Assembly (NCBI GenBank): GCA_951406725.2 | Contig: OX597818.1 | Location: 15,252,001 to 15,316,000 of the forward strand | Length of the DNA stretch: 64,000 bases | Direction: 5' to 3' | Source: Octopus vulgaris | Taxonomy: Eukaryota | Shown: piece by piece, positions 1-64,000 of the stretch | Numbering within the stretch: the stretch's first letter is position 1 | How the letters are laid out: each line of letters begins with the position of its first letter | Notes under the pieces: model-generated | Told to the model about the DNA's origin: nothing | The model's input: the letters and a program-made list of their open reading frames with translations, nothing else | The model's database searches: none | Program-made: the position numbers and the translations under genes

Positions 1-1430
1 GAGAGATAGGCCTATAATTTTTAGCATCTGCTCTGCTACCTCCCTTATGGATAGGGCATATTACCCCCTCTTTCAGTTTGACTGGGAGCTTACCACTTGC
101 AAGAAAGCTCTGAAAAAGAAGCTGTAGCGGTTTTGCAAGGGCTCGTTTGCACGATTTGAGAAGGATCGCTGGGAATCCATCAGGTCCAGCAGCTGAGTTT
201 GTGTCAATCTCATCAATGGCTAGTGTGATATCATCTTCTTCGATGTTGATGTACTCAATTTTTGTCTCTTTGGCCGCTGGTAAAGTGGCAAAGAATTCTT
301 CTGGGTTGTTTACTTGCCTGTGTCCTAGAGGTGTAGTGAATACACTTTGGAACTGTTCGTTCAGTATTTCACTTATCCTCGTGGGATTTCCTGTGAGAGA
401 GCCATCTTTTTGGAAGAGAGGTCCTATTCTCTGGTGCACTGTGGCTGTCTCTTTGGCAAACTTAAAGAAAGCTTTAGGGTTTGATTTTATATTTTCTATT
501 ACCCAAGCTTCTTTATCTTCTCTCCTTTTCATGGGACTGATGTAGACTTTTCTCAGTTTCCATTAGCATTCTTTCGAGCCGAGACTTCTCACCACTTTTG
601 GTGTGCTTGCTCAGGCGGTTTGCAATCCTTGTCCGTCGTCTCATAAGAATCCTCCTTTCTCTAGGGATCCTGTTTTTATTCTTGTGTGTGCTGGCCCTGC
701 ACATTGGGACATATTTGTCACATATGGCTTGTATTATGGACATGAAGTGTTTGTGTTTCATGTTTATGTCCGGTGTGGAGAGACATTCAGGCCAATCCTG
801 TTTGAGGATCTCTTTCTCAATCGACTTCCAGTTGGCTTTATGAAAGTTTAAGTTGGAGAGATATAGGCTGTGTGTCTGCGGGGGCTTTTGTTCCATACGT
901 AGACAGCTCTATTATGTTGTGATCCGAGATCATTGTCGGCATCACATTAACATTATGGATAATATCCATATTGTTTGTAAAGCAGAGATCCAGTATATTA
1001 TCTGCCCTTGTTGGTTGCAGAACTATTTGCTCCATGAAAGAGGTATTTGTGAGATGGAGCAGGGACTCCACCTGTGCCTGCTGATGGTGTGTCATCCCTG
1101 GGAGCATCTGCCCCCAGGCCATTCCACATTGGGGAGGTTAAAGTCACCCATGAAGAATACACTGTTGTGCTGTTCAAGGTTGGTGAGGACTTCTCCTATT
1201 TTTGTTAGGCAGTCTTCAAACATGCCTGAGTGTTTTGGGGCGTCTGGTGGGCGATATGTAGTGCATATGACGATATTCAGTTGTCTTATGTGTACAATTT
1301 GAGTTTCACATACTGAGTTTGAATATGACAGCAGGACCTGGGGCGTGAGGTCATCTCGGATGTACATTGCAACTCCACCATGGCTCCTCCCTTTTCTATC
1401 TGTGCGTATGATATATTGCGGCATGTGTAT
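1..1430 (-). mobile_element. Degenerate non-LTR retrotransposon ORF2 fragment (APE endonuclease, linker, start of RT); CR1/L2/Proto2-like; runs off the window edge
   Basis: Broken minus-strand ORFs give DRKGRSHGGVAMYI, YRPPD, MGDFNLPNVEW, PTRADNILDLCFTN, ISDHNII, NFHKANW and, toward base 1, SAAGPDGFPA and NYRPISL; frameshifts between the pieces. Confidence 0.85.
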
Positions 1431-1550
1431 TTCTTATACCTATATCGGGTTCAAGATGCAATTGTTTGTTTGTATTCCACCTGCCTTTGTCTTTTATTTA
1501 TTTCCGTAAACCTGCCTTCGTCTTTTGTCTATTTTCATAAAGCTTCCCGT

Positions 1551-1585
<35 letters not shown>

Positions 1586-1594
1586 ATATATATC

Positions 1595-2080
1595 AGGTCA
1601 TTAAGAATGAAATGTTCAATTTTGAACTAAAAATTTATTTTATTTTATCTCAACAAAAAGCAATGCAGTTAATCAAAGCATGCACCTAAATTATCAACAC
1701 AATTTTGCCATTCTATCGGTAGCTTATTTATGCTGGCAGTGAAGAATTCTGGAGAGCAAAAGGTGTTGAAATCATGAAAGGCTGTTTTTGCATCTTCTTC
1801 AGATTTTTAGTTTTTACCTTGCAAAATGTTGTCTAATACCTGGAAAACATGATAGCCAGTTGGTGCAAGGTCTGATGAATATGGTGAATGACAGACTATT
1901 TCCAAATTCAGGTCTTGTAACTTGAGTGTGTTTTTTGTGCAACATGTGGTTGAGCATTGTCTCTGTTGACCAATCTCAGTTGTTTAATTGCAAGTTCACT
2001 CATTATTTCATCCAGTTGGTTGATGTACACATCTGCTGTAATTGACTTACCAGGTCTCATGAAGCTCTAGTGGATGACAC
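1595..2080 (-). mobile_element. Tc1/mariner transposase 3' fragment, decayed
   Basis: Minus strand at ~1861-1884 reads PYSSDLAP (mariner YSPDLAP motif); TA-flanked terminus near 1593. Confidence 0.55.
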
Positions 2081-2994
2081 CATCACTCAATCTCACCAGA
2101 CCTACATTGACAGTGCCAACTTTGAGAAATTGGAAAGGGATGTGGGAGGAATCATGAGAAGTGGGGATGGCATTCAGCATCTGAAAGGAGGGTTTCAATA
2201 AACATTTGATAACAGATATGTTATATCAGTTATCTCACTTTAATCCACCATCATTCAACCATATTAAAATGGCTGCCCCTATTGGAAGTGAGTGTAATTC
2301 AAGCATTGTTGATATAAGTGCTATTGATACGAACAAATGGGTCAATGTTTAAGATAAATAAATAATTAACTAGTTAATTCATTATAAATAGAGAGAAAAG
2401 AATAAGTGGTTTGTTAATTGATTAAATAAGTAATGCAGTCTCTTTTTGGTGCATGCAGTAATGTGGATGAGACCACTGGTAATGGGGAACTAAGAGAGTC
2501 TTCTGGTACAGAGGAGAGACTTTCAATACCAGTGGGGGTGGGGGTGGCGTTGTGAGGGCCTTGCAGTACAGAGAGATTTCTGGTGTAAGAGAAGAGATTT
2601 CCAGTATAAAAGATATAGGTGTTGGGGGAGGGATTGGATGGGTGCATCGTGAATAAAGAAAGACAGTAAAACTGCACCTTTCTAAAATAGGGGTATATAT
2701 GGGGTACATAGAAATCAGGGAGGAAAGATTGTAAAAATTAAAGCGAGCAGGGAGCATCAGGCATTATGATTACAAATGTTAGCTTGAATTAAATTACAGA
2801 CAGGTTAATATTTTATGAGGTAGAAACACAAAATAGATGAATGATGTATAATTAAGGCAAAGAGGAGGTTCACGAAGCTGGACATGATGTTATATGTGGA
2901 TAATAAACAAGCTGTGTAAAAATTAACGTCTCCACATGGACAAAAGAGTCTATATAATTCAGCAACAGGATGAGGGTGACTTGACCACAACACC

Positions 2995-4040
2995 AACTGC
3001 AGGAAGCCAGTCAGCTATCTGATAACCTATCAATCAGGTGACTGTGCTAGCCAGATCAATTATATTCTCACCAAACAGTGAGATGCATGGTTGATCTTAA
3101 ATACAAAGACCCTCACTGGTGAAGAATGTACCCCACCAGCATAGACTAGTCATTAGTGACTTTAGACTTCAGGCCAGAAGGATGCTGAGAAGCAGACCAA
3201 TCTGGAAAATAAGGATTTGGAAGCTTAAGGACCCTTCATATGGTCAGAGATTTAGGGACATTCTAATTGAGAAATTTGATGAGAGGAAGGAGGAGCTACA
3301 GACTTGTGAGATAGAGGGCAACTGGGAATTCTTGCTGGACAGCTTGCTGAGTACCACAGACGAAATCTGTGGCTGGTGCAAAGTCCCATCCAGACCTAGG
3401 GTAAGGTGGTGGTGGAACAATGCTGTAGACAGTGCCATTAATGCAAAGAAACAGGCCTGGAAGAGTGGGGGTTGCAGGAACTGTATCAGATAGCCAGAAG
3501 GAAAGCTAGGAGACAGGTATATGTAGCTAAGAGGGAAGCTAAAAAGAAGTTTGCCTATATTCAGAAATTTGAAGACCAAAGAATTGAAGACTGCAAGACA
3601 GTGTGCCAGAGAAAATTATGATGTCAAAAGAGAAAAATGTGTCTGCATGGATGATGGTGCACTTGCATTAATGATTTTGCAAAGAAAGAGGCTTGGAAAA
3701 GCCATTATGAAAGACTGCTGAACATGGAGAATGAATGGGAGGAGGAGAGTCTGCCAAATGTTTAGCTACCTGAATCGACAGTACTTCGGTAGATAAACTA
3801 ATTAAGGAAATGAAGATAGGAAAAGCCCCAGCCCATCAGGAATCACTGCTGAGATGCTTAAAATATCTGGCAGTGTGGGTTATGGTCTAGTCACCAGTAT
3901 TGGTGGTTCGCAAAGGAGTCATACCCAATGACTGGTGTAGTAGCACGATAGTCAACTGCTACAAAGGTAAAGGTGATGCCTTAGATAGAAATAATTACAG
4001 AGGTATCAAATTGTTGGATCAGGTGATGAAATTTAGGAAG
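2995..4040 (+). mobile_element. RTE-type LINE internal fragment, pseudogenised
   Basis: QINYILTK, QHRLVISDF, WWWNNAVD, GITAEMLK, IPNDWCSSTIVNCYKGKGDALDRNNYRGIKLLDQVMKF across frameshifts. Confidence 0.8.
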
Positions 4041-4245
4041 AGATAGTCTATGTGATAGGTGTGAACTGATGTATCTAACCACTCTATACAGCTCTGTAAG
4101 TAGCCCAGCTTGATGTCCTTGGCATTGTGTAGGCCTCTCAAATTCTTGTACTTATAGGAATGAAACACCTACTGTAAATCATTTATCATGATAAATAGAC
4201 ATATATTTTGCCACTCTGTGAAAGTAAGGCCTGTGATTAAATCAC

Positions 4246-6490
4246 TGTGATGTGAAGGAGGAAAAAGATGGAAGCTAAGATAGAATTGCGGTAGTCTTAC
4301 TTGTCGATCAGGAAAGGGTTGCTCACAATGTCCACATGCTCTGGCTGCTGCCATACCGTCTAACACGTCTGCTTTCATGTGCTGTCCACCACCAACAGAC
4401 TACTCATGCCCTGCTGACCCCACATGCCCACCATGGCGCGTTAAGTCCACTGCCACTTCTGACAGGACATGTGTACTCACTCACTTCTGGTCCTTCCCTA
4501 CAACACAACCTGGTTCATAACACCACATGCCTCCCACCCTCCAATCTGAAGATCATTCAGCCAACCTGCCCACACTCTCTCACCTCAACTCAGACAAAAT
4601 GCCTTAACTCATCTCATAATCAGCCAACCAGTGAGGAGAGCACCACCCCCTCTGTGACTGCCGTGGGACTTCAGGACTGGCCTTAGTTCCTGGCATGTTG
4701 CTGCCAGCTTTGTCCTCTTGTCCATTACTGTTGGCTCCATCCTCCATTGCAGTGATGATCCTGCACACATCCAAAACATGACATGGCATGCCATCTATGG
4801 ACACATTGTTCCTTGAATTTACAGATGTTTTTGTCCCTTTTCCCCATTGTGATGTGCACCGCGCATTCAGGGATTTAAACTAAACTTCTTCCCTGACCTG
4901 CACAAAGGTATGCTCTTTCTCTTCTGTGGGTTGCAACAATGCAGCACATGGATGTCTCCACTTGTACTTGAATATTGCCCTGTGTGGCACTGACTGCTCA
5001 GCCTGTCCCATCCTGGGCAACATATTATACCAAAAAATGGCCTCGACCAGTGAGATATGGCCCCTCTCTGCTATGGTCTTGATGGTGTGATGATGCCTCT
5101 CCACAACCCCATTGCCACTTGACCTGTATACCACCCTGAAGAAATGGCTAACATGCCACTTGTCAAGCATTTCTCCCAGCACCTCTGAGCAAAATGCAGT
5201 GCCATTGTCCACAAGCAGCTCATCCACAGGGCCTCATTCTAGGAATATCTCATTTAATATTCTTGTGATTTTCTCTGCATTCCCTGTCTTCATCTCCTTC
5301 CGTATGGCCAACCATCCCGGTCTGCAGTCGACCATTGAGAGGTATGTCCCCTGCTGGTAGTGTGTTACATCCACTGCCAGTCGTTTCCAGTTGTGTTCCA
5401 CTGGAATGCTTCCTACCTCACCTGGAGCAGGGTCAATGGACTGGCACCTGTTGCAGCTCCCAACTACTCTTTGAACACTCTGCCTGGTCACGTCAGAATC
5501 AACTTTCCTGGCTAAGAACAGGTTCCTGTCCACCCCCATGTGATGCATGGTATGCAATCTCCTCAGCTCCGAGTCACTCAGTCAACACACTGCAACCACT
5601 CCTTGATCCAGGTCCTCTGGCACCTGCAACCAGGCTTTCTTTACTCTGGTCAGGACTTCCACTCTATTCCTCTCAGAGGGCACAAAAACCACACTCAGCC
5701 TCAGGTCAAACTCAGCAGCTAGCTTGCCCAGAATTCCCAAATGGTGTTTTATCAACATCTCTGCACCCCCTTTGGTTCACACCCTCTGCTCGCCAGTGAC
5801 CATTGATCCCACCCATCTAAGTACAATGGCCAAATTAGTCCGGATCTTGATGGTACACAGCCTCCATCTCAGGGCCAGATTCAGCCCCTTCAACATGGCA
5901 TCCAGCTCTGCCACATTGATGCAGTTTCAGTCACCCTTCTTTCTGAGCCAGTCCACATCCTCCACCACAACACCTCCAATTTCCAGGACAACTCCCATTG
6001 CTATGCTACTAGCATCACACCACATGATCCCATTCTTCAATTTGAGCACATACCAGTTTCTTCTTACTGGGTCCTCAGTCAGTCAGTCCAAAACTTCTTG
6101 CATCCTGGCGGTTGTCTTCTCACCCATGTTATCACTCCAACTCACTCCTTCAGCTCGCCTCTTCATGAAGTTGAATGCCATCCGGAGTCATCCTACAATC
6201 AGGTTGTATCCCAGCAGCTTCCCACACACAGAAAACAGTTCTTGCCTACACATCTTGGAGCCCAGTTCTTGGATCTCATTCCCTCTCCGAAACGCCAACA
6301 TGCCAGCCTTGTCTCTCTGTAGCTTGAGTCCCAGTACAGCTCCTCCTTCCATCACCTCTGGTGGTTTGGCAGTTAGCCCAAAACTCTTCCTGTGGCTTAT
6401 GACCTCCTTTACTGACACTATGCTCTCGTCCACCAGGATGTTCACCTTTCCCAGGATGGTTTTGAGAATTGTGACCATAATCGCTCAGTG
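4246..6490 (-). mobile_element. Decayed, 5'-truncated relative of the intact LTR element at 36435-40691 (3' LTR 4246-4527, IN, RNase H, part of RT)
   Basis: ORF pieces align by eye with pol 36745-39705 (HTMHHMGVDR, DNGTAF, ERHHHTIK, PHWLADY, PPEVMEGGAVLGLKL); LTR bounded by TGTGAT...CCACA and followed by the PPT complement tgcctccca, as in the intact copy. Confidence 0.9.
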
Positions 6491-6550
6491 ATATTTTATA
6501 AACACTCAACATGATTGTTTACAGCTGTCTTTCAAATTGCTGAAAGAAAG

Positions 6551-6767
6551 TACTCTTACTCTTTACTCTTTTACTTGTTTCAGTCATTTGACTGTAGCCA
6601 TGCTGGAGCACCACCTTTAGTCGAGCAAATCGACCCCAGGACTTATTCTTTGTAAGCCTAGTACTTATTCTATCGGTCTCTTTTGCTGAACTGGTAAGTT
6701 ACAGGGATGTAAACACACCAGCATTGGTTGTCAAGCAATGTTGGGGGGAACAAACACAAACACATAA

Positions 6768-6814
<47 letters not shown>

Positions 6815-6985
6815 CGTATATACAATGGGCTTCTTTCAGTTTCTGTCTACCAAATCCACTCACAAGGCTTTGGTCAGCCTGAGGCTATAATAGGCGACAC
6901 TTGCCCAAGGTGTCATGCAGTAGGAATGAACCTGGAACCATGTGGTTGGTAAGCAAGCTACTTACCACACAGCCACTCCTGCACC
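6551..6985 (-). mobile_element. tRNA-derived SINE, abundant octopus-type family (other copies or fragments ~7665-8080, 12320-12560, 14730-14845, 18280-18430, 32655-32850, 34140-34290, 36050-36240, 42045-42180, 50457-51055, 59175-59325, 62838-63249, 63587-63977)
   Basis: Head GG(T/C)GCAGGAGTGGCTGTGTGGTAAG with B-box-like GGTTCA(G/T)TCC, internal (TA/CA)n, GAGTAAAA-repeat tail; many near-identical copies in the window. Confidence 0.85.
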
Positions 6986-8644
6986 TGGTAGTGTATAACA
7001 TTTTACGAAACATTTAACAAATTTGAGCATTTGTGTGTGGGGTGGGTGAATATGAGAGAAAGGTGGGAGGATTGTGTAGGATATTTAATCGAGATTATGC
7101 GGAGATGGAGAAATAAGTTCATCAACTAAAGAGGGTAAACAAAAGTGCTAAAGAGCAAAGGAGAGGAAGGTATAGACAGAGAGAGAGAGAGAGAAGGAAA
7201 GAAGAAAGAGAAAAAAGGTAATGGGAAAGATACTTAAGACTATTTAGAGATGAAGGAAGTAAATTAATCAATGGAAACTGTGCAAGACAGTGTGAGCCAA
7301 AGGCTCTGAGAAAGGAGAGGTAGGTGGTATCAGAGAAGGTAAATCTAAATCAAAACAAAAGGTTACAATCTCAGCAGAATTACGGCAAGGCAAAATGAAA
7401 GTATATAAAGGTTCAAATATTTTCTTCATTAAACATAATGGATTTGGTATTCTAGTAATTTTTATAAAAGAAGACCAATAGTTGAAATTACTGTTCGCAC
7501 AGAGAACAACAACACATTGTGTATCTTTACTGCCAAAGCATATTTCTTCAACATATTCATACAACACATCATCTACCATATTTTCAGACATACAAGTTGA
7601 CATAATACATAATTCAAGCAGGTAGTGTAAGCATCATAGTGTAAACATTCAAACATTGTCACTATACTCTTACTCTTTACTCTTTTACTTGTTTCAGTCA
7701 TTTGACTGTGGCCATGCTGGAGCACCACCTTTAGTCAAGCGAATCGACCCCGGGACTTATTCTTTGTAAGCCCAGTACTTAGTCTATCGGTCTCTTTTGC
7801 CGAACCGCTAAGTGACGGGGACGTAAACACACCAGCATTGGTTGTCAAGCAATTCTAGGGAGACAAACACAGACACACAAACACACACATACATATATAT
7901 ATATATATACATATATAAGACAGGCTTCTTTCAGTTTCCGTCTACCAAATCCACTCACAAGGCATTGGTCGGCCCGGGGCTATAGCAGAAGACACTTGCC
8001 CAAGATGCCATGCAGTGGGACTGAACCCAGAACCATGTGGTTGGTTAGCAAGCTACTTACCACATAGCCACTCCTGCACCTATCTTCCCAAATTTTATTG
8101 CATTTCACATAGAATATTTGATCCAAAGTTATCTTGGAATATACTTTACCTCTTTTGGCTGTAAATTTAGTCAGAGAAATTTGGAAAATATGATAACCTA
8201 TTTTATTCAATTTAGTAACACCATTAAATGGTTTGGCAGAAACCTCTAGATTCAATAGAATCTTCTGGAACTCTCAGACCATTCTTTTACTTTAAATGAT
8301 GTTGTTTTGATTCATTTGATATTTTTTCCTTTCTGATTCCCCGTCTCTCCTATTTTTGGTTTAAAATTTCAAATTGACATAATTTTGGTTTAAAATTTCA
8401 AAAATGACATAATTTCATAAACCGAAACAGGGTGGAGAAGACTAAAAAGAAAATTCCTATACTGAAATTTTGAAATTTAACACATATTGAAATTCTATGA
8501 AGAAAATTCGAAATTTAAATATACAGTAACATCTTTTCACTTCTGTGGAATTTTGATTTAATCGCAGATATTTGCTACACCCTATTCTCAGTTTATGAAA
8601 ACATTAGCATGAAAATGTATAACACTGCTAATATTTCTTGACAG

Positions 8645-8805
8645 CATGCAAGTCGTGGTTCCATGGTTCTAACAAAAAGCAGCAATCTGGGTGTCTTTGA
8701 GACAAAAGAGGAATTATTTAACCAGATGATTGATAATGAGAATTTTGAAAGATCAACAGCTATAACCAAAATGGAAATCATGCAAGCAGAAGAACTAGAA
8801 ATTAG
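8645..8805 (+). CDS. CFAP44: CFAP44 internal exon A (HASRGSMVLTK...MEIMQAEELEIR); upstream exons not found in the window
   Basis: ttgacag acceptor, AG/gtgaat donor, 161 nt open, ends in phase 2 and joins the next exon in frame. Confidence 0.8.
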
Positions 8806-10420
8806 GTGAATATCTGTGACTAAGGTACTAGACTACTAAAACCAAAGGCAGGAGTTTATTACTTTTGCTTCAATCAGTGGCACTACACAGAAGATCTGCT
8901 TTCTACTATGTTTGAGGCACTGAAATTGTTAAGCTCAAGAAAGCATTATGGTAGCCATTTACATATGGAGCTGATAGCTTCAAGTGCCTGAATTACAAGT
9001 ATGAAAGCCACCTAAACATATAGAATTTATGGAATTTGTGCAGCATCTCATGCTGGTAGCATGATATCTCTTTAATCCAATATTCTACAAGAACCATTAC
9101 TTGATTTGTAGGCAAGTAAATACTATTCTACAAATACAGAAGCCAATGGTTTGGTGTATAATTATCTATAGTGACAGTACACCTCTACTAGCTTGTTGTG
9201 GTTGGCAGAACTTATATTGCCAGAACCTCAGCTTGTTGAAGACCAGTGCTAAATGTTCTGCACTGTTACTGATGTCGCAATCATGTCGTTGCAAAAGTCT
9301 TAGTCTATGGCCCCAGTCCATAAATTTTGGCTATCATCGGGTGCTGCCAACTGGAGGAAAAATGAACCCAAGATTTGTAACAGGCAGTGACATTCCCTTA
9401 AATAGCTAAAACATTACCCTCTCCTACTCAGAATTGAGTAAGATATCCCTGTGGAATTAGATGTCAAAGAATAAGTTTCACATAGCCCACTAGCAATCAC
9501 ATGCAGGTTATAATCAGAATCAAAGCTCTGATTCGATAACAAGACAAACTGAAATGGTTGGGAGTTCTGGTCTAAGGAAATGCATGCTAATGAAAGTTTT
9601 TTGCTAATTACACTGCTTTACAAGTGTTGGATGTACCTCATAATGCTTATTTTCCAGAGGTTGACATCATCAGTGGGGATTTGATGTCTTTGACATAGAC
9701 TGAGTACAAAATCCTTGATTATATACAAACAGTTGTTCCTTCATCTTTATAGTTTCTGACATTCTGTTAACACAGCCATCAGATTCCTCATATGATCACA
9801 AATGTGAAAACATGTGAAATGCTGTTACAGCACACTATACATATTAGATTTGGTACCCAATACAAAAACTAGAAGTCATTATGTGGCTACTTGATCTGTC
9901 AGAAATAGCTGTGAAATCTCCCTCAAATCATTCAATTATTCCCCATATGCAGTCTTAAAAATAGATACATACATTAGACAATTCTTGACAGATTTTGTCT
10001 GAAAGAAAATATAGTTATCATGAATGGAACAAATTTGAGCATAGATTTGCCTGATTAGTTTGACCCAGGGCTAAACAATCACAGTGTATTCATTATTCAC
10101 ATTCTACATCACCAGACTATTCAAACAATTTCAGTTATGATATTTTGACCAAAAATTGTTATTTTTACAAACAACTTCCTTCCAACTTTACATGATAGCC
10201 CTCTCATGTGAATGGTTTTAAATTAAAGGTAATAAAGTGACACAAGCATTGGTGCATTGGATAAAATGCTTTGTGGCTTCTGTTCTGGCTCCTTGAATTG
10301 TGAGTTGAAATCTTACCAAGGTCAGTTTTTTTTATTTAATCCTTCAGGGATCAATAAATAAAGTACCTGTCTATGGCAGTGGAATGGTAGATTTATTAGG
10401 ACATAAGATGGAATAACTTG

Positions 10421-10641
10421 TATGAAGGGGTACTAAAAAGTTCCTGGCTTTGGGTAAAAGGAATTACAAGAGGATCAGTTAATTATGATTTTATTCAGTA
10501 TGTTCCCCTCTTGGATTCACAAACTTATTGCAACAGTCCATTAGTTTTTCTAAGCCTTTTAAAAGAACTCAGAAAGTTGGGCCTCCAACCAGGCTTTTCA
10601 TGATACCCTTAAAGCCAGGAACTTTTCAGAACCTCCCTGTA
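10421..10641. mobile_element. Mariner-derived MITE, ~220 bp (second copy inverted at ~50612-50830)
   Basis: Imperfect TIRs GGGGTACTAAAAAGTTCCTGGCTTT / AAAGCCAGGAACTTTTCAGAACCTCC with TA at both ends. Confidence 0.7.
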
Positions 10642-11699
10642 GTGTTTGTTCCAGCTCTGTTCTGATTTATTTGGATGGTAAAGTTAATCCATCACCTGTT
10701 GTCATATCATTAACACTTGGCCATTGGATGCCTTTAGTGGAGCCCAGTCTGTTTCAAATATTTGGGATAGATCTCACGATTGTGGATACTTTCTTTCTTC
10801 GTTCTTTCCCTCCTTTCCTCTCTCTCTCTCTCTCTTCCTTCCTTCCTTCCTTCCCTCCTACTAAGCTTGAAGACCCTGTAAAATGTTGTAAGCACTGCCC
10901 TCCCATCTGACTAAACAATAAAAAACAAAAGGATGCATTTAAATGATAGTAATCATGCATCTATTTTTTTTTTAGAACACAGAGTATAATAAATTCCCCT
11001 GGGACTTTCCATAAAACCAACCAAGTACAGTTTGAGTAATTACTTAAGATGTGAACACTCACTTATTCCATGTACTTCATTACTCCAGCTGCTTTATGGT
11101 TCTCCATCAACTTTCCTACTATATTACACTTGGCAAAAATAATATAACTTTTGGAGATTAAAAAAATTTTTTTTAGTATAATTTGAAATCTTTATTATTG
11201 CAAATCATTTGGCCATCAAATAGAAACAGCTGATTTGCTATAAATGAAATTGTGGCAAGCAGTATCATATAACTTGCTAATGGCCAAAACAATGATTGTT
11301 CAAAGGTTTTGAACTCGACCAATGTGGTTAGTAGTCTGGTACTTAATGATTTTCAAAAATGTATCAATGTTTTTTTTTCTTTTAAATGGTTTCTTAACCA
11401 TTTGCTTGTCCAAAGTCTTTTCATAAGCTTGTCTTAAATGTCCAGGTTTGTTTCCAGACTTTTTGTTAACCCTTGTTTCATATGTCCTGAGTAATATAAA
11501 GCTTTCCTCTCATAAGTTCCCAAGATATTCTGGTGGTTGAAAACAATTGGGAGTGTGTGTCATATATGATGCACGGACACCAGGGAAATGTGTCCTGAGT
11601 ATCACATGTACAACACAGGACAGAAAAAGGGTTTATTCTCTGGTGAGTTACCTAAATGAAATAAATATGCTGACATGTGAATGGCACCTATGAATCATA

Positions 11700-12100
11700 A
11701 TTGTGGTCATTGCTGGTAGCATGATCTTCGAATGTTGGGCCTTCTAGTGGTGATGACAAGTAACTGAGACTTTACGCAATATGCTCTGCTTGAGAAGACA
11801 CACTAAGCCAAGTGAGATCATAGTCGTGGCTGTTGCCCGTGTCAAGTAAATGGCACCCATAAAACCATAGCTGTGACTGCTGCCAATGTCATGTATAAGG
11901 CACCCATACCAGTGGCACATAAAAAGCACCCAGTGCACACTCCAAAGGAGTTGGCATCAGGAAGGGCGTCCAACCATAGAAATCAGACTGGCACCTGGTG
12001 CAGCCCTCTGACTTATCAGTTCCAGTCAAATCATCTAACCCATGCCAGCATGGAAAGCAGGTGTTAAATGATGATAATGATGACAACGATGACGACAACG
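11700..12100 (+). mobile_element. SINE with (GAT)n tail, RTE-tail type (copies ~21410-21590 minus, 24185-24480, 48150-48420, 52310-52520)
   Basis: Shared GGAAGGGCATCCAGCCGTAGAAAC...CCCATGCCAGCATGGAAA...GTTAAACGATGATGATG. Confidence 0.75.
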
Positions 12101-12154
12101 AATTAATGTAACACTGCCTAAAGATTTATTAATATCTTTGTTTCACACATCTAG

Positions 12155-12283
12155 GAATCAATATAAAAGAGATGATCTACTGAGGAAAATAGAACAGATG
12201 AAAGCAGATTTTGATGCAAGGCTTTGTTTACTGCGACATGAAAAATTTCTCTTAGATGTTTTAATTAAAAAAGGAAATCTAAG
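12155..12283 (+). CDS. CFAP44: CFAP44 exon B (NQYKRDDLLRKIEQMKADFDARLCLLRHEKFLLDVLIKKGNLR)
   Basis: catctag acceptor, AG/gttagt donor, 129 nt, phase 2-2; matches the FDAELRLLRH motif of vertebrate CFAP44 as I recall it. Confidence 0.92.
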
Positions 12284-12813
12284 GTTAGTTTGTATGTCTT
12301 GACTACGTCTTTTATGTTTTACTTGTTTCAGTAATTGGACAGTGGCCATACTGGAGCATTGCTTTGAAGGGTTCTAGTCAAACACATCAACTCAAGTGCT
12401 TATTTTTTTAAAGCCTTGTACCTATTTTCTTTTGCTGAACTCTTTAAATACAGAAATGTAAGAAACCAACACCAATTGTCATGCAGTGGAGGGGAAACAC
12501 ACACACACACAATGGGCTTCTATACAGTTTCCATCTACCAAATTAACTCACAAGGTATTGGTTATCCCTTAGTAGCTGACAATATGTGCATCACTGATCA
12601 AGAGCAAGTGTACTGGGAGAAGATCATAGCCATGTGTTGTGAGTGGTTATTTGGGGGTTGAATAAATGTAACAAAAGGAAATTTTGAAGGAAATATTAGC
12701 CATTTTTCATACTTTCTAGAGGTAAGCAAATAGGAAATAACACTAGCTACTCGAGGACTAAAATCATGTACACTGTAATTTACAGTGAATTATTTATATA
12801 CCAGAGTAATCTA

Positions 12814-14053
12814 TTGGGTTGGCAACTAAGTTCCCGCCGTTCTTTTCTTTTTTAATTTAAATTTTTTAAAAGGTTTAATAAAAAATAACAACTAATTAAT
12901 CAATAATGTATTCATCCTTGTTGCTTACAACTTCTTCCCAGCGTTCAACAAGATTTTCAATACCTCATTGGTAGAAATCACCCGATTTTAACTCGAAAAA
13001 TTGAGCCATGCAAGCTCTCAATCCTGCATGAGTATTGAATGAAACTCTGCACATAGCATTTGAAAGAGATCAAAAGAGGTGTAAATCCATTGGTGCCAAA
13101 CCAGAAGAATATGGCAGGTGTGGCAGCACTTCCCAGCCATGTGTTTGAATGGTTTCCTTGGTCATATTGGCGATAGGAGGGCAGGCGATCATGTAGTAGA
13201 AGAACTACATTCTGCTGATTAGGTCTTTTCTCTGAGTCGTTTCATCTGTTGAATGTAGAGTTCTGCATTTACCATTTGGTTCCGTTCAAGCAATTCATAA
13301 TGGATAATCCCTTCCCAGTCCCACTATATGCACAACATCGTTTTACGCAGACGAAGTTCTTGTTTCATGTGCAGTGTCACTTGTTTACCATTCCTTACAC
13401 TGCTTCATATTGATGTATAGGCACCATTTTTCATCACCAATAACGATTCGGTAAAGAAATCGTTGCTTGTGTCCATGAGTTGAGTGGTGATGAGCAAAAA
13501 ACCAGCGGAGATGGTGGCTCGTTGATTTTTGTTGTTGTCTCTTAAAACATGTGGAACCCATGCTCCATACTTCTGAACTTTTCCCATTGAGTGAAGAGGC
13601 TTCTCTATAGCAGTGTGAGAGCATTCCATTTTCTCTGTCAGCTCCCTTGTCATTTGACAAGAATTTTTGTGCAAAACTGGCCTGCCAGAACAAGGTGCGT
13701 CTTTGAGATCAAAATTTACATTTTTGAACTTGGTAGACCAATCATGAGCAGTTCTTTCAGCTATGGCACCCTCTCCATACACAACACAAATGTCGTGAGC
13801 AGCTTTACAGCCTTAGAACCTTGATTAAAAGCAAAAAGGGGGAGGTGTCGAAAATGCTCATTTTTCTTAACTTGATATTCTATTTTAATGATCTGAAAAT
13901 AAACAAAAATTAACTAAAATTAAGTAGAAAAAACAAAATAGATTCCAAAATGATTCAGAAATAGAATTCTCATAAAAAATAGATTCCAAAATTTAAAAAC
14001 GCAATAAATTCTAAAATTTAAATAAAAAGGCGGGAACTTAGTTGCCATCCCAA
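12814..14053 (-). mobile_element. Full-length-size mariner DNA transposon (1240 bp) with disrupted transposase
   Basis: TIRs TTGGGTTGGCAACTAAGTTCCCGCC / GGCGGGAACTTAGTTGCCATCCCAA; TA TSD at 12812-13 and 14054-55; WVPHVL, IVIGDEKW and PYSSGLAP motifs. Confidence 0.95.
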
Positions 14054-14355
14054 TATGTGAATGGATATGTGAGAATGTATTTCATAGGGAATATATGTGT
14101 TTGTGTGTTATACGTAAGTGTGTGTATGTGTATCTAAATGTAATTATTTTACTGAAAATATATATGTATGACTGTGTATATGAGTACATGTGCTTTTCCT
14201 CCCTTGTAATATTCGTAGATCAGGGGAAAAAAATTGGTCTTATAACGGTACCTGGCATTAGCTCTATGACAATTATACTAAAGTTGTGAAAACACTTGAT
14301 TTGGTGAACTGATTTTATAAATGTGGCCAGAAATAAAGTTGCCATCTCTTTGCAG

Positions 14356-14470
14356 GGAAATAACAGCTTTTGAAGAATTAGTTTTACTAAAAGAATATGA
14401 AAAGTATGAAAACATCATCGCAGAAAAAGTCGAAGAGAGATTCAAAGAAAAACTTGATATGGAAAGAAAG
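14356..14470 (+). CDS. CFAP44: CFAP44 exon C (EITAFEELVLLKEYEKYENIIAEKVEERFKEKLDMERK)
   Basis: tttgcag acceptor, AAG/gtaaga donor, 115 nt, phase 2-0. Confidence 0.92.
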
Positions 14471-15160
14471 GTAAGAATGTGTCCTCCTCATCCGCTTTTT
14501 CATCTTCCCCTTCTTCCACCCCTTCACTTCCCCCTCTCCTCCTCTCCTCCCTCTTCTTCCTCCCCTTCCTTCCCATCTCCTCCTCCTCCTTCTTCCATTT
14601 CCCCTCTCCCCCCACCCCATTTTTCATCTTCTATTTCATTGTTGTTTACATTAGGTGTACCTGGATAAGAAATGTTCTTACAAATCAGTGCTGACTATAA
14701 AATCTCAAGGAAATCTGCAGAGGTGCACGTAGTTCTGAGTTCAGTCCTACTGTGTGGCACCTTGGTCAAGTGTGTTCTACCATAGCCTCAGGCTGACAAA
14801 GCCTTGTGGGTAGATTTGGTAGATAGAAACTGAAAGAAGACTCTTGTATATGTGTGTGTGTGTGTTTATATATATGTGTGTGTGTGTGTATGTATGTATG
14901 AATGTATGTATGTATGTATGTATGTATGTATCTATGTATATAAATAAATAGATCTGGGTGCATTCAGGTGATTTTATATAGATTTTTCGATATGCAAGCT
15001 ACATCCACTGAAAATTATTCATCTGCACAGGTACTTCCTGTACTCCAAATCTAAGTAAAATCATTCAATTGGTTGGTTGGCGAAAACCTGAAAATGCACT
15101 TGTAACTTACTCTAAAATGTCTCAAACAGATTCAGTAAATAGTAAAAAAATGGCTTAGGA

Positions 15161-18122
15161 ATGTCAGGGAAACAGGTCTGGCTCAGCAGGTGTCCCGATG
15201 TATCACAGGCTGGACCTGGTCGTCATCCTGCCACTGTGGTCAAACAATCTTCAAGAAAAAGTAAAAATAAACATCCTTTGAATTGCGGTTGTTGGAATGT
15301 GCGCACACTTCTTGATGATAATTTCAACAAGAGGCCAGAAAGGTGTACTGCACTTATTGCATGTGAGCTTAAGAAATATTCCCTTGATATAGTTGTGCTC
15401 TCTGAAACCCATCTCTCTGGTGAGGGTCAAGTAAATGAACCTACTTATGGATATACTATCTTTTGGAGAGGCTTACCTAAGGGTCAGCATAGAGAATCTG
15501 GTGTTGGGTTTGCTCTCAAGAATACATTAGTATTCTCCATTGCAGAGCTTCCGAGTGGTATATCTGAACAGATCATGTCATGCCGTATTAAACTGACAAA
15601 AGGTAGGCTTCTTACTGTTGTCAGTATTTATGCACCAACAATCTGTAGGACAGTTTTATGATGATCTAGCATGATTATTGAGGAAAGTACCAATTTCTGA
15701 GAAGCTGGTTATATTGGGAGATTTCAATGCAAGAGTTATAAAGAACTATGTTTCATGGCCTGTTTTAGGTCAACATGGGATTGGAAAATGAAATAAAAAT
15801 GGAGCAGCTCTTTTGACGTTTTGTACTGAGAATAATCTGGTTGTCACCAACACTCTGTTTAAGCAGAAAAATAAATATAAAACCACCTGGATGCACCCAA
15901 GATCTAAGCACTAGCATCTCATAGATTATATTCTGATCAAGAAATGTGATATGAAAGACGTTTCTAGCGTTCAGGTCATGAGAGAAGCAGAGAGCTGGAC
16001 TGACCATCATCTAGTGTGTGGAAAAATAAATTTTTCGATAATGCCTAAAAATCAACAGTCTGGTCCTAAGGTACCCAAAAAGTTAAATGTTGCAAACTTT
16101 AAATTATCGAGCAACTTGCAAAGATTCCACGATGCTATAGAAAGTATCAATCTTGACCCAAACAAGCTATGGGAAGATTTCAAAACCAAAGTATTTCAGG
16201 CTGCAAGTTTGTCAGTGGGATTTAAATTACATAAGTCTAGTGACTGGTTCTCAGATAGATCTGCAGAAATTCATGATCTAATTTTAGAGAAACAAAACTT
16301 AGGCAATGCATTTCTTTCTCAGTCCTTGAACCCCAACTCAAACAAAACATGCATAAAGCTGAAAAGGAAAATGCAGACTGCTCTAAAGAAAATTAAACAG
16401 GAATGGTGGAATGATAGAGCAAAAGGGGCACAAGAAGCAGCTGATAGAAATGATGCCAAGGGTTTGTACTCTTATGCTAAGGAAGTATATGCCCAAATTC
16501 GTCCTCAATAGCACCAGTGAAAACAGGAAATGGACGTTTTCTTCTGACTGACACCGCTTCTATTCATAAGCATTTGGGAGAACATTTTTCTGCACTTTTG
16601 AATAGACCATCATCTGTTGACATGAGAATGATAGAAAAAATTGAACACCTTCCAGTTATAGAAGAGATGACATTTGAACCAACTCTAAATGACATTTATT
16701 TAGCTGTGAATAAGCTGAATAACAATAAGTCTCCAGGGTCTGATGGAATCTGTGCAGAAGTCTTGAAATATGGGGGTGACAAAATGTTTGAACTCTTAAA
16801 TATATTAATTTGTCATTGTTGGAGAACTGAGAAAGTGCTTCAAGACTGGATTGATGCCATTTTAGTCTCCTTGCATAAATCGGGACCAAAGGATCTGTGA
16901 GGTAATTTTTGTGGGATTTCGCTTTTGTCTGTGGTTGGAAAGGTACTTGCCTGCATTTTGTTAGAACGTTTAAATACTTTTATAGTTCCAAATATAGTGT
17001 CTGAGTCTCAGTGTGGTTTTCATTCCTCCAGGGGCACAGCTGATTGTATCTTTACTGTCAGACAATTACAAGGAAAGTGCATTGAACAGAATCTTGCTCT
17101 ATACCAGTGCTTTGTTGGTTTGGGCAAAGCATTTGATATTGTTAATCGAAAGGCTCTGTGGCTAATTCTAAGGAAAACAGGTTGCCCAGAAAAATTTGTA
17201 AACATGGTCAGGGCTTTGTATCAAGATATGAAAGCTAGAGTTAATTTTGGTGGTAGGCTCTCTGAATCTTTTGCTGTGGAAAATGGAGTAAAGCAAGGAG
17301 ACATTGATGCACCCACTCTCTTTGCAATATACTTTGCTGTTGTGTTGTCACATGCTTTTCAAAACTCTGAGGAGAGTATTTACATAAAATATTGAAAAAC
17401 AGGGTATGTTTTTAATCTGACCAGACTGAAATGCAAAACGAAGGTTTTTACTTCACTCATTAGGGAACTTTTGTCTGCTGACGATTGCAGTCTTGTCAGT
17501 CATTCTGAAACAGGTCTGCAATCTCTTGTATCTGTATTTGACTCAGCTTGTGATTATTTTGGCTTGACCATCAACCGGAAAAAAAAAAACAGTTGTAATG
17601 CATCAACCTGTATGTGGTGCTGTTTGTAACCCCACTAAAATTTTTGTTAAGGGAAAGTTACTTGAGGTTGTTGATTCATTCATCTACCTTGGAAGCTCTG
17701 TTCAAAATGATTGGAAATCTTGATACAGAAATACAGCTGTGAATTCAAAGGGCAGCAGAAGCATTCGGTGGCTTAGAGTCACGCATTTAGTGCCAGCGAC
17801 ATATAAATAAGAATACAAAGCTGGCTCTTCACAAATCATTTGTCTTACCATCCCTGTTGTATTCTTGTGAACTTGGACTTGTTATGAAAGGATTTTAAAC
17901 TGTTAGAACAATTCCACCCAAAATGCTTTTATTGCATTTTAAAAATTAAATGGAGCTCTTTTACTCCAAACAAAGATGTCCTTGCATCTGCAGGCATCAC
18001 CTCAATTAAAGCTATGATTTTGAGGAACCAAATGAGATGGTGTGGCCATATTATTTGATTGGCAGATGAATGCATGCCAAAACAGCTCTTTTATGGTGAG
18101 CTTGCAGAGGGGAAACACTATT
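15161..18122 (+). mobile_element. Near full-length RTE/BovB-like LINE, with many stops and frameshifts
   Basis: [91 protein letters not shown]. Confidence 0.93.
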
Positions 18123-18134
18123 GGTGTATATGTG

Positions 18135-18174
<40 letters not shown>

Positions 18175-18216
18175 TGTATGCATGTATGTATATGTGTATA
18201 TCTATATATATGTATG

Positions 18217-18271
<55 letters not shown>

Positions 18272-18476
18272 TTATATGATGGGCTTCTTTCGGTTTGTAT
18301 CTACCAAATCCACTCATAAGACTTTGTTCAGCCTGTAGTAGAAGACACTTGCCCAAGGTGCCACATTGAGCAACTGAACCCAGAACCATGTGGTTGGAAA
18401 GCAAGCTGTTTACTGCACAGCCACATCTCCACCTTTGTTAACATTTCCCGTTTTTTTTTATATGTATCTTTGTTAG

Positions 18477-18654
18477 GTCCAAGAATGTCAGGCCAAAATT
18501 GATAGCAAAATAAAAGATATTGAGAAACTTCTGGAACGTGAACGAGCCCTTCATGGAACACTTGTAACAACAATTGGAGAAAATAAGTTTGCTGATTATC
18601 TCATTAAAGTGTTCAAGAAGAAGATTAAGAGATCAAAGAAAAAGGAAACAGAAG
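18477..18654 (+). CDS. CFAP44: CFAP44 exon D (VQECQAKIDSK...IGENKFADYLIKVFKKKIKRSKKKETE)
   Basis: tgttag acceptor, G/gtacta donor, 178 nt, phase 0-1; conserved GENxKFAxxLxKVxKKKIKR motif. Confidence 0.95.
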
Positions 18655-19230
18655 GTACTAATCCATTTTCATATCTTTATTTTTATATTTTTCTTTTTTC
18701 TTTCTTTATTTTCTTGTTAGTCTGAAGAGAATGTCAGTGCCTAAACTAATTTTGCCTCTTACTTTGGATGATATGTAACCCTGTTTAGGTTACATTTTTT
18801 TGGCCTTATTTTCTGGCTTTGGAGGAAGGTGCTGTAACCATGCCTTTACAGGCCCTCCAAGACATACAAGTACAAGTGCAACATGGATTTTCTAGAAGAT
18901 TTGGTTCCAAAATCTTTCCAGATTACTGATTTTTCCAAACCAGAGCTGGTCATCTTGGTCAACACACTGTAAATCAGTGGTTCTCAAACAGGGTCCACAT
19001 AAGATTTTGCTATTAAAAATTTATGTGTAATGAACTGGTTGTATTTCAACAATATACAAAATATTTTTATCATTTTTTTCTATGCAATTCTTGATAATAT
19101 TTAATTATAAAAGTTTTTTTTTAACCTTTTAGCATATAAACTAGCCATATACAGCCAAGATATTCTACCTGTTTTATGTTCGAATAGGGCAGATCTAATC
19201 TTTCACACCTACACTACTCTATCTCTATGC

Positions 19231-19509
19231 ACCCTTTTCAAGCATAGCCCCAGTTTCCTGGCTTCTGTGGCATATGTGTTTCTCCCCAGCTGGACGGGAC
19301 GGCAGTCCATCGCAGCATTACTCATGAAACTTGAAGAAAGATTGAGAGAAAGAGTACAACAGGGGTCGCCACCACCCCCTGCCGGAGCCACGTGGAGCTT
19401 TAGGTGTCTTCGCTCAATAAACACACACAATGCCCGGTCTGGAAATCGAAACCGTGATCCTCCCAACCACGAGTCCGCTGCGCTAACCACTGGGCCATTG
19501 CGCCTCCAC
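19231..19509 (-). mobile_element. tRNA-derived SINE, second family (related copies ~20353-20600 +, 23099-23313 +, 51290-51523 -)
   Basis: Head GGAGGCGCAATGGCCCAGTGGTTAG with B-box GGTTTCGATT; nested in MITE remnants 18975-19730. Confidence 0.8.
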
Positions 19510-21589
19510 CCTACACCACACTGTCATTCAACAAATAAACAATTACATCATCAAAATCTGAAAGCTATGAGATGATGCATGATTGATTCAAAACAGGGTG
19601 AATAAATAATAAGGATTGCATTTGACAGAATAATCTGAATGCTCAGGTGCTAAAGCATCAAATGGTTATGAGTGTCCACCTGAGTAAAATAGGAATCAAA
19701 TTGGTCCATAGGCAAAAAATGGTTGAGAAATTAAGCAATTAAATTAAATTTAAAAAAAGACAATGCAGGAAAAAATAACAGACTGTATCAGAGGCAAGTG
19801 CAACAAACCCTCAAGATGAAGGCATGGCTATTGCTCCTGTTCTTTCTAGAGCCTCAAATGCTACAGTTCTAAGGATAGCAGGAGTGGAAGCAATGAGATT
19901 ACGTAAGTGACACTAGTCCCAGGGTTTGACAATGAAGCAGGAAATTAAGAAGCTGTAAGGATCTCTTCCACTTGCAAAGGTTGGACAGTGTTGCAATGGA
20001 GAGAAGATGGTGACTGGAAAAAGACAAGAAAGTATCAGAGACTGATAAAAAAAAGGTTGGCTCAAAAAAATATGATAGAAGGAAGCAGACTACAGGAGCA
20101 GGAAAGGCTCTCCAAATAAGCCACTCAGCTGACTGGAGTGCTTGAACTTTGGTGATGGAGTTGAAATAGCTATATTGATTGAGGTCAATTTGGGAAGAAT
20201 ATCAGAAGCCTCATCTTAAATCTCATCATACTATCTTTAAAAACAGGATATACTGAATAATGTGATACTGGGCTCTCTGCAGAGAGAAAAAAGACAGGAT
20301 GGTCATGGCTGCTGATGTGCCTTTGATTATAGGTTTACTTATATAGGATGTGTGGAGGCGCATGGCTTAGTGGTTAGGGTGTCAGCATCATGATCGTACG
20401 ATTGTGGTTTCAATTCCTGGACTGGGCGACGCGTTGTGTTCTTGAGCAAAACACTTCATTTCATGTTGCTCCAATCCACTCAGCTGGCAAAAATGAGTAA
20501 TACTGTGATGGACTGGCATCCCATCCAGCTGGGGACACATACGCCATTGAAACTGGGAAACCGGGCCCATGAGCCTGCTAGGCTTTAAAAAAGTGCGCAT
20601 TTATTTATTTATTTTATATAGGATGTTCCTGGTACTAAATAACAAGGGTCCCAGCTGATACGATCAACAGAACAGCTTGCTCATGAAATTAACGTGCAAG
20701 TGGCTGAGCACTCCATAAACACATGTACCCTTAATATAGTTGTCAGGGAGATTCAGCATGACACAGAATGTGACAAGGCTGGCCCTTTGAAATACAAGTA
20801 CCACTTATTTTTGCCAGCTGAGTGGACTGGGGCAATGTGAAATAAAGTGTCTTGCTCAAGGACACAATGCATCACCAGGAATTGAACTCACAACCTTACA
20901 GTCATGAGCTGAAAGCCCTGACCATGAAGCCACATGTCTTCACTGCTAAACAACAATAATGAAACAGATAGATATATATTCCACATCCTCTCTCTCTCCT
21001 TCTCCCCCTTCTCTCTTTGTGGAAAGTATGTGGCCTAGTGGCTAGGATGTTGGGTCATGATTATTTGCTCATGTGTTCATTTCTTGAACCAGACGGTGTG
21101 TTTTATCCTTGAGCAAAGCACTTCATTTTACATTGTTCCAATCCTTCCTTCTGAAGAAAACACTGACAGCAGCTGGAAATTAACCTTGCAATAAAGAGGG
21201 AGGTGACCCAATTCAGGAGGGGTGGAATAGTATACATTCAGTCATCTGAACACCTCTGAGATCAGGATAAACTGCAGCTTCATGATCCTCATAAGCCTCA
21301 TGAGTCAAAGCAGCCATAACTCATTTCCCCTCTCTTTCACTTAGTATATATGTGTTTCTATTCATGTATGTATAACGATACAGTTCTATCATCAACTTCA
21401 CCATCATCATCATCATCTCATTTAGCATCCTTTTTCCATGCTGTTAAGGGCTGGACAGCTTGACAGGAACTGGCAAAGGCCAGGGGCTGTACCAGGTTCC
21501 AGAGTCTATTTTGGTTTGGTTTCTATGGCCGAATGCCCTTCCTAATGCCAATCACTTTACAGATTGTACTGGATACTTTTATGTGGTAA

Positions 21590-21925
21590 TCCCACCAGTG
21601 CTTTTCATGTAACACCATCACCAGTGCTTTTTACATGGCACCAGTACCAGGACATTTTTCATGGCACCAGCACCAGTACTTTTAATATGACACCATCACC
21701 AATGCTTTTTACATGACACCAGCCCCAGTAATTTTTATGTGGCACCAGCACCAGTGCTTTTTACATGGCACCAGCACCAGTGCTTTTTATGAGAGACCAG
21801 CACCAGTGCATTTTACATGACACCATCACCAATGCTTTTTACATGACACCAGCCCCAGTGCTTTTTATGTGGCACCAGCACCAATGCTTTTTGCATGGCA
21901 CCAGCACCAGTGCTTTTTATGTGAC
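21590..21925. repeat. Minisatellite, ~26-bp unit, about 12 copies
   Basis: Tandem GGCACCAGCACCAGTGCTTTTTACAT variants. Confidence 0.9.
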
Positions 21926-21999
21926 GCCTTGGTTTTAGGATTTCATATATTCCAGGCTATGTCTATATTATAAAGAGTCTGTGTCTATTTTCTCCACAG

Positions 22000-22121
22000 G
22001 TACTGATGAAGAAAGTGATGGAAGCAGCTCTGAAGACAGTGACATTACTGACACAGATGAAGGCTCTGAATCAGAGTCAGCTGCTTTTGACCTTGATGTC
22101 TGTCCTTCAGGATGTGACCAG
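22000..22121 (+). CDS. CFAP44: CFAP44 exon E (GTDEESDGSSSEDSD...AFDLDVCPSGCDQ)
   Basis: tccacag acceptor, CAG/gtgaat donor, 122 nt, phase 1-0; acidic tract followed by CPxxCD as in CFAP44. Confidence 0.93.
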
Positions 22122-22428
22122 GTGAATATATTCTTTCAATATCACATCTTTACTTAAAAAGAAAAAAGAAAAAATTACGTAAACAAAAACAGACAACTCA
22201 GATAATGTATAACTTCATGGAGTAAATATATACTACTTATATGGAATAGATAAAAAACATTGATGGCTAAAATGACTAGATAGGCAATAAGTTAGATAGA
22301 TTGATAAAAAGACAGATGGATATGGATACACACACAGAGATAAACATGAAGGAACAGACAACTACTGAGAGAAACAATCTTTTCAGAGTATCCACCACCA
22401 TTACCAATTTGGTCACCTAAATAGCAAA

Positions 22429-22477
<49 letters not shown>

Positions 22478-22837
22478 ATTAAATAATGAGGGTAGAAATT
22501 GATATTAACCAATTAAAACCAGTGGTTTAGCATATTTTAAAAAATCTGAAGATTAAAAATTGTTACATACAAAGTTTAGAGGACTGACCACTAAAGTGGA
22601 CAGCCTATAGGCTAAACATAGACGTTAAATCGCCATTACCATGAAGAATGTTATCTCAAGAAAAATCTCAGCAAAAAAACAAAATGCCGAGATTTTCTAG
22701 ATGGTGTAATTTAATTTTTCATTTTGAATTGATAAAAGGTGGGTTTTTTCTAATTTAAATATATATTATATTTTGTGAAATTTGATTTAGTATTCTAAAT
22801 TGAATTTTTCCCTGTAAGTTTGGAATAATATTCCCTC

Positions 22838-22876
<39 letters not shown>

Positions 22877-23322
22877 AATATTTTCATAAGCTTACAGCTT
22901 ATGACAATCACTAAGGAAAGTAGTCTAATAAAGAGGCATATCAGCCTTTGACAGAATAAAAAAGGCTTTCCGATCCACATGGGACTCGAAACCACATCAC
23001 TTTGTTATTGCGACTAAGTGTGTTACTTTTATGCCAGTGAATCAGCCTCCCTTTTATTCTCAAATTTAAGAACTGTATATATATATATATATATATATGG
23101 AGGCGCAATGGCCTAGTGGTTAGGGCAGCGGACTTGCGGTCGGAGGATCGCGGTTTCGATTCCCAGACCGGGCGTTGTGTGTGTTTATTGAGCGAAAAAC
23201 ACCTAAAAGCTCCACGAGGCTCCGGCAGGAAGTGGTGATCCCTGCTGTACTCTTTCACCACTCTAAAAAGGCGGTGCTCCAGCATGGCCGCAGTCAAATG
23301 ACTGAAACAAGTACAAAAAAAA

Positions 23323-23469
<147 letters not shown>

Positions 23470-23530
23470 TATATGTATATATATATATATATATATATTT
23501 ATTTATATATATATGTGTGTGTATATATAT

Positions 23531-23568
<38 letters not shown>

Positions 23569-24619
23569 GCGATGTCTATAGCAAGCTAATATTTCTCCCT
23601 TCTTTTTCATACATACATACATTTGCCTACCGTTTAAATGTTTTGAACTTATACCACCAACGTGCTTTGCTTTCCTTTTTCTTTCTCTATGCTACCCTAA
23701 AAACATCGCCATTTCCGCCATTCGTTCGTCCGTTTCTCTAAAGTACCTTCAATCCTTTAATTCGATCTTCACCATTCGCGGTGCGCCTGCCCTTTCCCAC
23801 CCCCACCACCAATACTGGTGAACACTGTTCTCACTGTTCACACCATCTACACCGGATATGCCCTCCCCCACCACCATTATGTGTGTCTCTCCCTCCTACC
23901 CCTCCTCCTCACATGCTTTCACTGTGTATTACCCCACCCACCAAGACAAGCAGCTAGCGCTGCAGCTCATCAACCGCCCCACCTATCCTACGTTTCCTCC
24001 TGTTTTTGAATCTGTCACTGCCTCAACCGGCTATCTCCTTCCAGTCCCCTCCCCCACTCGTGATGTCCTACGTTTTATTTCCTACGAACATGTATCAACC
24101 CTAGCTGTCATCGTTCCTCCTTACCCCAACCCTCCCCACTGGTGCTTCCCTATATTACCTGCACCCCCAAAAAGCACCATCCGAACGTGGCCGATGCCCA
24201 CGCCGCCTTGGCTGGCTTCCGTGCCGCTGGCACGTTAAAAGCTCGAACCTATCATGACCGATGCCAGACCCACCCTGGCACCTGTGCAGGTGGCACGTTA
24301 AAAGCACCCACTACACTCGCGGAGTGGTTGGCGTTAGGAAGGGCATCCAGCCGTAGAAACTCTGCCAGATCAGACTGGAGCCTGGAGCAGCCCCTGGCTT
24401 CCCCAGACCCCGGTCAAACCGTCCAACCCATGCTAGCGCGGAAAACGGACGTTAAACGATGATGATGATGATGATGATATTATATATATACATATATATA
24501 TATATATATTATATATATACATATATATATATATATACATATATATATACATTGATATACATATATATAGATATATATATTGATATTTATATATATACAT
24601 ATATATATATGCTGTATGC

Positions 24620-26325
24620 TGATCCGATAGCCAGCAACAAACATCTGACCTAATTCCGCCCATTCCACCCAACACTACCTTGACAAGCCAGAACTCACTA
24701 TCACAAAAACAACAACAGCCTGCTTCTGCTACTACATTGGAACCAGTACCTGACCCGATTCCACCCAGCCCTACTGTTGCAAGTCAAGTTTCACTGCTGC
24801 TACCGCAACAACAACACTCTGCTACTGCTACTGCTACTACAGCCAGAATAGAAAAACCACTACTACACCCACATAAAACACCCTGCCGTTACTATTCTCA
24901 AGGCAACTGTAGATTTGGCCCCAGCGGCACCAACAACAAGGGACGCTGTGCTATTTTCCATCCTACCTTACGTTGTAGACTTGTTAAGGGCACCTGTCCA
25001 TATGGTATAACGGGAAAAAACTGCCCTCACCTCCACTCCAAATACTGCCCTAAATACAGAGTCCATGGTCCTGATCCCAAATATGGATGCACAAAAGGCA
25101 ATGGATGCACCTTCTTCCATTAAACTGTGCCAAACTTCTGTGTCACTAAGGATGTGCCTGAACCCAGAATGCAACCACCACCATCTGAAGGGCACAAAAC
25201 GATTGCAAAATAAATATAAACAGCAACAGAGGAGATCTACGACAACAACAAAGACAAAATACAACCACGTTTCCCCTCCTACAATCAAACAACGTAGACA
25301 GAACCACGAAAAAACCATAACACCAAATAACATGAAATATGTATCCTCTGACCAAGTGGCAAACCAAAGAGGTAACTCTTTTTTACTGACTTACCTAGAA
25401 AATATGAAGGCCAACCTAAGCCAGGAGATCCAACGAGCTATCAGCAACCACCTATGCAAATCACAAGGACCACACACCCACTACTAACAAGAAAATCATA
25501 CACACACAGCTCCATACAAGAACTACCCACATTGTTACCACTGAACAACATAAAACATAACTTAGAACAATGCAAACATCAAACTCCCCTTACCTCGACA
25601 TTCCTGTTAAACGTACGTGGCATCAACCCATCAATTATTGCCCTAAAATGGAAGATCTCATATATAGAGAGTTGGCTTGCCGAAACGGCACATTGCTTCC
25701 CGAGGTGAAAATAAAAGATTTCACCATTGTTTGTGCCGATCGCACAGACCGAAATAAGGGAGGGACAGCCATCTTTATCCATGACTCCTTTTCACTTGAT
25801 GCCAAGGACATATTTTCCAATGGCTATTGTGAATCGGTATCACTATTCAGCAAGGCCAAGGACATAATCATTGTTGGTCTTTACAGGCCTCCCCAAGCAC
25901 CTCTAAAGTGCTTTGAAGAGTGCCTTAGCAAAGTCAAGTCCTTCCTTCGGAGTACAACTCTGGAAACATACTAGTGATGGGTGATTTTAACCTCCCTCAT
26001 GTGAACTGGCCCACAAATACTCTGAAGTTAGGCAAATGCTCTACATCAGATAGAGCAACAGCAGAACTGCTCTTTAATCTAATGGATGAATACTTCCTGA
26101 CTCAGCTAGTGCTCGAACCAACGAGACAGAATAAAACGATCTTGGATCTGGTATTGACCAATCACTCTAGCTTCGTTCACAGTATTTCAGTTGAAAAAAA
26201 CTCTCCTCTCAGACCACGACATGGTACTCTGCAATTTTAATTCCCAACATATAAAAACCAAACCAGCCAATCCCACTCCATGGCACTCATTTGACAACAA
26301 ACTTCCACAAAGCAGACTGGGGAGC
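24620..26325 (+). mobile_element. Non-LTR retrotransposon 5' part: ORF1 with tandem CCCH-like zinc fingers and APE endonuclease; 3'-truncated (may begin ~23570)
   Basis: CRYYSQGNCRFG...CAIFH, CPYG...CPHLH, CPKY...GCTKGNGCTFFH; then LNVRGI, DRTDRNKGGTAIFI, YRPPQ, MGDFNLPHVNW, PTRQNKTILDLVLTN, LSDHDMV, NFHKADW. Confidence 0.8.
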
Positions 26326-26852
26326 AACCTTCGAACAGGGGAGGTCAGACATCTGCAGACATGTTTCAGGGTTGTTGCCTTTATCTTATATTTATAGACT
26401 GCCATATTAGTATGGTGATAACTATTAATATCCAGTAACACTGCCGTAATCTCCTTTAGAGAGACTTAGTAATTTTAATATTTCTATTATTGAAAACAAG
26501 TGGATGTATTCCACTGTAACTAGGTAAATAAAATCTTCGAACAGACGGTCAGTAGCAACACCTGCTGGGTCTGACTATGCTGCATTGATAAAGGGCAACA
26601 ACCCTGAAACATGTCTGCAGATGTTTGACTAGCAAGGTGAAGCGGCTGACCTCCCCTGTTCGAAGGTTGTAATGGACGCAGGTTCGTGTGTCATATAGCT
26701 AGCTAGAGGCGATAGCCTCTTGGAGCTAATCAGCGACAGCTTTAGTCTTATATTTATAGACTGCCATATTAGTATGGCGATAACTATTAATATCCAGTAA
26801 TGCTGCCGTAATCTCCTTTAGAGAGACTTAGTAATTTTAATATTTCTATTAT
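26325..26852 (+). mobile_element. Retrozyme/PLE-like non-coding element: 362-bp unit, 107-bp terminal direct repeat, 5' inverted fragment
   Basis: 26384-26490 is repeated at 26746-26852; 26325-26385 is the reverse complement of 26587-26624 joined to 26646-26669; ends in (TA)n. Confidence 0.75.
26580..26620 (+). ncRNA. Minimal type I hammerhead ribozyme, U3-A8 core variant
   Basis: CTGCA-TTGATAA-AGGG-caacaa-CCCT-GAAACATGTC-TGCAG: stem I 5 bp, stem II 4 bp, palindromic stem III ACATGT, GUC cleavage triplet. Confidence 0.75.
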
Positions 26853-26887
26853 ATATATATATATATAACAAATGAAAGACAGAAGAT

Positions 26888-27950
26888 GTTTTTTTCCATC
26901 CTTGTTTTTGTATACATTTGCTGCTTTCTTCCAAGGAATCTAATGCTCTTAGCTTAGTTTTTCTTTGGGGCTGGCCAGATTGGAGCAAATTCAAGTATAA
27001 TCACCCAAAATTGCGAAGATAATCTAGTACTTGCCTGAGGAATGAAAACTTCGAATGACCCGTCCTTGGTTTCTTTGTATCGTTTATCTGGATGTTTTGT
27101 TGTCCCATTTTTGTATCACCTAACTGTCCAGATGTTTTATGTTCTTGTCCCATTTTGTATTTTATATATATAGTGGCCTACGTACACTTTGGTCTCTTAT
27201 ATGCAAGTATACTTTTTTTCTAAATCTTGTACGACTCTATTTCTGTCTATGAGCCCTTTCATGCTTATTCGTTCATTCCACTCTTTGTTCTTTCATTCCC
27301 CCTCTCTCACATTTCTTTACCTTCTCTTCTTGCTCGCTTTCCCTCCACTTCTCACTTCAGTGTGTCCCTGTCATTTTTTTCTTGCCCCTCCTTAATTCTT
27401 CTGTCCCTCTGCTTCTACTTCTCTCTCTTCTCTTCCCACATGACCAGTGTTTGACCAAGCCTGTTCTTCCTTTCTTAGTCTGGCCGTTGTCCGTGTAACC
27501 TCGATATTCCTCTCTGTGTTTGTGAAACCTTCTATCCCTGCACTAAGGCTTCATTTCCACACACACCAGCTTAATTTAACTCGTCATTAGTTGAAAGTCA
27601 CCTGTTATTATTTTTATGGTATTTGTTTAACATTGTCCGTTTTTTTCCATCCTTGTTTTTGTATATATTTGCTGCTTTCATCCAAGGAATCTAATGCTCT
27701 TAGCTTAGTTTTTCTTTGGGGCAGGCCAGATTGGAGCAATCTCAAGTATAATCAGCTGCAATTGCGAAGATAATCCGATACTTAACTGAGGAAAGAAACT
27801 TCGAATGACCCATCCTTGTTTTCTTTGTATTGTGTATCTTGATGTTTTGTTGTCCCATTTTTGTATCACCTAACTGTCCTGATGTTTTGCATTCTTGCTC
27901 CATTTTGTATATTTTTATATAGTGGCATATGTGCACCTTGGTCTCTTATA
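26888..27950. repeat. Non-coding element with ~315-bp diverged direct repeats (26888-27202 and ~27639-27950); fragment also at ~54825-54945
   Basis: Both copies share tttttccatccttgtttttgtata...ccaaggaatctaatgctcttagcttag...ttcgaatgacc...ttggtctcttatat; flanked by (TA)n. Confidence 0.75.
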
Positions 27951-28163
27951 TGTATGTATATGTATATATATATGCATATATATGTGTATATATATATATA
28001 TATATATAATATATATATATCAGATTTTTTTGAATATGCTAGACAACTGGTTTAAATTGATGTTAATTGATTGATATCGATTTCTACCTTCATTATTTTA
28101 ATTTTTTAAATTTTATATGTATGTATGTATATTTATATATATGTATATATATATATGTGTGTG

Positions 28164-28198
<35 letters not shown>

Positions 28199-28810
28199 CC
28201 ACTACACACTTTTTTTCTCTCCTTGTTTTTTCTGTGTCCCTTTCTGTAGAAGAGCGTAGGCTGGAAATGTAAAAGACTTTTTCCATTCCTGAGCATTATA
28301 CTAATACATCTGTTTGTTTTGTACACCACCTGTCTTTGTCTTCTGTTTTTTTCGTAAACTCTCCCTATATATATATGTATGTATGTATGTGTATATACAT
28401 ATATATATACATATATATATATATACATATATATATATGTATGTGTGTATATATATATATATGTATATATGTGTATATATATATATATATGTATGTATGT
28501 GTGTATGTATGTATGTATGTATGTGTTTATATATATATATATATGTATGTATGTGTGTATATATATATATGTATATATGTGTATATATATGTATATATAT
28601 ATATGTATATATATATGTAAATATACTCTTGTGGGTTCTAGGTAGTTAGCAGCAGCTAGTTTGATATGAATTCTTGCCTTTGATTGTTTAAGTAGTAGTA
28701 GTAGAGAAAGGATGTTGAGGAGGAGGAGAAGAAGAAGAAGAAGAAGAAAAATCATCATCGTCATCATCATAATAATAATAATAATAATAATAATAATAGT
28801 AATAATAATG

Positions 28811-28858
<48 letters not shown>

Positions 28859-29138
28859 CAGTGGTATGACAGTAGCAGGATGTTGATAGAATCCACTTAA
28901 ATGGTCAAGTGACTTGAAAGTGACTCGTGGATGATAGTAGTGATTAAAATCATTCTGAATAAATTCTTGAGGTGACTGTTTTGAATATATCATTTTTAAT
29001 ATTTGCATGGATGATATTCTAAGGCCCTGGTGACAGTGTCATTTTTTTGCACATGCATTCAAAAGGGGTTGGTATTTTGTGATAAAGAATGACACTTTAC
29101 TAATACACTGGCTACAGGTTGACAACATACCATCACTT

Positions 29139-29179
<41 letters not shown>

Positions 29180-29239
29180 ATATATGTGTGTGTGTGTGGT
29201 GGTTGTCAACACCTTATGCAGAGTTTGACCACTTCCTGT

Positions 29240-29460
29240 ACCTACACCTTATCACCATCAGGGCATCTGATGTGACTTTTTAAACCAGGCAATGTTCTGA
29301 AAAGACACCTACGTAGATTGTACCTCAGATTTCGACCACCAAGAGCTACAGATAAGTTCTGCTCTTTGTGGATCTTGAAATGTCTTTTGAGGCCTCCATT
29401 AGATTTGCAAACCTTCTGGCATACACTGCATTCAAAGGTGTGCACAGACATATTGGCAGA
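29240..29460 (-). mobile_element. RTE-LINE 3' tail fragment with C2H2 finger
   Basis: FECSVCQKVCKSNGGLKRHFKIH...TLPGLKSHIR; no splice context. Confidence 0.5.
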
Positions 29461-29559
29461 ATAGTTGGTTGAGTTTCATTTTCCATGTGTTCACAGATGA
29501 GATTTGAGGTCAGCAAAACACAGGCATGGTCCATCACAGACTGCACACAAAAAGGTCAT

Positions 29560-32316
29560 TGTCATTCACCTTTTCAATTGATACATTCTTCCTTAGATCT
29601 CTTTTGTTAGGTTCTCCTTTTCAACTTGACCGTATCTCTTCTCTGCCACTATTAGCGAGCACAAAATATGAACCACTGGTTTTGCACTTCCGTCTTCATA
29701 TTTATGAAGTAGAACTGCACTTAATCCATGCCCAGAAGCATCGGATGCTACAATGATGTCCATTTTGGGATCATAATGTGCTAATGACAAGTCTGAGATC
29801 AGAATGTTTATTTCTTCAAATGTGTTTTGTCATTTAGTGGACCAATTCCACTTTACCCCTTTTTTTAAATAAGTTGTTCAATGGAGCTCTTAACTTGTGC
29901 ATGTTAGGAATGTAGTTTTGATAATAGTTTGCCAAGAAATATTTGAAAGTTGGAATATTTGTTAGCACAGGCATATTCCTTATTGTATCTGCCCTTAACA
30001 GGTCAGGACATCTACCACTTTTATCAGTTATTTGCCAAAGTACTTAATTTGGAGTAAAAAGAATTCACATTTTTTTCACTCAAAGTGAACCAGTAAACTT
30101 TAATTTTCTTAAACACAGCTTTTATTTGTTCCACATGCTGTTCATGAGAATTACTCTTGATCAAAATATTGTCCAAGTACAGGATTGCAAATTCACAGTC
30201 AAATAACATAATATTCATGATTTGCTGGCATATTGCTGGTGCAGCTTTTAATCCAAAAGTTAATTGTGTGTCCCTGTACAATCCTCTGTATGTATTTATT
30301 GTCAAATACTTTGAGCATTTTTCATTTAATTTTTCTGTAAATCTAATTTGGAAAAAAGTTTTCCACCATTTAACTTTGAAAAATCTCCTCTACAGTCAGG
30401 AGTGGATGGTGGTATGTTTTTAAGCAGTTGTTCCATCCTGTAAAAAAAATTGGCACGCAACCTAATCTTATTATTCTTTTTTTAATACATACCATGGGTG
30501 CTGTCCACTTTGAGTAATCCACCTTTTTGTTGACTCTGCTCTTCTCGAGTCTGTTCAACTCTTCATTTACAGTTTCAATTGCTGCAAATGATACTTTTCT
30601 GTTTGCTTTAAATGCAGGTTCAGTGTTTTCACTTACTTGGAAATAGGCTTCCCCGTCTTTCTACATAGACCTAAATCCTCTGATAACACTTGCGGGAACA
30701 TTTTTTTCAGATTTTTCTTCAGGTCTTCCGAAGACTCGTTTTTAATGGGACAACCATTTATGTTACTGCAGTAAAGATTTATGGGGATTTGCCATAAATC
30801 GAATAGTTCTAACCAATCTATGCCAAACAGATTGATTGTATTACCCACAATGAATAATTTTGTTTCGTGTGTCTCTACTTGAAATGTGACATTGATACAT
30901 GTTTTGCCCATGAAATGTAATTTATCACCCATTACACCACATGCTATTTTCTCTGCTTTACATAATCTCGGTTTACCAATTTTTTCTCAAGTATCCACAT
31001 TTATAATTGAGATGTCACTACCTGTGTCTAACATCATCTATTTTTATGAGCACAAATTTTCTTGTTTTTCCTTTACAATCACTTTCTGCTGAAATCACCT
31101 TAGAACTTTTTGTGCTTGAACCTCATAGTCTTGTTCTACAATGAGAACTCCTGTGTCCCAGCTTCTAACAAATATAGCACTTTTTGTTTTTAAACAAACA
31201 ATACTTTTTGTAGAGTGCCCCCCCCCCCCCCAACCATAACACAGATTGGGACGACACATTTGAATTTTTGGAGAGTCTTTATCTTGTATTTTTTCACACT
31301 ATATTTAAGATTTACCTTAGTTTGACATTCTTCTGTGATAGTTTATAAAGAGAAATCCTGGTTTGCTTGCTTCATTTTCAAGAGAATCCTTGCCCGAATT
31401 TCTCTGTCTTCCAGTGCTATAAGTCCTTGCATGAAGATCAGTGATTTAAACATATCCCGAGTAAGATCCTGGAGTTTGAAATTTTCGCACATATGGTTGA
31501 CTACTCCAGCGTAGGTGATAAAATTATCCTCCTTATTTTTTGTTAAGTTCCAACACCCCATTCTGGTGTTGAATAATGAACATTTATCACAAAAAATTTT
31601 TGAAAGCAGTTTCTGTTTCTTGGAACCCAATCTCGCTTGCCTTTTTGGACAGAACAAAGTTACAGTAATGCTCATGTTTGGCAGGAGCTACCTTGCATAG
31701 TAAAAGCCTTACTTTCTGCTCCTCCAAGCTTGACTTGCACTCATTAAAAATTTCCTTGTATCTTCTATAATATGCATGAAATGTAAAACCCTCCTCCAGA
31801 TTATATGTAAATTCAGAAACTGCATTAGCCTCGCCATCTGGCATAAACAAGCTTTCTGGATTTTCAGACTTTGCCAACTGTAACTCTATTAATTGTTGTT
31901 GTTGTAGTATTTGTTTTTGTAGCTCCTGTAATAATTCCTGTTGCTTCTCTTGAAGCTGTACCACTGTGGTTGATAGGTTTACCATGATGTAGAAATTGTC
32001 AAATAACTAATGTGAGTTTTGAATGATCCTTGTCACCAGTTGTTATATCCTTATGGGTAAACAAATAAACTACAACAGTATAATAACGATACAATCGAAA
32101 ACAACTGGCAGTAACCACACAGAATGTGACGACAATCTTCTAAGAACCAGCAATCCAATATGCTAACTCAAACTGTGAACTTTGATCTCCAACTTTGAAC
32201 CATCAACATATGAACTGTGAAACTAGCACAAATTACCTCACATACTCAGACCACTACTATTTATATGTAGTGGTCCAGTCGATTCTTGCCAGGGAATATT
32301 GTACTCTCGCACAACA
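29560..32316 (-). mobile_element. Decayed Ty3/Gypsy (Mag-like) element: 5' LTR ~32041-32316, PBS, gag, PR, RT, RNase H; integrase and 3' LTR absent
   Basis: TINTYRGLY..LTFGLKAAPAICQQIM..YLDNILI, LAHYDPKMDIIVASDASGHGLSAVL, NLFGIDWL; PBS TGGTGACAAGGAT (32026-32038) 2 nt inside an LTR ending ...AACA. Confidence 0.88.
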
Positions 32317-32882
32317 CCACCCTAAAACAAAACATATTACTAAATAACTGCAATCGTTTTATTTATTTTGACACATAAGAAAGACAACTTCCGGTGTGTT
32401 TTCAGTTTAATTGAAGCTTATCAGCTAAGTTTGGACTTCACTGTAATTATAAAGATGGGACAAACACATAATAAATGTAATGCAATTAGACTCATCTATG
32501 CCTACCAGTGTACATTGTACATTTACTTAACAGTACTCCTTTCACTAGTTTAGCAAGTACAATTAAATTGCTTTCTTGATAAGACCATAATAATATTGAA
32601 ACATATCTGCAGTTTAATTATTCTTGTCAAATAAGTAAAACATATTCAGCCATTCTTTTACTTGTTTCAGTCATATGACTGTGGCCATGCTGGAGCAGCA
32701 CCTTTAGTTGAACAAATCGACCCCAGAAATTATTCTTTGTAAGCCTAGTACTTATTCTATTGGTATATTTTGCTGAACCGCTAAGTTACAGGGATGTAAA
32801 TACATGAACATCAGCTGTCAAGCGATGGCAGGGGGACAAACACAGATGCACAAATACATATATACATATATATACATATACA

Positions 32883-32926
<44 letters not shown>

Positions 32927-33655
32927 ATCCAGACATGAAAACACAAAGAGAAAACACAACAACGTGAGGATGTGGAACAAATATAGTATTATTGGATGCT
33001 CAGGAAGGAAGGGAAGAAGGAAGGTTTAATGTTTCGAGCAGAGCTCTTTGTTGGAAACATAGGAGAAGGAAAGATCCAGAGAAGGGAAGACAGAGGTAAA
33101 AAAATTTCCAACGGTACACACGCAGTATATATTTAACTGGGATAGTTGAGAAAAAGAAAGCAGTGATGTTGATGGTGGCAAGTGCCATGGTATACCCTTG
33201 AGGTTCAAATGCCATAATATAAATGGCAGAATATTTTGAAGGGAATGTGATTAAAGAGGGCAGGTGGCGCAAGAACTGGATATGTATGTTGCGGGGGGTG
33301 GGGTTTACCAGATAGCAAAGATATACAGAGGAACAGGGGTATGATGACAGGATTGGGGAGTGGGAGGTAATCAAAGTACATGAAGCAGAAATGTGATGAA
33401 GAGAAATGTAGAAACATAGTTTGGTTTGCTGCGGTAGAGTGATTAAGAAGTTTTGTTGTTAAGTATGGGTGGAACACACAGTGCTTCTAGAACTCTGTTT
33501 TGCTGATGTGGGCAAGTCTTCTCAAGAAATTCATATCACCAGATATCTCAGTCCATTGTCATTTCCTCCATGAAGCCCAGCTTCTTGAGATCGGTCCATA
33601 CCACTTCACCTCATATCTTCCTGGGTCTTCCTCTTCCATGGGTACCATCCACTTT

Positions 33656-33713
<58 letters not shown>

Positions 33714-33962
33714 TATACAAAAGAAGTCGATGCTAGATGTGTCGAAACAATTGTTGGGATTAATAATATATTCTCGTATATTCCATCTTCTGTCTTTCAT
33801 TTGTTATATACACATGTATATATATATATAAGTAGGTGAATGGATAATTCGGTTGATCGATACCTGGGTAGCAAATTCATGTCAGAAAACACGGTTGAAG
33901 CTACATGTCAAGGGCAGAAACCCCGTGTTCTTGTGTGGAAATTTGTGTGTTTTTTTTATATG

Positions 33963-34081
33963 AATAAATGAAAGAATGGAGTCGAACAAAGATTTTAACA
34001 AAATTCCTTTACTTCGAAACGTGTGTTGAGAGTAAAGGAATTTTGTTAAAATCTTCATTTGACTCCATTCTTTCATTTATT
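33963..34081. repeat. Hairpin with ~51-bp inverted arms and a 17-nt loop
   Basis: aataaatgaaagaatggagtc...aaattcctttact / agtaaaggaattt...gactccattctttcatttatt. Confidence 0.85.
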
Positions 34082-34117
<36 letters not shown>

Positions 34118-34409
34118 TATACATATATACATATTCAGTGGGCTTTTTTTCAGTTTCCGTCTACCAAATCCACTCACAAGGCTTTGGTCAGCCCAAGGCT
34201 ATAGTAGAAAACACTTTCCCAAGGTGGCATGCACTGGGACTGAACCAAGAACCATGTGGTTGGGAAGCAAGCTTCCTACCATTTGCCACTCCATTTACCA
34301 ATCCTAACATTTTTTTACTCTTCCCTGTGTAATTATATCTAATTAGCTTTTTAATGGTCTCTTCATTCAGTATGGCAAAAGGAACATAATTATTGAGTGA
34401 TAATAATAT

Positions 34410-34722
34410 AATTACGGAGATGTACTCGCATAGCAAGTGATTTGATCTGAGATCGTGTGCTGAAACGAAAACAATTGCAGTGTGGAAGGTGTTTGTAAGC
34501 CATTTAAGAAACACACAAAATCCTGTTCGATTCACTTCAACATTTAAGTTTAATTTGTCAAAATATTTACGTCGTTTTAAGATCGTGACCTGTTCACTGA
34601 CAACGGATGCAGCACGGATTTTTGTCAGTGAACAGGTTGCGGTCTTAAAGCGACGAAAATATTTTGACAAATTAAACTTAAATGTTGAAGTGAATCGAAC
34701 GGCTTTTGTGTGTTTCTTAAAT
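34410..34722. mobile_element. Foldback element with ~100-bp inverted arms (34502-34603 / 34622-34722); second copy 36330-36434 + 40697-40838 is split by the LTR element
   Basis: Arms are reverse-complementary by eye; left flank attac(g/a)gagatgtact...gtgtggaaggtgttt is shared by both copies and abuts AT-rich/(TA)n sequence. Confidence 0.88.
34621..34671 (+). ncRNA. Putative minimal hammerhead ribozyme, G3-C8 core variant
   Basis: TTTGTCA-GTGAACA-G-GTTGC-ggtcttaaa-GCGAC-GAAAATATTT-TGACAAA: stem I 7 bp, stem II 5 bp, palindrome AATATT, UUU triplet. Confidence 0.55.
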
Positions 34723-35365
34723 AATATAATTATTACTATATTATTATTACTAGTTTTGTGGTCTATGTATGATGTCACATAGATGTTCATTACATTTATA
34801 TGTGTATAAGTGTGTGAGTGTGGTTGTTTTGTAAAGAGAGTGAGAAAGGCAGATCAAGAGACAGAGAGGGAATGATAGATATGGACAATCAAAGCATCTA
34901 GTAAAAAAGAAAAAGTTGGAGAATCAACTGGACAAAAATTGTGTGATACAAGCTACATTGCTATATATATATATATATTGCTTCCTCCTCCATTTCTTTT
35001 CCCCACACATATTTTCCTCTCTTTCTCTCTCATTTCCTTTATCTCTTTCTGTGGGTTGGGTATTTAATAAGTAGTCTATTGTTTGTTATAAACAATTATA
35101 AAATGAAACCCAATCCCCTAGCTACATCAGTGACTTGGCTCTCATTCTTAACCATAGGCTCTACACGTCATTGTTGTTCCTCCTACACACACACATAATA
35201 CTTACATACATACATACATACATACATATACATACACATTTTAAGTCATTCACTTAAAGAAGCCCTTCATCTGTTTTGGAATCTTTATGCTTGTCCTGCC
35301 AGGACATCCTGTCTGAGGTTTGGTCCAGGTCACAATATATCTCTCTTAATCCCTTGTTTTATCAC

Positions 35366-35915
35366 CAACACCATCACCAACCAATGCCAACACCACCACC
35401 ACCAACACTACCACCACCGCTAACAGCACCACCACCAACACTACCGCCACCACCAACGCCAACAGCACCACTAACACCACCAACACTACCACCACCAATG
35501 CCAACACCACCACCACCAACACTACCACCACCACCAACACCAACAGCACCACTAACACCACCAACACTACCACCAACACCAACACTACCACCACCACCAA
35601 CGCCAACAGCACCACTAACACCACCAACACTACCACCACCAATGCCAACACCACCACCACCACCACAACCAACACTACCACCACCACCAACACCAACAGC
35701 ACCACCAACACCACCAATGCCAACACCACCACCAACACCACCAACACTACCACCACCAATGCCAACACCACCACCACCACCACCACCAACACTATCACCA
35801 CCACCAATGCCAACAGCACCACTAACACCACCAACACTACCACCACCAATGCCAACACCACCACCAACACCACCACCACCACTAACAACACCACTACCAA
35901 CGACAACACCACTCC
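35366..35915. repeat. Degenerate (CCA/CAA/CTA)n triplet satellite
   Basis: Recurring ccaccaccaacacta / ccaatgccaaca / acagcaccacta sub-units. Confidence 0.9.
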
Positions 35916-36300
35916 CCATTACTAACCATGGAACAAGTGGTTACTTGATCCTGACTAGACAGTAGCTAATTTCCTTCAAAGTTACCTTAAATAAGTGAAT
36001 ATATTGGATGATGACAATTCTAGACATATTTTTTAAAACATTTCTTTTTTGACTTGTTTCAGTCATTTGACGGCAGCCATTCTGGTGCATTGCCGTTCGT
36101 CAAACAAATCGACCCCAGGACTTATTCTTTGTAAGCCTAGTACGTATTCTATCAGTCCCTTTTTGCTGAACCACTAAGTGACAGGGACATAAACACACCA
36201 ACATTGGTTGTCAGATGATAGTGGAAGGATAAACACAGACATAAGAAACAAATATATATATATATATATACAAGATAAGAAAACAACCCCTATCTCAATT

Positions 36301-36333
<33 letters not shown>

Positions 36334-36434
36334 CAGAGATGTACTTGCGTAGCAAGTGGCCTGATCTGAGACCATGTGCCGAAACAAAAACAATTGTAGT
36401 GTGGAAGGTGTTTATAAGCCATTTAAAAACACAC

Positions 36435-36709
36435 TGTGATAGATGTGGTGAAAAGGAGCGTAACAGAACAAGGAAAAGAACTAGAAGTGTAATTTGGTCT
36501 TACCTGTAGAGATGAAGCCGGATTCGCCTTGAGCCAACTTGCTAGCGTCTTGTCGTCTTGGCGTCGTTCTCGTGTGTCTGTCCTCGTCGATGCCGCACGT
36601 GCGTTCTGTCGCTGACTTCCGCTTCCGCCGGCGCATGCGCCCTGCGAGACCTGCAAGACCCACTTCCGCTCCCTCCCTCTCTGTCACACTCCCTCATCAC
36701 CACACCACA
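36435..36709 (-). repeat. 3' LTR, preceded by PPT AGGGGG-CG
   Basis: Direct repeat of 40415-40691; + strand cgccccct at 36710-36717. Confidence 0.95.
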
Positions 36710-36744
36710 CGCCCCCTGATCTATAGATCACTGAACCGGTTTCC

Positions 36745-39651
36745 TCACTCGCTCCCGCACCTGAAACTGGTTTCGTAGTCAGCCAACCAGGGAGGAGGGT
36801 GCCGCTCCCTCTGTGGTCGCAGTGCGACCCTAGGACTTGTTTCTGGCGTGTTGCTGCCGACCTCGTCATCCTGTCTGTTGTTATCGTCTTGCCCACTGTT
36901 GCTCGTCCCATCCTCCGGGGCATGGACAATCCTCCGTATGTCCAAAACGTGGCGTGGCATGCCATCTACCGAGATGTTGTTCTTTGAATTTACGGAGGTT
37001 ATTGTCCCCTTTCCCCATTGCGATGTACACCGTGCGTTCGGGGGTTTCACCCAGACTTCCTCCCCGACCTGCACGAAGGCGTGCTCTTCCTCTGCCCCGG
37101 GTCGCATTGATGCAGTACACGGATGCCTCCACTCGTACCTGAATATTGCCCTGTGTGGCACCGACTCCTCGGCCTGTCCTGATCTGGGCGACATGTTGTA
37201 CCAAAACACGGCCTCGACTGGTGAAATGTGACCCCTCTCAGCCATGGCCTTGATGGTACGATGATGCCTTTCCACCACCCCGTTTCCACTTGGCCGGTAT
37301 GCCGCCCTGAAGAAGCGGTTGACCTTCCACTCATCAAGCATTTCTCTCAGCGCCTCCGAGCGAAATGCAGTGCCGTTGTCCAGAAGCAGTTCATCCACGG
37401 GGCCTCGTTCCAGGAATATCTCGTTCAGCACTTTCGCAATTTCTTCTGCGGTTCCTGACCTCATCTCCCTCCATATGGCGAACCGCCCCGGTCCGCAGTC
37501 AACCATTGAGAGGTATGTCCCCTGCCGGTAGTGTGTTATGTCCACCGCCAGTCGTCTCCAGTCCTGGTCCACTGGAATACTTCCCGCTTCATGCACGACC
37601 GGAGCAGGGTCGATGGACTGGCACCTGTCGCAACTGCTAACCACTCTCCGCACGCTCTGTCTTGTTACGTCGGAGTCGACTTTTCTGGCCAGGAACAACG
37701 TCCTGTCCACACCCATGTGATGCATGGTGTGCAGTCTCCGCAACTCCGAGTCGCTCAGATGGCATACTGCAGCTACATCCTGCTTCGCGTCCTCTGGCAC
37801 TTGCAACCAGGCTCGCTTAACCCTGGTCAGGACGTCTGCCCTGTTCTTCTCGGAAGGCACAAAGATCACGCTCAGCTTCAGATTGAACTCAGTGGTCAGT
37901 TCACGCAGTATCCCCAATCGACGCTTTACCAGCATCTCTGCAGCCCCTTTGGTCCGCACCCTCCGCTCATCGGTGATGACTGCCGTCGCCCAACCAAGCA
38001 CAGTGGCTGAATCAGTCCTGACTTCTATGGTGTGCAACCCCCACTTCAAGGCTAGGTTCACCCCCTTCAGCACGGCTTCCAACTCCGCCACGTTGATGTG
38101 ACTGCAGTCATCCATCTTCCTGAGCCAGGCTGCATCTTCCACCGTGACACCTCCCACTTCCAAGACAATCCCTATTGCGATGCTACTGGCGTCACACCAT
38201 ACGATCCCGCTCTTTGATTTGGGAACGTACCAGCTGCCCCTCACCGGGTCCTCTGCTCTTACTCTGACCAGGACTTCCTGCATCATGTCGATCGTCCTCT
38301 CCCCCACTTTGTCATTCCACTTCACTCCTTCGGCTCGTCTCTTGATGAAGCTGCATGCTGTCCGGAGCCAGCCTGCAATCGGGTAGTGTCCCACCAGCTT
38401 CCCACACACAGAGAACAGCTCCCGTCTACTCATGCTGGCGCCCAGTTCAGGGATCTCATTCCCTCGCCGGAACACCAGGGCGCCGGCTTTGTCTCTCCAT
38501 AGCTTGAGGCCCAGTGCAGCACCTCCCTCCATAGCCTCTGGCGGCTTGGCGATCAGTCCAAAACTCTTCAGGTGGCCTATGACCTCCGTTGCTGGTATCA
38601 CGGTTTCATCCACCAGAATGTCGTCGATGTATGAATTGGTGGCCCTTTTTACTCTGTCCACCTTCCCCAGGACGGTCTTGAGAATTGTTGCCATAATCTT
38701 CGGAGCTGAATTCAGCCCGAATCCCAACCTGGTCAGACAGTACGTCCGGCCCCTATACCTGACGAGCTGGTACCTCCATAGTTTCTCAGCCACATGAACC
38801 TGAAGGTATGCCGACTTCAAATCGACAATCGTGGAGGCCCCCGCCGTCTGCCTCCACTCTCGCAAGGTGTCTCCGCAGACATCCGTGGCCTCGCCGCCTG
38901 TATGACACGACACGTGGTCATTCAGCTCTCGGAAGTCGAGCACTGGCCTGACCTTACGCTTTGTGGGCTGTATCACCGCCATCAGTGGCAGGACTCCGCT
39001 CTCTTCTTTTTCCCAGGGGATCAGTATGCCCTCCTTAATCCACCGCTCCACCTCCCCCTCGAACTCACTTCTGGCATCTCCTTTTAGAGTATGCTGATAG
39101 CAGCCCACTTTGTTCTTTAACATCGGGGGCTCTCCCTTCCAGTGCCACTCCACTGTCCACCTCTCGCCATCAAAGACAGCCCGAAAATCCTGGTCTTCAA
39201 TGGTGTGCGCCGCATCCATTTCCTCACGGTCGTCGTCGGTGCGTGGTGTCGCCCTACACGGCTTCCCTGCTAGCCCAAACGTTACGCCAGCCTCGTTGAC
39301 GGTAACACCTCCCAGACGGGTGATCGCATCCATCCCCATCACCACGTCGATCTCGTCCACCAAGTGACCGACCACAATCGCTCGCAACGTCAGCTGCAGT
39401 CCCTGCACCACGATCTGCGCATCCGTAACCCCTTCGCAGTGCACTTCTCTTCCGTCGACTGCCCTGACACTGCTTCCTCCACTCCACGTCTCTGCCACTT
39501 CTGTGGTCATCAGGGTCGTCGTACAGCCCGTGTCCACCAGGGCTCGCGACATCTTCCCCTTCACCAGAATGTCGACCACAGGTAACGATGAGAAACGCGC
39601 CGCTACTAATCCAAAGGGACAACTACCGGCGCAGTAGTCTCCCGCGGTCCG
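36745..39651 (-). CDS. pol: Pol (aspartic protease, RT, RNase H, integrase), entered by -1 frameshift
   Basis: LVDTGC; RPVLDFRELN, DLKSAYLQ, LGFGLNSAP, YIDD; CDASS, INVAELEAV, RTDS, NRADVL; HTMHH...CDRC, VDITH, LDNG, VERHH; no stops. Confidence 0.95.
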   Translation of the reverse strand, partial: RTAGDYCAGSCPFGLVAARFSSLPVVDILVKGKMSRALVDTGCTTTLMTTEVAETWSGGSSVRAVDGREVHCEGVTDAQIVVQGLQLTLRAIVVGHLVDEIDVVMGMDAITRLGGVTVNEAGVTFGLAGKPCRATPRTDDDREEMDAAHTIEDQDFRAVFDGERWTVEWHWKGEPPMLKNKVGCYQHTLKGDARSEFEGEVERWIKEGILIPWEKEESGVLPLMAVIQPTKRKVRPVLDFRELNDHVSCHTGGEATDVCGDTLREWRQTAGASTIVDLKSAYLQVHVAEKLWRYQLVRYRGRTYCLTRLGFGLNSAPKIMATILKTVLGKVDRVKRATNSYIDDILVDETVIPATEVIGHLKSFGLIAKPPEAMEGGAALGLKLWRDKAGALVFRRGNEIPELGASMSRRELFSVCGKLVGHYPIAGWLRTACSFIKRRAEGVKWNDKVGERTIDMMQEVLVRVRAEDPVRGSWYVPKSKSGIVWCDASSIAIGIVLEVGGVTVEDAAWLRKMDDCSHINVAELEAVLKGVNLALKWGLHTIEVRTDSATVLGWATAVITDERRVRTKGAAEMLVKRRLGILRELTTEFNLKLSVIFVPSEKNRADVLTRVKRAWLQVPEDAKQDVAAVCHLSDSELRRLHTMHHMGVDRTLFLARKVDSDVTRQSVRRVVSSCDRCQSIDPAPVVHEAGSIPVDQDWRRLAVDITHYRQGTYLSMVDCGPGRFAIWREMRSGTAEEIAKVLNEIFLERGPVDELLLDNGTAFRSEALREMLDEWKVNRFFRAAYRPSGNGVVERHHRTIKAMAERGHISPVEAVFWYNMSPRSGQAEESVPHRAIFRYEWRHPCTASMRPGAEEEHAFVQVGEEVWVKPPNARCTSQWGKGTITSVNSKNNISVDGMPRHVLDIRRIVHAPEDGTSNSGQDDNNRQDDEVGSNTPETSPRVALRPQRERHPPPWLADYETSFRCGSE

Positions 39652-39657
39652 TTTCCC
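39596..39657 (-). other. -1 ribosomal frameshift signal (G_GGA_AAC plus H-type pseudoknot)
   Basis: Heptamer is in gag frame at 39657-39651; 7-nt spacer; stem 1 GGGAGACTAC/GTAGTTGTCCC; stem 2 GCGCCG/CGGCGC; pol is in the -1 frame. Confidence 0.85.
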
Positions 39658-40361
39658 CGCAGACACTCGCTGGCCACATGCCCCGGCTCTCGGCACCGGT
39701 AGCAAATCACCTCCGGCTTGGGCGACGCGCAGTCACGGACCATGTGTGGGCCCTGGCACCGGAAACACTGTCCCTTAAACGACCGCACGCGTTCTTTCCC
39801 CAGCCCCTCTCCGTTGCTCCTAGCTGGGCCACTTTTCGACGTTGCAGTCGCTGCTACCGACGTCGACCTGCTGCACGACACCAGTACACGTGCCCGCGAT
39901 ATAATCTCGCCCATCGGCATCGAACGCACGTTCGGGAGCTTCTGTAGCTCGACCGACATGATGTCGGGAAAGCCGGTCACGAACGCTAACCTGACCGTGC
40001 GTTCTAGCGACTCTCCCTCATATCCCGCAAGTTTTGCCAACCTTCTAAGCTCGCCGGCGAACACGTCCACCTGCTGTCCTGTCCACCTCATCCTACCCAG
40101 TCGAGTGTACGCTTCAAACATTCCTTCCGCGAAGGCCTCCATAAGTCGGATCTCCACCTTGTCCGCGCTGCGTTGGTCCGCTTCCTCCATCTCCAGATAT
40201 AACGCCAACGCCGGGCCATCCAAATACAACGGCATAAAACTAGCCAGGTCAGCTATGCCGTGTAGCTTCGCCACCAACTTCACCCTCCTCAACCAAGCGA
40301 CCACGTCGGTGTCGCCGCAAAACGGTGTTATAGGGTCGCGTGAAATCATAGCAGTCTGCAT
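39606..40361 (-). CDS. gag: Gag, 251 aa, two C-terminal CCHC-type zinc knuckles
   Basis: ATG 54 nt after the 5' LTR; CFRCQGPHMVRDC and CYRCREPGHVASEC. Confidence 0.92.
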   Translation of the reverse strand: MQTAMISRDPITPFCGDTDVVAWLRRVKLVAKLHGIADLASFMPLYLDGPALALYLEMEEADQRSADKVEIRLMEAFAEGMFEAYTRLGRMRWTGQQVDVFAGELRRLAKLAGYEGESLERTVRLAFVTGFPDIMSVELQKLPNVRSMPMGEIISRARVLVSCSRSTSVAATATSKSGPARSNGEGLGKERVRSFKGQCFRCQGPHMVRDCASPKPEVICYRCREPGHVASECLRGNGPRETTAPVVVPLD

Positions 40362-40402
40362 AATTTTTATTTTTTATTTTCACGAAACCGAGTGATTATT
40401 TT

Positions 40403-40414
40403 GCCGAAATAGCT
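40403..40414 (-). promoter_or_regulatory. Non-canonical primer-binding site complementary to nt 1-12 of tRNA-Phe(GAA)
   Basis: + strand GCCGAAATAGCT equals the conserved 5' end of metazoan tRNA-Phe (GCCGAAATAGCTCAG...); directly abuts the 5' LTR. Confidence 0.85.
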
Positions 40415-40691
40415 TGTGATAGATGTGGTGAAAAGGAGCGTAACAGAACAAGGAAAAGAACTAGAAGTGTAATTTGGTCTTACCTGTAGAGATGAAGCCG
40501 GATTCGCCTTGAGCCAACTTGCTAGCGTCTTGTCGTCTTGGCGTCGTTCTCGTGTCTGACTGTCCTCGTCGATGCCGCACGTGCGTTCTGTCGCTGACTT
40601 CCGCTTCCGCCGGCGCATGCGCCCTGCGAGACCTGCAAGACCCACTTCCGCTCCCTCCCTCTCTGTCACACTCCCTCATCACCACACCACA
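40415..40691 (-). repeat. 5' LTR
   Basis: Element sense TGTGGTG...TATCACA; upstream of PBS and gag. Confidence 0.95.
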
Positions 40692-41694
40692 CACACTAAA
40701 ACCATTAGATTCACTTCAGCATTTAAATTTAATTTGCTTAAATATTTTCATTGTTTTGAGACTGTGACCTGATCCCTGACAAAATTCCATGCTGCATCAG
40801 AATTTTGTCAGAGATAGGTCGTGGTCTCAAAGCAGTAAACAAATAAGAAACTGAAGGAAACCCACTGTATAAGTGTGTGTGTGTGTGTGTATGCGCACAT
40901 GTGCACATGTGTAATGATGACTGTTCATTTAGAAAATATATGCAAAACTTATATTAGTAGTATGGGTATGTTTATATTGGTATATATATTCATTCTGCCT
41001 TGCTCTTTAGTCCGCTCTACTGAGAACCAATGGCATTTGGAATTTAACCCTGCAACAGACTAGCATACAGTTAAGAGAGAAGTTTTTACAGTCAGCTGCT
41101 TAAACTCAATAAAATCTGGATAAGCTTTGACCAAATGAGCCTGTAGGCTCAAGAAAGACTCTTAACCTCTTGACCCCTAAGTACATTGCTTAAACTCCTA
41201 CAGGTACTTTTTTTCCTCTGCTCAGAAACAGACTATGTACAAATTCGTTCTTTGCAACTCCTGAAGCTATTTTCTGACAGGTGGGGTGGCGAGTCAGGAA
41301 ATTTTCATACAGCTGGAGGCACCAATCAAAGCGAGGGACCCGAAATGATAAGGTTGAGAAACGCTGTTATAGATTATGTCTAGCCGAAAACAATCACAGC
41401 CACATCATCCAAACAGACCAGGTGAAACCAGGCTTAGTTGCTAGTTATATATCAACTGAACAAATGGCTCATGTGATATTCTTAAATCTGATTCTGAAAT
41501 TATATATTTATTTGTCAAAAAACCCTTAAATGGATGATCATGAGCCAAATATTCTAAGCACTAAGCCACAAGCCTTCACATGACTTATTGCAGTGGTGGT
41601 GAAAGTGATAATGGTTATAATGATAATAATGATAATGATAAAAAGGCATAGATTTAAAATGGAATTAGGTACATCTGGGATAACAAATAATTAA

Positions 41695-41913
41695 ACTTTT
41701 CATTACCATATTTATTTTGAGATGCTCTGTGTTTCTTTCAATTAATTTTAAGTATAACAAAGAATTTAGTAAAACAACTTAGTTATCATTAAGCCAGCGT
41801 GATGAACATAAATTGTGACTAAGATTTCGTAGAAGATTTTTATTCAGCACTTATGAAAAGACATTTGTTCTACAGAGCCAGAGGCAGTTTCAGCTGGGTT
41901 GGTATCAAAAGGG
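41695..41913. mobile_element. piggyBac-like MITE with TTAA TSD; second copy 45476-45684
   Basis: TTAA-(a/c)c(c/t)ttt...aaa(g)gg-TTAA; the two copies share internal sequence. Confidence 0.75.
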
Positions 41914-42204
41914 TTAAAGAAGCATTGAATTTCAGCAATGAGTAGTAAATCAGTAATCCCAGTAGACACTTTTGTGCAATGTGGTAATGAATATTGAAAT
42001 TAGTTGCAATGAAACAAAATTTGAAAAGTATTTGTTCTCAGGTGCTGGCATGGTTGTGTAGTAAGAAGCTTGCTTCCAAAAGACAGCATTCCAGACTCAG
42101 TCCCATTGTGTGGCACCTTGTGCATGTCTCCTACTATAGCCTCGTGCTGACCAAAGTTTTGTGAGTGAAAGAAGCCCACTGTATATCGCACCGAAATATA
42201 TATA

Positions 42205-42415
42205 TATGTGACCCCGTGTGTACCAATGGCGATTTTTCCCTCTGTCTTCCCTTCTTTGGATCTTTCCTTTTCCTATGTTTCTGACGAAGAGCTCTGCTCG
42301 AAATGTTAAACCCTCCTTCATTCCTTCTTTCCTGAGCGTCCAATAATACTATACTTGTTCCACGTCCTCACGTTGTTGTGTTTTCTCTTTGTGTTTTCAT
42401 GTTTGGATTAACTAC
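42205..42415 (+). mobile_element. Short PLE pseudo-LTR-like element with hammerhead motif at 42277-42311 (copy on minus strand ~32922-33125)
   Basis: GTTT-CTGACGA-A-GAGC-tct-GCTC-GAAA-TGTT-AAAC; (TA)n flanks. Confidence 0.6.
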
Positions 42416-42433
42416 ATATATGTGTGTGTGTGA

Positions 42434-42466
<33 letters not shown>

Positions 42467-42917
42467 GTTGTGTTTGTGTGTGTGTTTGTATGTGCGTGTC
42501 TTTTATATGTTTGTCCTCCATCACTGTTTGACAACCGGTGTTTGTGTGTTTACATCTCTGTAACTTAGCAGTTTGGCAAAAGAACCAAACTTAAGAAATG
42601 AATAAGTACTGAGGGTGATTTATTTGACTAAAAATTCTTCAAGGCAGTGCCCCAGCATGGCTGCACTCATATGACTGAAACTAGTGAAAGAAGAAAAAGA
42701 TAGGAGTTTGGCATCAATGGCAAAAGCATTAAAAATCCTAGGCTAAAAACAACATTTGAGTTGAAGTGTAGGCAAAGACATGATTATATGTAAGAAAAAA
42801 TACTTGAGGATATTTCTTCCAGCTCTTTATATTCAGATTTCAAATCTCACCAGTCAAGCTGAACTTCTGTGACTGCAGTCAATGGAAATTTCTAATACCT
42901 TGTTAGATTTCTTCCCT

Positions 42918-42957
<40 letters not shown>

Positions 42958-43235
42958 TCTCTCTCTCTCTTTCTCTTCCCTCTCTCTTCCTCCCCCCTCT
43001 CTCCCTCTCTCTCCTAGGTATATATTTTTTAAAATTTGTCTCTACCAACTTTCACAACACAAGGAGAAAATTTACTTCAAAAACTATTTGGTTTCTTGGT
43101 TCTATGATATTCTGATAATGGTGTCAATGGTGGTGGTGGTGGTGGTGGTAATGGTGGTTATGATGATGATGGGGAGGAAGAAGGAAAAGGTGGTGATGGG
43201 ATGATGATGATGCTGGTCATGATGATGAGGAGGCA

Positions 43236-43266
<31 letters not shown>

Positions 43267-44084
43267 CAACAATCTTTGGGTGCCTTTGAATTTTCAAAAG
43301 ATTTGTTTTCACTTACAATATGAAAGTTGAGAGAACCTGCTAATAATCTTGCTTGTTTATGCCATAAAGAAAATATATGTCAACATGTCAAAGTGACAAA
43401 ATCTGAAATTGTTGAATGTTGAACATAGAAATACTTGCAAGTTGCCGAGGCCATCACATGTATGGTCATATATGCGTTGCTGTATGTTGCATGTTTTGTC
43501 AAACAGCTACAGCAGAATAATAATTAATGATTTCGATTATGTCTGTCAAGGTTAGAACATTAAAAAATGGTTGTTAAAATTGTATGTTGAATCCATTTCA
43601 TATGGTAAATAATCCATTTATTAAACATTCTCTAATCCATCAATTATGGTAAATAATGCAATGTCTGAAAGCTGTGTTTAACAGTGGAGACAAACTGTTG
43701 CATGTGGTTTATCATTTCTAGATGTTAACATAATTTTATTGTATTCCAAGAGAAAGGAGGATATATAGGAGACTGCTTTTCTTTTTATTGATCAGTTTTT
43801 GTCACTGTTTTAATACATTTAAGTTTCTACGGATGAATTATGTGGTTGTTGTTTTAGTAGTCTCAAACAGCTCTGATCAAGCTGACCTATCATCAAAGGC
43901 ATTCCAGCCATGGCCATCCTGTCTTTTTAAAGTAGTTTGAATTAAATAAGATAATATGTGTGGTTCACTTTTATAAAATCACAGTATAAAATATAAGGGA
44001 AATTTGATTGCTATTTCTTGCAAGTTGTTGGTCCTCATAGATGTTTGTCTTGTTGTTAGTTTATATTATATCATGATTCTGCAT

Positions 44085-44203
44085 GCTTATGGCCAAATCA
44101 TGTTAAATGCACTGGTTCTTGACTAATCACCAAAGTTAAGCAATGTCGAGCCTAGTTAGTACCTAGATGGGTGACTGCTTGGGAAAATTGGGGGCTGTAA
44201 GCA
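44085..44203 (+). pseudogene. Full-length 5S rRNA pseudogene
   Basis: GCTTATGGCC...AGTTAAGCAA (box A)...GTTAGTACCTAGATGGGTGAC (box C)...GCTGTAAGC; 119 nt, collinear with animal 5S; most CpGs mutated. Confidence 0.9.
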
Positions 44204-44953
44204 TCTCGCATTTTAAGGTGGTGAGCTGGCAGAATTGTTAGCACACCAGGCAAAATGCCTAGTGGTATTTTGTTCATCTTTACATTCTGAGTTCAATTGC
44301 CACTGGATCACCTTCATTTTTCATCCTTTCAGGGACAGTAAATAAGTACCAGCTGAACTCGGGAGCTGATGTAATCAACTTAGCTCTTCCTCTTAAATTG
44401 CTGGCCTTGAGCCAAAATTTAAAACCAATATTATGATTCAGTACAACTGGTTAGAACAGGAGACAAATATATTACTGCTGTTGTTGTCGTTGCTGTTGTC
44501 TTTATGTACATCATTTTACATTTTGAGTTCAGTCTTGTCAAAGCTGACTTTGCCTTTCATCTTTCCAAAATCGATAAAATATGTACCATTGAAATACTGA
44601 GGTATGTGTGTAGTGAGGTTTTGATATAATATATTGACCTTTCCAAAACTGCTAGCATTATGCTTCTATTACAAATTATTGAGTGTGGTGGGTTGGTAGA
44701 ATTGTCTAAGTTTTGAAAACAAAACCTTTTTGGTACTGTAGATTCCAATCTTGTCAAGGTCAACTTCTTTCATTCTTACTTGGTCAATAAAATGAAGTAG
44801 CGATTCATATAATTAATTATCAATATTGGTTTTTTTCCCCTCCTGCCAAATTTTTGGGCTTTTGTTTATGTTAGAAATAGGTATTTTGGGGACAGTGGAT
44901 GAGTGGAATCATTAAATGTTGGAAAAAATGCTTTGAGATGCTTGTTCTGACTA

Positions 44954-46251
44954 TAAGGTGCATTCCAGAAGTTTAAGACATTTTAGGAGAGGTAGTTATA
45001 CCTGTCCTGAATTATTGTAATTTTAATATATATCATTATACATCAAATATGTTGACCTGCCAACTTTGCTACCTCAGATTGAAGGAAATGGCTGTAACAG
45101 CTCTTTGAACACATTCTTATTTCTTTATTGCCCACAAGGAGCTAAACATAGAGAGGACAGACAAGGGGATTAAGTCGATTACATCAACCCCAGTGCGTAA
45201 CTGGTACTTAATTTATCAACCCCGAAAGGATGAAATATGGCTACATTTCTGCCAGCTCGCCACCTTCATGTGTTCTTTGAACACATTCTACTAAACACTA
45301 CTTGTCACAGCTGACTAGTTTATAGAATGTAGTCTGGATGTGAAAATAATTTGGAAGCTCAATGGGCAACAAAATTTTGTGTTAAACTAGGCAAAAAACT
45401 ACAGAAATTAATGAAATGCTCCATACAGCTTATGGATTTCTTTTTCTTTTCTTTTGGCTGGCACAAGAGGTTTAACCCTTTCATTACTGTATTTATTTTG
45501 AGATGCTCTGTGTTTCTTTCAATTACTTCAGATATAACAAAGAATTTAGTAAAATAACTTAGCTAGAGTTAGGAACATAAATTGTGACTAAGGTTTGGTG
45601 GAAGATTTTTATTCAAAACTTATAACAACAAGACATTTGTACTCAGAGCCAGAGCCGGTTTCAGCCAGGATGGTAACGAAAAGGTTAAGGACAGTAGAAA
45701 GGAGGTGAGAACCGATGAGAAGTGTGGAAGGGAGTGTAACATCAAAACATCAGAGCTATTTGATAAAATTTGCAATTTTATGGATGAAGATCGTCACATG
45801 TCTATAAAGACAATAAGCTTACAACTTAGAGTTGGTGTGGTAACTGTGCACAGAATTATTCATGAAGATCTGAACATGTCCAAAGTTTGTTCCCAGAGTG
45901 CTCAATGACAGGTATCCTGGTAACCAACTACTTGACAGAGATGGGCATCAAAGCTGTACCTTACTCTCCCTACAGTCCAGATTTTGCTCCTTGTGACTTG
46001 ACTTTTGGTTGTTTTCCAATGTGAAGGAGAACTGCAGGAGCAGTCATTTAGAAGATGAGGGAGGCTGTGGCAAGGGTCCTAGATGCCTTAGCTTTGGAGG
46101 ACTTTTATGGGGCCTTCACAAAGAGACTGGAGCACGCCAAGTGCATGACAGTCAGAGAAGCTTACTTTGAAGGAGATTACAGTTTTGTACTCCTTTGAAA
46201 TTAATAAATGTCTCTCCTGAAAAATTCTGAAAACTTCTGAAATACACCTTG
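44954..46251 (+). mobile_element. Decayed mariner with nested SINE fragment and piggyBac-like MITE
   Basis: TIRs (T/C)AAGGTG(C/T)ATT(C/T)CAGAAGTTT, TA flanks; IKFCVKLGK-like start, WHKRF|KDSRKEV, VHRIIHEDLNMSKV, PYSPDFAPCD. Confidence 0.85.
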
Positions 46252-46809
46252 TATTTACCTTCTGAGTTCAAATCTTTCCATGGTCAACTTTGCCTTTCAT
46301 CTTGTTTTTTTTCTGGTTTTGTACCTATATTGGAAGCAATTATAATTCTTAATGAGCTGCCACAATTGTTAGAGCATCTGAAAATTGTTTTGTGTGATTT
46401 ATTTTAACATTTTATATTCTGGGTTCAACTCTTACCAAGGCCAATTTAGCTTTCATCTTCTTAGGGCCAAGGAGGCAGAAACTAGAAGATAGAAAATTGG
46501 AGTCAATAGTATCAACTAGCCCCCTCCACTTAAAATTATTGACCTTGTTCCTAAATCAGAAGCCATTATTATTATCAATAATAAGGTTGTGAGCTGGCAG
46601 AACCATTAGCATGTTGGTCAAAATGCTTAGCACCAGTTTGTTTGTCTTTATGTTCTGAGTTTAAATTCTACCAAGGTTAACTTTGCTTTTCATTCTTTTG
46701 GGCTTGATAATATAAGTATCAGTTCAGTTCTGAGGTTGATGTAATTGGCTTATCCAATCCCTCAAAATTGCTGACCTTGTGCTAAAATTTGAAACCATTA
46801 TTATTATTA

Positions 46810-46880
<71 letters not shown>

Positions 46881-47036
46881 ATTATTTATTTGTGTATAAC
46901 TTCTGGATGAGTTACCTCGGTCCTATATAGTCTTAACAAAAAATGAAGTAGGCTGTCATGTAATATTTGAACCTGTGGAAGGCACACTAGATGCCGAAAT
47001 ATCATTCAACCAATTTCACATGATATGGCACTCTTC

Positions 47037-47084
<48 letters not shown>

Positions 47085-47636
47085 GAGTGAGAGAGCAGTG
47101 CATGCCATCAAAGTGACACTGGGGTAAAATATAAGAAGCCCAGTATACCCATCATGACCACCTGTCTGATAAGGGTACACCAGGCACATGCATCACAACC
47201 ATATGTGCATGACATGGTGATCTCATATCAAGATAAACAGTGCATGACCTTGCAGGTGGGGCTCAGAATTTTTGCTTCAGGTCAAGTAACCCATCCCACT
47301 CAAAAGGTCACTGAATAAGGTTTGTTTAAGGATGTTGAATGAAACACCTATGTTTCCAAGGGTGAATTATCCAAACCCCAGAGAATTCCTCTCAACACAT
47401 GGCTATGATGCTCCCCCACTACTTCTTCTCATGATCAGAGATGCACACATCATCAGCCACCAAGGGACATGTTCAACTAGTTTAGGTCAATCAACTGAGA
47501 AGCAAATCTGTGGTATTGAGCCGAATATTTTCTGTAGCCCATCTTTTATACCAAGTCAAAACATGTACATGATGACACTTCCAATCAGTTAAGATCAGAA
47601 GTCATGAGAGCCACTGCCTTGTCCTGCATCAGGGCA

Positions 47637-47640
<4 letters not shown>
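47085..47640. mobile_element. ~555-bp non-coding insert embedded in an (ATT)n microsatellite
   Basis: Sharp boundaries with pure (TTA)n on both sides; higher GC than the flanks. Confidence 0.5.
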
Positions 47641-47672
<32 letters not shown>

Positions 47673-47893
47673 CATTATTATTATTAGGTAGTGAGCTGCC
47701 AGCAGAATCGTTAGCACTCCTGGCAAAATGCTTAGTGGTATGTTGTCCATCTTTATGGCCTGAGTTCAAATTCTGCTGAGGTCAACTCTGCCTTTTATCC
47801 TTTTGGGGTCAATAAAACAAGTACCAGTTTGAACACTGGGGTCAATGTAATTGATTTCTCTGAACTTGCTGGCCTTGCACCAAAATTCGAAAC

Positions 47894-47948
<55 letters not shown>

Positions 47949-49388
47949 ATTGCTATTATTATTATTCAGTCTCACTGTGTAACACACTGGGCAAGTCCTT
48001 TTTATTAGGTTGGCTAAAACATTCATTTGGCTTTTTAAGCAAAAATAAGACACACGTTTTAAACATAAAGTGATTTGTTCAATCAATGATATAATCAATA
48101 TTTCATTCCAGTATGTTCTGCCATTATTCCCTGCTAGTTAACTGTGACCCTGCCAGCGCTGGTACCACTTAAAAGGCATCCAGTCCACACTGTAAAGTGG
48201 TTGGCATTTGGAAGGGCATCCAACTGTAAAAACCATGCCAAAACTGAACTCGCCTGTAAAAAGCATTCAGCCCACCCTGCAGGATGGTTGATGTTAGGAA
48301 GGGCATCAAGCCATAAAAACAGACACAGAAATATGGTGCAGGCTTCTGCTTAGCCAGCTCCTGTCAAACCGTTCAACCTATGCCAGCATGGAAGGAAGAG
48401 GTTAAATGATGATGAATGATGTCGAACTGTGCTTCTGGAATTTGTTAAATGAATAATTAATTTTTATGAAACGAAATTTTCCAGAAATATTGACAGGATT
48501 TGAAAAGAACCAAAATAAAATAAGAATATCAGAGGTGAATTTGTTGATATGGTTGTTTGATACGTTACAGACCTTAGACCATACTTACATAATCCCTGCT
48601 ATTTCTGGCATGCTAAATAACTATGTAGGTGTGCTACCTTTGAGTTTATCTAAAAGACAGAGATTAACACTGTGATGAAATAATGCAAGAAATATTTACT
48701 GAGCGGATAATTACTGTTATAAGAATAAAGGAGACAAAGGAAGATTGGATGTAACATATCAGAAAAATTACTCATATTGGGACCAATAGGTAAATACTGG
48801 CTTCAAATTTTGGTGCAAGGCCAGGAATTTCAGGGGAGGTGACTAGTTGATTACATCAACCCTAGTGTTCAACTGGTACTTATTTTATTGACCCCAAAAG
48901 GATAAAAGGCAAAGTCAACCTTGGTGGAATTTGAACTCAGAAAGTATAGAAAGATGAAATACTGCTAAGCATTTTGCCAAATGTATTAATAATTTGGCCA
49001 GATCACTGCCTTAAAATGTGTGAATATTATTAACCAGCTAGCAGAAAACTGCCTGGAGGTAGGTCTTTCTGCTTGTATATATATAGCTTACTTTTGAGAT
49101 ATCTCTGGTTAAAATTACATGACCATTCATAGCTTTTTGTGGGGAAACAACAGGGGAAGAAATCATTTAACCTATATTGACAACTTGCTTCAGGACAGTG
49201 GAATGCCAAATGTTGATGAATTAAATATATGCATGGAGAACCATGATGGATGGCATACTCATGTGAAATCACTGAAGTGTTCAGCAGGACAACCAAACTA
49301 ACTAACCGACTAATAGCTTTTGGGAGAATGATTGTGAAATAATATTGACTATCCTGAAGTATTTCATGATTTTGGTATATCATTGTAG

Positions 49389-49565
49389 GCACTTTATGAC
49401 ACCACTTGCACAATGCGTGAAAAACGACTTGATATTGAAGATCAATTAATGGAAGAAAGGAAAAACCAGGAGGCATTCAAAAAGGATATGGATGCTTTGA
49501 ACAAAAAGGCTAAAGTTATCAATACCTCTCTGGAGAAAGCACAAAATGATTTGGAAGCTTTTCAG
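49389..49565 (+). CDS. CFAP44: CFAP44 exon F (ALYDTTCTMREKRLDIEDQLMEE...AQNDLEAFQ)
   Basis: ttgtag acceptor, CAG/gtaagt donor, 177 nt, phase 0-0; REKRLDIE motif. Confidence 0.96.
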
Positions 49566-50114
49566 GTAAGTTGTTTTAAAAAGATTCACCCAATTCTGTC
49601 TAGAGCTTAATGAAGCATTTCTGGGGGACATGTTTTGTTTATTTCTCAATCATGTGGTTTTGGGTTCAGTCATACCTTCTTTGAAAATTCTACAGACAAT
49701 CAGAAAGCAATTTTCATGGATTAAGCAGATATTTTTGAAATGTGATTCTTGTCCAATGTTATGGAGGTTCATTCAGATTTGGGATTGTCTTTGATGAATG
49801 TTCTTCTTTGATTTGAAACACTGGTGTATATGGATAAAACAATCCTCTCCCTGAATTTGTGGTAGCATTAGAAAAGTTTTGATGTATATCCAAAATTTAA
49901 ACAGAATTCTACATAAATACATTGTGAGGACCCATTTGAGGAGATTTTCAATGTCTTTATATTAGAAACATATTTAAATCACAGTGGAAATATAGAGAAT
50001 CAATGATCTTGAGTACTGATCATAGCAAGAAATTATTAGGTGTTGTTAACTCAATAATTGCAGTGGTTATCAGATTTTTAATTTGCCATTTTCTTATGTC
50101 TTCCTCCATTTCAG

Positions 50115-50311
50115 TTAGAAAAACAACGTAAATTGAATGAACTGGATGTAACAGTAACTTTACTCCTGCAACAAATTCAATACACTGTTGGTAAGAAATT
50201 CCCTAACGATATATCAAAGGCTTTGGTTTTCAGAAATAATCAGATTCTACAATTGAACAACAGAATTAAAGAACTTCAAGCTGAAAAAAATCAACAAAAA
50301 AGAAACAAACA
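50115..50311 (+). CDS. CFAP44: CFAP44 exon G (LEKQRKLNELDVTVTLLLQQIQY...RIKELQAEKNQQKRNK)
   Basis: tttcag acceptor, CA/gtaagc donor, 197 nt, phase 0-2. Confidence 0.95.
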
Positions 50312-51425
50312 GTAAGCATTAATTTTTTTTAAATGTAATTTTTCTGGCCCTTCAAAATGTCCACTTTGAGGAATGGACATTTCTATGTTCAACTTAGCAT
50401 TTAACGTTAGCAGCACTACCTAACTCTTAATAAAAATGAGAAATACTTATTCATAGAAGCAGGAGTGGCTGTGTGGTAAGAAGCTTGCTTCCCAACCACA
50501 TGGTGGTGAGTTCAGTCCAGCCGCATGGCATTTTGGGCAAAAGTCTTCTACTATAAATACAGGCCAACCAAAGCCTTGTGAGCAGATTTGGTTGAGAAAA
50601 ACTAGAAGCCCAACGGGGTGCTGAAAATTTCCTGGTTTAAAAGATATTGTGAGAGATCTGGTTGGAGGCCCAACCTTCTGAGTTTTTTTTTATGGGGCTT
50701 AGAAAAACAGAAGGATTGCTGCTATAAATGTGAATCTGAGAGGGCAATATGTTGAATAAAATAATATTTAATTGATCCTCCTGTATTTTCTTTTACTCAA
50801 AGCTAGGAATTTCTCAGCATCTCCTCATGTATATACATTTGTGTGTGTGTGTGTGTGTGTGTTTGTCTGTCTGTCTGTCTGTATTTGTCCACCACTTGAC
50901 AGCCAGTGTTGGTGTGTTTACATCCCTGAAACTTAGTGGTTTAGCAAAAGAGACTGATAGAATAAGTACCAAGCTGAGGAAAATAAAAGTACTGGAGTTG
51001 AAAATTTTTCAAGATGGTGTTCCAGCATGACTGTAGTCTAATGACTGAAACATGTAAGCCTCTCTCGAAACCCTATTTGGTGTTACTGTTTTAACTATTT
51101 TTCTCTGTTGTCAGTTATAGTTTTTTTCTAGCACAGCAGTAGAGAGACAATGTGTTGACTGTGATACTCTTCACTGTTAGAAAAAGAAAATTCTTTGATA
51201 CCAGGAAGACAGTTTTATGTTATTATAATCTTAGATTTATATTTCATAGCATAAATATTGGTTGAGGGTATAAAAATAAAATAAATGCACCCTTTTAAAG
51301 CTTAGCCAGGCTCATGGGCCCGGTTTCCCAGTTTCTATGGCGTATGTGTTCCCCAGCTGGACAGGATGCCAGTCCATCGCAGTGTTACTCATTTTTGCCA
51401 GCTGAGTGGACTGGTGCAACGTGAA

Positions 51426-51684
51426 ATGAAGTGTTTTGCTCAAGAACACAACACGTCGCCCAGTCCAGAAATCAAAACCACAATCTTTGTGCTGACACCC
51501 TAACCACTAAGCCACACACCTCCTGATGGTATAATAATCATCATAATATTTATCATTATGTGTAAAAACTTTATAGAATTGATAAAATACAAGATAATAT
51601 TGGTTTCAAATTTTGGAACGAGGCCAGCAATTCTGGGTGAGGGGGTTAGTCAATTACATTAATCCCAGTGCTTTACTGGTACTT
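51426..51684 (+). repeat. 259-bp segment duplicated at 54465-54723
   Basis: Identical except 3 substitutions seen by eye; spans SINE head, unique spacer and a second SINE piece. Confidence 0.92.
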
Positions 51685-52018
51685 ATTTTATCAAACTTGA
51701 AAGGGATGAAAAGCAAAGTCAACCTCAATTGAATTTGAACACAGAATGTACTGCTACTAAACATTTTTCTCAGCATGCTAACAACTTTGCCAGCTTTCCA
51801 CCTTAAAAAAAGTACACGATAATATTTGGAACATGATAATATTGATATGATATAAATGATATTACTAATAGAACATATTATGAATAGTACTTATAAATGT
51901 GTATTAGCAGAATATGATGTTATCAAATTTACATAATAGTATTGGCAAAAACCCACGACAGCGTTAAAATAATGGGAAGGAACTAAAAGGCTGACTGTGA
52001 ATTTGAACTTTATTACAG

Positions 52019-52244
52019 AGACGAACGTCTAAAACACTGCCAGCTTCTAAGAGACAAAAGACAGTTTGAACAAATAATAGGTCAACTTGAAGACACTTGT
52101 AACAAGATGATAGAAGATAAGTTTGGTCGGCTTGTTGACATGGAAACTGTTGAAACAGTAACAGTGCATAGAACCAATGCTGAACTTGAGGAAAGGGCAC
52201 ACCAAACAGAACACCAACTGAGAGCAAACAGATATAAAGAGAAG
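52019..52244 (+). CDS. CFAP44: CFAP44 exon H (DERLKHCQLLRDKRQFE...KFGRLVDMETVE...RYKEK)
   Basis: ttacag acceptor, AAG/gtaaca donor, 226 nt, phase 2-0; KFGRxV motif. Confidence 0.95.
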
Positions 52245-53412
52245 GTAACACCTTAGACTTTGATCTCTCAAATCATTTTGTTTACGATGAGTTTATTTTG
52301 CCAAGTCTGGCACCATGTAAAAGCACTTGTGATGGTGCCATGTTATAAGCACCCAGCACACATTGGAGAGTGGTTGGCATTAGAAAGGGCAACTTGCTAT
52401 AGAAACCAAGTCAAATCAGACTGGAACCTGGTGCAGCTCTTCTGCTCACCAGCTCTGGTCAAGCCATCCAACCCATGCCAGTATGCAAAATGAACATTAA
52501 AAGATAATGATGATGATTTGGTATGTTTCATAAATGTTGGAGAATTACATATGATGGTGATAATTATAATACAGACTTAATTAAGATAAAGAATTCTTTT
52601 TTATGTGTAGTAGAAGTACAGCTAGGAGGTTATGGTTTAGGTACATCTTTTGTGAGCAGCTGACATTCATGTTTTCATAGTTCTTTATTCTTCAGCAGCT
52701 ACAATATCACTTGAAATCTACATTGTCATAATGTTAAGCCTTTTTCATTGTTTCCCAAATGAAGAGGCTTTCCAGGTGCATTTTTAGTTTGTCTCTGAGA
52801 CATTTCATTCCCAGTTTTGAAAATTACAATGTTGTAAACCTTGTATGTTAATGGAAATGTAGACCAGACACATAATATAATCTAGAATGAATAAACCACA
52901 AATATAGTGGCTATAACGAGGAACTTAATGACAGATGTTCCACTGAGTTTCCTCTATTATCTTATGAAATAATGCACTTGCATATTGTGTACTTTGGAAT
53001 ATTTGCAAGATTGGCCAAAAAGGCAAAAACAACAAGCAATTTTAATTAGTTAGTTGCTTCACCATCATTAAGTTGAACTTGTTCTAATTTGCATGAACCT
53101 GATCCTTCATTTATTTCAATCTTCTATGGCATGTGATAGAGATTTTTTTTCAGCAACATCCACTGATATCTGCTAACTGATAGATGTATGACTTCATTAG
53201 ATAACCAATGCAATTATGACCATGTTGGGATGTCCAAAGTAGCATGACACCAACCAGCTTCTTCCCTAGTAGCATCAAACAAAGTGAACCTTTCTTTCTC
53301 AATATGTAATACATTTGAAAGCTTATTATCCAATCAATTCTTCTGCTGCCATTTTTGTTACTTTAACGTTTTTTCTTTCTTTCTTTTTTTTTTCTTCCTT
53401 TTTGTCATTAAG

Positions 53413-53547
53413 GAAAGTATACTGCAACTGAGGCGTGATATATCAGTAGTGACAAAAGAAAATACAGATCTTACTGGGCAATTACGAATATTACTGGAAG
53501 AGCAACATCTGTTAGAAGCCAGACTGGGTTCAAGGCAGAAGAATCTT
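53413..53547 (+). CDS. CFAP44: CFAP44 exon I (ESILQLRRDISVVTKENT...LEARLGSRQKNL)
   Basis: Long pyrimidine tract with ttaag acceptor, gtaagt donor, 135 nt, phase 0-0. Confidence 0.92.
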
Positions 53548-54970
53548 GTAAGTCATCTTGTGTTCTCTTTGTTGATAGCTAACCAAAGGTTGAAATAGAA
53601 ACAATAAAACTTGAATGAAGTAGCTACAAACATCCTTAGACTGCCAGGCCTTACATGCAAAATGTCATTTGTAAAAGTTCACTAAAAATATTTCACTGAT
53701 ATATCTGCTTTCTTTCAAGGGTTTTCTCATTGGAGAATTAGATTTCTTTCTTGCAATTCAATGAAATAATGATCAGTTGTTCAGTGTCCAGGCATAACTT
53801 GTTTACAGAACTGAACTGTACCTTCCTATGGTGCCTATTTTTCTCTGGAAGAAATGAAATAAATATTGAAAATAAAGGATATTCTTTATTCTGTTAGTGG
53901 TAGCATGAAATGGCTTAATAATATAGTTGCAAATACTCAGGCTACTGTTGTAGACAATGACAAAAATAATAATGATGATAACAATGGTAGTGCAGATACG
54001 ATTCTAAGTATTCTGCATTTTAAGCTGTCACTCCAACTTACTCTGCAATTTTCTCAGGCTTATGGTGTGGTATCATTTTACAGTGGTATCCATTTCATAG
54101 TGGTTATGAATAATCTAATAAAGTGGAAATGGTAGGCTTGATCTCTCACACTATCTGGCCCTTTAGGTGCCTTTAGTAGTGTTTTACTTGGTTGCAATTA
54201 TTTAGGTCAGATCTCTTTCTTCTCTAAGTCTTAGAGGCCTCTCTAAATATTCTCATAAGTATCTTTAATAACAAAAAAGTGCTATAAACAAAGACAGATT
54301 ATGTGTATCTTTCATCTCTTATCTTTTACTTGCTTTAGTCATTGGGCAGCAGCCATGCTTGAGCACTGCTTTGAAAGGTTTAGTCAAACAAATCAGCTTC
54401 AATACTTATATCTAAGTGTCTTTTGTTAAACTGCTAAGTTACAGCAATGTAAACAAACCAACACATGAAGTGTTTTGCTCAAGAACACAACACGTTGCCC
54501 AGTCCAGAAATCGAAACCACAATCTTTGTGCTGACACCCTAACCACTAAGCCACACGCCTCCTGATGGTATAATAATCATCATAATATTTATCATTATGT
54601 GTAAAAACTTTATAGAATTGATAAAATACAAGATAATATTGGTTTCAAATTTTGGAACGAGGCCAGCAATTCTGGGTGAGGGGGTTAGTCAATTACATTA
54701 ATCCCAGTGCTTTACTGGTACTTTACTGTTACCAAGCAGTGGGTAGTGGAGATAAATCACAAAGGCAAACATTCATGCATACAATCATACAACATAATCT
54801 GCCTTTGTTTATAGCACTCAAGATTAATCAGCTGAAATTGCGAGGATGATCCAGTTCTTGACTGAAGATTAGAGGCCTCCAATGACCCATCCGTTTATTT
54901 TATATCGTCTATTTGGATGTTTTGCGTTCTTGTCCCATTTTGTATATATATATATAAAAATTAAATTAGA

Positions 54971-55430
54971 GATAAAACTACTATTAGGCAACTCAAACAG
55001 TGATAGACATAAACTAAAACATAAAAAACAAAAAATAAATATAATAATATAATATATAATATATATATAAGATATGAAATTTAAAATTTAAATTACTAAA
55101 ATTTTATATTTTTAAATTTATATTTTTAAATTTTTATATTTATAAATTTTTGAACTTTTAAATTTATTTTTATATAACTAACCAAAAAGTATAACTAACC
55201 AAAAAGTATACCTAACCAAAAAGTATACTTTTTGGTTAGTTATATAAAAAAAATTTTAAGTTTAAAAATTTAAAAATATAAATTTAAAAATTTGAAATTT
55301 TAATAATTTAAATTCTAAATTTTATATTTTATATATATATGTTATATATTATATTATTATATTTATCTTTCGTTTTTTATGTTTTGGTTTATGTCTATCA
55401 CTGTTTGAGTTGCCTAATAGTGGTTTTATC
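54971..55430. repeat. ~460-bp AT-rich palindrome with no spacer
   Basis: gataaaactactattaggcaactcaaacagtgatagacataaac... / ...gtttatgtctatcactgtttgagttgcctaatagtggttttatc; centre GTA|TAC at 55225/55226. Confidence 0.9.
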
Positions 55431-55523
55431 AATAATTTAATTTATATTTATACTGTGAAATTTGATTTAATCCTAAATCTAATTTTTCCCTGTAAGTTTG
55501 GATATACTCCCTAATATTATTAT

Positions 55524-55607
<84 letters not shown>

Positions 55608-55609
<2 letters not shown>

Positions 55610-56738
55610 CGGGAAGCTTTATGAAAATAGACAAAAGACGAAGGCAGGTGGAAAACAAACAAACAATTGTATTAGTATGGCGCTCAGGAAATATAAATAA
55701 AACAAGTCTTTAATGTTTCGAGCCTACGCTCTTCAACAGAAAGATACACAGAGAGAAAAAAACACAGAAAGAAGGAGAGAAAAAAATGCGTGCAGTAACT
55801 AACGAATCAACATGGCGATCTGATTTCGGCCAGAGGTCAAAGATCAAACATGAGACGCGAGAGCGAAATAAGGGGAGATAATAGGGTTGATAATAGGGTT
55901 GAATGACCAGCTATTAGTGCGTAGGAGGGGTCTGGACGTGTGTATGTATAGGGTTGGTGTATGTATTAGTATGTATTAGTATGTATAAGGGTGTGTGTGT
56001 GTGTATGAGAGAGTATTAGTGCGTAGGAGAGGTCTGGACGTGCGTATGTATGGGGTTGGTGTATGTATTAGTATGTATTAGTATGTATTAGTACGTATTA
56101 GTATGTATAAGTGTGTGTGTGTGTGTATGAGAGAGTATAAGTGAGTATGAGGGGTCTGGACGTGTGTATGTATAGGGTTGGTGTATGTATTAGTATGTAT
56201 TAGTATGTATTAGTACGTATTAGTATGTATTAGTTGGTGTATGTATTAGTTGGTGTATGTATTAGTATGGCACATCATATATGATGTGATGTGTAAAGTC
56301 GTGTGGTGTAGTGAGGAGAAGAGGGGGAGGGGGAGAAGGGGAGGGGAAGAAGAGGGGGGAAGAGGAGAGGAGGGGGAGAAGGAAGGGGAGGAGGAGGGGG
56401 ATGAAGGAGGAAAGAGGGAGAGGGGGAGAGAGAAGGGGAGTGAGGGAGCAGAGGGAAGGGGAAGAGGGAAGGAGGGAGGGAGAAAGAGGGAAGAAGAGAA
56501 GGGGAGTAGGGGTGAAAGGATGAAGGACTGAAGAAGTAGGGGTCGGGGGGAAGGATAGGTGAGGAGGGGGAGAGGGGGGTTAAATGAGGGTTAGATGAGG
56601 AGGGGGGAGAGTTGAGACCAAATGGCATATAAGAGCGAAGAGAGAAGATTAATTCCTGTTCACGGCGCAAACGGGAATCCGGATGGCCTCTGTGTAAGGA
56701 CAAACCGAACACAGATAGGTGTTGCAAGGAGTGACCGG
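55608..56738 (-). mobile_element. PLE 3' fragment (GIY-YIG C-terminus plus pseudo-LTR) between two (TA)n tracts; related ends at ~1450-1550 and ~28205-28365
   Basis: HLSVFGLSLHRGHPDSRLRREQELIFSLRSYMPFGLN; hammerhead-like CTTT-CTGTTGA-A-GAGC-gtag-GCTC-GAAACATT-AAAG at ~55708-55743. Confidence 0.7.
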
Positions 56739-56795
<57 letters not shown>

Positions 56796-57543
56796 TATAT
56801 TATATATATATATGTATATATATATTACCAAATTCTCAAGTTCTACCACTTAGTTTGTTTAACAGGGATGTAAAGCAGCTGTTCTTTGATGCATTGCACA
56901 GAGAGTGGCCTGATAGGCTAATAGCAAAGCATGTTTACATAGTGAAATAAAATTTGTTTATTAAACTTATGAATGTGAATTTATATATACATTATCCCTT
57001 CTGAGGGCATATGGCTTAGTGGATATGGGTGTTCAGCACATAATTATAAGGTCAGGTGTTCAATTCCCAGAAGCACATTGCATCCTTGAGCAAGATGCTT
57101 TGTTTCCCATTTCTCCAGTCCACTCAGCTGGCAAAAATATGTTGTACATGTATTTCAACAGGCCAGTCTTGTTCCATTCTGTGTCATCTTGAATCTCATT
57201 GAGAACTATGTTAAGGGTTCACACGTTTAAGGAGTGCTTAGCTACTTGCACATTAATTTCATGAGTAGGCTGTTCTGCTGATTGGATCAAATGGAACTCT
57301 TTTCATCATAACCGATAGAGTATCAGTTATATGTCCATACACAATGTTACTGTTAAAACATGTATAAGTTAACTGCTGTGGGAGTAATGTATATGCAAAG
57401 TAAATTCCAGATGGTTGATGACTTGAGAAAAAAAGGGATTATGAATAGTTCTTAGTGTGGAGCCTGAGGCATAGAAAAACACTATGGGTGATAAGAAGTG
57501 GTGAAAGTTGTGCATTGGATAGGCTTTGGTGGTATGTAAGATG

Positions 57544-57770
57544 GAGCTGGCAGAATCGTTAGCAAACCGGGTGAAATGCTTAGCGGTATTTCACCTGCTG
57601 CTACGTTCTGAGTTCAAATTCCGCTGAGGTCGACTTTGCCTTTCATCTTTTCGGGGTCGATTAAATAAGTACCAGTTATGCACTGGGGTCGATATAATCG
57701 ACATAATCCGCTTGTCTGTCCTTGTTTGTCCTCTCTGTGTTTAGCCCTTTGTGGGTAGTAAAGAAATAGG
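57544..57770 (+). mobile_element. SINE, third family (copies ~44215-44430, 46585-46795, 47688-47895; minus ~48795-49013, 51600-51805)
   Basis: GAGCTGGCAGAATCGTTAGCA...GAGTTCAAATTCCG...GCCTTTCATC..TTCGGGGTCGAT..ATAAGTACCAG. Confidence 0.8.
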
Positions 57771-58448
57771 TATGTAAGATGGCTCTGAGAAACAGAGACT
57801 ATTGCAGTATCACTAGAAAATAGAGTGGTAAGACTATATATCTAGGCTTAGAGGCTGTTCAAATTGTTAAGCAAGCCTATGGCAAAAACTATTCCAACCT
57901 TAACAAACCTCACATTTTTTCTTCATTTTATTTTTATATGTAGGACTACATTACCTAAAGTGTCCTTCCATTTTGTAAAAATCTAGTTTGAGGGTTTGAA
58001 TAAATGTAGCACATTCAGCAGCTACTCAAATACTACCTAATATGACTTGGGATGTTAAGACCAGTTTTAAGCCAATTAAACAGATTTGCTTAAATTGGGC
58101 CCCATGTCAAGAGCGAGTCCTATGCACAGGCTCGAGCAGAGGACACTATGATGAATTTTTAATACATCATTGTGGCTAATGTAGCCTGAAGCCCTCAATG
58201 CTTTTTGGCTGGGACTGGCATACTACACAAATCATAAAAACACCAATCTTCAGCTTTTGTAGAGTAGAAGGCCCCACTGATAATTCTGTGATGTTGTAAC
58301 CTTGAAAATTGCGATTGTTGGGCTAATTTTCTTAACTTTGGTTTACATCTTGAATAATAAATCTAAAGAATTTTAAAAATATTTTCATGCTATTTCTTTA
58401 CACTTTGTATTTCCTGTTTATCTGTTTTTTTCACTTCCCTCCCAACAG

Positions 58449-58631
58449 GGTGAGGAATTCAGAGGAGAATCTCAGCAAACTATTGATGAACTGGAACGTC
58501 TAGAACAACTGTGTGACCTTCAGACACAGGAAATATTCAATCTGAAAAAAGAACTGATAATTCTGTCAAGGAAAGGCGGGCATATTTTACCACCAATTGA
58601 ACCTCCAACACCTCACATCGATCAAACATAG
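58449..58631 (+). CDS. CFAP44: CFAP44 terminal coding exon (GEEFRGESQQTIDE...LSRKGGHILPPIEPPTPHIDQT*)
   Basis: ccaacag acceptor, 183 nt to TAG; LxRKGxxILPPI is the conserved CFAP44 C-terminus. Confidence 0.95.
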   Translation, partial: GEEFRGESQQTIDELERLEQLCDLQTQEIFNLKKELIILSRKGGHILPPIEPPTPHIDQT

Positions 58632-58750
58632 TTAATTCGTTTTCTGAGACCTTTCATCACAGAATATGCTTTTGTTTTTCTTTTATTATCATTATTATTA
58701 TTATTATTATTATTATTTGAAACTATTATTTGAAAAATATAAGTTTAGCA

Positions 58751-58756
58751 AATAAA
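58751..58756 (+). promoter_or_regulatory. Candidate polyadenylation signal of CFAP44
   Basis: First AATAAA, 120 nt after the stop, followed by T-rich sequence. Confidence 0.55.
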
Positions 58757-58821
58757 AGTTGATTATATTCCTGTCATAATTGTTATTTTTATTAGCTATA
58801 TATGTTATTCTTTCTCAGTTT

Positions 58822-58862
<41 letters not shown>

Positions 58863-59114
58863 GCTGCTGCTGATGATGCTGCTGCAGCTGTTAATACTAC
58901 TACTACTACTACTACAACATTTTGCACAAAATTTTTTATGTAACTTCCTGTTCCTTTTCCTTCTATTTTCTTCACTTCTTTAAATTTTTATATATTTATA
59001 TATTATATATTTTTTCTACTTTATTGAACCTTGGTTGAACTCTTGTCCCCCCACCCCGCCTGCCAATCCCAAAATATTATCACTACATTTGCAAAATATT
59101 TATTCCCCCATCAG

Positions 59115-59165
<51 letters not shown>

Positions 59166-60419
59166 CAGGCACACACATGGCTGTGTGGAAAGAAGCTTAC
59201 TTCCCAGCTATGTGACTCTGTGTTCAGTCCCACTGCGTGGCACCTTGGGCAGGTGTCTTCTACTATAGCCTTGGGCCAACTAAAACCTTGTGAGTAGATT
59301 TGGTAGGCAGAAACGGAAAGAAGCTTTTCATATATACATATATACATACATATGTGCACTCTATACGATCTTTTTACTCTTTCGTTTTTCTCTCTCTTTT
59401 TTTACCTCCTCTTCTCCCACTATTCTATCCTATTACTCTGTCACTCTCTGTCCCTCACCCCTCCCTTGCTCACGTGGCTCCTATGTGGCTACTGGCCATC
59501 TTTCATTTTTCTCTTAACTTGTGTTTCTTTCTTTCTCTCCATTGTAGCTGGAACAAGGAAGATGTGTTCTTGTCTGTCTCCTGTCCAAGCTTGATTTACA
59601 CGTTCACCACCACAAACTCGTTTAGGTTTAGCAGCCATTCCTGTTTGTTTTCACTGTCCTGTGTGTGTTACCAATTTTGACCTTCTGTAAAATCCCAAAT
59701 TTTATTTAATTTAACTTGTGGGAGCAACTGTTTTATCGAAAGCGTATATTGTTGCTAAATGCTCGAAATACGAGAGCAGAAAAACATCCAGCTACAGAAG
59801 AAGGGTCGTTCTTATGTTTATATACGTTTATATATGTTTTGCAAGATTCTTGATGTGAATTCATGTGTTGAAATGGATATTGTTGTATTTGGGGATGGTC
59901 ATGTTGCTAGTTTAGCCAATGCAAACACACACACTATATTTTTGGTTTTCATTTGCTTCAGCTTTATTTTATATTAATTGTATTTCAGCCAGAGGTCTTT
60001 TGTCACACTTCTGTGACCTCATCAGTGGTCCTCTGCTTTCTTCTTTCTTTTTTGTGTCTCTTCCTAATGATCTGTCATTTTGTATTCCTGTTGTATGTGT
60101 CTTTGTTTAAGCATGCATATATCCCTGTGTGTGTATATGTTTAGTAAGTGTGTGTGTCGGAATGTGTATGGTACCTGCTTTATCAGTATCCCCTGTTTAT
60201 TCACGTTCATTTAATTTACTTTTATTTATTTCTAAAATTTGTTTTTATGTACTTACTTTTTCATTTCTTTCTTTTTTTTTGTATTAATTTAATTTAATTT
60301 ATTATATTTTGTTTATGTATATAATTATCTAATTCCATTTATTTATCTGTCAATTGTATTAGTTTCATATTATTATTAGTTTATGGGGATCTTATTTTGT
60401 CATAGGTTGAGATGTGTGG

Positions 60420-61026
60420 AGTGTGTGTGCTAGTGTCCCATTCTAGTTTTCTGTTTAGGCTAAGCTTATCTTCTTTTATGTGTGTAGCTTCCGTAATTTG
60501 CGTCTGTTCTATGCATGGACAAGATTTTAACTTCTATGTTGTTGAGTGAGCCCCCTTGTTCCTGCTCAATATGCTGGTATAGAACTGATGAGCTCTTCTA
60601 TTCCTTAAGTTCCCTCCAATGTCCATTTATCCACTCTCCTATGCTCCGTGCTGTTTCCCCTATATACGTGATTGTCTTGTTTCTGCACCATCCCTATGTA
60701 CATCTTATACTATAAACTACATTCCTAGCTTTACAGTTTCTTTGTGGGCTAAATCTACATACAATACAGTTCCTGTCAGTACAAGGGGTTCTATTAAAAG
60801 GGTAGGTTCTACTGATTAGGGATTTGATAGGGTTACTTGACCTTTCCCCAACCTTAATTCTTAGCTTAAGCTTGTCTAGGGTCCTTCTAAAGCAGTACGC
60901 CAGTCCACCTCTAGGGGTAGTGTTGACAAACAAGACATACTGATATTTGTGGCTATCATACCATGAGTTGGCCTTCCCTATTTTCTTCTTAGTCCTTTCA
61001 AAGGTATTCCATAACTGTTTCATTCT
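60420..61026 (-). mobile_element. PLE 3' fragment (Cys-rich linker plus GIY-YIG; Naiad/Neptune-like)
   Basis: VLFVNTTP...IKVGERS...PF...CTDRNCIVC...CKARNVVYSIRC...YIGETARS...LNRKLEW. Confidence 0.75.
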
Positions 61027-62100
61027 TTGACACGAAAGTATAGAGAGAGACTTAAAAAATTTCAAGCACTTCTGAATGGACATGATGTAAACATTCAATT
61101 TACGATGGAATATAGCCACCACCAACTTCCATTCCTCGACATCCTCATTAAGAAATCCAACAACAAAATAGAATCAGACATATACTATAAGACCACAGGC
61201 TCCAAGCAATATCTACCATTCAACTCATGCCACCCCAGACACACTAGAATGAATATCCCTTATAACCTGGCAAAAAGAAAAGATTTGTACTATAGTTTCT
61301 GATACAAGCACCAGGGACACACGACTACATGAGCTAAAGGATACACTCGTCATCAGGAACTATCCACCATCACTAAATGATATAGACTTTTAACATACCC
61401 TACAACTCAATATCCACGAACTCAGACTTCCCAAACTAAAGAAGGATTTACAACCAAAAGTCCTACCGTACATATGCACACACAACTCCCTAAACAGTGA
61501 GACCTTTGACAACATCCCTTTACTAAAAAGGGACCATAGAATGGATCAAATCCTCCAGACACACTCCCTGATAAAGAGCAAAAGACAGCCCAAGTCAATG
61601 AAAAGTCTTCTAACAATGAAAAGTCTTCTAACACAGGCCAAGTACACTCGTCGACAACACCGAAACCAACAGTAAAAAATGCAGAAGACCTAACTGTGGT
61701 ATATGTGCCAACCTAATTGAGGTCAATGTTTTACAGTGAAAAACAACTTCACATGTGCTTTGGGAAACCTAATATATGTATTAACTTGCTCAGGATGTTG
61801 AGAATAACATATTGGTCAAACTAAAAGCAATCTATGCCAGAGGATGGTGGTACATAAATCCCAGATTAAAATATGAGAATACAGAAAAATAGGATTAAGC
61901 GAGTACATCGATATTTGCACCACTAATGAACAACCAGCTTTAGTATTTCTCCCCTCTATAAATTCAGGGACAATGCAACCTATAATCAGTGAATTAGCAA
62001 AGAAGCATATTTTATTGCAAAATATAAACCTATTTTGAATGCCTCCACAGATGAAATTACTACAAGAATTTAGAACAATTCCAACCACTACTCTTAGGAC
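61027..62100 (+). mobile_element. PLE 3' fragment (RT C-terminus plus GIY-YIG; Penelope/Poseidon-like), frameshifted
   Basis: NIQFTME..LPFLDILI..IYYKTT..YLPFNSCHP; NFTC..NLIYVLTC..IGQTK. Confidence 0.85.
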
Positions 62101-62400
62101 CATAGCAGGTCACTTTTAGGTCATTTGACCATTGAAGAAGATTCCACGAACAATCTACTGTCACAGTACTCCTGTATTTTTCTCTTTTCTTTTCTTTCTC
62201 CTTCTTCCTCTTCTTTCCCTACTCCTACTTTTCTTCCTCCTTCATCTCCTCCTCCTCCTTCCTTTTTTCTTCTTCTTTTACTTCTCTTCCTCTTCCTCCC
62301 TCAGATGCTTCTGCTTAAACCATCAATTCTCTGTAGTCATAAACTATCCCTTCAAATTTACTACTACCTATCTACCAAGCATTCACAAAGAGATAGAGAA

Positions 62401-62436
<36 letters not shown>

Positions 62437-62615
62437 TCTCTGAAGACTATGGAAATATTTACAAAACATTTCACTTAATTTCTTTTCTCCAATTTAATTG
62501 TTTTTTTATATTTTACTCTTAGTTGGAAAAGTTAAACAACAGAAACTGGTACTAAAATGTACTTCATGATAAAAGAATTTTAGCATTTTCTACCTTGTCT
62601 TTTTTTCCTTATATA

Positions 62616-62831
62616 CAGAGTGTCCCAGAAGTCATGCGCCATTGTGGTTTTCATTAAAAATAATTAATGCAATTCATTTTATTATATTTTTCTGTATGTT
62701 ATTTTTTTTCTTTGCTGCTGGTGCTCAATTTGAGCATTTGTTATGATTAATTTCAATAAAGTGTTTTTGAAATCAATAAAGGTGTATCCTTTTAAAAAAC
62801 CAGTATAATGCAGAACTTCTGGGACACCCTG
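62616..62831. mobile_element. Tc1-like MITE
   Basis: TIRs CAGAGTGTCCCAGAAGT / ACTTCTGGGACACCCTG with TA TSD. Confidence 0.8.
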
Positions 62832-63034
62832 TATATATACTCTTTTACTCTTTTACTTGTTTCAGTCATTTGACTGCGGCCATGCTGGAGCACCGCCTTT
62901 AGTTGAGCAAATCGACCCCAGGACTTATTCTTTGTAAGCCCAGTACTTATTCTATCGGTCTCTTTTGCCGAACCGCTAAGTGACGGGGACGTAAACACAC
63001 CAGAATCGGTTGTCAAGCAATACTAGGGGGACAA

Positions 63035-63073
<39 letters not shown>

Positions 63074-63246
63074 CATATATACGACAGGCTTCTTTCAGTT
63101 TCCGTCTACCAAATCCACTCACAAGGTATTGGTTGGCCTGGGGCTATAGCAGAAGACACTTGCCCAAGATGCCACACAGTGGGACTGAACCCAGAACCAT
63201 GTGGTTCGTTAGCAACACAGCAACTTACCACACAGCCACTCCTGTG

Positions 63247-63288
<42 letters not shown>

Positions 63289-64000
63289 TATCTTCATTTC
63301 CAACTTAACGTGGAAGTTGTATTAAAACACAGAATACAGAGCTTTTACCTTGTGAGGTAATTACGAGATGTGTGTGTGTGTTTTGTGTGTGTGTGTTTGT
63401 GTGTGTGTGTGCATCAAATTACATACATAACTGAAAGAGCTACTAATAGTTTCCTACTATTATGAGACTTGAACAGGCATATTTGTAAAGTACACCATGT
63501 ATTTTAAAGCAATCTTTCTGGCTCTGTTTATGTATTATATATATATTAAAAACAATGATGCTGGACTGTAAGTAAATAAGAAAAAATACTCTTTTACTTG
63601 TTTCAGTCATTTGACTGTGGCCATGCTGGAGCACCGCCTTTAGTCGTGCAAATTGACCCTAGGACTTATTCTTTGTAAGCCTAGTACTTATTCTATCGGT
63701 CTCTTTTGCCGAACCACTAAGTTACAGGAACATAAACACACCAGCATCGGTTGTCAAGTGATGTTGGAGGGGACAAACACAGACACACATACATATATAT
63801 TTATATATACATATATACGACAGGCTTCTTTCAGTTTCCATCTACCAAATTCACTCACAAGGCTTTGGTCGGCCCAAGGCTATAGTAGAAGACTCTTACC
63901 CTAGGTGCCACACAGTGGGACTGAACCCGGAACCATGTGGTTGGTAAGCAAGCTACTTACCACACAGCCACTCCTACGGAAAAAATGTGATGAATTTTGG

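Follow-up and report, generated by a model that had tools for sequence, protein, structure and literature searches.

What kind of element is the intact 4257-bp LTR retrotransposon that lies on the minus strand at 36435..40691 of the window (the whole 64,000-nt stretch of Octopus vulgaris DNA analysed), and how does it start reverse transcription? A reading made from the sequence alone had described its length, open gag and pol (a fusion of ~1205 aa), LTRs differing at one patch and a CACAC target-site duplication (TSD), and we confirmed all of these. The features of an LTR retrotransposon were all present: direct TG..CA LTRs, TSD, gag, protease (PR), RT, RNase H (RH), DDE integrase (IN), a primer-binding site (PBS) position and a polypurine tract (PPT).

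36430..36434, unstranded: target-site duplication CACAC, left copy, 5 bp (sequence)
36435..36709, minus strand: 3′ LTR, 275 nt (direct-repeat comparison)
36710..36716, minus strand: short G-tract PPT adjoining the 3′ LTR (sequence)
36717..36730, minus strand: hairpin/palindrome just ahead of the PPT, maintained through compensatory changes (sequence, covariation)
36745..39732, minus strand: pol frame, 995 aa stop-to-stop, open (ORF, domain matches, structure model)
37795..38232, minus strand: RNase H domain, closest to archaeal-type RNase H1 (profile, model fold)
39591..39642, minus strand: stem-loop predicted downstream of the slip site at -23.6 kcal/mol, without shuffle control (folding)
39606..40361, minus strand: gag, 251 aa from ATG, two CX2CX4HX4C knuckles (ORF, motif)
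39651..39657, minus strand: predicted -1 slippery heptamer G GGA AAC, gag frame (sequence)
40403..40414, minus strand: 12-nt PBS that begins immediately behind the LTR and is exactly complementary to nt 1-12 of host tRNA-Phe(GAA)
40415..40691, minus strand: 5′ LTR, 277 nt, TG..CA (direct-repeat comparison)
40692..40696, unstranded: target-site duplication CACAC, right copy, 5 bp (sequence)

The LTR pair differs by one substitution and one 2-nt gap, both at the patch named earlier. Among own-genome loci, the TSD measured 5 bp in 25/32 and 4 bp in 2, and none was found in 5. The contrast of a GC- and CpG-rich element with an AT-rich, CpG-depleted background also held (GC 0.567 and CpG o/e 0.91 versus 0.383/0.31 and 0.356/0.27 in the flanks). 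"Unusually compact" stood only in part: the element is shorter than five ordinary Gypsy elements of the same genome (4517-5764 bp), but the difference is mild.

The pol frame encodes a protease (DTG), RT (YIDD, DUF7047 thumb), a single RNase H, an HHCC plus DDE integrase and a C-terminal beta domain, so the PR-RT-RH-IN order is Gypsy-like, as had been proposed. The capsid part of Gag was not recognized in Pfam or PDB sequence searches. The two frames overlap in -1, and Gag-Pol would very probably arise by a slip at G GGA AAC; slipping at 39657-39651 gives exactly 1205 aa. Of the own-genome loci that have an LTR pair, 29/31 carry a GGGAAAY heptamer at this position, and both families are among them.

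The main feature, overlooked by the sequence-only reading, is a non-canonical PBS facing the 5′ start of a tRNA and not its 3′ CCA end. The sole match of at least 9 nt to tRNA-Phe plus CCA in all 4257 nt pairs element nt 278-289 with tRNA nt 1-12, and this duplex reaches -18.7 kcal/mol versus -7.3 kcal/mol for the tRNA 3′ end. tRNA nt 13-15 are unpaired with the LTR end, and no 6-nt complement was found in the element LTR. Opposite the first six bases of the PBS lie tRNA nt 7-12, a stretch common to many tRNAs.

The same site recurs across the octopus genome. Exact tRNA-start sites number 94, and the four tested were all tRNA-Phe(GAA). After the LTR, the 12-mer was exact at 27/32 loci and a one-base variant at 3; one locus had none and one had no LTR pair. 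The LTR-junction pattern occurred 400 times compared with 54 for the reversed control, and when any two mismatches were allowed, those at LTR junctions fell almost only at positions 7-8. A rare PBS variant equals the start of a tRNA-Lys of this genome (1/3 sites). Ordinary Gypsy controls from the same genome carried TGG primer sites in 5/5.

We also checked metagenome relatives (mostly 40-56% Pol identity), 31/75 loci of which cover the region upstream of gag. An AGCTAT-type 12-mer sits at the PBS place in all 31, varying mostly at two bases; 29 fit AGCTAT..CG[GT]C (0.46 expected by chance), a regex that fixes most motif positions by construction, and the other two have CA followed by AGCTAT plus a variant. 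The next base, position 13, lies past tRNA nt 1 and varies (A in 13, C in 9, T in 4, G in 2; n = 28), and the LTR end CA before the PBS is kept in 27/28. The 15 relatives with a full LTR end in TG..CA (14) or TG..TA (1), and neither TGG nor a self-complement longer than 6 nt was found in them. The PBS variants, too, are starts of tRNAs: at viral-contig loci, the motif lies inside an ARAGORN-called tRNA in 20/80, at nt 1 in 19, and outside called tRNAs in 60/80. The called tRNAs come from phages or bacteria and are mostly of the Thr and Ile types; for the relatives, a match of each variant to a tRNA of its own host is predicted.

Because the PBS complements the first 12 bases of the tRNA, reverse transcription likely begins at a cut-off 12-nt 5′ tRNA fragment, and not at the 3′ CCA end. 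We did not come across an earlier description of this route. In the particle, the PBS would with high probability invade tRNA-Phe at its acceptor stem and D stem, pairing with nt 1-12. A cut after U12 would supply a 3′-OH, and a cut fragment is probably the primer. The likeliest source of this cut, though at somewhat less than even odds overall, is the RNase H that the element itself encodes, working on the RNA/RNA duplex in the way known for the Tf1 self-primer; a host nuclease is the alternative. Since the PBS adjoins the LTR without a spacer, the cDNA would rather likely end flush at CA. Plus-strand priming would occur at the short G tract, with an even chance that the conserved hairpin positions it; a hairpin of at least 5 bp was found in 23/26 loci versus a shuffle mean of 1.0 (maximum 5), with nine arm sequences, in loci chosen by a regex including 3′-arm letters and with LTR starts picked by eye. 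The DDE integrase would then insert the cDNA, showing no obvious preference for a target sequence and leaving the 5-bp duplication.

Known primers share parts of this scheme. The plant LTR-element survey, in its excerpt, lists three types, namely whole tRNA, half tRNA and self-primer (PMC6317226), to which conserved matching of tRNA nt 1-12 would add a fourth. In self-primed Ty3/Gypsy elements (Tf1/sushi), the PBS likewise binds an RNA 5′ end of 11-12 nt, from which cutting would yield a short primer (excerpts of PMC7175516 and PMC6317226); in Tf1, RNase H cleavage produces the 11-nt primer (excerpt of PMC7175516). There, however, the paired 5′ end comes from the element's own transcript, whereas here it belongs to a host tRNA; with no self-complement longer than 6 nt in 16 LTRs, and thus no PBS complementary to the element's own LTR, Tf1-type self-priming was rejected. 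The half-tRNA Copia elements (Osser, Bryco, Bianca) also use a 5′ piece of a cut tRNA, but the excerpt places their cut in the anticodon stem (PMC6317226), while the element pairs with nt 1-12 and its cut would fall in the D stem; its domain order is not that of Copia either.

Can the RNase H make such a cut? Its acidic residues D513, E549, D573 and D632 are invariant in 42/42 members, all of which match Pfam RVT_3. None of the 42 matches the Gypsy profiles RT_RNaseH or RT_RNaseH_2 at E 0.01 (Pfam), and the element domain scores 0.3 bits against a four-sequence Gypsy profile from its own genome. By its model (pLDDT 90), the fold is closest to archaeal-type RNase H1: Halobacterium gave Z 17.3 (rmsd 1.9, 123 aligned), LC11 14.8 and Sulfolobus 14.7, and the top Foldseek ranks fell in the same group. 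Ty3 gave Z 8.8 with 89 aligned, a comparison handicapped by its partial chain. As a whole, the modelled RT-RH module aligns about equally with CaMV (Z 21.2), MMLV (21.0) and Ty3 (20.4). In place of a His, an arginine defines archaeal-type RNase H (excerpt of PMC4408406); in that column, whose equivalence we judged from motif spacing, the members have Ser (29) or Thr (13) and no Arg. The Sulfolobus enzyme cuts dsRNA (excerpt of PMC9719913), and because the Arg is absent, this activity is not transferable from fold to element. The aRNH-bearing Tat and plant L1 elements similarly have an RNase H resembling archaeal RNase H1, but in the excerpt theirs is a second RNase H with the catalytic Arg (PMC4408406), unlike the sole, Arg-less one here.

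The missing Arg favours the strongest rival on priming, which we hold less likely than not: the PBS takes a pre-existing 5′ tRNA fragment, cut and trimmed by host nucleases, and the element RNase H is uninvolved. Such fragments are a known class (excerpt of PMC7472051), and half-tRNA primers arise by anticodon-stem cleavage (excerpt of PMC6317226). This route needs a fragment ending exactly at nt 12, because tRNA nt 13-15 are unpaired with the LTR end, whereas a duplex-guided cut yields that end unaided. The fragment-primer step is common to both explanations. Improbable is a second rival, in which tRNA binding by the 12-mer serves packaging, dimerisation or control of translation, while priming occurs elsewhere, from a protein or another RNA end. 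In several relatives an ATG lies within 13-16 nt of the PBS start, so the PBS could affect translation; against this, the 12-mer stands exactly at the PBS position and directly abuts the LTR, both in the two host families and in 31/31 relatives, and neither a canonical nor a self-priming site is present. Retrons use a branched 2′-OH primer, and priming from the 2′-OH of U12 in a whole tRNA paired through nt 1-12 would explain the exact match flush at the LTR with no nuclease required, but we know of no LTR-type RT that primes so, the RT folds like those of CaMV, MMLV and Ty3, and we hold this the least probable rival.

The proposed priming from a cut 5′ fragment raises the question of which lineage would employ it. 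The RT motifs P-L-M-A-V, K-V-R-P-V-L-D and L-G-F-G-L-x-x-A-P, earlier called atypical, are as described and family-wide (36-42/42 members per column). That the RT diverges from ordinary Gypsy was supported within the sequences compared: a quick unrooted tree limited to lineage and host rows placed 4.2 changes/site between 46 lineage rows and 10 host Gypsy rows (three groups), and no other RT among 4527 long candidates passed E 0.01. The supposedly short RT-to-RNase H distance, in turn, proved Gypsy-like (146 aa from YxDD to the first RNase H Asp versus 149, 153 and 153, from the 3/10 Gypsy rows where the regex found the motif).

Several named groups did not fit on features of domain content and structure. 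DIRS elements have a tyrosine recombinase and no protease, and the element has true LTRs, a protease and a DDE integrase. Against BEL/Pao (Belpaoviridae), neither Peptidase_A17 nor BEL gag domains gave a Pfam match (window proteins at E 1, the 42 members at E 0.01); one weak atlas lead stood at 0.87, and the host genome holds only two decayed BEL relics. Retroviridae, Odin and Loki have a tether plus second RNase H, and retroviruses also env; here a single RNase H directly follows the thumb and there is no room for env. Saci2/lennie have a 4-bp TSD, a single Gag-Pol ORF and tRNA-Leu/Gly/Lys primers (PMC12471100), a combination that does not fit the element. Troyka are also compact, deep-branching elements of aquatic animals that keep the Gypsy order and lack both a tether and GPF/Y, but their CG..CG ends, 3-bp TSD and CX2CX8-10HX4C finger (excerpt of PMC12440569) differ from the TG..CA ends, 5 bp and two CX2CX4HX4C knuckles found here.

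The best reading is an unnamed deep lineage of LTR retrotransposons, widespread and provisionally set apart from BEL, DIRS and Troyka by the features above. It comprises 503 protein clusters at 50% identity (E up to 1e-30), and its known carriers include cephalopods, crustaceans and a sea spider. Less probable, yet a serious contender, is an already catalogued, fast-evolving Gypsy clade (e.g. MolGy1-16 or a Repbase 'Gypsy' group) whose primer site was overlooked or noted elsewhere. With Ty3/Gypsy (Metaviridae) the element shares PR-RT-RH-IN order, a single RNase H without tether, CX2CX4HX4C knuckles, TG..CA ends, a 5-bp TSD, a predicted -1 frameshift and RT-RH spacing; the lineage profile ranks Gypsy RTs (up to 24 bits) over a decayed BEL relic (2.8 bits), DUF7047 is already in Pfam, and the MolGy clades are defined by tree only (excerpt of PMC6238403). 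Against it stand the RNase H profiles (0/42), the very long RT branch, the candidate search without further RTs and the absence of GPY/F letters at the motif's place, where W-x-x-G-[VTR]-[VI] holds the position taken as equivalent. The non-canonical PBS is a further difference from Ty3/Gypsy. GPF/Y in the integrase C-terminus is a Ty3/Gypsy hallmark lost in some clades (excerpt of PMC12440569).

Rather unlikely is the boldest view, a superfamily-level unrecognised branch with a fourth kind of primer, whose own archaeal-like RNase H would cut the PBS-bound tRNA after nt 12, joining the Tf1 trick to tRNA priming, and whose RT-RNase H may form a link between LTR elements with a DDE integrase and either DIRS or BEL. 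The HIN-x-x-E-L helix of the RT-RNase H presumably recalls DIRS, and we take the P-L-M-A-V and V-P-S-x-x-N-x-A-D stretches to recall BEL/Pao.

Programs that locate a PBS by its match to tRNA 3′ ends would probably overlook or misassign members of this large lineage, and so would the degenerate RMPFGL/LTTDAS primers of a crustacean survey (PMC3587641). Because 3′-tRF silencing works through the canonical PBS (excerpt of PMC7472051), the lineage is predicted to lie outside it; its elements could instead meet 5′ tRNA fragments.

As a single insertion the element is unremarkable: it lies antisense in an intron, and no effect on CFAP44 was shown. The proposed location was borne out by CFAP44 exons on both sides, 18477-18692 (residues 1446-1504) and 49389-49590 (residues 1547-1613).

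22122..49388, plus strand: CFAP44 intron holding the element, inferred, 27.3 kb (flanking exon matches; GT at 22122, AG at 49388)

The exon taken to end at 22121 was placed from the GT position. The sequence-only reading had suggested that the insertion may be polymorphic; because the element landed in a high-copy repeat, joints resembling an empty site may derive from paralogous copies of that repeat.

The family has long been resident and has dozens of young copies, of which the element is one. Youth and potential activity, as first proposed, were supported in the best 12 copies by identical LTRs in 6 and both ORFs open in 9, and by pN/pS of 0.17-0.62 measured against the 12/14 copies that have synonymous differences. 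The element, but not its unique flank 40827-41300, is covered in four runs that we guess to be RNA, so the signal belongs to the family and not to this copy. The idea of a recent invader was not supported: copies grade from 100% to about 85% nucleotide identity, a second family in the genome stands at about 77% aa, and a second organism carries a copy at 98.8%. An old horizontal transfer of the family may have occurred.

Sequence analysis of the window places the following LTR retrotransposon, with its primer-binding site (PBS), antisense inside CFAP44.

36435-40691, minus strand, LTR retrotransposon
40403-40414, minus strand, PBS, the 12 nt right after the 5′ LTR

The LTRs (277 and 275 nt) start with TG and end with CA; a single substitution and a 2-nt gap are all that separates them. 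A CACAC target duplication is present at both flanks of the element. The GC content of the element is 0.567 and its CpG observed/expected ratio 0.91; the two flanks give 0.383/0.31 and 0.356/0.27. Both gag (251 aa, carrying a pair of CX2CX4HX4C knuckles) and pol (995 aa from stop to stop) are open, and they overlap in the -1 frame. Slippage at a G GGA AAC motif in the gag frame is predicted to yield a 1205-aa fusion. Thus, the structural description in the sequence-only reading (LTRs, CACAC duplication, open gag and pol, GC/CpG contrast, 1205 aa) was reproduced. Two of its comparisons did not hold: the RT-to-RNase H distance, described as short, is 146 aa versus 149-153 aa in three Gypsy rows, and the element is not unusually compact, as five ordinary Gypsy elements of the octopus genome (Gypsy controls) are only slightly longer (4517-5764 bp). 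CFAP44 exons were found on both sides, and splice signals suggest an intron spanning 22122-49388. The insertion is real, young and of ordinary local consequence.

Many relatives (proteins P0056, P0059, P0062, P0077 and others) have Gag and Pol in a single frame of 1160-1240 aa; the frameshift is therefore not family-wide. The patch where the LTRs differ (36565-36585 and 40545-40565) also varies among copies, and the several 2-base variants between them mark it as a hot spot for mutation in this family.

No TGG follows the 5′ LTR of the element. The 12 bases at this position are the exact complement of nucleotides 1-12 of the host tRNA-Phe(GAA), and the PBS is the sole match of at least 9 nt between the element and this tRNA. 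The tRNA-Phe start has 94 exact sites in the octopus genome, and all four tested were tRNA-Phe. About 45 such motifs lie at a regular 200-nt spacing on one octopus contig (G000:C18:30147732-30157146), probably as a tandem tRNA-Phe array. We rejected a canonical PBS for the 3′ end of a tRNA, as TGG is absent from the element and from 15 relatives; the Gypsy controls carried TGG sites in 5/5 cases. Self-priming was likewise rejected: no 6-nt complement to the PBS occurs in the LTR, and among the 15 relatives neither TGG nor a self-complement longer than 6 nt was seen.

The LTR-PBS junction pattern occurred 400 times in the genome versus 54 for the control. Among 32 own-genome loci, 27 carried the exact 12-mer and three had one change, while no site was obtained for two. 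The region was covered in 31 of 75 metagenome loci, of which 29 match the motif and two carry variants. Conservation does not extend beyond position 12, the limit of the tRNA. Allowing any two mismatches, we found changes at LTR junctions almost only at positions 7-8, facing tRNA nucleotides 5-6. In a tally of 78 loci that includes near-duplicates (39 loci had no region or motif), AGCTAT was followed by TTCGGC (13), CGCGGC (11), CACGGC (6), CCCGGC (4) and, more rarely, CCGGGC (2), CACGCG (2) or TTCGTC (1). The variant switches nine times on 30 labelled tree tips, with one double change between close sisters. Of 80 viral-contig loci with the complements of three variants, ARAGORN called a tRNA at 20 and none at the other 60; in 19 of those 20 the complement is the tRNA start. 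These tRNAs are not the element hosts' own. The complement of a fourth starts a tRNA-Lys of the octopus genome (1/3 sites). In a literature search that included available text of PMC6238403, PMC6934838, PMC3587641, PMC4408406 and PMC7472051, with Repbase Reports and most subscription journals outside its scope, we found no published account of a PBS for tRNA nucleotides 1-12. The primer site is conserved and apparently undescribed, and it fits none of the three known primer types set out in the accessible part of PMC6317226.

At the sequence level, the PBS can evidently pair with tRNA nucleotides 1-12. In the most likely scheme, Gag and Gag-Pol would package the element RNA with tRNA-Phe, whose nucleotides 1-12 would be captured by the PBS; the tRNA would be cut after U12, and RT would extend the 12-mer straight into the LTR. 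This 12-mer probably serves as primer. In the available text on Tf1, an 11-nt primer is freed by RNase H cleavage (PMC7175516), and a Sulfolobus RNase H is described as cleaving dsRNA (PMC9719913, in part). Given the Tf1 analogy, and given that this Sulfolobus enzyme belongs to the fold group nearest to the element's and acts on dsRNA, we tentatively favour the element's own RNase H as the cutting nuclease. A host nuclease is a somewhat less likely alternative. A non-priming role for the 12-mer and priming by the whole tRNA from a 2′-OH are both improbable.

Archaeal-type RNase H1 structures are the nearest to the RNase H model (Z 17.3, 14.8 and 14.7), and Ty3 scored far lower (8.8, partial chain). 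The RNase H of the element and its Pol relatives (the lineage) lacks, at the column taken as equivalent, the Arg that marks the archaeal-type class in the text available from PMC4408406. CaMV, MMLV and Ty3 RT can each be superposed on the RT-RH module over its whole length (Z 20-21), which indicates a single RNase H and no tether. Pfam profiles detected DUF7047 and RVT_3 in 42/42 aligned lineage proteins, and RT_RNaseH or RT_RNaseH_2 in 0/42. In 23 of 26 hand-picked loci (shuffle mean 1.0), a hairpin of at least 5 bp directly precedes the G-tract PPT, and its arms show compensatory changes.

Of 7992 candidates scored in a Pol search, 612 relatives passed E 0.001. The top 120 share 49-65% identity and all contain DUF7047. 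The named hosts are Argonauta, Petrolisthes, Oratosquilla and Nymphon, Petrolisthes being the only organism named in protein-cluster look-ups. The RT-RNase H region matched 503 clusters at E 1e-30 among 1.84 billion representatives, and 1737 at 1e-10 and 3534 at 1e-3, the weaker matches being ones that may or may not belong to the lineage. A quick unrooted tree of 56 rows, built without BEL, DIRS or Troyka rows, 14 redundant own-genome copies and loci lacking an unbroken RT-RH frame, separates 46 lineage rows from 10 host Gypsy rows by a branch of 4.2 changes/site. Whole-Pol Foldseek and PDB sequence searches returned retroviral proteins, owing to library content, and the atlas matches were unnamed RT clusters. 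Rfam gave nothing above threshold, and no lineage relative was found in viral contigs. A very distant member (locus L091, protein P0256; a single 1814-aa Gag-Pol, 27% identity, hhalign probability 99.8) indicates that the lineage runs much deeper. Three loci (L313, L314, L315) are lineage elements as contigs in bacterial MAGs, probably eukaryotic contamination. Protein P0123, a lineage RT-RNase H (54% identity) annotated within a GCN2 kinase of Nymphon striatum, probably reflects a gene model that was fused across an intronic copy.

The element shares its domain order with Gypsy but differs in RNase H type and GPF/Y. Some of its motifs may resemble those of DIRS and BEL. DIRS membership was rejected on domain content; when DIRS references were sought, no tyrosine recombinase passed E 1e-8, while a DIRS motif matched 9 times by chance in the genome and never in viral contigs. 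BEL is represented in the octopus genome by two decayed relics. Membership of Troyka (PMC12440569) and Saci2 (PMC12471100) was rejected by their published features, as far as the accessible text gives them, and that of retrovirus/Odin (PMC9040795, in part) by the one RNase H and no tether. We find no published account of the lineage or of DUF7047 in a search with Repbase Reports, most subscription journals and supplements outside its scope; the lineage is apparently large and unnamed. On our analysis, the element would operate as an LTR retrotransposon of Gypsy domain order that shares the primer logic of Tf1.

The element lies within a very high-copy repeat (36331-36434 and 40697-40860), with an uninterrupted, partly palindromic paralogue 2 kb upstream (34412-34712; 34412-34651 in the joint analysis). 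None of 31 other copies carries the repeat in its flanks; the family shows no preference for this target. Four DNA runs contain joints skipping the element, including an exact 4262-nt skip. Read depth on the flanks is about 10,000-350,000; as these are high-copy and the paralogue is uninterrupted, the joints are not assignable to this locus as a sign of insertion polymorphism.

A DNA search of the octopus genome gave 34 matches (31/790 candidates scored), most near full length, at 89-100% identity. An RT search (131/1283 candidates scored) gave amino acid identities that grade without a break from 100% to about 83%, plus a second family at ~77%. The best 12 copies have 5-bp duplications in 12/12, identical LTRs in 6/12 and both frames open in 9/12. 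Synonymous differences are present in 12 of 14 copies, and against these pN/pS ranges from 0.17 to 0.62; one copy is identical to the element over Pol residues 51-931. In a second organism, a 3322-nt contig shows 39 differences from the element. The identity series, second family, open frames, identical LTRs and second-organism copy together show a family long resident and recently active. The element is thus young and potentially active, as first read, and these graded copies do not support the recent invader suggested there. The element is covered in four runs guessed to be RNA, in one of them by a lone contig of 4014 nt; none of these runs reaches the unique flank 40827-41300, which is covered in all four DNA runs. 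There is no RNA holder of the element on record, and this coverage hints at family transcription only. Several copies of both families cluster within about 20-30 kb on two octopus contigs (G000, C18:83.96-83.99 Mb and C27:25.57-25.59 Mb), possibly as nested or silencing-cluster-like groups.
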